Positions 1 to 64,000 are shown, numbered from the stretch's first letter. The stretch is 64,000 bases of DNA from Novakomyces olei (GCA_016906335.1 JADEYG010000003.1:1488001-1552000); one strand, 5' to 3'. The notes: generated by a model not told the origin, from the letters alone. Numbers and translations are program-made.

Positions 1-3000
1 GAACCAAAGGCGGCCATATAAATAAAGCCTTTTTAGAAGCTGTATCCGCATCAGGCTTTTTTGCCATCACTGTGGCCAGCTCTAAAGCGCTACACTTTGT
101 GTCGTATTTCAAAAGTTGCACAGCCATTTCTTTAAAAGAAGGTAAATTGCTTTGTTCAGCAAAAGCGGCCCAACGCCTGGAGCACCATGGCTTAAGATAC
201 AAAACACGTTGTAATAAAGCTTGGCATTTTGTTGAAAACTGAAAAAAGTATTAGCGAAAAGAAATCTTATATTTTTATTTATGCTGCCTTACCTTTGACT
301 TACAAAGCTGCGCTAGCAAATGTGCTAAAAGTTCTCCATCTTCACCAGTATATGGTAATGTGTGAACTCCAGTAATGTATTTTTGATCTTTGGAAAGCAT
401 TTCTGGATTTTGGCTTACAAAGTCGAGAGCAATTATCGATACTATAAGCTGGCTGCTGGACTGCCCGAGTTTTAATCTGCCATTAGATCAGTATCATTAA
501 AAAATGAATTCAAAATATCGACAAAAAATAATCACCAAAAATACAGATGTGATAAAAATAGCTACATAAATAAAAATAAAATTAAGTGAATCGAAATTGC
601 TTACAGATGTTCAAGTTTCTCGTACGCAAGCGACCGTCCTTGGTCGCCGCCCAATGCCAAAAGCACGTTACTCAATAATATCGTCAAGTCTACCTTTGGA
701 GCGCTGGGGATATCAATACATTCCTGAAGGGTAGCCTGAGCCAATTCGCCGTCGTTGTTATGAAAGGCGCAAAGAGCTTTGCATAATAAAAGAGAAAGAC
801 TAATATGAGGCATTTCATCAGAAGATTCCAAAAGACTTATACCAGTGTCGGCGGACTCGTACGCTAACGCAAGATTACCGCGAGCCAGATATAACCGGGA
901 CAAAAGAGCCTTTATTTTTACAAAAGAACGCAAAACAGTTATATCTTCACTCGCTTCAAAGGCCTCTTCCAAGATGTCTGATAGTTCAAGCGCCAGTTTT
1001 TCTGCTTCTTCATATTGCTTGCTTCTCTCGAGGTAGGATGCCAATAGATACAAAGCCAAGCAGTTTTTAGAGTCGCGATATAAAATGTTCCGTAAATAAA
1101 ACACTATGGCACTTATATCGGAGCGGCTCATGGCAATGGATTTTTGACACAGTAATTCCAGACTCAACCGAGCAGACTGTAAAACAATTTGGTCCTAGAC
1201 ATTGTTAGGGATGAATAAAATATTAGACAAAATATTAGAAATAATATTATAATGATCAACAAATGTAAATAAACAAACGCATACCACTGATGGCCCAGTC
1301 AATGCGAGCCCATTATTGACAAGATCCAATGACCCCCTTAGGTCTCCTTCTATATTTGCAGTTAAAGACTGACCCATCCAAGCCCTCGCATGTTCAGGAT
1401 CTATAGTTTGCGACTTTATAAAGCATTCCAGCGCAAGTTCCAGCTCGTTCTCGGAAAGATACAACAGACCCAGATTTGTCCATATAGCGGGATTCTAAAT
1501 GTTGCGAATCAGTAAAAGCAAAATACTTTTGGGTCTTTCAAACTTGAAGCAACAAAATAATGCCAAGTAGAAATAAAAAATAATTTCCAAAACTCAAATT
1601 TAAATAAAATAAAAAAAAATTAGTCAAACGTTTCCGCTCATTACGCCATACCCTTTCGTTGAATTTCAAAGCTTTTATGAACGAATGTTGGGCCACCTTT
1701 GCATTCCTTTTAGACATTAAAACACCAAAAGTGTTCCAATAGTCAGACACAGGCGGGTTCAGACGGATAGCTTCCTTTACGCACGTGACTGCACTTTCCC
1801 TGAACTGATCTCCACAATTTTCAAACTCGGCGAAAGCCATAAAACATGTACCCAAATTAAACCACGAAGCAGCCGCCGCTATTCGATTACCGCCAAAGGT
1901 CAGTCGTACTTGCTGCAGATAGGCATTGATGGCATAATACGCAACTTCAGGCCAGCCGCCTTGCATACTGTCACGGCCATAATTTGTCCACGCCACAATA
2001 TCCGCCTTTGCCTCTCCTGGAATTTCGTAACCCTTATTCAATTCATCAAATAAGCCCACTAAACTGGCCCGCATTTGTGTAAAAGGAAACTCTTTTAATC
2101 GGGAGCTGATTCGAGCGAAAAACACACAAGAATCTCCAAGACTTTTCCATCCATCGGCACAAGTATCATCAAGCTGCACTAATTGCCGATTATGCTGCAA
2201 AGCTCGATTGACAAGGTCGACAGAGCGATGTACAAAGCCGCCTATTAATTGACTCTGAGCATATTTGCTATAAAGCTGACAAAGCACAAGATGAACACCA
2301 ACTTCTGCTGGTCGAGCGCGTAAAATTGCCTTGCTCTCGGCGACACCGCTTTCATACTCGCCGATATCTCGATAAATACAGGCTAAGAGAAAAGAAGAAA
2401 ACCATAAACTGCCTTTATCACTGCTCGCCTGAGTGCAAGCTTTTTGCAGAGCCTTCAAGGCCGCCATGGGCTTACCTGCGCGGTAATAAGCCTCACCGAG
2501 GCCGCTCCAGCTTTGGCCATCACCTGGATTGAACCTTAAAGCTGTTTGGAAGCGTTTGATGGCCATTGACCATTCCTGCCGTTTGATAGCCAACACTCCT
2601 AAAGCTCGGTGAGGCCAGGCTTTGTTTCCCTGTACAAAGCGATCAGTTGGAGCAAGTGAATACTGAGCGGCTCTTTCAGCAATCACAAAGACAAGTTCCG
2701 CAGCGTCGTCGTCGTTATCACCATCAGCGAAAGACTGAGCCAATTTTTCTCCAGCATCAAGTTGAGACGGATCCAGCTCAAAGGCTTTATGGAAACATTT
2801 GGCTGCCCTAACCCTATCATTTCCAATTGACTCATAGTAGAAGCCAAGACGCGCATAGGCAGAAGCGTTCGCCGGGTCTATACGCAGAGCTTGAGTATAA
2901 AACGCGTGTGATTGTGAGCAAATTGGCAGTTGCTCTGAGCATAATCCTAAGAGCAGATACGCGTCTGAAGCAAACCGTTTATTGCTTTTCGCTAGTGTTA

Positions 3001-4923
3001 CATCCTGACGGTCAAGTAACGGACTGAGCAAATCGGTTGCCTCTGCATAATGACCGAGCTTATACTCGCACCAGGCAAGTTCTAAAATAACAGACAGATT
3101 GGTCTTCTCTGCGCAGGACTTCGCCTTGGCTAATATTTCCCGGGCCAAAGTATAATCGTTCCTTGCTTGAGCAAGTAAGCCATCGCCCAGCAAGGCCTCA
3201 ACATTGTCCGGGTACTCGGTCAGCAACTGTTTAAACAGCCGTTCAGCCAGAGGATAGTTTTTTGGCGGTACATTACGCAAATACCCATACGCTAACCATA
3301 TCCGAAGCTGTAACAGGGTTTTCTGCATAGACAGAGATGTTGCTTCTGATTGCGCATTTACCAGGTCTATTGTGTGTGTTGCGTAATCGCATAGTAAAGC
3401 GTACTCTTGTGCATAGTAAAGGACTTGACATGCTGCCCGCTGACAGACAATAGACGCCTTGTTTTTGGCCGCGTGGTCCACAACATCAGCAGCGGCATAA
3501 AACTCCGGTGTATTCTGATTATTGTCGGCGTAAGGGTTTACATTTTCATGGTCAGTAGTGCCATCTTGCCCATTGTTGCTAGCTTTGTCATCATCATCGC
3601 TATGATTTCTGTTTTTGTCTCCATTTTTATTATGTTCATCCTTCTGATGCAAATCTGTAAACATTAATTCAAAACAATAGGCTAGTGCCGAGTCCGGAAA
3701 CATGGTGCAATAATCCCGAACAATTTCTTGATTGTAGTCTTTGGTATACGCGACATCGTGCCATTCGAAATAAATGTCCCAGACCTGCTGGTTTTGGACG
3801 CGAAGAAGAATGAAGTCGTCAGCCGCTTTTGCTACTTTTTGGCTCAGGGAGGGCTTTCTTGATTTGGGGCAGTTCAAGAGCTCGTCGTATAATCTTTGGA
3901 ATAATTTGATCTCATAACTTCTCCGCAATTCGTCGTCATGTGTCCAGTCGATTACGCCTTGTACATAATCCACATATTTGGACTGCTCGTACACTTTTGT
4001 TTTGATTTCTGCCGAATAGCTCTTCATATCAATGCCAAGCCGGGTTCTTGCACTAGCTAGGTGCTTTGCCATCCAATTAGATTCCTTTTCAAGGAGCCCG
4101 GATGCAAGTTTTTCGTATACCACATCTGGAGGCGGAACTGATCCTTGAACAGCTGAATATATGGGCGAATCCGGCAAACAAAGTTTAAGCACAGACCAGT
4201 ACTGCAATGTAAATGTTAGCCTTGGTTATAGCAGATCACAGCCAGCAAAATTGATAAGGTAAAAATTTAAATTTAAAAATCACAATTTTGAACAAATTTG
4301 GAAAATTTGACAAATAAAAAATTAATTTAAACAATGAAATATGTTGTAAAAAAAGGATAAACACTTAGACTTTACCAATTCGATATGCGCCTTGTCGGCT
4401 TGGACCAGCTCCATAAACGATGTCAGTGTGGATACACATTTCTCTGGATGATCACTAAAGGCGAACTGTGAGTATTTCTGATGCAGAAAATATTATGATT
4501 GATTTCGAGATTATTCTCAAAACAAGTCCCTTACAGCTGATTGTACAAAACGACAAGCTTTTCCACAACGTGATACAATGAAGGTAAATCCTTATTTTTG
4601 GTAAACAAGTTATAAAGACCCTAGAGACGTTAATACAATTTTCGTTATGTGAACGAGGTTTCAGTTATGTCTGCCAAAAATCCGATGTATTGGAGACTTA
4701 CCTGCCAAGCAAGAAGCTGCTCAGGATCAACTCGAGTTGCTTGCTCGTATGAAGCGCGTGCTTCATCCAAATGGCCCAAATTCAACTGTGCTAGTCCGGC
4801 AAAGACGAGCGCATGATAATTGCTTTCATGAGTTTCTAGAACCAATTGGGCTTGAGCTAGCGCAGTGTCGAAATCATTTTTTTGAATTGCTTCACGTGCC
4901 GCTTTTAACGCGGCCCGTGACAT
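1..4923 (-). CDS. SKI3: Superkiller complex TPR subunit Ski3 (multi-exon; 3' end runs off window start)
   Basis: ATG at 4923 (MSRAALKAAREAIQKNDF...NYHALVFAGLA, typical Ski3/TTC37 N-terminus). ORFs 4645-4923, 1538-4207, 1195-1464 and 601-1167 join through 7 GT-AG introns (e.g. 4701-4621, 1651-1495) into a long TPR protein (RAAKCFHKAFELD, AQHSFIKAL). Confidence 0.9.
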
Positions 4924-4953
4924 TGCGCTGTGACTAGATGCACATTATTCTTG

Positions 4954-5170
4954 AACCCTAGATTTACGTCAAGTCAATGATGACATGAACTAAATCACAT
5001 CACACGATTAGAAAACCCTAATAAATTGGTGATGCTCGATAACGAGCGTTGGCTGAAAACCCTAGCACATTATTCGATATCAAAGAGCCCCATAATCGGT
5101 TTCACGTGATGACTGACCACTTACTTGTCCATCATGATACCATACCGTACCATACAATAAGAAAACCCTA
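4954..5170. promoter_or_regulatory. Cluster of telo-box-like (A)AACCCTA motifs in the divergent SKI3 / AMPK-beta promoter
   Basis: AACCCTA at 4954; AAACCCTA at 5013, 5057 and 5163; CACGTG at 5103. Function is inferred. Confidence 0.5.
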
Positions 5171-5302
5171 CCTTCTGACCGATGACATTGAGGAAAGTGG
5201 AGTCGCGTGCTCCAACAGCCTTGGGGTAAATCAGAGCGATAGGGCAGACCAATCAGCCCACTGCAGGGTCAAATATCTATTATTGATTAGCCAATAGATC
5301 AA

Positions 5303-6568
5303 ATGGGCAACACACAAAGCTCAAATCGTGACCGCGAAGAAGGAGGCAGACCACGAGGGTCGAGCGCTTCGGATCACGCTTTTAGCGGGCTGCCTCAACG
5401 CCGCCTGAGCCGTCGTGAACGGCGGTTCACCAATGAAAGCGCTGGCGGTGCTACAGCGACTTCGCCTGCGCCTTCATCCAAAAGTGGGCATGGCTCAGTT
5501 CGCAACCAAAGGCACCGACTTAACATGTTGGACGAAGACGCTGAGGATCGAGTATCGCCGGCCGTTACTCGTGCTTCTGCTCAAGGGGGAGGAGCTTTAC
5601 ACGACAGTAATATCGGCACCTCTCCGGGCACCGACGATACAAAAGCAAGTGGAGATGGTGAGTTTAGACTCTGGAGATTTGGAAAGTTTCGAATTAATTA
5701 CTAATGATCAATAGCCCACTTGATACCGACAATACTTCAATGGCGTAAAGGCGGTAACAACATTTCCGTGATTGGGTCGTTTACCGGATGGGCAAAGAAA
5801 ATCAAATTATCAAAAAGGTGAGCTTGCTTTAAAAAAGAGAAAAAAATAAAATGACGGATGAAAGCTTAGGGCTTTAAGCAGAGGTTTTGCTTACGATTTA
5901 GTGCGCATGATTTTTCAACTATTATAAATCTTCCACCAGGCACTCATCGGCTCAAATTCCAAGTTGATGGCGAGTACCGGTGCAGCGATGAGCTTCCCAC
6001 CGCTACAGATTCAGTGGGCAATTTAGTTAACTACATTGAAGTGTCAGAGGAAGAATTTGCCCTTAATGACTCTAATAATAGTGCTTATAACGTTCTTTCA
6101 CGTAAGTGTCCTTGAGCTTTCAAGCTTCTGTACCGCACTCTTCTCTTTCACATTTTATTATGTTATCTACCTTTTTTTCTTCCTTTAGTCTTGATTCTTT
6201 CTGATTTTGGTTTTCATAATTATCATTTCTGTGGCCACTGGCTAATACTATTAGCACGCGAATTACCGGCAGATGTTTACATTGACGAGATACCTGGATT
6301 TATTCGCAATGATAGTGCGCCTATTTTCCAGTATGCCAAAGACTACTCGGCGCCCGGTTTACCACCTCAATTGGAAAAGGTTATTTTAAATACTACAAAC
6401 TCAATGAGCAAAGACGATCAGAGCGTTTTGGCCAATCCTAACCATGTTGTTCTCAACCATTTAGCTGCCACAAGTGTTAAGAATAACGTGCTTGCTGTAT
6501 CTGCTACAACAAGGTATCATCGGAAGTATGTCACTACTATTCTTTATACACCAGTGGACAAGGATTGA
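5303..6568 (+). CDS. amk2: AMPK/SNF1 beta subunit (Gal83/Sip2/Amk2 family), 4 exons
   Basis: MGNTQS myristoylation start; glycogen-binding CBM (PTILQWRKGG...GSFTGW...LPPGTHRLKFQVDGEY); C-terminal ASC domain (PNHVVLNHLAATSVKNNVLAVSATTRYHRKYVTTILY); 3 GT-AG introns. Confidence 0.93.
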
Positions 6569-7223
6569 GTCCATTTATCTTATGAGGTTTAGGTTTTAGT
6601 CTGTTATTTTAATTGATTTTATGAGCGCCAAAATCATTCTGTATAAATCTAATAAGTCCAAACGAAACACATATTAATTCATGATCAAACTGTGATGTGT
6701 CATTTCATTCTGGCAAATTCTTCTTTAGGCGTGTTACTGCAGTAGGTGGTGACGATACTAGCTGTAGCACCTCCTCGTTATTATCGTCTAGACATTCATG
6801 TCCATATAGCTAGCTGCTATGCATCCAGATCTTTGGCGGTTGTAGCTGAGATGGTTGTCATTTTTGAATCAAATAATATTACGGCTTCATTGTATTCCAT
6901 CTTAATTTCGACATACTGAATTTCCCAGATTCCCGTTTACGGAAATAAAAAAGGGAAAGTATTCTAGTGTCCGCCATATTTTGTATTTTGAATCAATATC
7001 CTCCCCAGATATACTATAATATGTTTAGACCAACATTGAGCAAGCAAGTCCTCCCGATATTGCGAATTAGCACAATACAAGAGTTTGCCCCTTTAAAAAA
7101 TATAATAAATAAAATTAAATTAACAAATAATAAATAATAAATAATAAATAATATTATTAATGATTTGGCATCAGTAGCCAGTAGCAGAGTATTCTAGAGG
7201 TTTGTCCAGTATCTCAAACCCGC

Positions 7224-8513
7224 ATGCCTTTAGCTTATCTACTCGGCGGAAATCTGAACTGGCTTGCCGAAAAACTTTCAAATCGCAATGTCCAGGCTCT
7301 CGTGCTCATATCGATCGTCGTTGTTTTAGCAAAGAAATGGTTTTCCGGTGCGCAGAATACATGGGAACGCGACTTGCATGGGCGTGTTTTTATAATAACC
7401 GTATGGGACATGACATTATTCGATTCTTGTTTTGTTTGCTTTTGTTGCCAGTTTAAACTTGGATTATGCCCGATACTTGCCTGCTTTGCTTGGTCTCTTT
7501 TTCATTTGATATGAACCATTTTCCCCGTGCAATTCTAAAATTAACCATCAAAGGGAGGCACATCAGGGATAGGGTGGGCCACTACTCGGCAATTAGCGAG
7601 CCGTGGAGCTCAGCTTATACTGCTCACACAATCAGACCCGGATCAAGTACTGGTTGATCAGATTGAAGCTCTTCGCGAGGAAACTCAAAATTTATTAGTC
7701 TATACAGAAACGTGTAATCTTGCATCACTCCAGTCTGTGCGTCAATTCGCTACAAAATGGATCGATAACGCACCACCTCGACGTCTTGACGCTGTGCTTT
7801 GCTGTGCATCTGTTTTGCTACCACCTGGAGCAGAACGTACAGTCAGTAAGAGCGAAATAGAGTTACATTGGGCCGTCATTTACTATGGCCATTTATTGCT
7901 GCTCGATATTTTGACCCCTGCGTTACGCGTTCAACCGCCTGATCGCGACGTTCGCGTAATTATTGTCACGTGCAGTCTTCACATGTTATCGGGGCTTTTA
8001 CCGGACGCTGTACGTGCAGACAAGATGGGCGAGTACCCGCGCTGGACTCCATGGACCGTGTTTGCCAATGCCAAACTGGCTCTAATGGCTTATGGCCTGT
8101 CTCTACAGCAGGAGATGACAAGGTACAAGAGGCCAGACGGCCAGCCGAATGGTGTTAGTGTCTTATTGGTCGATCCGGGAGTTGTGCGGACTCCGGGGTT
8201 CCGTCGGTTTGTATCGTTTGGATCTCTATGGGGCCTCTTGGCTTACGTATCGCTCTACCCGTTATTCTGGTTCTTTTTCAAAAACGAATTACAGGGAGCT
8301 CAAAGCATTCTTTACGCTGCAATGTCGCCAGAGTATAAGCATAAGAGTAATATCGAATACATTCGAGAGTGTAGTAGTATGCGGCTACGGAAAAAGGAGC
8401 TGGGAGACCAGTCGTTTGTGGACAATGTTTTGAAACATGGACGGGCATGTTTGGAGGAAGCGGAAAAGCGATCAAGGCCCAAGAAAAATGCAAAAGGCAA
8501 AGCGACGCAGTAG
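7224..8513 (+). CDS. PBR1: Short-chain dehydrogenase/reductase, Pbr1 (YNL181W)-like ER protein, 2 exons
   Basis: Intron 7401-7553 gives WERDLHGRVFIIT|GGTSGIG; also VRQFATKWIDNAPPRRLD and LRVQPPDRDVRVI, typical of this fungal family. Confidence 0.8.
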
Positions 8514-8725
8514 GTTTGGATTGTGAGAAGGCCCAAGTGTGCTTGCAAAATCAAGATTTTGAGGACAGATGGATGGCTATTCTAATACAATTTACGGTGG
8601 ACAATGGAATTATAATCTCCGTAATTTTGATGAGCTACGGCCGAAAATAGCAATATAGAAAAACTGATGCATAGCACATTTAGCTCTGTTGTGGATAGTC
8701 AAAGTGTTTTATTGAATATCATTAC

Positions 8726-9252
8726 ATGAGACATTTTGAAACTGTACGGTGTATCAGAATCCGAGCTGTACATAAAGATGAAACAAATCCTCGCGTGTTT
8801 GAAAAATGCACTAATTCGATATAATCTCAAAACAAATATTATATAGTGCGAGATCAACATGTAATAATTACATATAAAGCAATTGCTCTATAGATATTAC
8901 TTGTGCACATTACCGGACGAGGAATATCGGTAAAGGCATTAGTTGAAGAAAAGGAGCTAAAATACAGTAGCGCCGACTCTAACATTACTGGTGCTGCCTT
9001 TACCAACCAAGAGTATGATTACTTGACTAATCTTGGAGACAGGCAGAAAAACAAAGTGATCGCAAAAAATCTCCGCCTAATCTGCGGTAGGCGCTGATTT
9101 TATAAGCAATAACGTGGATCTGTTTGGGTCTTGAGCTTCGTTTTGCGGCCAAGACACTGCGATTTGTCTCTCTTGTCTAACAATATTGTACGCGTCATTG
9201 CTTTTGCATGAACACCTCTTTCAGGATAAAAAGTGTGGTCTTTTCGCAGTGA
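8726..9252 (+). other. Possible small multi-exon gene or spliced transcript, not represented as one ORF
   Basis: Series of short intron-like segments (8930-8967 GTAAAG..GCTAAA..CAG; 9013-9042 GTATGA..CTAAT..CAG) that can be spliced in frame. No homolog recognised. Confidence 0.25.
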
Positions 9253-9498
9253 GAACGGGCGCATGGCGGTTCATTTATGTCATCAGCAATTAAACAGGCA
9301 ACCATCTCTCGGTTGGTAATCAACGACTGCAAGACGAGTCTTTAAAAATACCAAAATAAAAGGAAAATATCAGTCAGATAAAACGAGCAGAGGATTGGGA
9401 AAGGGATCGATGCGTGATCGAAAATTTGGGTTGTTTTAGATCAGGTTTATCGCAAAACTGCCGTGTTTGTCGCTCGAGTTACCTCTATTACGGTCGTC

Positions 9499-11092
9499 AT
9501 GCCTTTATATCATTGCGACGTATGTTCGCAAGACATAACACGTCTAGTGCATATAAAATGCGTAGAGTGCGAGGATTTTGATCTATGCATTCCGTGTTTC
9601 ACGTCTGGCTCTACCGCAGGATCTCATCAGCCCTGGCACGCGTATCGCGTAATCGAGACCGACAGCTACCCGCTTTTTGATCCTGACTGGGGTGCTTATG
9701 AGGAAATGCTTCTCATTGAGGGACTGGATACCTATGGCCTTGGGAACTGGGCCGATGTCGCTGATCATGTGGGGAATGCTTGGACAAAGGAAGATTGCGC
9801 ACAGCACTACCTTGATCTTTATATAAACTCGCGTACATATCCTGTTCCTGTATGCTTTCTCGTACCGCTCTCTGCTTTCTTTTATACATCTTGTTTCTTT
9901 TTAAATCTTTTTTCTGTTTAAATCTTTTTTCTTTACTAATTCAATTTAACGCTGTTCTATCGTCTAGTTTTCGTGTATTCTTTTCCGTCTGGTTTATTCA
10001 AACTAACATTGTAGGAAATACCTGCAGAGATAAAGGTTGACCGTGAAGAGTTTCAAGTACGCAAGAAACGGAGAATTGAGCAGTCACTAGCTGCGCAAAA
10101 GCTGCAGTCGGTCGCTTCGCAGCGGTATAAACCAGTCTCCTCGCAACCAGCCAATCATGAGATCCAAGGGTACATGCCTGGCCGATTAGAATTTGAGACG
10201 GAGATTGAGAATGACGCGGAAACGTCGATTAAAGACTTCTCCTTCGACGAAGATATAGCGGAAGGCAACGAAGCAGAGCTCCAGCTCAAATTGATCATGC
10301 TTTCAATCTATAACGGCCGTCTTACGCGAAGAGCAGAGCGAAAACGCGTTGTATTCGAACATAATCTCTTGGACTACAAACGCAATCAAGCTGTTGATAA
10401 ACGGAGACCAAAGGAAGAAAGAGACCTATTATTGAAGACGCGTCCTTTTGCACGAATGCAAAATTCAGAGGATTACGATGCTTTTGCTGACGGACTTGTG
10501 AACGAGCTTCAACTTCGGCGCTGTATCTCAGAGCTTCAAGAGTGGCGTCGTAACGGGCTTACGACCCTCGATCAAGGCGGCAAATACGAACGTGACAAAG
10601 CACAAAGGGTACGAAGTTTGCAGTATCGGACTGTTTATTATTTTTATCTAATTATCTATTGTATTTGCTAATATTCAGCAATCTGTTGCGCGCAACACGG
10701 GAGTCCTTATGAGCGGCGACAAATTTTCTCGGCCGTCAAAGACGTCAATGGCTGCGTCGGCTGGTATGCCTACGCGTAGCACTGCCTCGGAAGAGTTTAC
10801 TCGAGAAGGTGCAGCCGCTAAATGGATGCGGCAGATTAATATGTATCCTGCTTTATCAGACGCTGCAGATGCTCAATTGCTAACACCAGCGGAACAAAAT
10901 TTATGTTCAGTGCTGCGTATATTACCCAAGCCCTACTTGGCAATAAAGGAGGCTATAATCCGGGAATTACTTCGCACAGGGGGCCAGTTGAAACGCAAAC
11001 AGGTTCGTGACCTATTCAAGATTGATACGTCGAAAGCATTCAAGATTTATGAGTTTTTTGTGCAGAGCGGGTGGGTACCGTCTAAATCATAA
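9499..11092 (+). CDS. ADA2: SAGA transcriptional adaptor Ada2, 3 exons
   Basis: ZZ zinc finger ([11 protein letters not shown]...[14 protein letters not shown]), SANT ([13 protein letters not shown]), [12 protein letters not shown] and C-terminal SWIRM; 2 GT-AG introns. Confidence 0.95.
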
Positions 11093-11566
11093 ACAAGCAA
11101 TAATTGTATTTGTATAAAAAGCGATATATTATATAATTCACTTTTTTTTGCCTCAAATTCTCCATGTTCATACCTGTCGAATAGACCTGTCGAATAGACT
11201 CAAAAGTGTCAAACTGCACGCCTGCAACGATACTCTTCTACCAACATAAGCCACAATTGGTTTACCTTAATTATATTGTAGATTATCGCCTTAGGGATTC
11301 TACAAGCCTCTTTATGAGTGCCGTATTTAATGGAAGGTGCTCTCTGAGTGCCGTGCCCAAAGCAAAATATCAAACCCGTTTGCCTTGAACTGATTACGAG
11401 CATGTAAACCTATTTAGCCTACGCGACATGATATAGATTTTTCTTTGCAAATACCAATTGAGTCCAATTGCTTCATTGTATAGATCCCGTACGTATATTA
11501 ATTATTTTGGTGTAACTGCCAATCAAAGCAACTCAACTCGACTTTGTGAGCGGCAAACAGGCCAAT

Positions 11567-12266
11567 ATGTCGTTGCGGACAAAGTATTTGGCGGTATGCT
11601 TTTGGGAAAACAGGCCGTTTAGATAACAGACTTGATAACAAAGTATGGTCGCTTATTAGTAGGCGGAGACGCTATACGAATGGCTGCTCGATGCAAATAG
11701 GTCAAACAAGTTTCTCGTCGTCGACGTCCGGGACGACGATTTCCAAGTATTAATCTTCAATATTGTGTTACAAAGTACTCACCACTATTTGACAGGGAGG
11801 CAACATTCGCGGTGCTCTTCACTACCCTTCGGCCGAGTTTTCATCAAGTATCACTGAGCTCGTAAATCTTGCTTCGAATAGCGATGCTGTCGTATTTCAT
11901 TGTGCGCTGTCGCAAAGCAGGGGTAATAATGCCGTCACCCTTGAATGGTCCTTTTTCCTTCTTTTTTCTTTTGTTTTCTTTCCTTTATTTCCTTTATTTT
12001 TCCAATCACTCTGTTTCTTGATCGCCTCTGTCGGTCTCTTTAATTGCTCCAAGTCTTTATTGATGTGTCTATTAACTGCATTTCCAGGCCCAAAGGCAGC
12101 TAGACAATTTTTAGAGGCGCTTGATGCAGCTCATGGAGCATCGGCACCTCAGACTGTTTACATATTACGGAACGGATTTGCTGGCTGGCAGCAAAAGTAC
12201 GGGTCTGATGAACGTGTTACGGAAAATTATGACGCTGACGGTTGGAAAATGGGGTACTTTGCTTAG
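11567..12266 (+). CDS. YCH1: Cdc25-like rhodanese-domain phosphatase / arsenate reductase (Ych1/Ibp1 family), 4 exons
   Basis: Spliced protein MSLRTKYLA|AETLYEW...FLVVDVRDDDFQ|GGNIRGA...VVFHCALSQSR|GPKAA...VYILRNGFAGWQ with HCX5R catalytic loop. Confidence 0.85.
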
Positions 12267-12543
12267 ACTCGGTTCAGTATAGGCTGTAAATGACTTTTGG
12301 CGCCAGACAGCATTGACACGGGCTGTATTATAGCAGAATAGACGAATACGGTTGGGATGTAGTGATTAAAGTGTAGTTACAACTGAGGATAAGCAAAAGA
12401 TGGCAAAAGAAAGAGAGCGGTAAATAGCATGAACGAATATTTCTACATAGATGGAAGATTGTCTTTTGCGATTCTTTTATTGTGAGCTCGCAAGCATCTT
12501 TGACTAGTAGTCACTCTTGTCCTGCGCATTTTAAACAAATCTT

Positions 12544-14737
12544 CTACCCGATAACACTACCTGGTCCCGATGGCGTAACGCTTGAATCATTCCCACTCTC
12601 GTCAATAACAGTTGGACGCTGGTAAGACCAGTTTGCAAACTTGCGCTGAACAGTTTCCGACAGATGAGAGTCTGCTACTACACTGTCCATTGCCGGCTCA
12701 CTCGTAAACTCTGCATCAAAATTGCTTGTGTCTATTGCACTCTCAACTGAGGGTTTAAATGGCGGCTGAATCTTTTTCTGTACCAGCTTTTTCCAGTCTA
12801 TATCCTTTGTGAAAAAGGGGTGATTCCGTATTTCTGCTGCCCCACTAGCTCCCAATCGCTGAGAGGGATCCTTGTTCAACAACCCCGTTAAAAGATGCCG
12901 AGCCAACTTGTCCATGTTGTCGGGAAACCTCAATGGGTTGTTTAATATCTTGCGATACATTTCATTGACATTTTCATCGTAAAATGGAGGCAATCCAGTC
13001 AGCATCTCATACAGCAAAACGCCCAGCGTCCACCAATCAACGGCCTTTGTATAGCCCTTGCCGACCAGCAGCTCGGGTGCTAAATATTCCGGTGTACCGC
13101 AAAAAGTATTCGTTTTGTCTTGAGCTGCCATATTGAGCTTACAAAGCCCAAAATCACAGAGCGCAATGTGGCCCGTGTAATCGAGCAAAATATTCTCGGG
13201 TTTAAGGTCACGATAAATTACATTAAAGCCGTGAAGATGCTCAAGAGCACACAGCAACTCTGCAGCATAAAATTTAGATCGCCATACGGAGAATCTGCCT
13301 TCCCGCTGTAAATGATGGAACAATTCTCCTCCATTAATAAAAGCCAGAACAATGTAAAGCTTCTCTGGCGACTGGAAAGAGAACTTTAGGGGAACAATGA
13401 ACGGGTTATTAACCTGCGCCAGAACGGTTCGCTCTGCCAGTGTATGATCGACCTCAGAACGGGAAACAATATGGGCTTTGCGAATAGTCTTGAGAGCATA
13501 AATTCGAGACGTATCTTTCTTACGTACCTGCATAACTTTGCCAAAAGAACCCTTGCCCACAACTTTTAGCAGGTCAAAGGCATCTATCGTAAGCGGGATC
13601 TGCTGAGTAGCCTCATAGCGGATTCGCAAATGAACTTGGCCTGATCCTCCTTGAAGCGGTACCCATTTGTCAAAGACTTGATTCTCAATAAATGAAGGTG
13701 TTAATTTGGCATCACCAAGAAACAAATCGCCTTTGGCGTACTGACCTTGCTCTTGTCCATCAGAGGCATTAGAGGATCCGGAACCTGATCCGGACCCTGA
13801 TCCTGTGCCATTGCCGGAGCCTGTTCCTGCTGTAGCAGGCGTCTTGGAGGCAAGCGCTTTTTGCTGCTTGCTTTGTAAGGAAGAACGTAAGTATATCTGA
13901 CAGGACAGTGATGATGGCCGTGAAACATCGTACTTGCCTTCAAAATCCCACCTTGGATTTTCCAGCGAGCTTGACTGTAAACAGTCAATCAAAATTTCGT
14001 TCTTGTCAAACTCCAAAACAATGTAAGGAAGATACCAGGCCTGGCTACGCTGCCTCGAATGGAACCCACCGCTTCTATGAAAGGAACTCGACCAGGAACT
14101 GAGAGATTCCTTGCGAATACTCTCGTTGCCCGCCGGAATCGAAAGGCCACGAGCTTCAAGTACTGTAACAATCAGCAGCCCTGGTTTTACCGTAGAGTTT
14201 GGGATATGCATTGAATTTGAATTAGAGCTCGAGTTCGCCGTTGAGATAGTTGCACTATTGACGCCCAGTCGCGCCGGAGTGATTGTTGCATTAGAGCCAG
14301 ATCGTGAATCTAACCCAGAAGCCCCACCGTATCTCGACGCAGCCACCGAGGAGTCATCGAACCGATGGCCCGAGGAGGCAGAAGCGGAGGGAGGAGCGGA
14401 AGCTGCTGCGGTTGCTGCAGCTGTGGCTGCTGCATGAGACGAGCTTGTTGATTGCAAAGATCCAGAGGAAACGGAACTTTTCTCACGGTCTTTAGAGCCG
14501 TGGTCTTTGTGAGAGTAAAAGGGAGAGATATGGCTCTCTTTGAGCTCTGAATGGCGTTAGATTGTCAACAATACAAGGAGGATGATTATCATTCAACAAA
14601 ATTGAAATAAAATCGTGAGACGACAATTAAGATAATCTTGAAGCTTTTGAAGAGAAACAGACGGCACAATTAATGTCAAAGGGTGATGAGAGAATAGAAG
14701 TGTGTTGCGACATACTCTTTGTCAGTTTCCACGACAT
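12544..14737 (-). CDS. gad8: AGC kinase Gad8/Ypk1 (C2-like domain + kinase); 22-nt first exon
   Basis: Exon 1 (14737-14716) plus intron 14715-14547 gives MSWKLTKKLKESH. Kinase motifs GKGSFGKV, YRDLKPEN, TNTFCGTPEY and hydrophobic motif FANWSY. Confidence 0.95.
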
Positions 14738-15561
14738 TTATTGCCCTTAATACCACTTGAAAAGGCTACTGTGACGCTGTCGACGAATGTAAAGATACCA
14801 GATCACTATGTTCAACGATCCAACTCGTTTTGCCGGTTTAAACCCAATAAACTCAGCACCTACTACGCGTCAAAACGAAACAAGGCCGAGATAATGGACG
14901 CGACCTAGAGACGAATGGCCCAGAAAGAAAAAGGCCGACCGTTCTCTCAAAAGTAACAGCAAACGGCAGGCAGACACAACAGAACCCAAACGTAAAAATT
15001 GTTGTTAATAGTAAGTTTTCATAAGGGGCTGCTCTTCCCTTGACTTTGCTCTTTTATCGTTTGATGACTCTATGTTCCAGACGAGAGCAAGCCCTAAAGG
15101 CCGCGTGGAGAGAAGCAAAAATTTCGGATAACACGAAATGCAAAAGATCTCTTGAAAGACCAAAAGCACAAGGCGGGGCTGGCAGACAATTTTCCACCAA
15201 CAAAACCCTGGAACGAATAAAGGGGGAGTCTGGCAGTCTTTGGAAATACACTTGAAAGCAAAGCCTTCTACCGGTGCCTTGGGTGCTTTATTTAGATGCG
15301 GAATCAGATAGCAGATGAGATTAACGTAACCCGCACTTGGATTAGCAGTATACTTGTTTGTCTTGCATTTCCATTACTTGAAATTTACGCCTGAATTCGA
15401 CATGCAAGATTGCTTGTTGGGTAAACGCGTTGGTATTATCGTTTGTATGTGAATCGAGTGTAGGTTTGCATACAACGAGAGTGGTAAACAAAGACGCTTG
15501 CACAAGACTGCCTTTGAATTTTGTTACGTGGGGACAGTAAAGCCCAAAGTCCCGAATAGCG

Positions 15562-16081
15562 ATGTCGGCCTTTGCTCTGCAAGACGCATTCCCTCTTTTC
15601 GATAAACGTGGAAACGGCAGCATAGCTGTTTCGGACGTTGGAGATTTATTGAGAGCAGTAGGAGAAAATCCGACTCTGGCGGAGATTAGCGCGTTACAAA
15701 GAGAGGCAGCAAACTCTTATGGCCGGAATGAAATAAGCCGGACTGACTTTGAGCATATACTTGCCGAGTATCGGCGCAATCACGATGTTTCGACCGACAG
15801 TGTCGACGATTATGTTCAAGGGTTTGAGGTGTTTGACAAGGAGCGAACGGGGTTGATTGACGTGGGCCAGTTGAAATATGGTACACTAAATGAGTCTACT
15901 TGCGTGCTAATCTTCACAGTGCTTACATGTCTTGGCGAAAAGCTGACACAGGAAGAGGCTGACGAATTGCTAAAGAGCTTTGATGTATCCGGGGGCAAGA
16001 TCAATTATCGGGGTGCGTGCTTCTAGTTGTTTTACTTTCTAACTAAACGTAGAATTCGTCGAGACAATTTTGTCGAATTGA
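15562..16081 (+). CDS. cdc4: Myosin essential light chain (Cdc4/Mlc1), 3 exons
   Basis: EF-hand protein: AFPLFDKRG, GDLLRAVGENPTLAEI, GFEVFDK, LKY|VLTCLGEKL; introns 15881-15919 and 16013-16052; ends EFVETILSN*. Confidence 0.92.
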
Positions 16082-16402
16082 AAGGCGTCAAAGCATAGCG
16101 TAGAGTAGCAAGCAAGAGTGATCCATCCGCCAATACGCATTAGCTCTTTTGTACCTTTGATATCAGCTTTATTAATATTAAATTGTTATGAGTATTCAAA
16201 CGCGAACCTCATTCAAGCAAGTATCACTATAATCAGAGTTGACACTACGCGCGTCGTTTTATCGTACTCATTGCTAAATTGCCAATAAGTCGGGTACAAA
16301 TAATTTGCTCCTATTAAAGAAGCAAATAAGTAACGCAATTAAGTAACGCAAGCAAGGCCAGTACTTGTCGCTCCAGCAAGAAATTTATGACGTAGACCCG
16401 AC

Positions 16403-17116
16403 ATGGAGGATCCACGGACAGAACTGCCTGCAATAATACTGGCGCTGACGGAGAGTAACGGTTGGTTGATGATGATGATTTTGCCAGACGATTTTCCTGC
16501 TAATTCCGGTCATTAGACAAGGCCAAGCATGAGCAAACGGTTGAAAAGTATTTTACGGAAGGTTAGTCGGAGAGGACGCAAAAGCTTATAGTTTGGAGAT
16601 CTGTAGCTAACAGTGTAAAGATGCCTCGTTTTCGCATCCGATGGTGAATGTGGCAAGCGCGGAAAACTCGCGCGAGACGATTAAAGAGGTGTACGCAGTT
16701 TATAAGGTATGTAATAATTGCCAGTCTGTGCGAATATACAAGTGCTCAATCGCAACTAATACTTGTGTCTTTTATTATTACAGGTTTTTACTACGAGCGT
16801 GCATGTTTCCGTGGACAATGTTATTTTTGACGCGCTAAGTAAACGCGCTGTTGTTGAAATAACAGAGCAGTTACGGTTTCCTGTGCTTGCGTACTTACCG
16901 GTGCGCAATATAAAGATCCTTACTGTGCTCGACTTTCATCGGGACTCGAGCACATATCTCTACTATATCAAACGGCAATATGACGTTTTCCCGCTCGATG
17001 CCGCTGCGGGATTACTGCCTTTCCCGTTTTCCCTCGGGTATTCGCTCTACCGCCGCACAGCCACATACACTGGGTCTCTGGTTGGTTACGGCCTTAAAGC
17101 CTGGGGGATATGGTGA
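16403..17116 (+). CDS. Conserved fungal NTF2-like domain protein, 4 exons
   Basis: Spliced MEDPRTELPAIILALTESN|DKAKHEQTVEKYFTE|DASFSHPMV... matches the fungal MEDP...YFTxDAxFxHP family; canonical introns. Confidence 0.7.
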
Positions 17117-17187
17117 GGCCTGCAGGGCTAGTTGAGGCTGCTTCTCCGGTTAGCCTTGACAAGGATAGACTTCTTTCTCGTTGTATA

Positions 17188-18485
17188 TTAGACAGAATCT
17201 TGTAAGCATGCGTTTTTCCATGCGACATATCGCTCAGCAGTATAATCCAGTAAAATAGTATAGTCGTTTTGGCCGTTCAAGCCAAATCCGTGACGGTGCC
17301 GGTCCCAGCTGAAAAGGGCGTCTTGCATGCCCGAGACGTGCAGAACGATTGTCTCAGCCTCAGATAAGGCTCTAAAAAGATACGGTGTTAGATGGGCGCA
17401 ATTGATTGAAAAAAGTATGTTTGATAGCAAAATAAAGCTTACTGCTGGGCATTATCAAGGAGATTTAAGACGTCTTTACTGCTCATACAGCCTTTAATAC
17501 GCACACAAACCCAGTCTTTGGTGCCTGCCTTGTTTTCCAGTTGATTCTGTTTAAAATCAAACTCCAAGTGAAGCAAAACTCGTGCAATCTGCTCCTGGAC
17601 ATCTTGAGCTATTTCGGCCAGCACAAACGGATCAGTTGAAGAGTAATTGTCTAGAGCAGAATAGAGCTGCTCAAGCGAACCAAACTCCGCCGCGGATGAG
17701 GCGTACCTGTCGATGGTGAGTGGAAGCGGACGTACCTGCAAACCGTCAAATACGAGGTTGCTGTCATCGGCAATAACAATCATTTGTACTGGGGGTATAC
17801 GGCGAAGGCAGGATACTAGGCGTTTAAAATACCGTTTTTCGGCCCTTACAAACTCCTGTGTTAGATCGATATCGATGTCTGTAGAGAACCGGTCAGTAAG
17901 AATGAGAGGCAAGCAGACCCTTACCGTGTCTGAGCTTGTATAGAGCAGACGGTTTCCCTTCAAGGCCATACGCCACATAGCTGTCCCGCAGCAATGACAT
18001 GTACAAGTGTCCTGGACAATGAGTACGATGCATTCGATAATAGCACGGACGTACCATCAACGAGAGCAAACGAGTCTTGCGCATCAATCTTGCCTAACGA
18101 GAGAAGACTTATTTTGCCTTATTTAATGGTTAGTAAATCGACACTCAAATATATTGAATTAAATATTTTCCAACCGTTTTGGCGTTACAATATCCATACC
18201 TTGCTTTGCCTGATTCAATAGCGGCGATGCCTCTAAAAGCGCAGAAAGCGACACTTGTCCTAAACCATAACGCTTCTCCCGAGTCACAGCTCCGATAGCG
18301 CTGTAAAATTGGTCCGCACGCTCTTGAGAAATTCCACTGGCGGCAATTCGTACCTCATGGTTCCATGTGTGGCCTTCTATACAGCGATTGAGTCCACGCG
18401 GTAAGGCTGGAGGATGATGCTTTACTTTTTCAGACTCCACGTACGTTTTGCCACATTTCTGTTCAATTCGCGTGTTTATGCCCAT
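17188..18485 (-). CDS. rpp40: RNase P/MRP subunit p40 (Rpp40), 5 exons
   Basis: Spliced segments IDAQDSFALVD|GHLYMSLLRDSYVAYGLEGKPS and C-terminal LHVSGMQDALFSWDRHRHGFGLNGQNDYT resemble Rpp40 motifs (LxLSLDKxTYExxGLxGxP; VxGFxDSPVSW..EHGF..GEN.YT). Confidence 0.72.
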
Positions 18486-18980
18486 GAAAGCGTCGTCAAA
18501 GAATCCACAAACAGGGTTTTGTGTTGCCTAGAAACATGCGTTGAGAAATTTGTTTAGCACTCTGACAGTAATAGCATAAAAGCTGGAGTTCAGTTTGCCC
18601 TTGCTATCAAAAACTGCCTCAGATAATGAAAATAGTACTATTTAATAATAAATTAACTAATTAACTAAATAATTAATTAACTAATAAATTAATAGCTAAA
18701 TAAATAAATTGAAGAAATAAAAATGCTCAAATTAAGTTTCTATTTTTCATTTTTATTATTCTTACATAGGCAGACGAAGAGCTTTACAAGACATGACAAG
18801 CAATATATTAAGCGATGGTTTTATTAAGTGTGCCGTTTTTCCGTCAAAAAACGATTGGCTATCTGTCAAAATTACAGGCACAAGCCCATCGTTATCCTTA
18901 TTGAGTAATAAAAACCCGGTCAAAGCCTGCTTTGCCAGTCTGTTTAAACCTTGGCGGCAGCAGATTGCCTGAACGGCTCA

Positions 18981-21121
18981 ATGGCAAAGGACAGCGACAA
19001 GTATCCGGCGGCCGAAATTTTCGTGCTTGCCCTCTGCCGATTCGCAGAGCCGTGCGCATTTACCTCCATCTTTCCCTATCTATATTTTCTTGTGCAAAGT
19101 AAGTTTGCCGTTGTGCTTTGACGCTAAATTTATCATTTTGTCCTAATTTTTTTCTTTTGGCCTTCTTGTCGCGCCAATGCAAATGTCTGTCTAAATTTCT
19201 AACTGTATAGGTTTTGGCTACACTGATGAATCTAAAATTGGTCTATGTGCCGGTATTGTTTCAGCTACATTTGCCCTGTGCGAGACGCCGACGGCTCTTT
19301 TTTGGGGCCGTATGTCAGACAAATAGTAGGTTTATTTGCCAATTGATCATTCAATTGCGATTTACTGACCTTCAAAGTGGACGTAAACCTATAATTTTGT
19401 TTTCCGCAGGGGCTACTGTTATCCCCTTTGTTGCGTAAGTCTATTTATTGCTGGCGCTTAATATGCCATTAATTTGTTGTCTCCAAAACTGTTTAATGCT
19501 TACGCGCAAAAGATTTGGGTTTTCACGATCTCTCGGTGCCGCTATTCTATGGAGGGCCCTTGGAGGCCTGGTCAATGGCAATGCTCCTGTAATCCGGACA
19601 ATGATCGCAGAGCTTGTTCCTAATCGCAAATTTCACGCTAAAGCCTTTGCCGTTATGCCAATTGTATGGTCTATTGGGTCCACAATTGGGCCCATGATTG
19701 GTGGCTCTCTCGCAGATCCAGTCAAGTCATACCCAAAAATTTTTGGCAACTCCAAACTGTTTAAAGCTTACCCTTTTGCTCTACCAAACATTGTTGCGGG
19801 GTCGCTTTTCACTTTTTCATTTATTATCGGCTTCTTTTTCATACGTGAAACACACGTCAAGGCAAAGTACCGACGGGACTATGGGATTATTCTAAAGAAC
19901 AAGGTTGAAAGATTTTTCAAACGCGTATTTAACCGCTCCACTGGCAGTGATGATGATGACCAATATACTGCAATTGACCGTGACTATGATCAGGAGAGCC
20001 GGGCTAATCAGCAAAGTCAGGCTCCTCCACCCAGCTTTAGTTTGCGTGATGTCTTTGTGCCCCAAGTGAAGCTTAATATTATTCTGCATGCCATGCTAGG
20101 ATTTCATTCTACTGCTTTTGATGCAATGTTTCCTCTTTTTGCAGCCGCACCTCGAGAGTCGGGTGGTCTGGGGTTGACTGCGCGGGCTATTGGGTACCTG
20201 ATGACTGTATCTGGTGCTTGTTACCTTGTCACGCAAATCTGGGTGTTTCCTATTTACCATGCAAAGTATGGGAGTGTCAAATGCTTTCGCTACTCCAACA
20301 TTGCATATATTTGTGTCTACGTGGTAAGTTTTGTTTGTGATTCAAACGCATGAATAGAAATTGTTTTATTCCGATCAATTATATTTTATTTTTTTCTAAT
20401 TTGTATCATTTTATATCATTATATCATTATTTTATAATTGTAATATATTATATTATATTGTTTTTGTTTTTGTTTTGGTCATATCACCTTATTTCATACA
20501 TTATCTTATATTTCTTTTTCCATAAATCTTTTGGCAAATCAAGAATGCTAACACGCCTAGTGCGTACCGCTTCTCGCATTTACACACTCGTGGTTTACAT
20601 ACATTGTTGCGGCTATTATTCTGTCAATTACAAAAGCAACAGTGGCCTTTGCCTTCCCCTGTAACATTATTCTACTCACTCAAAGTACCCCGCAATTGTA
20701 TATGTTGGGCACTGTGAATGGAATGGCTCAATCATTTTCCAGTTTTGCTCGCGGAGTAGGTCCGCTTTGTGCAGGGCCCGTTTGGGCCCTGTTGGTTTCA
20801 ACAGGCTCAAATTGGATGCTGTGGATTTTTTTCTCTGCTTGGGTCGGAATCTGCGCTTTTCTCTCGCGGTTCCTTGTTGATGTTGGAGCTCAAAAAGCAG
20901 AAGCTACTGCAGCTGCCCAAAACGCTTCTTCTTCTGGCTCTCTTGTTGATTCTCAAGGCTTACGGGACCAGCCAGCCGGAAAGACTGACGACAACGATGT
21001 GTACGAATTGAGTTCGCGTCAGCATTTTATTGGAGAAGATAGTGACTCGGAGGATGAGGATGATTCAGCGCGTGAGCATCTTATTGGGAACGATTCTAAA
21101 GAGTATCAGCGTGTGAAATAA
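18981..21121 (+). CDS. Major facilitator superfamily transporter (YCR023C/ZIFL-like), 5 exons
   Basis: CRFAEPCAFTSIFPY; MFS motif A WGRMSDKY|GRKP; GLVNGN; GPMIGGSLADP; YPFALPN; LGTVNGMAQS. Confidence 0.9.
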
Positions 21122-21367
21122 GCTGCGCGAGAAGACTGCTAAGCACAGCTATAATCGAGATTTTATGATAGAAGGGCATGGGAAATAGGTCGCTTTCAAA
21201 TCCAAGGGGACATTATAAATAACTTGTATTTAAATTATGTTTATTAATCAACAATCCTGCTCTAACCATATTTATTTCTGTCTATCGATAAATTAGCGAA
21301 TTTAAACCATCTTGACCGTTTCAATAGTAAGTCCAATTTAATATAGTACATTTGTATTGTGCGACCA

Positions 21368-22696
21368 TCAATTAAGCCCAAAAATGTTCAAAGAGCCCCC
21401 CAGATCGTCGCCAGCAAAGGCCAGCAGGTACTGGGTAGGATGCCATGCGACCGCATTTACAGCGTATTTTACATTTATAGCGTAAACCCGTTCTGCCGTA
21501 GAAACATGTGCCTGGTGATTAGAAATAAATTGAAAAAGCACATAGTTAAATATTATTAATTTATTCAAACGCCTTACAATATCAATCACTTTATCTTCTG
21601 AAGCAGAGGCCAGAAACTCGCCATTATAGCTAAAGCTCAGCGTGCGAATAGCGTTAGTCAGCCGTGAAATTGTATTCTGACAAGCGATATCAACCGTATC
21701 CCAAATGCTGACTAGAGCGTCAGCTCCACCAACAGCAAAATACTCTCCAGTTGGGTCCATTTGGATACAGAAGCAATTGCTTGTATGTGCATCGACAACA
21801 TGAACCAGCTCTAGTTCTGGCCAATTAAACACTTTAACCAGGCCTGTGCCCGTTGTAAGAAACCAGTACCGACCATTATTAGACCACCGTGATTCGTTTA
21901 CTTCTACAGGCTCTTTTATTTGTCGCACAACGCGCCGTTCTGCCGGATCGATAAACGTCAACACGTCGTCCTGGAAATGATTAGCAGGAGCCCCGTTCAG
22001 AGCACAATAAGCATATCGATGCAACGCTGAATGTGCAGTATTTTGATTTGTTTATCGTCATTATTTGTTTATCGTCATTACTCACCCGGCTGCCGACAGA
22101 CATACATTTACCGTCTGGCGACCAGTCGACGTATAAATTTTCGCCAGAAGTTTTAAACTCATGAATACATTTTGAAGCTGATGGTTAGAAAGGTAAATTG
22201 CTGCTTTTCAATTGATTAATTTATTTATTTATTTCAAAATAAATAAATAAATATCCTAGATCGTGGATTACATACTCCGTGTATCCCAAAGCCGTACCGA
22301 TCTATCGGCAGAAACGCTGGCAAGACGATCAGCGTGGGACGGGTCCCATGCTACTTGATCAACGCTAGAAGAATGACCACGGAACTCTGTCGAATTACGG
22401 ACATCTGGCTTATCTGGATTCCAGACTCTTACTGTACGATCAGTGCTTGAAGAAGCAAGCCGTGTCCCCGTAGAATTCCATGCAATTGAACGTACAGCCG
22501 ATCGATGGCCTTTGATCGTTAAAGTATTTTGTTTTGCGAAATAGTCTGAGGCCTGAATGTTAGAAACGAGTCAACTAAAATACCAAAAATAATAATAATA
22601 ATAATCAAATGAAAATCGAATACAGCAAACTTGAAGAAATTTGAAACTTTGACTTGCCTCTGCTTCACTAACGTTTGTCAATTCCGAGCGCACCAT
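21368..22696 (-). CDS. TEX1: THO/TREX WD40 subunit Tex1/THOC3, 5 exons
   Basis: WD40 repeats with STEFRGHSSSVDQVAWDP, GENLYVDWSPDG, VNESRWS, AHTSNCFCIQMDPTGEYFAVGGADALVSIWD, VAWHPTQYLLAFAGD. Confidence 0.9.
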
Positions 22697-23981
22697 ACTG
22701 GCAGCGTCTCCAGCGTCTGTGTCAGCGTAATAATCAAACCTGTCGCGCTATTACGAATATTAAGTGTTTTAGAGCGCGAGATTAACCCTAATTAGCTGTA
22801 GCTTATTACTACGTCTAAAGTGGTAATTCTTGACAGTTTACCATCCATACACAATGTGCGCGCAAACTGGCAATGGCACTTTTCTAAAAGAAAATCAAAA
22901 TTGGTCGCTGTTTTAAACAAAGCTTTGCGCATGGACATTCTCGTTCTATTCCACCTGTTTTCCTTAAATCGATCATGTAAATAAGGGATCAAAGGGTACT
23001 CTACATATCACCCGACTATACATAGACACTATTCAAACTCTTAAAATTGAAGGTAAATTTACGGTTGCAAAACTGCGTCAATCAATAGCAGCAATTAAAG
23101 AATTAGCTGGTGATCAAATGTGATCATAATTCACTAGTATGCAGTCTGGTGTGCGCAATTTAATATGACAGCAGCGTCCAATATTACAGAGCCCTTGATG
23201 GATCTTGCTCCAAACTGCTGAACCTTTTGGCTCTAGAGTCGAACTTTGGCATTGTGTTAGCACAACGAACTAGTTCACAGCACAATGTAACAGCAGCAAC
23301 AAGAGCAACATGTCTGTGAATGGACTATTATTCAAACTGCGGTCGGGCTACAACATATCACAAAAGTGTGCATTCGTCTAGTATATTTTTTTTCTCTCTG
23401 TTTGGCCAGTTTTCTTTTCAATTCAAGGTACAGCACACTCTCCGCTGTATGAGCATTTGCCATGATTAGGCACAAAGCCCATGTATAAAGACATAACCTA
23501 TTTGATAGGAACAAAAGTATACAAGAGCAAAATAGGGCAAGGAAGCCCCTCAGGATCAGGATTGCTGAAAAATAAAGGAAAATATGATTCCAGTGAATTA
23601 GTACATATTACGTAAATCAGTCTAGTTTACAGTGCACAGTGTCTCTCTTCTTCAGGACTGTGACTTCAGTTCACAGCCAGATCATGTAACAAAAGCTTAA
23701 CGCCATGCAAATGTAGCGGTTTTGCTACTGGCTTCAAATAGTGCCTAATCTTTCTAAAAATAAATAGCGTATTTTATCATACAAACGAATCAGTCCCCCT
23801 CTTTTCTCTCCATTCTCCTTTTTTTGCGATATCAATTCATTGACTTATTTATCCAGAGTAAACTTTCAGCTCATCTTTTAACCGTTAAACTCCCAACCTT
23901 TACGGTACCGAGCTCAAGCAAAAGATTTGGAAAGACAATGTGATACAGCTGTCGACATTGCACACGTATTATATACAGATT

Positions 23982-24527
23982 TCAAGTGCGAGCTTTCCAG
24001 AATCCACGGCCATAGCTTACACATATTTCCGCATTTTTCTCCACTCCAGCCGGTCCAGCGAAAACAGCCATTCGCACCAAATTTTCCCCCGCACGTGCAG
24101 AACAATTACGCGTGTCAAATAAAGCATTGGGCCGTGGAAGAATTCCACGATAATCATTTACAAAGCGAGCTTCATTTCCACACTCTTTGGCGTCAATCGC
24201 TATAATTGTTTCGTTTGTGCGATCCAGAGTTAAATCATAGTCCGAAGTCATGTCTGCTTCTGCTTCGTAATGTACAATTCCAGTGTAATCGGTGATCCAA
24301 GCCCCCGGACACAATCGCTTGGGTCCGTTGAATAATCCGTACTGTCCGCATGCGGGATGAGACGAGTCTGTTATCGGGCGAATTCGTATCTTGGGAGGCG
24401 ATTGTGCTTGCTTTACGTTCGATAGTGCAGCAGAGCAGTAAATTTGTTTATCTTGGGCCGATAGTTTGGGAGAGGGCGCTGATTGGTTCAAGTACACAAT
24501 GCCTTTTGGCCAATTATTCGGAATCAT
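23982..24527 (-). CDS. Small stand-alone SET-domain lysine methyltransferase
   Basis: HPACGQYGLF, SDYDLTLD, IDAKECGNEARFVNDYRG and EICVSYGRGFW SET motifs in a 181-aa intronless ORF. Confidence 0.85.
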   Translation of the reverse strand: MIPNNWPKGIVYLNQSAPSPKLSAQDKQIYCSAALSNVKQAQSPPKIRIRPITDSSHPACGQYGLFNGPKRLCPGAWITDYTGIVHYEAEADMTSDYDLTLDRTNETIIAIDAKECGNEARFVNDYRGILPRPNALFDTRNCSARAGENLVRMAVFAGPAGVEKNAEICVSYGRGFWKART

Positions 24528-24924
24528 AAACCGCGGAATAAGATCATCAATGCGATAGAACTTGGACTAAACACTAAGTTGCTAGCTCTTTGATGGATCG
24601 GGGTCAACGATGTACTGACTGCACAAGTGCCGCTTTTGTCACCGGTAAATCATATATGCGAAGATGAGCCGGAGTCGTTCATTAGATTGACGTCAGGCTA
24701 AATTGAAATTCCATACTATACACAGGCTTACACCGCTGCAATAGATTGTTGCAATGGCATCTACTAACCCTAACCCTGTCATTTTGCGAATTTTATCTCT
24801 TCTATGCTAATAATCCTAACCCTGACTTTTTGTTCTAGTGAGGCAATCTCCAAGTCACCTTCATGTAGATTGCTTCAAGTTTTGATACTCCACGGGCAAA
24901 CGCCACAAGGCAGACTGCCGCGTG

Positions 24925-25821
24925 CTATACTCGCTTGCTGTCCCCAGACTCAAATTTGATATTGTCCATGTTTATGCCAAATTTCCCGAGTAGGGAAGAG
25001 CCAAGCGATTTTAGTTTGTCTAGCATTTCCTGTGTCTCCTGTTCACGTGCCTTGGCAATGCGCTGCGGCAACCGAGAAATCGAGGCTTCAACTACCTTTT
25101 GCACAGGATCGCTACTATCGAGCTGTGCTTGCACAGTCGTGTAATCGTCGAGTGCCTGCTGCAACTCGGACCATTTATCTATCTGCTCATTTGCTTGCGC
25201 TCGGCGCAGTTGAGCCTTTACGTATTTCGGTTGCCGCTTTAACGCTACACAAATTAGCAGATGTATAGAGACAAGTGAGGAAAAGGAGAATGTAGCCGTG
25301 TAAACATAGAGGAAAGCAAATCAAAAGAGACCCAGCTCTGTGGGAAAAGAATACCCTCTGAGCAGGATTGCGCTGCATCCTGCCATTTGTGCTATAGATC
25401 AGTATTGAAGCAGTGCATTAAAATGTACCGTTTTCAGCTGGCAAGCTGCCAAATTGCAGTAAAAAACAGCGAGTGGACCAGCTTCGTCTGTAGGGCAGCA
25501 CTGAATAGCCTTGTGGTACTGAGCAGCAGCTTCTGGGTACAGCTGCTTCCCGAAATAATGGTTACCCAGATCTTTAATCTCCTGAGCTTGTTCCAGCAGC
25601 AGCGCACGGTCCTCCTCACTCAGGCTGAGTCCCAGATCTTCCTCCAAAGTCGCTAATTTCCCCTCGTCGTCAGCGTTATCGTCTGTCGCCGGAATACTCG
25701 TGTCGTCATTATCCTGATCTGCCGACTTTATTCCTTGACGAGGATACTCATCTTCCCCCTCTGAATCACTAAACGTGGCAGACGACGTGGACGACGACAA
25801 TTCTACAATTTTTTCTGCCAT
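24925..25821 (-). CDS. TTC1: Tetratricopeptide repeat protein 1 (TTC1-like co-chaperone); last codons uncertain
   Basis: Acidic N-terminus; TPRs (KDLGNHYF...YCNLAACQLK|HKWQDAAQSCSE|ALKRQPKYVKAQLRRAQANE); C-terminal EMLDKLKSLGSSLLGKFG. Confidence 0.8.
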
Positions 25822-26702
25822 TTTTGGCCACCATTGGGGTTGCAGAGTACTAGCAAAGCAGAGTACTGGCAAAGCTTAGGATGAAAAGGCCACTTTTTGA
25901 TCGATTAATTATTATCCATCATAATAAAGCAGCAAACCTGCCACCTGCGCTTTTCAGGTTTAGCGCAGTACTTTATACGATATAATGCAGTCTCTACGTT
26001 AATAAATTGTATGTAAACTACGGGTAAAGCTTCCTGCCCAGTTAAAGTGCCCTCCCTGCAGATATTCGTGTCCAAGGGTTTTAAAAGATTCAAAGGTAAA
26101 AGTACCAAAGACGAGCAGCGCCCGTCCCCAATCTAGTTTGACCGCAACTAGCTCCGCCCATGTGTCTCGTTGTACCCAAGCACAAATTAGACTAGTCAAT
26201 TATACGACTGCCTCGTCAATTCAATTGCCCCTGCCTCCTATTGGCCCGGCGTATACGGCAGTTTGTCTTTTGTAGATATCTGCACATGCTTTCAATCGAA
26301 GCTATCTAAAAATAATAATGCCAATCACGGCCAGCCTAATCTCTATGTTGCCCGAGCCGAGGTATGCAATCCAGTAAAGCATCCTCCTCGTTCTTCTCAT
26401 CTCTCTGCCAAACAATGGTGCTATCAGCGTCCCAGATGAACTGCACTCTTACCAAAATGACGCGAGCTCTACTTACACGGCTACTACCTACACGGCTATA
26501 TTTCCCCACTTTTATGAACTTGGCCACGCTGGCAACTATAGACTACGCAAAAGATCGGCAAATTAATCTGTAGTACAGAGCAGTAACCTTATCGCCCGTA
26601 CAGACAGGAATAAAAATCGGAGAACGCAAGGGCACTTGTCAACAGCCAAACCGTTACTTACCCATCCCCACATGAAAAATCATACAGACTAGCGGCAATG
26701 AG

Positions 26703-26818
26703 AATTACACTTTAATAACAATTACGCTTTAATAACAATTACGCCTTAATAACAATTGCGCTTCAATAACAATTGCACTTAACAACAATTGCACTTTAAC
26801 AACAATTGCGCTTTAATG
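26703..26818. repeat. Minisatellite, about 7 copies of a 16-17 nt unit (AATTRCRCTTTAAYAAC)
   Basis: Direct inspection: aattacactttaataac aattacgctttaataac aattacgccttaataac aattgcgcttcaataac... Confidence 0.9.
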
Positions 26819-26978
26819 TACGATGCGCTCACTATACACACTAGTACAAAGTGTCGTAATGTACCGCGTTTTTCATGGCAATATAGAGGCGAGTAGTGTT
26901 GCGTAGTGTATAATAAATATCCAAACTTGCTGGCGTCGCACAATCGCAACATCGGGGTACGCTGCACAGCGATTCTTT

Positions 26979-29900
26979 ATGGATTTGGGAGCGCGACCTG
27001 CGCTGCGGCGGCAGCGCGCTGGTCGCGCCTGCCAGATGTGTCATATGCGGAAAGTCCGCTGTGATGCGGCCACTCTGGGAGTACCCTGCACCGTAAGTTT
27101 TGGATTAGAGAGAGAGAGAAGGAGTACGAGCCTTGATCTTGATCAGCCGAGCGGGACCAAGCATGAAGGGTCAAGGTGTTGGCCACTGAGGTTATGAGGC
27201 AATTGCAAGAATAACCACGGCCAATACTGGAGGCTGCAGGCGATGTTGAACCCGACTTTGGGGAACAAGATTTAAAAAAATAAAGCGATGAGTAGAATAC
27301 GATGAATAAAATAGGATGAATAAAATACGGAGTTTGAGCGGACCGTCTAACTTTGATCTAGAACTGTCAGGCCTTTGAAACGGAGTGTGTAATGCCGCCC
27401 GGGCGGAGCACAAAGTCCCGAGACGAGTACTCGGCAAATCAGCCGTCTAGTCTTTCGAACCCTGCCGGTCTGGCAAATGTACCTTCGGGACCCTCGTCAG
27501 CGGCCGCTAGCGGTTACATTACTGGCCGGCCTGGACTACAGTCGGCCTCTCTGCACTCGCTCAACAGCTCCGACAGTAATCTGCGCCCGCCCGTTTCTGC
27601 CTCGTCAGCCTCGTCCTCTTTGGCCAATGGATTCGCCCCACAGAGTACTAGCAGCAATAGTATAGCGGAACCCCACACGGGCCCGGCCGCGGCTGACCCT
27701 GAGGAAGATGAGCATATTGTGCTTAGTGAGCTGGATGACAGAGTCGGCATTATGTCCATCAACCACGGCCGGCCCTTTTATGTGAGCGAATGGAACCCGC
27801 TGGCCGGAGCCATTAGAGCCTCCAGCGAACCGGACATTTCAAACATTGACGTTACTCAGCAAGGAACTCCTTTTTCCCGTGGATCAGGGTTCCCTCAGAC
27901 CAAAGCAGAGACGGCTTACTTTGATGCTATAGGAGCCTTTACGCTACCACCAAGGGACGTGCAGGAGGCGCTCGTCTGTGACTTTTTCCGGGTCGTTTAC
28001 CCTTACACTCCTTGCTTTAACAAGCACACTTTCCTCGAAAAGTTTGAGCGGGGCGATACTGCCTCTATCCCGCTTGTTCTTATGCTCTCTGTACTTTGTG
28101 CGGGCGCCAGAGTCAGCCGGCACCCGAGCGTGAGCAACCCCGACGGCAGTATTACAATGCTGGCAAAAACCCTGTACAAGAAGGCAAAGGCACTGATTGT
28201 GCTCGAGTACGAGCAGGATATAGTGGTAGTGCTGCAGAGCATGCTGGCACTGTCCAACTGGGCAGAAAGTGCACACGATAATTACAATAATACATGGTAC
28301 TGGATCGGCCAGGCTGCGAGGTTAGCACAGGGCCTGGGAGCCCATCGGCACACGGACACGAAGAGGCTTAACCCTATCGAAGCAGGCGTGGGCAAACGGA
28401 TCTGGTGGACTATTGTCGTCCGTGACAGAGCTTGCTCAGCAGCGCTCGGCCGTCCGCTGATGGTGGACCTGGACGACTGTGACGTTCAGCCGCTGACAGT
28501 GCAAGATTTCGTCGAGGCGTACGACCACGTCACTGGTGCTCCTATATACTCGATGTCCAGTGTGGAGATTGCCTTTTTCCAGTCAATGCTCTCCCTCTGT
28601 ATTATTATGGGCCGCGTTGTTCACCAGCAATACGTACCCGAGACTAACCGCTCAGCTAATATTGAAACAGAGCTGCTCTTTGCCGATGTCTCCCTCGCGA
28701 GCTGGCTGCGAAGTCTTCCACCAGAGATGAAGTATGAAAGGACGGTCGCATGGGACTCTGATCCAGACAATGCCTTTTTTGCTTCGGTGGTGCATCTCGT
28801 CTACTATACGGCACTTTGTATGCTGCACCGGCCTTATATCCACAAGACAGTCGTTGTAAATGACCAGCCTATCTGCCCTTCCAAGCATATCGCTCTAGTG
28901 GCCGCAGATATGCTGACAAAGATCTTTCATCAGCTGCTCACGCACCACCGGCTTAAAGAGCTGCCCAGCTTTACAATCTACTCTTTACTTTTGGCCACTC
29001 TCTTCCATTTCGTAGAGTGCCGATCTGAAAATGCCTCGATCGCTCAGCACGCGCGTCACCAGCACCAAGAGTGCATGAGGATCTGCCATGATTTAGCTCA
29101 CTACAGCATCAGCGCTATCTTTATCGAGAAAATATTTGATGCTATTGGCAAAGACCGGCGGACCGAGACCCGACTAGTCAATGCCGTGCACAAGAACAAT
29201 GGACGCAAACGTAAAAATTACAGTGCTTCTACCGCCAGCAACAAGGCTGAAATGGGCCTTCCTGCTTTTGTCTCTGTCGCTCACCGTTCACGCAAGAACA
29301 AGCATGTTTTGTTGAGGAGAACAGAGCCTTACCACTCGTCTACTCAGCCTGCTACTCCGGCACAGACCCCGTTTAATCAGCCTTTTACTCCTGTTTCAGC
29401 TGGTCCTCAAGACGCAGACCTTAGTCCTACCGCAGCTTCAATTTTGCCAGACTTGCTGAAGCCTTTTCGCCTCGCTACTGCCACAAACGATGCCGATATA
29501 AACGCCGTCGAGGACAAACCGGACGAGTCTGTACACGAGATAGATTCAGAGACGCAAGCTCACGACAAGCCTTCAGCCCGAGGGCACAGTGTGGACGGGT
29601 ACCAGATGAATTTGTTCCCGGAAATGCCCTCCAACGAAGGCCAGTTTGATGCGGAGGCAATTTCTCTCTGGCAGAATATGTTTAACGACTATGAAATGAA
29701 GACTTTTCAGGCTGAAAAGGCCGCTGCTGCCGCTGGCGAAGAGCTTCCCTTACAGACTCTGGACGCTTTGCATGGTGATTACCACTTGCCTTTAGCACAA
29801 AACAATAATATCGATGGTGATGGTGGTGATGATATGAACAATAATAACAATAATAAGAACAATAATAATATTACGATTAAACCAGAAGCAAACTTCACGC

Positions 29901-30172
29901 CTCCCTCTTTTGCGTTTAATGGGCCCGAAACAAGCCAGTTTTTATCTGATCAAAGCTCTATTGTATCACCGACCACGGATCCTGTTGTTGGCGAGTCCCT
30001 GTACCCTTTTGCGGCAACAGAAGAAGGCAAGAACAAGTACCGCGTTGGACTGGAACACAGTCCGACAAGTGTGCCAAGCAGCAGTAATGACCATTTGGAT
30101 GAATTAGAGGCTCCAAACAATCTGAATGCTCAAGACTGGTACGACTACATTTTTAAAGAGGCTACAACTTGA
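26979..30172 (+). CDS. farA: Zn(II)2Cys6 transcription factor, FarA/CTF1-alpha-like, 2 exons
   Basis: RAGRACQMCHMRKVRCDAATLGVPCT|NCQAFETEC (intron 27093-27361), very close to the FarA/CTF1a zinc cluster; fungal TF middle domain (KRIWWTIVVRDRACSAALGRP). Confidence 0.8.
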
Positions 30173-30603
30173 AGCATTGTTCGCAGGGTTCTTTGGGAGA
30201 TTGCTATTGAACGGAGACTGAACCGCGCTATTCTCTATAGACTACGAGTCTGAAAAAGCTTTCAAATGGGCGGAACAAATATGGAATATTGAACATTTTA
30301 CGGCAAGGGGGTACACTTGAGCGGCGGCGTCGCCACCTCTGTTTCTATTTATATTATTTCTCTTGATAAATCTTTTGATATTTCTATTCATTTTCATATG
30401 TCTATTATTAATCATATTTCTCTGTCTATTTGTTTGAGCATTTTGTATATTGACGGCTCTTTTTACCTGTGCATTGGATTAATACGTTTACATATCTCTC
30501 AGGCACTCCTATACCATTTACTTTGTTTATCTATGAATTTCGGAGTTTTTGATTTACAGCACGCGACGAAAATAAAGTAGTAACTAGTCCATTTTTTAGT
30601 CTT

Positions 30604-32485
30604 CTATCTAATTCGACTTTTTTTCCGGAATAAGCACACCTTTGACGAGAAGGGCACTTATTTTTTCCAATCCCAATATAAACATTATAAGCGCACCGCT
30701 AATGCAAAAATGTGAGATGCTCGTACCAATCTAGATTTTGTTAGCAAACTGCGGGAAACCAATCATACATCTAGCCAACTTCCTTCGTCTTTGACGAGGA
30801 AGAAAAAGTTTAATGTCACGACGTCGCTGATGGATATTACCGCCATAAAAATTGCAGACGGTGGAACGTTGAGGTGCATATTCAGGATACCAAGACTCGC
30901 GGAAACGATGGCAAACGGAATTAGAAGCTTGAACACCAAGAGAGCACCCCATAGAAACTTTTTTTAGTATCGATATGTGGAGTAGACATATTAAGAAAGC
31001 GACCGATTGATCTAGGTTCAACCGAAATAAAATTAAAATAATAGTAAACAACAGAAAAAATAAATAAATAGAAAGATAAATTGAAAATGAAAATGTTATT
31101 GTTTTTTAAAAAAATAAAAAAGAACAAAGATTAACAAAAAAGGGGAGATCAAAAATATACCGGTGAGAAAACGGTCGTTAGCCGGTTCACTGCATCAAGT
31201 GAGAACGAAGACAAGGAAGCAACATTTCCAGTCCCAAAGAACGCCGCTTGTATAAGGAAAAAACAGTATAAAGCGACTCTTGTGTCTCCCAAGTTCAAGG
31301 TTCTATAGGCTGTGCTCGTAACTGTTGGCGGCTCGTCGGTCTGCGGCAGAGATCCATTTGGAACAGGTCCATTCTCCGCTCCATTGGCACCTTTCCCCAT
31401 TCCCCTCTCTGTATGAATGAAATTCTCAATTTCCACCCACAGCATCATCAAGCCGAAGAACGCTACGTAAAACAGAGCCTCGTACGAAATTGTGAGGATT
31501 ATAAACGTGGGTCCAAAGGTCAGAAAGAGTATAAGCATGCGATGCAAGTAATGGTGGTTCCAGTGACGGAAATGGAGTAGAGGAACTGCCATCGACAGAA
31601 ACAGACAGGCCCAATTTGTAAGCTGGCAGCCGATAGGAAGGCCTTGCTTTTTACCGAGCGCAGTTATAGCAGAGTGAGTCGAGATCATTGAAAGAGCAAT
31701 CAAACCGAGTTGGACTCCGACGAGATTGAAATTGACAGACACAAGGGATCCCGGGATCATGTATCTGCCCTTGGCGAGATAGAACAAGCCAACGATCAGC
31801 ATCAGAAATCCACCCAGTTGGATCTGTATATCGCTCTCTGATTTAATTGTGGGCAGCATTGTGAAAATGCTCATTACCATACACGCAGCGAACCACGCTC
31901 GGCTTTGCACTGTGTGACGAGCAGCAAAATTGTTGTCCCGAGACCACGGCCAAAGAGATAAAAGAACAAAACAGACAGAATAAATCTTGCGCCAAAAATA
32001 GCCAAGCACGAGAAGCTCAAGCATTAGAAACTGGCATAGAACGTACACTAAATTGCCCGTCATACTGCCACTGCCACGACTATGCAAAAGATGAAATAAG
32101 CCCTGTCGCGTTTGCGACCAGCTGCGTACTGCCTCGTACCAGAAAAGCGTTGGAAAAGCGAGGTACCAGTAGTAAGAAACGGGTGAATGCTGAAGCCAGA
32201 GGGTTACACAGACTCCGGCAAATACTGCCGTGAAAATTGCCTTCAAGCCGTCTGCTGGCTCGTCTTGGCCGGCGGGACGGCGTACATACGAGTTAATCAC
32301 AAAGGACCCGGAAAATGCCATCCAGCCAATGTAGCCTAGACTCACAAGCGTCTTGAGAAGAACCCAGTCGTACCTTGTTTGCACAAATTAGCGATAAAAA
32401 CTTCAAATAAAACGCAATGTTCTGTTTTTGGAAATTGAATTATATACTATCCTTAAATAAACTTGTGATATATTTTACTTTTTAT

Positions 32486-32519
<34 letters not shown>

Positions 32520-34299
32520 GATTTGCATTTGAATTTTATTTAAATCTTCTTACCTCTGCATGTATTTCAAGCCGGAAAGGGACTCTTCGAGCAGTTTCTG
32601 GCTTTGTGCATTGGCTGCATCATATTGCTCTACGTCAATGAGCGACGTAATGTGTAATTCAAAGGCTTGTGGATCTTTTATAAAAGATTCAAGCGGCTTG
32701 TAAGGCCGGAATACGATCTCGGTTGCCTCCTTGGAGTCTAGCGATTGATTAGTAAATTGGAAACTGATCATTATAGTCAATTAGACTGTAAACGTAACGT
32801 GCAAACAGAACCAAATACAATAAAACATCAAATCAAGTATGAAGTAAACCCACCATGTTTGACTTTGAACTGCTCCGATATTTGTAGCGCATTATTTAAT
32901 AAAGCTTTCGACAGAATTCGAGGGCTCGCATCCAGGAATTCAACTGGAAGACGGCCAACGGAATTTGCCGGATAGTTCAACCCGGTAAGAAAAGACTAGT
33001 TGTGTCAACAATAACAGAAAAACAAGAAAACAGTTAATTGAGTTTAAATTAACTCAAATTTAAACGTTGAGAAATTACACAAAGATCAATACCATCAAAG
33101 GCGCCACATCGGCTTGGGCAATATCATTACGGGAAACTGACCCCAGATTCCATGGCTGCGAAACGCTATCATGACCAGTTCCCTTATGGTCAGGAGCCCT
33201 TATCCCCGCTCCCCAAGTAATAATAGGTGTCTGCGTATTATCAGGGTGCCCGTCACCGTGACTGCCGAAATCACTCATTCCATGATCTGCAGTAAAAACA
33301 TAGGCAGTTTTCCCGTCGTTACGATAAAAGCGGTTCAGCTGTTGTTCTACATTACGAATGCCCTCATCAACGAGTTTTATGTTATCCAAATACTCACGGG
33401 AATAAGGCCTGTGAGCATGGCCATTCATATCCAGTCCTAATAAATGTAGAAACATAACAGTTCCCGGCTGATGCAATTGCTTACGCAGCGATTCATTGGT
33501 GCTTGCGTTACGCAACAATTCCTCAACATGATCAAACACCCAAGTATCGAGATCGGCAGCGTGACTGGCGGCAAAGTTTTCCATCTCTGGAGAATAACAA
33601 GCTTGTTCTACCCGGTCGGGATCAGAGGCTCCTTCAGCAAACATGGGCAAAATATCCGGGGATCCATATGACCAGGTGTGCACGCTTTGATTGAATACTG
33701 AATCGAAATCAACCGGGTTCGTCTTCCAGCCTTTTGTTACTGCGCTGACATCCTCGTAGAATCCAGCAATAAGCGCAACATGGCCAGGTCGTGATTCTGT
33801 GGGTACACGGGTGTGTGAGACGCCAAAGCGGCCACGCTGCAATACAACTGACCGCAGAAACGGGTTCAAGTATTCATTGTTTACGGGTTCAAATAGTTTG
33901 TCGGCACGTAGACCGTCGCCTATTAATTAGAGACTAGTTCTCCACAAACATAGAGTGAAATAAAAGCAGGTAGAGGAAACGTAAATCCGGCACAAATAAA
34001 AGAACATGAAGCAATACGAATTAAAAAGCGAATTATACTTGCGAGGCATTGAGCCAAAAGTAATCCATCTGCCTTGAAAACCAAATCTGATCTCAGTCTC
34101 ATACCCACAATTAGCACGACGCGATCGGCCGGAGGCGCGCTAGTGCTGCGGAATTGGCGCATGCCATGAACGAGGGGCGTCCGAAAATATATATCAAAAA
34201 TAGATCGAATGAACAGCACATGGAACACTACTATTAGAAGAATCACAAACTTTCCATACCAATGCCAAGAAATAGCACGCCACTTTTACTCCAGGCCAT
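30604..34299 (-). CDS. MCD4: GPI ethanolamine phosphate transferase 1 (Mcd4/PIG-N), 8 exons
   Basis: SIFDIYF, VG|DGLRADK, SHTRVPTESRPGHVALIAGFYEDVS, HLLGLD, TADHGMSDFGSHGDG, AFFGTGNVAS, EGSWLD|IGTSISHF. Confidence 0.95.
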
Positions 34300-34534
34300 T
34301 GTGCAGCTAATCGGCGTTAACGCATCGTTTTTATACGAATTGGTGAGTTTGTTTACTGTAGCAGGCGACGCGTCGTTGTATATACTGTTGCGCCTGCTGA
34401 TCTCGTTTTGTATAAAGCGTAGTTTTAATTTTAATGTCAATTGATTAGATTTACAGTAGAAGATGTATGGGAGTATCATCAATTATTATTATTATGATTA
34501 TGGCAACTCGTGGTTAACCGATTTATGTGATATG

Positions 34535-34553
34535 TATTAACCCTAACTAACCC
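34535..34553. promoter_or_regulatory. TATTAACCCTAACTAACCC element in the divergent MCD4/SNU71 promoter
   Basis: Identical 19-mer also at 37710-37728; telomere-repeat-like. Confidence 0.5.
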
Positions 34554-34631
34554 AAAGGCAACTTTTATTTTTATTAAATAATAATAAAAATCATCTACCA
34601 AGTTTAAAAGGATCAGTTTTGTCGCCAATTC

Positions 34632-37515
34632 ATGTACGGTAAGTTGCCAAGTTTGCAGCAAACGTGACAGCTTACAATGCAAACAGGCGCAGGCGCAGGC
34701 GCAAACGGCTACGGCTATCCTCCGTCCGGCTATACGCCGCCTGGCTTCGGTTCGCCTGGGTACAATGCGCAAGGCTATAATGCGCAAGGCTATAATGCGC
34801 AAGGCTATAATGCGCAAGGCTATAATGCGCAAGGCTATGGATCACCCGGCTACAACAATTCGCCCCCAGCCACTGGAATGTATAACTCTGGTCCCATGCC
34901 TCATCCTGGGCCAGTGAGACCTTTTAACAGGCCTTTTAATCCTGCACAACGGCCTTATATGCCTCCGTCAGGAGGTGAACAAGGACGGCGAGTTCCTTTC
35001 AACGATGCATACATGACTGGTAATGGACCTGTTCGACCAGGGTTAGGCCAGAATTATACGGCGAGGTTTGGTGCAGCTGATGGTGCAAATATTAATGGAA
35101 CTTTTCGACAAGCTTTTGTGCCAGAGCAGCAGCAGCAGCCGCAGCAGCAAGCAGCTCCATTTGCTGCAAAAACAGAAGCTGTTTCTCAGCCTCTTACAGT
35201 TGAGCGACGACTACGGCATTTATACATTGGAGAAATTCCTCGGGAACTTGAGGATGTTTGGATGCAAAAGATCGTGCGGGTATGAAAGACGAGAAGAGCT
35301 CTACTATTTTTTTTTTATGTTTTTTTACGTTTTTTTTTTTTAATTTTTATTTTTTGAAATTGCTTTTGATCCTTTTCGGTTTTGGCATCTCTTTTTAACG
35401 CATAATATTTTATTATAATACATTTTCCATTTCTTTTCCTGCTTTCTTGATAATTTGATGCTGACAGTATGATTTAGAGTGTCGCAAAATTGGGGCAATG
35501 GAGCCAATGCAAAGGACTTCGTGGTAAAGTTTGGGACTGGGGATTTGCAGAATATGATGATGAAGACCACTTTTTGCGAGCAGCGGCCACGTTGGAAGGG
35601 TTGACCATACCGGAGGTACCGGGAAAATACCCAGAGAGAAAATTAAAGGTCTGTTGAGCTTTTAAAATCATATGCGTATATTTTGTTCTTTAATACTTAT
35701 TTTTAACGCTTGGTTTATCAAAGAGGAACTTGTATACTTGATGAGTAATTACTTGCCCTATTCTGACGAATCATTTAAAATTCAATTGCCACATATGCAA
35801 TTTGATCCTTGTTTAAGCTTTCATGTGGGCTAACTTCATATCAGGTTGTGGTGGATGAACGTAGTATCGAACATGCCAAAGAGGTAAAAGCCAAAAGTGG
35901 ATTTGACGAGGTATTATCCCAAGTATCGATACAAGATTTCTAACAAAGGTTTAAGCGACGTGATCACTTGCTCAATAGTCAAGCATTAGGAAATTTAAAC
36001 AAAGTATTACAAGACTACGTTGAATGGGCAAAAGTGCACGCGACAGAGGACTCGCAAGCACAAGATGAAAAGGCAAATGATGGGAGCAAAATTGACGGCT
36101 CCGGCAATGATGAGCAAGAAACCTCGGATGCTTCAATGCCCGCTTTAAAAGTTTCAATTTCTGCCGACGAAAAATTGGAAGGCTTTGATGAAGAAGCAAC
36201 AGCGCAAATTTATAGGGAGATTGCTGCTTTTCGGCAACGATCAGCTAAACGAGAAAATGCAAACAAAAAACTGGAAGAAGAATACGAAAGCAAACTGGCT
36301 GAGTTTGAAGCTTCCAAACGGCAGCAGGCTAAAAGGAGCCATGTAGCTGCTGAGCGAGCTCGAACTGACCCATTTGTGATTAAACATGAAAGGGAGAATA
36401 AAGAGTTGGAAAAGCGTTTGGAGGATGAGGCACAGGACTCGAGAAGTGACGTTGATATTGAGCGATTACGTTTGGACCGACGTGAAGAGAGACTTGAATC
36501 ACAATACTTGGATCGTGAAAGAAAATGGATTAATCGCGAAAAATCTCGCGCTTCAGCTCTTGAACGAGAACTAAAGCGAGATAAAATGGAAGAAAATATG
36601 GAAGAAAGAGCACAAGAAGAGGCTAAACGACTCGAATCCTGGAACGATGCAGAAGAAGAAGAATCAAAGAGGCACGAATATTATGCTGATCATGCCGCGT
36701 GGGCTCGTAATCGAGCAATCGCTCGATCAAAGGAACAGGATCAGGATCAAAAAGATCGGATTAAAGAGCGGGAGGAAATTGAGGCGGCCAAAAATCCAGA
36801 AAAGAAGGAATCCTCTTCTATCGGTAGTGCTGCAAGGCAATCTGCAAGCGCTGCTGATGCTCTTGCTGCTTCATTAATTGCAGAGCAATCGTCTAAAGTA
36901 CAAAGGAAACGTGATGGATTAACCGGCTTTAGTCTTTCATTTGCAAATGCTAAAAAGGCTGGGCCGACTACGGCCAGTACGGGTCTTAAATCTGCTCCAC
37001 AGACGTCTGTGCTTAAAGCAGCAGAAAGGCTTCTTCAGGACGAGGATGAGGATGCAGGCACTCGGCGCAGACCGTTGAGCTTACTCAACTTTAAAGATGA
37101 TGATGAGGAAGAGGAAAATAAAAGGTCTAGTTACCGGGAACGCAGAGACAGGATTGATGATGATGATGATGATGATGATGGTTCCGATGGCAAGGAAAGA
37201 AAGTTGCAAGAAATAGCACAATCTGTGCCGGCAGATAAGGAAGGCATTTTCAGTTACCCGATAAAATGGACTGAAATTACGAAATCCGCTGTCAATGCAA
37301 AGATCCGGCCGTTCATTACAAAGAAAATTGTGGAATATTTGGGTGTGCAGGAAGATGAGCTTATTGATTTTGTTGAAGAGCATATTGCACGCCATGGTTC
37401 TGCCGACGAACTTTCAAAGGAATTGGAGATCGCTATGGAAGATGATGCGGGTCTTTTTGTGACAAAAGTGTACCGTTATCTTGCCGTGTTGGGCGAAACT
37501 TCAGCAGCGTTTTAG
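34632..37515 (+). CDS. SNU71: U1 snRNP-associated Snu71/Usp107/RBM25 protein, 5 exons (7-nt first exon)
   Basis: Pro/Gly/Tyr-rich N-terminus; RRM-like (LYIGEIP...GFAEY); charged coiled coil ([12 protein letters not shown]); C-terminal PWI domain ([24 protein letters not shown]). Confidence 0.88.
34758..34838 (+). repeat. Coding 15-nt tandem repeat (GGCTATAATGCGCAA), 5 copies, encoding GYNAQ
   Basis: Direct inspection. Confidence 0.9.
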
Positions 37516-37709
37516 TTTTCGTAACGGAGTCAAATCGTTTTTCTTGGCAAAGGAATAAAGTCAAATAGATTATCGTCCGTAACATATAGCGTAATACAAT
37601 CGATGTAAATGTTTCCAAATTCTCTGCAACCAAGCAAACTCAAGTATTATTATAATTACTTCAAATATATAAAAAGATAATTATAGTATTGCTATATTTT
37701 ATATACTCC

Positions 37710-37730
37710 TATTAACCCTAACTAACCCTG
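37710..37730. promoter_or_regulatory. TATTAACCCTAACTAACCC element upstream of QTRT1
   Basis: Identical to 34535-34553; about 155 nt upstream of ATG 37883. Confidence 0.5.
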
Positions 37731-37882
37731 TAGTATAGCCTTTTGTAGCATGCTTTCAATCTTTCTGCCATAGCAAAATGTGCGTGATTGTGATAAGATA
37801 ACAAGAATTATTTAGCTGCATGTCATTAATTTTTTTATCTAATAAAGGCTCGTTTGTAGTCTGAGGTTGAGGCTTTATTGCA

Positions 37883-39747
37883 ATGACGGACTCCGTGCCA
37901 CAAGCGCCATCGGCGCTTGAATTGAATATTATAGCCGAATGCTCAACAACAAAAGCTCGCGCAACGGTATTTATAATACAATTTGTCTGTTAGAAGAAAG
38001 TGCTTATTCGTTTAGGTGTTGACTCTGCCGCATGGGCCTGTGGAAACTCCTGTTTTTATGCCGTAAGATTTGTTGGAATTCAAGTACTGATTGAAGTGTC
38101 GGGACGCGTAGGTCGCTAATGTAGACTATGGATTTTCTAATACGCAAGAGGGTACTTTGAAAGGACTTACACAAAAGCAACTTGAAAACCTCGGCTGCCA
38201 GGTAATTTCTTGCCCTTGTGTTTTGACGCACTAATGTCTAACTTTCAAGATTATGCTGAACAATACTTACCACCTGATATGTCTATAATTATTTGTCGTT
38301 GCTCTATTTTCTAATTCGACTACGGGTTAAAACCTGGCCAGGACACTCTTGATTTTATTGGCGGCGCTCACCTTTTTCAAAACTGGCATCGTAATATTCT
38401 TACGGGTAAACGCTTTTCTTTGACATTGATAACATTTTTCTTCATACGCTAATAAACTTTTCCAAGACAGCGGCGGTTTCCAAATGGTCTCGCTGCTCAA
38501 ACTTGCAGAAATCACGGAAGAAGGTGTCCGGTTTCTCAGTCCTCACGATGGAACTCCAATGCTTCTTACACCAGAACACTCTATATCCCTACAGAATTCT
38601 ATCGGAGCTGATATAATGATGCAATTGGATGACGTTGTTTCATCAGTTACCACGGGGCCCCGTGTGGAAGAAGCAATGTGGAGATCTATTCGCTGGCTGG
38701 ATCGGTGTATAAAAGCAAACGCGCGCCCTCACGACCAGAACCTTTTTGCTATCATTCAGGGAGGCCTTGATCCGGACTTAAGGCGAGTCTGCTGTCGCGA
38801 AATGGTTAAACGCAATACTCCAGGAATTGCCGTTGGTGGTCTAAGCGGTGGAGAAGCGAAAATGACGACTTTCCAAGTGTGCGAAATATCCTATATCCTT
38901 TATATTTTATCCTTGTTTGATTGTGTTTTTAATACCCAGGGTAAATGCTTGCACTGACGAACTGCCACGAGAAAAACCGCGCTATTTAATGGGTGTAGGC
39001 TATGCTGAAGATATGATTATCGCCGTCGCTCTCGGTATTGATATGTTTGATTGGTAAAATTTTTATTTTTTATTAATTTATTTATTTATTTATTTGTTTA
39101 TTTTATTTATTTAATTTTTTTCTCAAAAGAGCGTTTGTTTTATTGCATAATGGATAGCAGATGATTCACCCACAGTGTTTTAATATTATTTGCTTGTTCT
39201 ATTCTTTCGAATCTATCATGTATATTTTTCAATCGTTCTCTTGGTTCTTGTTTTCATCAGATGCTAATTACAGCGTTTATCCCACAAGGACAGCGGTACG
39301 TATAGACATCCATAGGTCAATGCTAACATTCAGCGATTCGGAAACGCAATTACACCCAAAGGTGTATTAAATATGAAGAATCGCGCTTTTGCCCAAGATT
39401 TTTCTCCAATCGACGATTCTTGCACGTGCCCGTATTGCCAGCCCGGGAAGCATCGGATTACACGCTCTTTTCTCTTTCATACGGCGTGTAAAGAGGCAGT
39501 TGCAGCCCATATACTAACAGTTCACAATGTGCATTATCAGGTATGTCGGTTCTTTGCAATAGTCTAACTTGATGCGCAGCTGAATTTAATGCGTGAGGCA
39601 CGAAACGCTATCATAAAAGACCAATTCCCGTCTTTTGTTAAACGATTTTTTATGGTTCTCTACAACGGGGATCGGTCGAAATACCCAGAATGGGCGGTTG
39701 AGCCTTTGCGACTAGTGAACATAGACTTGCTGGCAGATCAAAATTAG
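37883..39747 (+). CDS. QTRT1: Queuine tRNA-ribosyltransferase catalytic subunit (eukaryotic TGT), 11 exons
   Basis: Spliced motifs [88 protein letters not shown], zinc site CTCPYC...HN. Confidence 0.96.
38277..38323 (+). other. Non-canonical AT-AC intron (intron 5 of QTRT1)
   Basis: CAC CTG|atatgt...ttctaattcgactac|GGG TTA AAA CCT; only AT-AC boundaries restore H-L-G-L-K-P. Confidence 0.8.
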
Positions 39748-40198
39748 TTTTGCAATACCTGTCCCAGATTTAAATATCAATATTGTAATGGGTCCAGCCC
39801 AGAAATCTATAGGGTTAGGGTTAGGGTTTTATATCACATGCTCTTGTAAATGTCAAGAGTTGGAGCGCTGAAGTATAACCCCCGTTGTTCTAGAGCAGTA
39901 ATCAAACGCGAAATGACCGTATATAATCATGACCACAGACGCCAATTCCAATGATGAAGACCATCCTTTAGTCCAAATACTACCTGAGCGCGTGCCAAAC
40001 GAACGCGGGAATAAACGGGAAAAGCAATAGACGGACAACACAGCCAGTCGTTAGGTACAAGGATCCGCCATAGGCAACGGACGGCAATGTAAAAAAATAC
40101 AAAACAATCCCGTTGCCCACGCAAACAGGCGATGAGGCAAATCCAGATCAGTGCAAGTTTACCCGTTGCAGTCGAGCATACTACAATATCCGAGCCTG

Positions 40199-41092
40199 TT
40201 ACAGCTCAATCAAGTCCGGCTGAGACTCACTCGTTTGCCGACGAAGCCGCCGTATTGAGCCGACGCCCAGTTCAATAAGATCGCTGATACTTGTGCGGCC
40301 GCTAGAACTTTCCTCCTTTGCCGGTGCAGTGAGAGCAGGCACTGGCTGTCGAGTATGACGCGCAGGCGGGAAGTAGGAGAGAAGCTGTCTCGGGTACAGT
40401 CCGACGGTACACAGCCCAAGACCGGCCAGTTCGGCACAGTGCTGAGGAACAAAAAGCTCAGCAAAATCAATGTCCACAGGCAGAGGACATGCCGCAGCGT
40501 GGTCCTCCCTTACGACTCCGTGTTGCAGTAAATCTTGCAGGGGAAACACGATATCGACTTTTGATCCAAGCGAGTCAGAGGGCCACATTCGATTGTACCG
40601 ACGCAATTTCGCCTCTGTCGTATGAAGAGCCAGCACGAGTCCCGCCAGTGTATCCTCTCCGGGTTTCACGTGGTAAACGGCTATTTGAATATTGTCCTTT
40701 TGAATATTGTCCTTTTGAATATTGTCCTTTTGAATATTGTCCTTTTGAATATTGTCCTTTTGAATATTGTCCTTTTGAATATTGTCTTTATGAATATTGT
40801 CTTTATGACTATTGTCCTTTTGAATATTGTCCATTTGAAAATTGCCCATTACAGTATCGGCAGCTGCCACTGCTCCATTAGACGGAGCGTCGCTGTGCAT
40901 CCATGCTGGGAAGCGGCCAGCACGAATATCCGATAATTGGCCCTCTGCCGAATGCTGCGGCAGCGTTATATCAAAGGAGCAGCGACGCGTCTCCTCCAGC
41001 GAATCGCTTGACGCGTCTCCGTCTCCGCGCTGGAGAAACTTGCCAGCGCGTGGAGCGAGACCAAACGGCTCATTGCAGCTGGAATAAACCAT
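40199..41092 (-). CDS. LysM-domain protein, no signal peptide seen; start uncertain
   Basis: YHVKPGEDTLAGLVLALHTTEAKLRRYNRMWPSDSLGSKVDIVFP is a LysM-like motif, preceded by KDNIQ repeats. Confidence 0.7.
   Translation of the reverse strand: MVYSSCNEPFGLAPRAGKFLQRGDGDASSDSLEETRRCSFDITLPQHSAEGQLSDIRAGRFPAWMHSDAPSNGAVAAADTVMGNFQMDNIQKDNSHKDNIHKDNIQKDNIQKDNIQKDNIQKDNIQKDNIQKDNIQIAVYHVKPGEDTLAGLVLALHTTEAKLRRYNRMWPSDSLGSKVDIVFPLQDLLQHGVVREDHAAACPLPVDIDFAELFVPQHCAELAGLGLCTVGLYPRQLLSYFPPARHTRQPVPALTAPAKEESSSGRTSISDLIELGVGSIRRLRRQTSESQPDLIEL
40686..40835 (-). repeat. Coding 15-nt tandem repeat, about 10 copies, encoding KDNIQ/KDNIH
   Basis: (tgaatattgtccttt)n on the + strand. Confidence 0.92.
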
Positions 41093-41357
41093 AGAGCATA
41101 CTCGACGCCATCAAGAATGCATCCGGCCGGTAATAAAATGGGAATTAGTTGTGCTTCAAGTGCGCCTTCAGACACGACCAGGCTCGAGTTTTGTGCCGCA
41201 ATTCTTATACAAGTGCGGGTCCTCTTTAGATTGCCCGCACGGTGGTGCCGCGCGATGCCGACCGGATTATTACTGTGTGCCAAATGTACTGCCAATATTT
41301 CACGGTTTTCACATAAATAATGAATGAATAATAAATTAATTTATAATTAATTAATTA

Positions 41358-41488
41358 TAAATAATAAATAATAAATAATAAATAATAAATAATAAATAAT
41401 AAATAATAAATAATAAATAATAAATAATAAATAATAAATAATAAATAATAAATAATAAATAATAAATAATAAATAATAAATAATAAAT
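41358..41488. repeat. (AATAAAT)n heptamer tract, about 18 copies, in the divergent LysM/MRPL24 intergenic region
   Basis: Direct inspection. Confidence 0.92.
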
Positions 41489-41598
41489 ATGAATTAGGGT
41501 CTACAAATCTTTTGCAAATCTCATACAACTACCTATACAGCTACAATATCTATTGTTTCTTTACGAAATTCATTAGGCACTGATCTAAAATCTTCACG

Positions 41599-42237
41599 AT
41601 GCCTCCTCGTATCCCATCGCTGATCCGGCCGCGCGGGTCGCCCACGCGAGCTTGCTTGCTGCGATGGGCAAAGCCAATGCCTACAAGCAAGCTGTTTGCT
41701 CCGCCGCGAGCGACTTTTAAAAGAGCTGATCGCGGCCTCTACGGCGGACAGAGTATAACATTCGGCAACCATGTACCAAAGGCGAAATGGGGCCGGCAAA
41801 AGACGCGGAGGACTTGGCTGCCCAATGTACGCAACAGGGTTTTCTTCTCAAAGGCTCTGAAAAGGCGTATAAGACTGCGGGTCACTGCACGTGTACTAAA
41901 GACAATTGACAAGTGCGGTGGACTGGACGCCTACTTGACCAGAGACAAAGCCTCGCATCGCCGCCTTTTAGGCGAAAAGGGTACAGAGCTGCGGCACCTT
42001 GTACTTTGTCGACCGGCAATTGAAGCAGAGGCCGCACAAAGGGAAGAAGAAGCGAAAAAGAGTCTGCAGACACGGAAGCAGTTGCAGCAATGGCGCCGGG
42101 AGCAGGAGGAATTACAGCGACAGGAGGCGAAATTGTACGCTAAAGTGGCCAGAAAAATGGCCAGAATGCGGATCGACAGAGTGGAAAAGCTGCCTCCAAA
42201 GGTGAATTACCCTAAACCCACCCTTTATCAAGTATAA
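41599..42237 (+). CDS. MRPL24: Mitochondrial ribosomal protein bL28m (MrpL24)
   Basis: FKRADRGLYGGQSITFGN, KTRRTWLPNV, LRVTARVLKTIDKCGGLDAYL. Confidence 0.93.
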   Translation: MPPRIPSLIRPRGSPTRACLLRWAKPMPTSKLFAPPRATFKRADRGLYGGQSITFGNHVPKAKWGRQKTRRTWLPNVRNRVFFSKALKRRIRLRVTARVLKTIDKCGGLDAYLTRDKASHRRLLGEKGTELRHLVLCRPAIEAEAAQREEEAKKSLQTRKQLQQWRREQEELQRQEAKLYAKVARKMARMRIDRVEKLPPKVNYPKPTLYQV

Positions 42238-42591
42238 AGACTGCAGAATAATGGATCACTAGTAAAGGTACAACAATCTAAAAATAAAAACGGTAAAAAA
42301 ACCTAATAATAATAAAATTAAAGACAAATGGTAAATTATATCTTTTAGGCGTCAATAGCCGTGTCTGAGCGCGTACTCCATTAAGCGCGATTAAGATTTT
42401 GTTGGTTATGGGCGGTTTTTGCTGTTTAGATAGTCACAAATTACGATTCACCTTGCATTTACTATATATAATACCTTTCCCAATCAAATCCTAAACATGC
42501 CCTTGCTTCCAGCTTGTCTAACCGTTCCACAGACATATTTAGAGTTAAACGTGCGAGACTTGATAGCCCTACCTTATTCAATATATTACTT

Positions 42592-44342
42592 TTAGTTATC
42601 TTCGTCCTCTTCGCTTTGCTCCTCTTCATCTTCATCTTCATCTTCGTCTTCGTCCTGAGTTTCTTCGTCTTCATCATCGTCATCCTTTTGCAGGCTGCTC
42701 ATAAGCCTCCATTCAAACAATGGTGCTTGATTGCAGTCAAATTCAATCTCTTCTTTGAGATATTGCGGCAAAAGTGCTAAAAGTTCTTCGTCTTCTTTGC
42801 CTTCCAGACGCGGCCTGTACAAAATAACGCCATGACTGTCTTTACTTAGGTCCTGTGGTACATGCAAAGTAAAGTGAAGCGACCCACGTCGGCCTTCTTG
42901 AACACACTGGTGAATAACAAAATTGTTATCACTGGTAGTCTCTAATACGTTCAATCCGGAAAGACTCTGATACAAACTCAATTTCTCATCCAACCGCTCC
43001 TGCTGCTTCGTACTAGCTGCCTTATCGTGCGTCGGACGCTGCTTTACTTCTGTAAGTTCTGTTTGAAGTCGGTTTACTGTAATATTTATTAGTATTTTCA
43101 AAAAGTTTATACAATACTTCTATAGAGTATCATACCTTTGGTTTGCAGAGCTTGTATCGTTGACTGATATTCGTTGATTTTATTGGCGTGCTTTTCATCA
43201 TTGGCTATTTGCGCCTCAAGGTGCCTCACATGATCCATAACCGCTGCGTTTTCAGTTTAGAAAAACATTAAAGAATACGAAAATAAAACAATGAAAATAA
43301 AATAAAATAAAATTTCAAATAAATAAATTAATAAATAAATAAAAATGAAAAACGAAAAACAAAAAAAAAAGGGGCAGGAATGCTTACCAGAGAATCGTTC
43401 TTCCGCAGAAGCTCTGTACTCGTCAAAAATCTTTGCTGCATGGTCCACATCGTAGTCTATATTCTTTGCAGGACTAGGCAATTTACGATTAGTAATATCT
43501 CCCATTTCATGACGGCTTTCATTTCTGTCCTGAGACGGCCGAGAATCTTGCTGCGCAAAAGACGGCTCTGTCGGTTTGGGCCGAGCTGGCCTGCTGGCAG
43601 AGCTTGTTGGCTCCTCTACAGGGCTTGACTGCTTTGAAAACTTTTTGTGGCTTGGGCTATACGCACGAAACTTGGAAGTCATACTTTGGCTTATGCTGCT
43701 CACACGTCGTGAAGGCCGACGGGCTGAAGGAGTGGCCGGAGTTCCGGGAGATTTAGCTTTCACTGGCTCAGATTGAGCCACAGCCTCTTCTGCCAAGGCC
43801 TCAGATGGACGTGGTACAATTTTCCTCGGTCGGCCCCGTTTTTTCCTCTCACCCTCTGGCACTTTTGGCTCTACGGATTCCAGTTCCGATTCCAGTTCTG
43901 ATCTTTTGCGTTTACCTGCATGTCCAGAGCCAGTTGTGCTTTGCAAAGAAGCCTTTTGATTTTGTCCAGAAGCAAATGTACTCTGCGCTGTAGTTGCCGT
44001 ACTGTTTCCTACAGGAACAGGTCCCGTGCCTTGAAAAGAAGCCTCTATCTCGGTTTTGTTGGCTGCTGCTTCCTGCTGCCGTGTCGATCGTTTTTGGCCT
44101 GTTTTTCCGGGTTTCTTGTGAGGAGAAGAGTCTGCAATTTGCGAATCTGCACGCGTGTTAGCCGGTTGGTTAAACATGCTCAAAATCAATCATAATCGGG
44201 CCAGAAAACAATGTAAAATTGGTCAATTAAAGCCCAAAAAATTGTGGGTTTAAATGGCTGATTTTGTGCTCATACCCGCCATGTCCGACTCATCGCCCGA
44301 CGACGAATCGTGAACCAGTCTTGCTAATTTTGGGCGCGCCAT
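42592..44342 (-). CDS. pcs1: Monopolin subunit Csm1/Pcs1 with long disordered N-terminus, 4 exons
   Basis: ATG 44342 (MARPKLARLV); coiled coil; C-terminal Csm1 domain (LYQSLSGLNV...CVQEGRRGSLHFTL...YRPRL...LLPQYLKEEIEF...APLF) and acidic tail. Confidence 0.8.
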
Positions 44343-44636
44343 TGATTTTTACGCGTGTTTTGTTTGTTTATGTGCGATGCGCTTTATAAAAGATTAGTCG
44401 CAAGTACAATGAATGTTACAGTAACAAGTATACACTGTAACACCTTTATCCTAATTGTAAATTGTATGTAAGCAATAGGGATTGTTTACATTATATAAAT
44501 TTAGGGCTTATTATTATTATTATTATTCTATACTTTATCAATTTATTGCTTTTACGCAATTTCAGTCTAGTCAACACATCATTTACACTACTCGCTCATA
44601 TTCAAAAATGCCAAATGCACAGATAGATGATTGCAA

Positions 44637-47147
44637 TCAGCTCCAGCCGAAAACAGTGTTTTCAGCTTGCACTGGATGCGAAATTAGGGCTCCAGGCCCT
44701 TCAGAAGGAGACCGTCGATGTCCATTTTGATGCATCATAGCATTAGAAGCTGCGGACGACGATCTTTGACCCAGCCATGTTGTCAGACGTGATCGGGCAC
44801 GCATGGAAAACCGTTGTGCCGGAGCGAATAAAGGCGATGCCTGGTCCTGCCGGGCTCGTCTCCTCAATTCCCTTTTGCCCCATGAATCAGAGCGCCTTGA
44901 AGCTGAGGCAAACTCCTCATTGGCCGATGCTAATCGACGCTGTCTCCTCAGCCGTGCAATATATATAATCAGCCCGACGTATATACAGGCACCGGCCACG
45001 GATCCGATGCCTATGCCAATCATGCTCTTTTGCCCAGGACCGTGTCCTCCGTCAGCATTAAGCGACCCAGACGTAGCGCGTTCAGCTGCATTAGCCTGAG
45101 CTGACGTTGAAGAACTGATCCCGGATGCTCTCCCATCTTTTGCACCGGCGCCAGAGTCGCTTTGCCCATCGTCAGCGACCCGCTCAACCCCAAATGCAGC
45201 ATCGATGAGGTCTACAAGCGAGTGCACACTCGCATCACTGCCAGTACTGCTGCTGGCGTAGAAAGCACTTTTTCGATCACGTACAAGTCCATCCAGCTCT
45301 GAGACTGCTGATCCTGACATGTAAAAGTAGGCCATTGTAGCATTGTAGGCATCCTGTGACGGCTCATCCTGTGACGGCTCTTGGCTTTCACTTTTGCTTT
45401 CACTTTGGCTTTCACTTTTGCTTTCACTTTTGCTTTCCCTGGCAGCATTCTCCGTAAAAAGGGGCCTTGCACGCAGACTCTGGACGACTACCTTTCCACT
45501 GTTGCCGGACAAGACAGACTCGATGCCCTCCGGGAGGTACTCCATAATCTGTGAAATTGATAGAGGGTGGGTCGCAACAAAGCCATAGTTCAACGGCCTC
45601 TGGAACACGACACGGACGAGTTCGCTATCCCGCCCGGGAGGCAGAGTGCTGCCATTCGCAGGGAAGATGACTTGAGGCAGAGAAGGAGTAAAAGTAGAAC
45701 TGGGCTGGGCAGATGTGCCTACTGTACTGCTCGCACTGGCTGCGCTGGCAGACGATGCACCATCGTACAGCAACGTGGAGGGCAAGAAATTGTCTGTAGA
45801 CGGGAGAGTAGTAGGCGTAGCGCTGCCCGTGCCTGTCTCTGTCACTAGTGTCGTAGGCGCTACCGTGACTGTCTGCTGAGTGCTTTGCTCGGGCAGAGGA
45901 GAGCTCGAGCTGGCTGAAGCTGAGCTGGTCTGAGCTGGCTCGGTAGCGCTAGACTGTGCCGTGCCAGTGTATGAAGCTTGAGACGAGCTCGAGCTCGTTT
46001 CTGTACTGGCCTCAGTCTCTGTACTGACTGTACTGACTGTACTGACTGTACTGACTGTACTGACTGTACTAGTTCCTGTAGCAGTTCCTGTATTAGTTCC
46101 TGTACTAGTCTCTGTACTAGTCTCTGTACTAGTTCCTGTACTAGTTTCTGTACTAGTTCCTGTACTAGTCTCTGTACTAGTCTCTGTACCAATTCCTGTA
46201 CTAGTTCCTGTACTGGTTCCTGTAGCAGTTCCTGTACTGGTTCCTGTACTGGTTCCTGTAGCAGTTCCTGTAGCAGTTCCTGTACTAGTCGCTTCTGATG
46301 GGGTAAAAAACACGGTGGAAAAAGACTCGGTGGCGGTCGCTGTATGCGACTGCTCGCTTGTAGCAGTCTGTACGGATTGATTTGTGCTTGTGGGCGTAGA
46401 GACAGTTGCCTCAACGGACGTGGGCGCAGCTGTCTCTGTAGTGTCTGGCTGACTGCCTGTAGTACGAGACGAGGAGGAGGAAGCGCCGGTTGTCGCCGCA
46501 GACGGCTCTGTACTACTGCTCGGCTCGAATGACGATAGCATTCCCGTAGAAGCAGTCGCTACAAAAGAAGCTGGTGAGGACTCTGACTCTGGTGTAGCAG
46601 AGGCCGTCGCTGACGTAGAAGCACTTGTCTCAGACGAGCTTGTCTCAGACGAGCCTGCTGGACTGCTGAGGGTGGTAGACGTCGTTGGTAAAGGGGTATC
46701 AGACGTCGAGGGAGTAAAATCCAGACGAATAGGCGTGGGATAAAGGCCCGCAGAAGCAGTACTTGAGTTTGCCTCAGTAGACGCTGGCAGCGGTTCGCTG
46801 GCAGCGGTGGCAGCAGTCTCACTGCCGCCAGCAGCGGCGGCAGTTGTGGACGCGCTGCTGTCAAACACCTGGCTCTGTAGACTAGAGCTGGTCGGGGTTA
46901 GGGTTAGGGTTAATGTGCCTTCGGTCGGTTCGCTGGGCTGCGCAGTTGTCCTGGAAAACCAGTCTGCCTGATCATAGTTTGTGTACCGCGACGAGACCGT
47001 TTGCGAGGCGGCAGAGGGTTCGTCTCGCGTCGAGGGCTCTGCAAAAGTGCCATTGTTTGCCTGTCGGCGAACAACACTGTGCAGTCTGTGCAAATCAAGA
47101 GCCTCTGCTGAAGCTGCCAACAGCCACACGACGGCGAGGAGACGCAT
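44637..47147 (-). CDS. MSB2: Signalling mucin Msb2/Hkr1 family
   Basis: Signal peptide, long Ser/Thr region, HMH-like domain (VFQRPLNYGFVATHPLSISQIMEYLPEGI), one TM segment, tail ending ISHPVQAENTVFGWS. Confidence 0.88.
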   Translation of the reverse strand: MRLLAVVWLLAASAEALDLHRLHSVVRRQANNGTFAEPSTRDEPSAASQTVSSRYTNYDQADWFSRTTAQPSEPTEGTLTLTLTPTSSSLQSQVFDSSASTTAAAAGGSETAATAASEPLPASTEANSSTASAGLYPTPIRLDFTPSTSDTPLPTTSTTLSSPAGSSETSSSETSASTSATASATPESESSPASFVATASTGMLSSFEPSSSTEPSAATTGASSSSSRTTGSQPDTTETAAPTSVEATVSTPTSTNQSVQTATSEQSHTATATESFSTVFFTPSEATSTGTATGTATGTSTGTSTGTATGTSTGTSTGIGTETSTETSTGTSTETSTGTSTETSTETSTGTNTGTATGTSTVSTVSTVSTVSTVSTETEASTETSSSSSQASYTGTAQSSATEPAQTSSASASSSSPLPEQSTQQTVTVAPTTLVTETGTGSATPTTLPSTDNFLPSTLLYDGASSASAASASSTVGTSAQPSSTFTPSLPQVIFPANGSTLPPGRDSELVRVVFQRPLNYGFVATHPLSISQIMEYLPEGIESVLSGNSGKVVVQSLRARPLFTENAARESKSESKSESQSESKSESQEPSQDEPSQDAYNATMAYFYMSGSAVSELDGLVRDRKSAFYASSSTGSDASVHSLVDLIDAAFGVERVADDGQSDSGAGAKDGRASGISSSTSAQANAAERATSGSLNADGGHGPGQKSMIGIGIGSVAGACIYVGLIIYIARLRRQRRLASANEEFASASRRSDSWGKRELRRRARQDQASPLFAPAQRFSMRARSRLTTWLGQRSSSAASNAMMHQNGHRRSPSEGPGALISHPVQAENTVFGWS
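46021..46290 (-). repeat. Coding tandem repeats in Msb2 (9-nt STV x5; 12-nt TSTG/TATG/TSTE array)
   Basis: (gtactgact)n followed by (ctagttcctgta)-like units. Confidence 0.9.
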
Positions 47148-48348
47148 AAGGAGACAAGTGTATGAAACGAGAGACGGTGGCGTTTAAGCCTGGGCAGCAG
47201 GCCGTGCCTCTTCAGCTCGAGGCTGGCAGTGCAAACTGACCAGCTGGCAATTATGACAGCAGCAGTAGCGGTAACCTTTTCCTCCAATCCAGTTCCGCGG
47301 CAGTCAATCCGTCCTGCTTTAGAGCAATTCGATTAGTGGCGTAGAGCGTCGTTGGTAGCCTCAACTGCCAATTGCCAGCCACAGCAGTCCAAGAATCTTT
47401 TGCCAAAATACTGTAAACAAAAATAGTACCTCTAAACACGGTAGCGACAACAACAGTTCCAAAACGATTTGATTAGCAGTCGGTCATCGAATAGCGGCGG
47501 GCGCGAGTAGGAGTAACGAGCGAAACACTGAGAGTCGACCGGCGGCAGCTTAAATCTCAGTACTGCTGCGGCAGTCAAAGATGCGGGAGAAAAGAACGAA
47601 TAAAAGGCGAAATGCCGTTAGAGAACGATGCAAAATTCAGGGCAAGAAAACAATGGGAGCACGACTCGCGAGCCAGGATTCGTGCCGTGACCGTCCCACT
47701 AACAAATTACTGAGCGCGTAACCCTATACCTCTGCACGGAACCAGGTAAGACCGGCTTTTGGCGCAAACGTCCAGCTCTTTGTTTTTAGAGCCCCTTTAC
47801 TGGAATGCAAAGCCCACACGCGTTAGCAATCCCTTTTGGGAACCGCGTACGTGTCTACCCTGCACGCGTATACACAAGCAAGACTATATGCAGTAAACAA
47901 TGCAGTAAACAATAATCGAGGAAATGAGCAAGTAATCGGGTGCCTGTCCCGAGGCGTTGTGTCGGACAATAATCTATACACTGGGTAAGAACTTATTTAG
48001 AGAAGCATTTTACACAATTAGTATACTGTCATATTAGTACTAAATAAAGGCGAATATTTGTATGTGGATGGATTAGTGACAACGCGGATATAGTGCAATT
48101 TATACTTACTGTTGAAATATGAATCTATTATCCCCTTATATACTTGCCCACTGCTCATCGATTAAGAGAAGTCTGCCATGAGTGTCAATTGTTTGACTTT
48201 GGCCTTTACAAGATCTCACTCAAAAATACATATTTATATATATAGCCAAAGCGAACTCTCATATCCTCTGGGGGATTTCGCTAAGGCAATCGTGAGTTAA
48301 TTTATTCAATTCTACAGTAAGAACAAATTCAAATCAATATTTACAACA

Positions 48349-48486
48349 CATACAGTGCGATTAATACATACAGGGCAATTAATACAATACAGTGCAATTA
48401 ATACCATACAGTGCAATTAATACCATACAGTGCAATTAATACCATACAGTGCAATTAATGCCATACAGTGCAATTAATACCATACA
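48349..48486. repeat. Minisatellite, about 7 copies of 19-nt CATACAGTGCAATTAATAC
   Basis: Direct inspection. Confidence 0.92.
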
Positions 48487-48528
48487 CAATAATAAATAAT
48501 AACCTATTCCAGCACAAGAGCCAAACTT

Positions 48529-49237
48529 CTACTTTACAAAATCCCCAAACACAATCTGGCCCTGTTTAGTGTCCCGCTTAAAGCTACCGGCTGCCTCTGC
48601 CGCAGCGTCCTGTAAACGCGTAACTGACTTTAATGCTGTGCTTGCGATGCGCTCAAAGCAGAGCAATGCTGCCCCACACAGATACAAGCAGGCAGTCGTT
48701 CCCCACACTAGCAACAGTAAAACTTCCAGCTTGTACGCAAGTAGAGCGAGCGACAAGGTATGCCTGTGCGCACTGTACTGGTCCGGGTCGATGGCGATGA
48801 CCATGAGAGCCACACACAGTAATCCTCCAGCAAAACTAAATACTGGCAGTATAGCGGCCCGAGAGTTGCAGTGTTCTATCAAGTTTGAAAACAAAAGTGA
48901 CGCTACCAGACAGCGCGCCGCAAATAGTTCAACAAACGAGCTAAACGCGAAAGCGCAGACAGTGTCAATGAGCAGCGAGATTACATAGAACAGTATAAAG
49001 TTCGTTGCTCCTAATATTAATGATCCTCGTCAAAGAAATCTTTTGGTTTGGTTGTCTTGTTTACTGTATTATCGTTGGTCGCGACAGGGTTGATTTGTCT
49101 CGTACACTTTTTCTTTTTCTTTTTCTTTTTTTTTTTTTTTTTGCTTTCTCTTTTTTGCTGTATTCCAAATATTTCCATTGGGCTAGAATCTTACGTTGTG
49201 ACCATCCGAGCTTTTCTTTGGCCAGTGTGAGAAGCAT
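48529..49237 (-). CDS. Orphan small multi-pass membrane protein (~175 aa), 2 exons
   Basis: ATG 49237 MLLTLAKEKLGWSQ, donor GTAAGA at 49194 and acceptor TAG at 49011 join in frame to ORF 48529-48894; about 4 hydrophobic segments. Confidence 0.5.
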
Positions 49238-49750
49238 TTCAATCTCAAACCGCAGTAAGTCGGCAAAATAAACCCGTTTCCCCTAAAACTTGGGATTCCA
49301 GGAGCCGATGGACAATTAAGTGCAAGCTAGTGTTTCGCCTCGGGCACTTGGTGGAACAATCCAAGCTTGAGTAAAAGACCTCGTGACAGTATTGCCATAC
49401 TTAATCCCGCGTGACCTTTTAATGCTGCATAACACGTCACGTGGGCAATTGACGCGAAAAGGACCCCCGACCTTTCTGTCTCACGTACCGGCCCATTGGC
49501 AGCGTGATAACGTTAACAAAGGCGAACGACGGCTCCTTGTTAAATCATATTTATCTTAAAAGGACTAAACGAGCACAGAAGGAAGGTTACGAGAACTAGT
49601 TGACTCAATACCAAATAGTGTTGGTATTGTTCTCTACTAGCGTGATTGTTCTTAAAGATATTTTCCAAATAATACAAAACGTATCTACCGCTGATTCTAT
49701 AATAACAGAAAGTTACTTCCGTCGCACTCTAACGCATGGGCAAACCTGCT

Positions 49751-51542
49751 CTAATGACGATGACCGTACGAGGCCTCAGGTCTTATCCGTAAATTCGTAA
49801 ATTCGTCCAACAACCGTTCACGCGCATTCATTCCCATAGAACGATGACCACGTGCAGCGCTCACCATCCGCATAGCGTCTCCATAACTCTGTGGGACGAG
49901 TTCCGGACCACGAACGCCCGGCACTTTATTGCAAAACGTATAGTTAAACACACAAGTAGTGTCCCGTGCCTTTGTCATGGGATCTACAACATCCGCTGCC
50001 ACTGTCACATCAAACTTGAATCTGTCTCGGGGCCCTGCTCCATTATCAATGGCTCCTTCATGCTGAGAGTCGGGCCGATCGCAGTATACGACTTGCGATC
50101 TGATATCCAGGATACTACCAACAGGGACAGGTCGACGGAAAGACAGTAACGAAGAGTACAGAAACTGTGGCCGTGAAGAGAGGAAAAGAGTGGCATTTGC
50201 AAAAGCCAAGTCAAAGGATTCGCGTAACAAGTATCCGCCAAAGATTGAATTGTGCATATTAGCCTCCTGTGGATGGCAAAGGCAAGTTCGTCGAATCCCT
50301 GTATCGCCGGGGTAAACGACCCCATCGTCCCTCTGAGTCAAAATCCAGCTTTGCCGCCAAGGATCGAGGGCGTGCAAGCCCTCCACGTCGGCCCATACTT
50401 TATGGATCTCTGAAAATTCTTCGGGTGAAGGTGCCTCTTTGGACAAGTCATGGTCCCTCCAAAACTTTATGTTGGCCATGTCTTTAGCAGCCAGATCATT
50501 GATACGCTGCTCCGTTGGGCCTTCGACGATAAGTGGGTTTATTGCCTTTGATTTTCCGGTGCGAGTATCCCTAGCGACAAAGGTAAATTTGGCCATAAGA
50601 ATAGGAGTCCAGCCATCTTCGCTCTGTCCAACCGCTTTAGCATCCGGATGACCCTGACTCTCTACACGTGTAACAATCTGCATTGACGATCGACCGACAT
50701 ATGTGACATGCCCGCTCAGCCGAAGATCACGTTCCAGCGTGTACGCATTAATAATCTGCATACGGTCAACAGATGCTGTTACAAGCGTTAAAGTATGACG
50801 CGGTCGATCCTTTTTGTCACTGCAATGGTAAAAGGCAACGAGACCGGAAAAGGCATCCAAGTCTTCCATAATCTTGCCGAGTCTTGTGCGAGTTAGCTAC
50901 GTTGCTACTTACGAGTATTGATAACATAAAAGCAATTATACGAGATCGTGTGAACAAAAGACAGAATAAACAAGTAAAAAAACACAATTGAATGAGAAGG
51001 AAAAGCAGCAAAAAAGCAAGAGCAGAGCTGGAATTCAGATCAACAACACCTAAACATAAAAACAATACAACTAAAACCCGTCAAACCAAAACAATGCAAA
51101 AAAAGAATTGACCTAATAAAATATGCATTGTATAGAGAACGAAGCAAACAACGAACGTGAGGATTACCGGAGCCCACCAAAATTGTTTACGTATTGGTCT
51201 CGTAATGTCTGATTGTTCGTGAAATCCAAAATGCCTTCAGTGTAAGAATCGTGCATACGCCGAGGGACCAGTTCCTCCTCGTTAATATATTTATCCTCGG
51301 AAGATCCGTCTTTCTTCTCCTCATTGATTTCCTCGTCCCTGTACTGCTGCCGCAAATTCCACAGATGGTTCGTAAAAGTCGTGCGCGAAGGCCGTACGAT
51401 CGGCTCTAAAACAAATGAGAAAAATAAGAATTAAATCAGCCCTACTTGTTGTCAAACTCCGTCGCCATATTGACGGCGTTTTAAAGGAATTTCTAGCCGC
51501 GGCCTGGGCGGTCGCGATCAGCCTCCGTCCGCTGATCGCCAT
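49751..51542 (-). CDS. Mitochondrial double hot-dog acyl-CoA thioesterase (ACOT9-like), 3 exons
   Basis: Basic presequence; YVNNFGGLR|LGKIMEDLDA, LVTASVD, GHVTYVGRSSM, HPQEANMHNSIFGGYLLRESFDLA, FRRPVPVGSIL. Confidence 0.9.
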
Positions 51543-52209
51543 GACAAGAGTATATTGTCGGATATGATAGGCAGTACAACTAGCAATTGATAATGTTTGT
51601 GATATAATAATTCTATGGGATTTTTGGACGGGACGGATCTTTTGAGATTATCATTGCGTTTATAACTGTATCTCTAATATATTAATCTAATTTTTCAACG
51701 TACACAGAATTCCTTACGCCTGGCTGCCGATAGCCGGTGCCCGTATTCGCCAAATAGGGACACGGGCCCCGTCTGCCTTACAGCTTCAATATACATGACG
51801 CAAGGGTTATCGTCAAACACCGTAAACAAACATTGGCTGTGGACAGCAAAAAGTGGGAAACCACGTGTGCTCGATGATGAGAGATTTGTTGGGAGAAGCA
51901 GCTGCTTTTTCTCGCAAAAAATACCGTTTCATGAACCTTTACAGCGCTGGCTACAACAAGTATGGAGAAAAACATATTGCCGTCCCAGAAACAAAGCCCC
52001 CTCCCTACCAATATCCTTGACAAATGACATTCACATACCTGCCAAGACAAGTGGCCATGTTATACCAAGGGGCCTATGATTTTCACGCAGCCGACTGCAC
52101 TATATTAATGGGCCCGTGAAAGGTTTACTGCTCTTCCACCTTGGCTCTCTTGTGTGCTGAAGAGCAAATAAGAAACGAACTTTACGTGCAGGTTTTACTA
52201 CAATCCAAA

Positions 52210-53156
52210 ATGCTTGGAAAATCTGCTCTTCTCTCTGCGTGCGTTGCTGTGCTTTTAGGTGCCAGTAATGTGGCCGCGGCTGGCGTTCCAGCTGCCAATG
52301 GCCGGAATGACATGGGTGCCGTGGAGCCGGCTAACGATATGTAAGTATTTTGCAGGAGAATATCCTACGCCTGTACTGTTGTTTCTTTCTGCCCTTCATA
52401 TTATATATTTGCTTATCATGGCTTTTATTACAGTACGATGGAGCCTCCCGAATAACCTGCTAACTTTTTAGTGGAACGGTTCCAGTTCAGATCTTAGCCT
52501 CTCGCCACTCTATGGCAAAGCGCGCAGAAGGTTCTGCGGAGCCTGCGGCGGGAGATTCTGCGGACCCAGCGGCGAACCCAGCGGAAGCACCACCGGCAGC
52601 GCCACCGGCGGAAGGTTCGAAGGAGCCACCGAAGGAGCCAGCGGAAGCGCCAGCGGGAGGTTCGGAGGACCCAGCGGCGAAGCCAGCGGAAGCACCACCG
52701 GCAGCGCCACCGGCGGAAGGTTCGAAGGAGCCACCGAAGGAGCCAGCGGCAGCGCCACCGGAAGCGCCAGCGGGAGGTTCGGAGGAGCCACCGGCGCCAA
52801 AACCCCCCGCCGGCGGTGAATCAGCTCCTCAAGCACGATCGGCGGAACCACAAATTTCGGAGGAAGAAAAAAACGCCCGAGAGAAATTTGCAAAAGAAGT
52901 TGCAGAAGCATTAGCAGATGGCGACTACGACTTTACGCACGCTGGGGTTTATGAATTTCCAGAGTATAGAATATTGGAAGCCCATCAGATGGCTAAAAGT
53001 CTGCAAGAATCCAAGTCAGAATCTGGCGATCCCGATAAATCCAAAAAGGATCCTGCTCCAACCAAATCAGAGGCAACAATTGGCTTCGTCCCTTCTCTTT
53101 TAAAAATCGCAGCTTTCTTGGCTCCTCTAGCGTTTGCCTTACTTTCTAGCTTTTAA
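52210..53156 (+). CDS. Secreted / probably GPI-anchored Pro-Ala-Glu-rich repeat protein, 2 exons
   Basis: Signal peptide MLGKSALLSACVAVLLGASNVAA; intron 52341-52471 joins in frame to ORF 52512; KR site; duplicated ~105-nt block; hydrophobic C-terminus. Confidence 0.75.
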
Positions 53157-53801
53157 ACGTACATAATTGCATTGTCTTCTTTCAGTTTTTAAATATCTAT
53201 CAAGCGGGACGCTTCAGCAGGTGAAGACGTTTGCACGTGGAACAGCTCACTGTTTAATTTTTTGTTTGTTTTGGAGTTGCCTGCATTTTTTATACACCTA
53301 ATCAAATGTTTGAATGCTGTGATTTGCGTCGTTCCTTTTTGTAAATATTGTAGTTTCCTATAGCAGGTTAATTTAGCCAAATGCTGCGCGAATCCGAGTT
53401 GTGCTGTATGTCGAGTTGTAAAACAAAATCATACTTTTAATCAACGTTTAATGCTTCTTTTCTTTAATACCTTGCCATCGCAGAAATTGCCTTTTACCTT
53501 TTTTACATCATCAAATATTTATATGCCAACAACGTAGCTGGCAGCTGTAAAGCCGAAAAGAATCGCGATGAAAAAGAAGTTGGTGCAGGGGTTAGGGTTA
53601 AATAGTGCAGTTTAAACATACAAAAATAGCAAAATCCATTCAAGTAATATGGTACGAGCTCGCCAGTGTGCCATGTGGGGGTGCGCAGTCTGATAAGGTG
53701 CGATAATATCGGTGGGGGCCACGATATACTCTATACAATATATATCTAGAGTAGATAAATTATGGCATCGAATTCCGGGATATCGTCTCATCGCGCCCCA
53801 A

Positions 53802-54996
53802 ATGGCACAGCAGCAGATTGTCGTAGTAGGCGCTGGCGTTATAGGCCTTACGTGTGCGCTGCATTTAGTCAATGAGGGTCATAAAGTCGTTGTTGTCGCA
53901 AAACATTTCCCGGGCGATGTGAATGTGGAATATACGTCGCCATGGTAAGTGAGGTGGATGCAATCCGAAACAGTCTAATTTTCGAAAGGGCAGGAGCCAA
54001 TTGGCGAAGCGTTTGTGCCAATGATGATCAGCAGCAAATTGCCTTTGAGCGTGAATCGTTTGCCTGGTTTTGGACGTTGGCAGACAAACGTCCTGACTTG
54101 GTCTGGGTAAGGTGAATTTGAGTCGCAGGTCAATAAAACAATTTATATATACATACTGCCGAGTCAAAGAATATCTAGTAATTGATACTAATCAATAGCG
54201 TGTCGAGGCTATTGACTACGTGGACGGGGACAATGCGAGTTACGAAACGAATCAGTCAAGAAAACTATCGGATGTTTGGTTCAGCGATTTTTGCCCGGAA
54301 TTCAAAGTTTTACCGCCAGAATCTCTGCCGGCCGGCGCGACTGAAGGCATTAGTTTCCAGACGGTGACCATTAATGCTCCAAAATATTTGGAGTACTTGA
54401 AAAGCTTATTGGACGAGGCTGGCGTTCTTTACCTGCGCAAGCCTCTGACACATATAAACAATGCTTTCTCCCTGTGTGCACGTGTAGACGCCGTGTTTAA
54501 CTGCACTGGATTGGGCGCACGCTTCCTTCCTGGAGTCCAGGATACCAGAGTCTATCCCACCCGTGGTCAGACTGTTCTTATAGAAAATAAGAACAATTTC
54601 CGCAAGACTTTGGGTCGTGTGGGTAAAGACTACCAGTCCTACATTATCCCGCGGCCAGACGGTGGGATTATCGTTGGCGGATGCCAGGGCCGAGGCGAAT
54701 GGAGCTTCGAAGTTGACCACAAGGCGGCTCAAAGCTATTTGCAAAGTGCTGCCCAGTATCCTTCGTCTCTAGGACTCCTGGTAAAAGACGCAAAGGTTCT
54801 TTCCCACAACGTCGGACTACGGCCCTCGCGTGTTGGTGGAGCTCGTGTCGAGCGCGAGACAGTCCAATTGGCTGACGGTGCAAAGAAGCCGATCATCCAT
54901 GCTTATGGAATTGGAGGCTGGGGGTACCAGGCAGGATATGGGATGGCAGCGACTGCAGTAAGGCTGCTGCCCAAGACAGAGCTGGCGAAATTGTAG
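53802..54996 (+). CDS. DAO1: D-amino acid oxidase (peroxisomal), 3 exons
   Basis: VVVGAGVIGLT, YTSPW|AGANW, NCTGLGA, PTRGQTV, YIIPRP, HNVGLRPSR, HAYGIGGWGYQ; C-terminal PTS1 AKL. Confidence 0.95.
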
Positions 54997-55012
54997 ATGT
55001 ACCTATTTTCCA

Positions 55013-55033
55013 ATAAATAAGTTAATTAATTAA

Positions 55034-55078
<45 letters not shown>

Positions 55079-55120
55079 AATTAATTAATTAATTATATAT
55101 ATAAATATATATATATAATT
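55013..55120. repeat. AT-rich (AAAT)n/(TAAT)n/(AT)n low-complexity tract
   Basis: Direct inspection. Confidence 0.85.
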
Positions 55121-55293
55121 ATGCGCCCCCCTAACATTTCCTTATCTACAGTAAAATAGAGAAAGCCTTATATAATAGTCGATAACCAGTCTTTGTGCAG
55201 CTCTAAAGTAATACAAAGAGGTAAACACGTAAAAGTTTAAACACCAGATCTTTTAGAGTCAGATCCACCTTGACGAAAGGACGCAGGAGGGCA

Positions 55294-57459
55294 ATGCTAA
55301 AGGTATGGTACAAACATTTACAGCAGGCGTATAACCAGTCCTGAAAAATCCACTATTTCAGTGAAACAAAGCTAATGTTGAAGCTGCGCCGCTCGTTCAA
55401 ATCGTCGTTTAGCAACGCGTCAAATGGAGTCAGCGGCAATAACAAAACGCAATCGCCATCTGACAATGGCAGCGAGGCCGCAGCGGAAAATACAAAAACT
55501 TCACAAATATACACACAGCCTCCGAAAAAAGTGATTCGGGCGCTTTACGACTACACTTCACAATCAAAGCCTGAATTGCAGTTTCGGAAGGGCGATTTCT
55601 TTTGGGTTATCGGGATGGAAAACGATACAGACTGGTACGAGGCGTGTAATCCGGCTTCCGGGGCTCGGGGACTCGTACCTGTCCCCTACTTTGAAGTCCT
55701 TGGCAAACATGCGTCGACAGGCTCCGGCCATTCAGTCCCATCAGGCAAAGAGCCTTCGCTAGCGGCTACCGGAGCGGGTGCGGGCAGTAGCAGACCAGCA
55801 GGAGCCCGATCATCGAGCTCGTCGAGCACAAACATGCAAAAGCTGCCGCTTTATGGTATCGTGCAGTACGATTTTCAAGCAGAAAGACCCGACGAACTGT
55901 CAGCTCAGGCGGGCGAGGCAATAGTAGTAATTGCTCAGGCTAATTACGAATGGTTCGTAGCGAAACCGATCGGGCGGCTGGGCGGTCCTGGACTAATCCC
56001 CGTCAGTTTTTGTCAGATTCGGGATATGCAAACGGGCCAGGCGCTCACGCAGGAGGAGGTTCTAGATTTATTAATAAATACGGATCGTATCCCCAAGGTC
56101 GAAGAGTGGAAACGACAGGCAGCAGAGTACAAAAACTCTAGTATATCTTTAGGCAAATTTGATGACGAAGCGGAGCCAGGTTCCGGCGGGAATAGTAGAG
56201 CTTCAAATGCAACGAATTTGCAGAAAAAGCATGACGCAATGGACGTTTCTCGCTCGGTGTCAGCGGCCAGCAGCAGCACACGTTCTGCCAGAACGTCAAA
56301 TAGACGTGGTTCCAGTATGCGTGTTCATGTTGTCTCTGTCAGTATCCCCGAATTCGATTACGACCATGGTCAGTACTGGTTTCTTGTTCGGGCGGCCTTG
56401 TCAAACGGTATGCAGCTTTCACTGTGTCGGTTTTACGAAGATTTCTATGATTTTCAAATTGCTATTCTCGAAGAGTTCCCAGTGGAAGCGGGCCGTACAG
56501 GTAAAATACGGATGCTGCCCTACATGCCGGGCCCATTGTCCTTTGTCGATGACAGTATTTCACAGCAAAGACGGGCAGATTTGGACGAGTATTTAAAGCA
56601 ATTAATTGCCCTCCCCCCTCGGATCTCTCAGGGGTCATTGGTGAACAGTTTTTTCGCTCCTCGTCAGGGCGATGTTGAAGTTCTCGACTCGCAACAGCAG
56701 AATGTTGTACATTCAAGGCCAAAACCGCCTCGTCGATCACAAAAATCTCAGAGTGCAGCTGCACGAGTTTCCGGGTTGTCACAGTTGTCCTTGAACAGCA
56801 CGACTACGCAAAGAAGGGTGGCCACGCCAGTAGCTGATGAAGTGGACACGGATAAAAATAAAAATAAAAATGATGATAATAATAATAGAATCGATATTGA
56901 TAATAAAGATAAGTCCTCGAATGATTTCAATCCGCCTCGGATTGATCCATTATCACTCTCTCGTAAGGAATCAATTTCCTTTGTACAGGGCGTTATGACG
57001 GGCGGTATGAACAGCAAACCAAAGTTTGGCAAGGCGAAGGAAATGCCGGCTGTGGATAACGGGAATGGAACTAATAAAATTGAAAATAATTCGGATAAAA
57101 GCCTGGATAATGAGGGGCCAAGTAGCCTTCCGACCAGCGCCAAGCCTCTTGCTAAAATCGATACGGATCAGCTGGGAGACGCACAGCCGGCAAATGCACC
57201 GGTGCTTGATCAGCTTCCGCCTTTTGTGAAAATCAAAATATTCTACAAGGACGATGTAATTGCTATACGGGTGCCAGGCACAATTTCGCTTTCACAGCTT
57301 AGAGTCAAAATTAAGGACAGGTTTATGTCGAACGACAATATTTCTGCCATCGTGTGGAGGGACACTGCTGCAGATGGAGCTAAACGTGCGATAAAGACTG
57401 ATGATGATCTTTATGAAATGCTTACGTCGAATCAAAAGATGGCACTGTATGTTTCATAG
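55294..57459 (+). CDS. scd2: Polarity scaffold Scd2/Bem1 (SH3-SH3-PX-PB1)
   Basis: PKKVIRALYDY, WYEACNP, YGIVQYDFQAERPDEL, WFVAKPIGRLGGPGLIP, CRFYEDFYDFQI, VKIKIFYKDDVIAIRVP. Probable 9-nt first exon 55294-55302; alternative ATG at 55375. Confidence 0.95.
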
Positions 57460-58390
57460 TCACAAAAGAATTGTTTCGTGAGGAAGGAGTTATTGAATTG
57501 TTGCCTTTTGCTGCTCATGTGTTCATTGCTATTATTATTCTTTTATCAGTTTTGCACAAAGTTGTGTTGGAGTGTGGTGTTTGAACGGTCATATTTGGGG
57601 ACGTTTATATGCGAGATCGGCGGATAAATGCGCGCAAAGCATGGATGCTTGGACTTTCGGTGATTATTGAATCTTTGAATATGTTGAAGCTTGGGCAATT
57701 TCTGTATTATATTCATGAGTCTGGCTTTGTGTGGGTCTGTGTACGAGTATTGGAGACGGGAGCAGACTCAAGAATAGCCGTGCCTCGCTTGGCATTTCAA
57801 CAAGGCCCCGAGAGCAAGTACACAGCGCTTACATTTATTCAGCTTTCACTGTTTATGTGTGGATACCAAGTGCTTCATTGAAGATAGTTTAACGTTTGTT
57901 CTTTGTGAGTGTGAGCTTTAGAATTGAATAATGAAATTGCTGTAAATATGTCTAATATGCACGTATTCATATAGCTTTTGTTCAGAAAAGGGCTGTAAAC
58001 ATTGCTTGCTTTTTGGTGACTTTGCGAATTGCCAAATAGAAACGATTCCAAGAAATCGAACACCTAAACCCTAAAAGTTTGGCCTTACATGATCAAAAGA
58101 GCTTCATTGGGGAAATGACAGCTATTTTACGGGAGTATGGAGCAATTCAAATATAACTCAAATACTTTATCCTGTGAATGCTCAGAGTATGACGTGGGCC
58201 AATCTTTTGCATTCACATAGTTAATATTGGCTATGCATAACCTATTGATTACAGCTTATGTGCCGAGCAATTGAACTGAAAGGCGATCAAAAACTGTCTT
58301 GCTTTCACAAAAGACAGAAATCAAGAGCGCGCGCGTCCGTAAGCATGTTGTATTCGTCGCATTAATACACGATCATCATTGCTATACTAA

Positions 58391-59179
58391 TCATGAGCCT
58401 CCAAACAAACGCGTCAAAAAATTAGACCCAGCCAGATTCGAGTTTGCTCGCATATGAGGCTCAATAAGCACAATTCGATTTGTGCGGTTCTCCTTTGTCG
58501 GGACGTCTACGTAAAGACTGCGCCATTCATGTCCATCTTTTGCCTTTGGATCACGGATAACATAAGCAAACACTTCAGCACTGCCCACGTCTCCCAACAC
58601 CCAAAACCGTACGTAAACATGCTCTAATTCATCCCGACCACGAACCACGGAACTTTGTGGAACACCCTGACTTCGTCGCGGCGGCCCACTGCCCGGGATA
58701 ACGGCCTGCGCTACTTGTTTCATTGAGGAAGCTGGTCCGATTGCGTTTACGCAGTTGGGATCCGCCTTTACACGATCAAAGGCTTCAGAGGCAATTTTGA
58801 CTTCGCCGCCCGTCATTGCGTCTACAAGAGAGTAGGCAGCTACTCCGAGCACAGTGGCAGCAAGCACAATTATAAGAGTACTGCTACTAAACGCAGAGCT
58901 CCGTGCTATGCGCTGAGAGCCTGATAGCTGAGACCAGGACCGTCGAGGATCATCGTGCGGCACAAGGCGGTACATTAGCGACGACTGCCTTTCTTTTTCC
59001 ACCTGTTGCTGCCGACGAGATTCAGATTCACGCATCAAGTCAAACGGATCAATGCGCGGAGGCGACTTTGGATCGGGCGACTTCGGATCGGTAGAGGTTC
59101 TTACCATTGACCGAGTGGAAAAGCATCGAGTAGTTAGTCTGCGGCCTCGCACGCACGCGCGGCAAAGGGATAGTGCCAT
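58391..59179 (-). CDS. TIM21: Mitochondrial import protein Tim21
   Basis: Presequence, WSQLSGSQRIARS, single TM, AFDRVKADPNCVNAIG, EHVYVRFWV, WRSLYVDV. Confidence 0.82.
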   Translation of the reverse strand: MALSLCRACVRGRRLTTRCFSTRSMVRTSTDPKSPDPKSPPRIDPFDLMRESESRRQQQVEKERQSSLMYRLVPHDDPRRSWSQLSGSQRIARSSAFSSSTLIIVLAATVLGVAAYSLVDAMTGGEVKIASEAFDRVKADPNCVNAIGPASSMKQVAQAVIPGSGPPRRSQGVPQSSVVRGRDELEHVYVRFWVLGDVGSAEVFAYVIRDPKAKDGHEWRSLYVDVPTKENRTNRIVLIEPHMRANSNLAGSNFLTRLFGGS

Positions 59180-59266
59180 TATTGACTTGGATCATTAGCT
59201 TGTTAATGTTACCATGGGCAGCGTGCTTTAAGGTACAGAATCTATAAATTTTGTTGAGGCGTTACA

Positions 59267-59511
<245 letters not shown>

Positions 59512-59705
59512 AGACAGGCAGTTCAAGTATTCAAAACGGACCGTAGAAAGCTTCAAATTCTCGTTTCCACTATCCACTCATTGATCGCAATACAATGCTT
59601 ACTAGCACACAGTCTCTACAGTCGCTTTTCCGCCTTTAGCTTACAATACGTGCAACAATTATGCTCTTTAAACTTTTAATTTAATAACATGATGATATTG
59701 ATGCC

Positions 59706-60169
59706 TTAGCGGCGACGGTCGCCGCGGAACTGCGGTCGTGGAGCATCCTGCGCCGAGGTGTCCACCACGGTAACTGGAATTTCGTAGCCCAGAGTCTGCA
59801 AAAGTTCCTTTGTCTCCTTGTCTACGACAAGCTCGCCAGCAAGGTCAGACACCTCAGGTACGTACTGATCCTTGCGCTCACGCTCCTCCTCTTGGAGCTT
59901 GAAGGAAATGCCGCGAACAGGTCCGCGCTGGATACGCTTCATCAAATGCGTCGTGAAACCGGCAATCTTGTTGCGCAGACGCTTGGACGGGATGATTGAT
60001 ACTTCATCCACAATGCGCTTGTTGGTCTGGAAATCAAGCGTCAAACGCGGGTAGAACTTTTCAATGATCACGCGCGAAGCACGCTTCGTGGTTTCTGTGC
60101 TTCATTAGTATACTCAATCAGATTTATGGCACCAAAATGCCAACACTTACTTGTGCGAACGCGACCCAT
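59706..60169 (-). CDS. RPS17: 40S ribosomal protein eS17, 2 exons
   Basis: [33 protein letters not shown]...[36 protein letters not shown]; intron 60150-60095. Confidence 0.98.
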
Positions 60170-60222
60170 TGTGTAGTTTAACGTCGAGTCCGGTGTTCGC
60201 TCGTGTTTGTGTTGCGTACCAG

Positions 60223-60248
60223 CGTGACCGACCGTCTTACCCTACCCT
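60223..60248 (-). promoter_or_regulatory. Homol E (ACCCTACCCT) and Homol D-like (CGGTCACG) elements of the RPS17 promoter
   Basis: ACCCTACCCT at 60239-60248 and CGGTCACG (minus strand) at 60223-60230, 55-80 nt upstream of the ATG; matches the fission-yeast RP promoter elements. Confidence 0.7.
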
Positions 60249-60642
60249 AATTTTATATATGTGTAAGCAATGTTGCAGCACGTTATTTGCATACTAGATT
60301 ACTTGAAGTGTTGTGGGCTGCTTGTAAGAAAGTGTCTCCTTGTTTTAATAATTAAAACACTTTTTATAAACACGAATACGCTTATTGACGCGGCACGCAC
60401 GGTTACGCGCGAGGCCATAAATCAGCGCTATTAAAGCAGTCTTGAGCTGACGGCGCCTGGCACAATTTGGTAGCGGTCCAATCCTATCTCGAAAGCGTTC
60501 CGCCGACTAGTATAAAGCTAAAATAACGTTTTTAAAAGGCGAGAAAAAAGACATTGGGATTAAATCGATCAATTGACGGTTGAATCAGACCAATAATCAA
60601 GCACGAGATTCCGATCAGACGAGACAAGTGCAACCAAAATTA

Positions 60643-62270
60643 ATGGCTGCTACAGCAACAAAAGAAGAGTCGCAGTCGTTTTTTGCCCGTGTTCGGCAGA
60701 GCAATAAAGTACGCTTGGACAATGCTCTGTTTTGTTTGTTTTTTTTTTTTTTTAACTTTTTTTTGATCTACAATGATCTAATTACTGTTTCTTGTTTACT
60801 TCTACCGCTTTTCTTCGCGCCGTTATATGTTTTAGTATGATTAGTGCTAATGTGCAGACATGCTTTGATTGTGGTGCGAGTAACCCGACGTGGGCCTCGA
60901 CTCCCTTTGCGATTTACCTTTGCCTTGACTGTTCGTCGGTGCATAGAAACTTGGGCGTGCATGTCTCCTTTGTCCGATCCACTGTCCTCGATACATGGAC
61001 GTACGACCAATTGCGTATTATGAAAGTCGGGGGTAATCAGTCGGCAAACACTTATTTTACACGGCACACTGGCGCCAGCTTGTTAGCAAAACAAGACGCT
61101 GTTTCCAAGTATACGTCAAAGACGGCTATTGCTTACAAGGAAGAGTTGAAGCATCGTGCTGAGCGTGATGCCAAACTGCATCCGGACCTCTTCACTGACT
61201 CCAGTACGGCAGGAGACTCTGGCACCGGATCTTCCTCCCCAGCGGCCGATGACAGTGACGATTTCTTTTCTTCGTGGGACAAACCCGTGGTTAAAAAGCC
61301 GACTCCGCCGCCGTCACGTACAAGCACTCCTCCCGTTGTAGGGCGGACGCCTTCTCCACTGGCGGTCTCAACCACAGCAGCTCAGCCGGCGGTTGCGCGT
61401 TCGCTCAAGCAAAGTTCTGCTTTACGGCCGGGTTCAGTGGGAAGAAAGTCCGTTTTGAGCGGAGGAGGGTCTAGTGCAAAAAGATCAGACTCACACAAGC
61501 GAGCGGAAAAGGCAGCGGCTATCGACTTTGAAGAGGCGGAGAGGAAAGCTAAAGAGGAAGCAGAGCGTGTAAAGCAATTGGGCTATAATGAGGAGCTGGA
61601 AAGGCAACAGCAGCAGCAACGCGCTGCTTCTGCACAGAGCAACGGTGGAGGGTATGGAATAAAACTGGCTGGCTCTGCTGTTTCAATGGACTCGAAACCT
61701 GTGTCTGCTCGATCTGGTAGTGCTACTACAGCTGGCTCTGGCAGCAAATCAAGTGCCCCGGCAATTGCACGATTAGGATTTGGTCAAGTGGCAAATAAGC
61801 CAGTTGCTTCCAAACCAGTCAGCAATAATAATAATAGTAACAACAGCCTTTTCGCAACAACGAATAGCGCGTCCGAAAGCAGAGATGCACGCGACCGGTT
61901 TGCCGGTCAAAAATCGATTTCCTCGGATCAGTATTTCAATCGTGGAGCCTATGATCCTGTGGCTTCCGCAGAGGCAAAGTCCCGGCTCAGTGAATTTGCT
62001 GGGGCTACTTCTATTTCTTCTAATGCCTACTTTGGCCGCCCTGAAGACGATGACGAGGATGCCGAGCGTGAAGGCGGTGGAGCCGGTGGAGGAGCCGCGT
62101 TCCTGCAGAATCGGGATTTGGGAGATTTGGAGAATACGGCACGCGACTATTTGCAAAAGCTTTCGCTTACTGCCGGTGAGGATTTGGATAACTTGCGGGA
62201 TGCGATTACAACTGGAGGCCGTAAACTGCAAGGGTTTTTGGAAAATTTGTCGGAGCGCTACAACTTGTAG
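60643..62270 (+). CDS. GLO3: ArfGAP Glo3 (ArfGAP2/3), 2 exons
   Basis: [14 protein letters not shown]...[16 protein letters not shown]...[21 protein letters not shown]; Glo3 motifs [10 protein letters not shown] and [10 protein letters not shown]. Confidence 0.95.
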
Positions 62271-62375
62271 AGCCGAGTATGGTGTGATACACGTGATGCA
62301 GTAGAAGTAGGGTTTTGTGTATTAATGTATTTAGCATGGACAATGTTTGTAGATTGTGTTGTAGATTGTATTTAA

Positions 62376-62376
62376 A

Positions 62377-62413
<37 letters not shown>
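62376..62413. repeat. (AAT)n microsatellite
   Basis: Direct inspection. Confidence 0.9.
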
Positions 62414-62835
62414 GGGGTGGAAATAAAAGGGTTAGGGTTAGTCACAATAAATTATTGTATGTTGTATGTATTCGCTACTTCTCCCAATCACAGGGTTTTC
62501 GCTCCTTCCCCAGAATATGGCTCAAAGCGGCAACTGCATGTGGACTTGCGTAAACATGGATAAGGTCGATCAATGAAGCAACGAGTGAACGAGCATTTAT
62601 TTGTACGCATTTGCCTTAAAAACAGGAACCGTTTCAACGTTTCCTCGACCTTTGCTCTTTTGGTCGCGTTATTATAGCTCAGATATACAATAAGCTAAAG
62701 TCAGGTAAGTGCAATTGCGTCACTCCGGAACTAACTGCCGCAGAGCGCCAAAACAGAATCAGACGGGAGCTTTTACAAAGAGTAGAGGATTAAATGCGTC
62801 AACGGCACGCTTACGCGAGCCTTTTAACATCAAAG

Positions 62836-64000
62836 TCTTACTTGACGGGTACGCTGATACAAGAACTGCTATTGTGCTGAATTTAACCTTGAAGGTGCTC
62901 TCGTAGTAGGGTTTTCATTACGCGATGTTGGTGCAAAGGCCCGTCTTGTTTTACTGTGCGGCTGTCCGGACGAGCTAAGTGCAGAGGACAGGAATACTTT
63001 ACTCGTACGTGTTCACACATTGTTTTGTATATGTATATGTATTGCTATTGTTATTGCTATTGCCATTGTTATTGCTTTTGCTATTGTTATCTTGACGACG
63101 GTATTTGTTGCGCAAGTTTGTCGCAAATTCCCATTCGTCTTTACTCACTAATTCTTCTATTTGCTTTTTCGCAAATTGTTTCTGGCGTCGCTTTTGTACT
63201 TAATACATAGTCATGCTGGGACGAAATTCGGCCTGTTGAACTCGTTTTATCAAACAGCCAGCGTGAATTGGCGCTGCTTGGAAGGCCGGAACTAGATGCG
63301 GCACCTACTAAAATTCACGTGTTTAATATGCTCGACTTTGACCGTGTCGTCTACCTTGATGCCGATACCGTTTGCTTGCGCAATGTGGACGATCTTTTCG
63401 ATTTGGATCCAAGTATAGTTTTGGCGGTAAGTGTAGAGTTTCTTTTTTCATGCGCTTGTTGCTGACGCTTATAGGCTGCGCCAGATACAGGATGGCCCGA
63501 CATTTTCAATACCGTAAGTACATCTTGAGGCTTTAAATTTGCTCGTATCTTTTATAATCATCGCTCTTCAGTTTGATCAATGTCATTCTGGTTTTGGAGT
63601 TTGCCTACCTTTTGAACATCATTGAAAAGCTTGATATTTGAAGTCTGTGTGCTTCTGAGATATCACCTTATCTTGAGTCTGTTTTTCTATCATTGTTCTT
63701 TGAATTCTTAGCCTTCCCTGTTTGTTTGAGTTGGTCTAAAGCCGGTTCTTACTTATAGGGTGTTCTCGTTGTCAAGCCAGAGGGTGGTTTGTTTGATGCT
63801 TTACAATTACTCTTGAGGGCATCCGCAACGTTTGATGGTAGGCGAACAGACTTCAGATTATTTGGATAAGCTTATAACTTTTATTGTAGGCAGTGACCAG
63901 GGTCTTTTGAATCAGTATTTTACGCACTGGCATCGACTGCCTTTTACCTACAACGTGACTCCCAATGCTGGCTATGAGTATGCAAGGATTTGTTCTATCA
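62836..64000 (+). CDS. Glycogenin-like GT8 glycosyltransferase (partial; 5' exons unresolved, 3' end beyond window)
   Basis: Spliced SYLT|GALVVGFSLRD, LLGRPEL...TKIHVF...VVYLDADT, AAPDTGWPDIFNT|GV, FD|GSDQGLLNQYF, WHRLPFTYNVTP. Confidence 0.85.

What the first reader, a model, noticed from the sequence alone, without database searches (positions are those of the whole stretch)
38277..38323. U2-type-looking AT-AC intron required in the QTRT1 (tgt) reading frame
Seen: the conserved TGT motif NTYHL-GLKPG is interrupted by 47 nt starting ATATGT and ending TAC, with CTAAT just upstream of the 3' end. No GT-AG alternative works: the only nearby AG is at 38340-38341, and both candidate GT donors (38281, 38296) give a stop. 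Known: minor (U12) AT-AC introns have ATATCCTT donors and CCTTAAC branch sites. This intron instead has the major-spliceosome donor GTATGT with G1 changed to A, a major-type branch site and a compensatory terminal C. Inference: a rare natural U2-dependent AT-AC intron, possibly a converted U12 intron or a rate-limiting step for queuosine tRNA modification. Two independent terminal changes make sequencing error unlikely.
Basis: partly seen in the sequence, partly recalled or inferred. Interest (0 to 1): 0.8.

Follow-up and report, generated by a model that had tools for sequence, protein, structure and literature searches.

The report
AT-AC intron in fungal queuine-tRNA gene
A fungal gene for the queuine tRNA-modifying enzyme can only make its conserved protein if a 47-base intron with the rare ends AT...AC is removed, most likely by the ordinary (major) spliceosome; this kind of intron is rare but already known, including in fission yeast.

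Summary
At 38277-38323 a 47-nt stretch (ATATGT ... CTAAT ... TAC) interrupts the invariant NTYHL|GLKPG motif of a QTRT1/TGT gene. The gene is otherwise intact, with 11 exons and nine GT-AG introns.

- **No canonical alternative:** no GT-AG or GC-AG excision keeps the motif.
- **Not an assembly error:** a DNA data set from a second study has identical sequence.
- **A real, old intron site:** 15 of 75 metagenomic orthologue loci carry a GT-AG intron at the same site.
- **U2-type signals:** positions +2 to +6 and the branch site match this organism's own major-type introns. They do not match the U12 consensus.
- **Lineage:** best hits place the organism in Ascomycota, a phylum reported to lack the minor spliceosome.

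Best reading (about 0.8): a natural U2-type "AT-AC II" intron. This is a known rare class with an RT-PCR-proven precedent in S. pombe lea1.

Two points are new. The orthologous introns lie one base upstream, in phase 2, so the history is not two simple substitutions. No orthologue at this site shows U12 features, so "converted U12 intron" is unsupported.

No RNA data exist, so splicing itself is inferred.

The parts
37883..39747 (+). QTRT1/TGT (queuine tRNA-ribosyltransferase catalytic subunit) coding region, 408 aa. Exons: 37883-37966, 38016-38062, 38097-38107, 38149-38201, 38250-38276, 38324-38405, 38467-38878, 38940-39053, 39274-39295, 39334-39540, 39580-39747.
   Evidence: Gene model. Pfam TGT PF01702 on exon 7 (E 4.8e-48) and exon 10 (E 1.1e-15). 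End-to-end blastp at 70.6-72.8% identity to seven Lipomyces TGT proteins, and the motifs DSGGFQ, CxCxxC, GGLSGGE and YLMGVG present.
38250..38276 (+). Exon 5 (27 nt), encodes IMLNNTYHL and ends ...CAC CTG
   Evidence: Preceded by a normal GT-AG intron (38202-38249) with CTAAT and CTAAC branch motifs.
38277..38323 (+). The 47-nt AT-AC intron (intron 5), phase 0
   Evidence: Its removal restores HL|GLKPG. It contains no AG, and retention gives a TAA stop at 38286-38288.
38277..38282 (+). 5' splice site ATATGT (exon base -1 is G)
   Evidence: Positions +3 to +6 (A, T, G, T) are the commonest letters at those positions in 12 verified GT-AG introns of this window: nine in TGT and three in PigN. It differs from the U12 consensus /ATATCCTT quoted.
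38311..38315 (+). Branch-site motif CTAAT; the likely branch A is 38314, 9 nt from the 3' end
   Evidence: At least 7 of the 9 GT-AG introns of the same gene have CTRAY, with the A 6-14 nt from the 3' end (read).
38321..38323 (+). 3' splice site TAC|
38319..38320 (+). Alternative upstream AC (GAC|TAC tandem). Using it removes 44 nt and adds one Tyr.
   Evidence: row 38277-38320. No homologue has an extra residue here (0 of 22).
38276..38322 (+). Rival register GA...TA, which is the same phase as the orthologous introns and gives the same protein (CTC instead of CTG for Leu)
   Evidence: row 38276-38322. Orthologue phase.
38324..38405 (+). Exon 6, begins GGG TTA AAA CCT GGC (GLKPG)
38340..38341 (+). 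The only AG near the site. It is the acceptor of the exon-5-skipping GT-AG alternatives.

Best explanation
The 47 nt at 38277-38323 are a genuine spliceosomal intron of an ascomycete QTRT1/TGT gene. It has the rare termini AT...AC and is removed by the major (U1/U2-dependent) spliceosome, making it an "AT-AC type II" intron.

Inferred mechanism, not shown here:
1. U1 and later U6 pair with the 5' site in the register ATATGT, which is the normal GTATGT-type site with A at +1.
2. U2 pairs with the CTAAT branch site 9 nt from the 3' end.
3. The second step is allowed because A(+1) and C(last) can replace the G-G non-Watson-Crick contact of normal introns.

The mRNA then joins ...CAC CTG to GGG TTA... 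and encodes the invariant NTYHLGLKPG.

The intron descends from an ordinary GT-AG intron found at this site in other fungi. Its boundaries sit one base downstream of the ancestral ones.
For: **The intron is required.**
- The gene is intact in every other respect: 408 aa, nine GT-AG introns, and catalytic and zinc motifs present.
- The junction aligns gap-free with 22 of 22 homologues.
- Of 1026 possible in-frame excisions, only 38277-38323 (AT-AC) and 38276-38322 (GA-TA) give HLGLKPG. None is GT-AG or GC-AG.

**It looks like this organism's own major-type introns.**
- Its length, 47 nt, lies within the gene's range of 34-61 nt; one further intron is 220 nt.
- The CTAAT branch site is at the usual distance.
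- Positions +2 to +6 equal the local consensus, and the exon base at -1 is G, as in 6 of the 9 GT-AG introns of the gene.

**The site is an old intron position.** 15 of 75 metagenomic loci covering the site have a GT-AG intron there.

**The sequence is real.** A contig from a second study is identical over 37800-39058.

**The lineage points to the major spliceosome.**
- Every named hit among the 120 listed for the neighbouring PigN gene is an ascomycete (phylum assignment from my own knowledge).
- The seven best full-length TGT matches are Lipomyces.
- Passages in Larue & Roy 2023 report no convincing minor introns in Ascomycota and loss of the minor snRNAs.

**Precedents, from passages read.**
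- AT-AC II introns are defined as having a U2-type 5' site apart from +1, and G1A is rescued by a G-to-C change at the last base (Sheth 2006).
- S. pombe lea1 has an AT-AC intron confirmed by RT-PCR.
- AT-AC is the most efficient pair after GT-AG in yeast.
Against: - No RNA evidence exists. No RNA run holds the locus, so excision and the exact junction are inferred.
- The whole genome is not held, so absence of U11, U12, U4atac and U6atac could not be checked. The window itself has 0 Rfam hits.
- Orthologous introns are in phase 2 and this reading is phase 0. The origin therefore needs at least two length changes, or a slide plus two substitutions, with broken intermediates.
- A GA-TA register gives the same protein.
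- An in-frame exon-5-skipping GT-AG isoform exists on paper.
- The 5' hexamer is ATATGT, whereas known metazoan AT-AC II introns have a strong ATAAGT consensus.
Confidence: 0.8

Rival explanations
1. Young pseudogene or null allele. The intron's two splice sites are simply damaged, the transcript is never spliced correctly here, and no functional TGT is made.
For: G1-to-A-type lesions are classical splice nulls. TGT and queuosine are dispensable in some fungi (recalled, not tested). The one-base offset from the orthologous introns means indel-type damage at both ends. There is no RNA evidence.
Against: Everything else is intact: the 1227-nt frame, nine GT-AG introns, the catalytic and zinc motifs, and 70.6-72.8% end-to-end identity to the seven best hits. 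The two changes fall exactly on the first and last intron bases, restore the frame, and create the one non-canonical pair known to work. By inference, a second random lesion would do this with a chance of roughly 1 in 1,000 to 10,000. A second data set has identical sequence.
Confidence: 0.07
2. The main mRNA uses only canonical sites and skips exon 5 (GT at 38202 to AG at 38341), giving a 393-aa protein without [15 protein letters not shown].
For: The product is in frame and stop-free. A GT-AG-only gene finder would choose it.
Against: It deletes 15 residues that include NTYHLG, which is invariant in 22 of 22 homologues. Exon 5 and the start of exon 6 still encode these residues perfectly, and exon 5 has its own normal acceptor and branch sites. 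That conservation is unexpected for sequence that never reaches the mRNA. A 140-nt intron would be unusual in this gene, where 8 of 9 GT-AG introns are 34-61 nt.
Confidence: 0.05
3. The intron is cut in the ancestral phase, at CT|GA...TA|C (38276-38322). This would be a GA-TA intron.
For: It gives the same protein, with Leu as CTC. Its position and phase are identical to the 15 orthologous GT-AG introns.
Against: In this register positions +2 to +6 (ATATG) mismatch the local 5' consensus, and exon base -1 is T. A G...A first-last pair is not a known working combination (recalled knowledge of Parker & Siliciano-type experiments; the cited passages mention only A-C).
Confidence: 0.03
4. A U12-type (minor-spliceosome) AT-AC intron.
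For: AT-AC termini. The branch site lies close to the 3' end and there is no long polypyrimidine tract.
Against: The 5' site is ATATGTCT, not ATATCCTT. The branch region is TTTTCTAAT, which is the same CTAAT/CTAAC as in the gene's GT-AG introns. U12 introns are defined by these two elements (consensus quoted). The best hits are ascomycete, and Ascomycota are reported to lack minor introns and snRNAs. Orthologous introns are U2-type GT-AG. A search for papers holding both QTRT1 and 'minor intron' returned 0.
Confidence: 0.02
5. Sequencing or assembly error at the two intron ends.
For: Two single-base differences would turn it into a normal intron.
Against: Contigs from two studies are identical across the site with 0 differences. 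Relative to the orthologues the differences are not simple base miscalls.
Confidence: 0.02

Closest known systems
U2-type AT-AC ('AT-AC II') introns of animals, e.g. SCN4A and SCN5A (Sheth et al. 2006, PMC1557818; abstract, sections and passages read)
   Same: AT...AC termini combined with a major-type 5' splice site apart from position +1. Very rare: 24 of about 610,000 introns in five species.
   Different: Metazoan examples have a strong ATAAGT consensus, whereas this one is ATATGT. This one is a 47-nt fungal intron, and there is no splicing experiment for it.
AT-AC intron in S. pombe lea1 (SPBC1861.08c), found by spliceosome profiling (bioRxiv 10.1101/226894; passages read)
   Same: A natural AT-AC intron inside a coding region of an ascomycete that lacks the minor spliceosome. 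It has otherwise strong signals and was missed by annotation.
   Different: Different gene and lineage. The lea1 intron was confirmed by RT-PCR and RNA-seq, while this one rests on sequence inference. Whether lea1 also shows a one-base offset from orthologous introns was not examined.
Engineered first/last-nucleotide double mutants of yeast and human introns (Parker & Siliciano 1993 and others, as cited in the passages; the originals were not read)
   Same: A at +1 is rescued by C at the last position, which is the mechanistic basis proposed here.
   Different: Those are laboratory constructs with reduced efficiency. This one is natural, and its efficiency is unknown.
Low-level AT-AC splicing in S. 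cerevisiae (RPL30 nested intron, PMC5029451; SUT635 protointron, PMC6726248)
   Same: The major spliceosome uses AT-AC in a yeast without a minor spliceosome.
   Different: Those are minor or non-coding events (about 1-2% of RPL30 mRNAs) with atypical 5' sites. Here the AT-AC splice is the only route to the conserved protein.
U12-type AT-AC introns
   Same: Terminal dinucleotides.
   Different: The 5' site and branch consensus are not met, and the lineage is reported to lack the machinery.

Membership tests
U2-type AT-AC (AT-AC II) intron | Intron begins AT and ends AC | tested here: met
   38277-38278 is AT and 38322-38323 is AC. This is the only register with a known terminal pair that yields HLGLKPG.
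U2-type AT-AC (AT-AC II) intron | 5' splice site matches the U2-type consensus except at +1 (criterion of Sheth 2006) | tested here: met
   ATATGT compared with 12 local GT-AG introns: +3 is A in 11 of 12, +4 is T in 5 of 12 (the commonest), +5 is G in 6 of 12, and +6 is T in 6 of 12 (counted by hand). No formal PWM score was computed.
U2-type AT-AC (AT-AC II) intron | U2-type branch site at the normal distance from the 3' end | tested here: met
   CTAAT at 38311-38315, with the A 9 nt from the end. The gene's other introns range from 6 to 14 nt (read by eye).
U2-type AT-AC (AT-AC II) intron | The intron is actually excised at these boundaries in RNA | not testable with these tools
   No RNA run holds the locus; only DNA contigs were laid.
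U2-type AT-AC (AT-AC II) intron | Splicing depends on U1/U2 and not on U11/U12 | not testable with these tools
   The genome is not held. The only evidence is a lineage argument: ascomycete best hits and the literature.
U12-type AT-AC intron | Highly conserved 5' site /ATATCCTT | tested here: not met
   The site is ATATGTCT, which mismatches at +5, +6 and +7 (consensus as quoted).
U12-type AT-AC intron | Conserved U12 branch sequence (TCCTTAAC-like; the consensus is recalled) near the 3' end | tested here: not met
   The branch region is TTTTCTAATTCGACTAC. It has the same CTAAT as the neighbouring GT-AG introns.
U12-type AT-AC intron | Minor snRNAs present in the genome | not testable with these tools
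   (no genome held). There are 0 Rfam hits in the 64-kb window, which says little.
Queuine tRNA-ribosyltransferase, eukaryotic catalytic subunit (QTRT1; Pfam PF01702) | TGT domain across the protein | tested here: met
   Exon 7 scores 164.5 bits and exon 10 scores 58.1 bits against a cut-off of 26.3. The full-length alignment covers residues 1-406 against Lipomyces TGT.
Queuine tRNA-ribosyltransferase, eukaryotic catalytic subunit (QTRT1; Pfam PF01702) | Catalytic DSGGFQ and zinc CxCxxC motifs (the roles of these motifs are recalled) | tested here: met
   DSGGFQ at residue 102 and CTCPYC at residue 314.

The most novel reading that the evidence does not exclude
The intron is cut in the ancestral phase as CT|GA...TA|C (38276-38322). 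That terminal pair has no known precedent for the major spliceosome. It would mean that 5' cleavage stayed fixed at the old G after a base was inserted behind it.

A milder and more likely novelty, roughly 0.5 if the AT-AC splice is real: this is a caught-in-the-act case of an AT-AC II intron arising in a fungus from an ordinary GT-AG intron by a one-base slide of both boundaries, rather than being an ancient relic.
Probability: 0.03. Interest if true: 0.75.

Novelty: new member of a known kind. Interest (0 to 1): 0.3.

Why it matters
**Annotation.** Gene finders limited to GT-AG and GC-AG will break this gene. They would either call it a pseudogene or output an exon-skipped protein lacking an invariant motif. 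The organism would then wrongly look unable to make queuosine-modified tRNA.

**Biology.** This is one more natural example, in a lineage reported to lack the minor spliceosome, of the A(first)-C(last) pairing rule of the major spliceosome. The one-base offset from 15 orthologous GT-AG introns gives a concrete, testable case of how such introns arise. Sheth et al. suggested AT-AC II introns are relics; this case suggests conversion from a normal intron.

It does not open a new field, because the class and a fission-yeast precedent are already in print.

Tried and rejected
- **RNA evidence:** no RNA holder is listed for the locus. X3 and X4 laid nothing.
- **Whole genome:** not held, so no search for minor snRNAs or for other AT-AC introns genome-wide.
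- **Rfam on the window:** 0 hits.
- **Earlier notes of this scan:** nothing by place, words or sequence.
- **Loose motif-plus-ORF scan for other AT-AC introns:** not discriminating. GT..AG gave 93 candidates, AT..AC gave 69, and control pairs gave 60-143. It even missed the true intron because the flanking exons are short.
- **The three candidates from that scan that begin exactly ATATGT:** all rejected.
  - 10839-10895 is plain coding sequence.
  - 60825-60859 lies inside a normal GT-AG intron.
  - 59173-59269 on the minus strand follows an (AAT)n microsatellite upstream of a TIM21 gene.
- **Extra reference introns:** PigN introns A, D and E were verified. Introns B and C could not be resolved and were left out of the counts. 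Three SKI3-like introns seen by eye were also left out.
- **Taxon placement with the TPR/SKI3-like ORF:** uninformative, with 9 hits and a best identity of 28%.
- **Paper searches:** one search was badly framed and gave nothing useful. 'QTRT1' plus 'minor intron' found 0 papers.
- **Supplementary tables:** not consulted. Lists of AT-AC introns in SpliceRack or in the spliceosome-profiling tables may hold further fungal examples.
- failed because one query was too short. It was repeated without that query.

Full report
**What is in the sequence**

The window is eukaryotic DNA with 39-52% G+C and many very short introns. No whole genome is held for it.

Between 37883 and 39747 on the + strand I could build one complete gene of 11 exons and 10 introns, encoding 408 residues.
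- Exon 7 and exon 10 match Pfam TGT, PF01702, at E 4.8e-48 and 1.1e-15.
- The joined protein aligns end to end (residues 1-406) with TGT/QTRT1 proteins. The seven best matches are all named Lipomyces, at 70.6-72.8% identity.
- It carries DSGGFQ, CxCxxC, GGLSGGE and YLMGVG.
- Nine introns are GT-AG. Eight of these are 34-61 nt and one is 220 nt.

It begins ATATGT, has CTAAT at 38311-38315, and ends TAC.

**Is its removal required?**

Yes, if the conserved protein is to be made.
- Exon 5 encodes IMLNNTYHL and exon 6 starts GLKPGQ. The joined model aligns without a gap to 22 of 22 homologues across this junction, and NTYHLG is invariant in them.
- Retention runs into TAA at 38286-38288.
- I enumerated every single excision of at least 20 nt starting at 38253-38344. 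Of these, 1026 are in frame and stop-free, and none is GT-AG or GC-AG.
- Only two excisions give HLGLKPG: 38277-38323 (AT-AC) and 38276-38322 (GA-TA). The latter gives Leu as CTC.
- A third option, AT-AC ending at 38320, removes 44 nt and adds one Tyr. No homologue has a residue there.
- With intron 4 kept, no second canonical intron works.

Two canonical GT-AG excisions do keep the frame, but only by skipping exon 5: 38202-38341 and 38220-38341. The first gives a 393-aa protein lacking [15 protein letters not shown]. These 15 residues are still encoded perfectly, and exon 5 has its own normal acceptor. I therefore regard skipping as, at most, a minor isoform.

**Is it more than chance, and is the DNA right?**

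The strict pattern ATATGT-N20-50-CTAAY-N4-14-YAC occurs once in the window, and that occurrence is this intron. About 0.6 matches are expected by chance, so the motif alone proves nothing. The weight lies in its sitting at the exact nucleotide the frame demands.

Contigs from two DNA data sets cover 37800-39058 with no difference. X1 may be the source of the window. X2 comes from another study, at a depth of about 5. Assembly error is therefore unlikely.

**It is an old intron site, with a twist**

A scan of metagenome contigs with exon 7 gave 80 TGT loci. Of these, 75 cover the NTYHL site.
- 60 are uninterrupted there.
- 15 have an intron there: L006-8, L011-14, L019, L024, L040, L051, L053, L063, L065 and L068.
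- All 15 introns are GT-AG, 35-94 nt long, with U2-type branch motifs.

In all 15 the intron lies inside the Leu codon, in phase 2: CAY YT|GT...AG|N GGN. In the window the same phase would be GA...TA, and the AT-AC reading is one base downstream, in phase 0. The G that is intron base +1 in the orthologues appears here as the last exon base, followed by an extra A. At the 3' end one base fewer separates the intron from GGG.

The history is therefore not simply G1-to-A plus G-to-C. It needs a one-base gain at the 5' end and a one-base loss at the 3' end, or a slide followed by two substitutions. This is inference; no close relative was available to order the events. None of the orthologous introns looks U12-like, so "converted U12 intron" has no support.

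**Which register and which spliceosome?**

I compared the intron with 12 verified GT-AG introns of the window: nine in TGT and three in PigN.
- ATATGT has the commonest letter at +3, +4, +5 and +6.
- Exon base -1 is G, as in 6 of the 9 TGT introns.
- In the GA-TA register, positions +2 to +6 would be ATATG and base -1 would be T. That is a poor 5' site, and no working G...A end pair is known to me.
- The branch A lies 9 nt from the end, within the gene's range of 6-14 nt.

Against the U12 type:
- Such introns are defined by their conserved 5' site and branch sequence.
- The consensus /ATATCCTT (quoted) is missed at +5 to +7.
- The branch region is the same CTAAT that the neighbouring GT-AG introns use.

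On lineage:
- A neighbouring ORF has the fungal-specific transcription factor domain.
- Every named hit among the 120 listed for the PigN ORF is an ascomycete, at no more than 42% identity (phyla from my own knowledge).
- The TGT is closest to Lipomyces.

The organism is thus an ascomycete without a close sequenced relative in these databases. Larue & Roy 2023 (passages read) found no convincing minor introns in Ascomycota or Basidiomycota and report that the minor snRNAs are lost. I could not test this genome directly.

**What is known**

- U2-type AT-AC ("AT-AC II") introns are established but very rare: 24 of about 610,000 introns in five species. G1A is rescued by a G-to-C change at the last base in yeast and human. 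Some fungal xylanase genes were already suspected of carrying such introns (Sheth 2006).
- S. pombe lea1 has an AT-AC intron inside its coding region. It was missed by annotation and then confirmed by RT-PCR, in a species without a minor spliceosome.
- S. cerevisiae uses AT-AC at low level in RPL30 and SUT635.
- In fungal annotations AT-AC is a minor class (Frey & Pucker 2020).

**Verdict**

The main interpretation, a natural major-spliceosome AT-AC intron, is the best reading at about 0.8. It rests on sequence, comparison and lineage, not on RNA.

Rivals:
| Reading | Probability |
|---|---|
| Pseudogene or null allele | 0.07 |
| Exon-5 skipping as the main product | 0.05 |
| GA-TA register | 0.03 |
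| U12 type | 0.02 |
| Sequence error | 0.02 |

It is a new member of a known kind. The one-base offset from the orthologous GT-AG introns and the GAC|TAC tandem 3' site are the only points that go beyond the textbook. A single RT-PCR product would settle the junction, because the AT-AC and GA-TA registers differ by one base in the mRNA.

Noticed in passing
window 38097-38107: An 11-nt microexon (encoding part of PVGTQ) flanked by introns of 34 and 41 nt. It is needed to keep the frame and the conserved MPVGTQG.
   Followed up: partly
window 39809-39826 (+), 46898-46909 (+), 2806-2817 (-); degenerate copy on the other strand at about 37712-37730: Telomere-like TTAGGG repeats inside the window: 4 matches to TTAGGGTTAGGG with at most 1 mismatch, against 0.2 expected. 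Two of them bracket the TGT gene in intergenic DNA. They may be promoter elements of the Tbf1/Teb1 kind (recalled, not tested).
   Followed up: no
window about 59270-59510, minus strand: A long (AAT)n microsatellite of roughly 80 units just upstream of a TIM21-domain gene (58391-59191, minus strand).
   Followed up: no
window 39054-39273: Intron 8 of TGT is unusually long for this gene (220 nt) and is made largely of T-rich TTTA-like repeats. The contigs of both DNA runs break at 39059-39123.
   Followed up: no
window 38319-38323: Tandem AC acceptors (GAC|TAC), 3 nt apart. This is an AT-AC analogue of NAGNAG sites that could give an isoform with one extra Tyr.
   Followed up: partly
whole window: The organism has no close relative in the protein collection. 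PigN reaches at most 42% identity, the SKI3-like TPR protein at most 28%, and TGT at most 73% over its full length. All the best named hits are ascomycetes. Some genes have 10 tiny introns, while neighbours have uninterrupted ORFs of around 900 codons.
   Followed up: partly
window 32735-33110, minus strand (PigN gene): Two presumed PigN introns (about 33092-32996 and 32853-32740) could not be resolved into an open frame with simple GT/GC-AG boundaries. A further small exon or a non-canonical site may lie here.
   Followed up: partly
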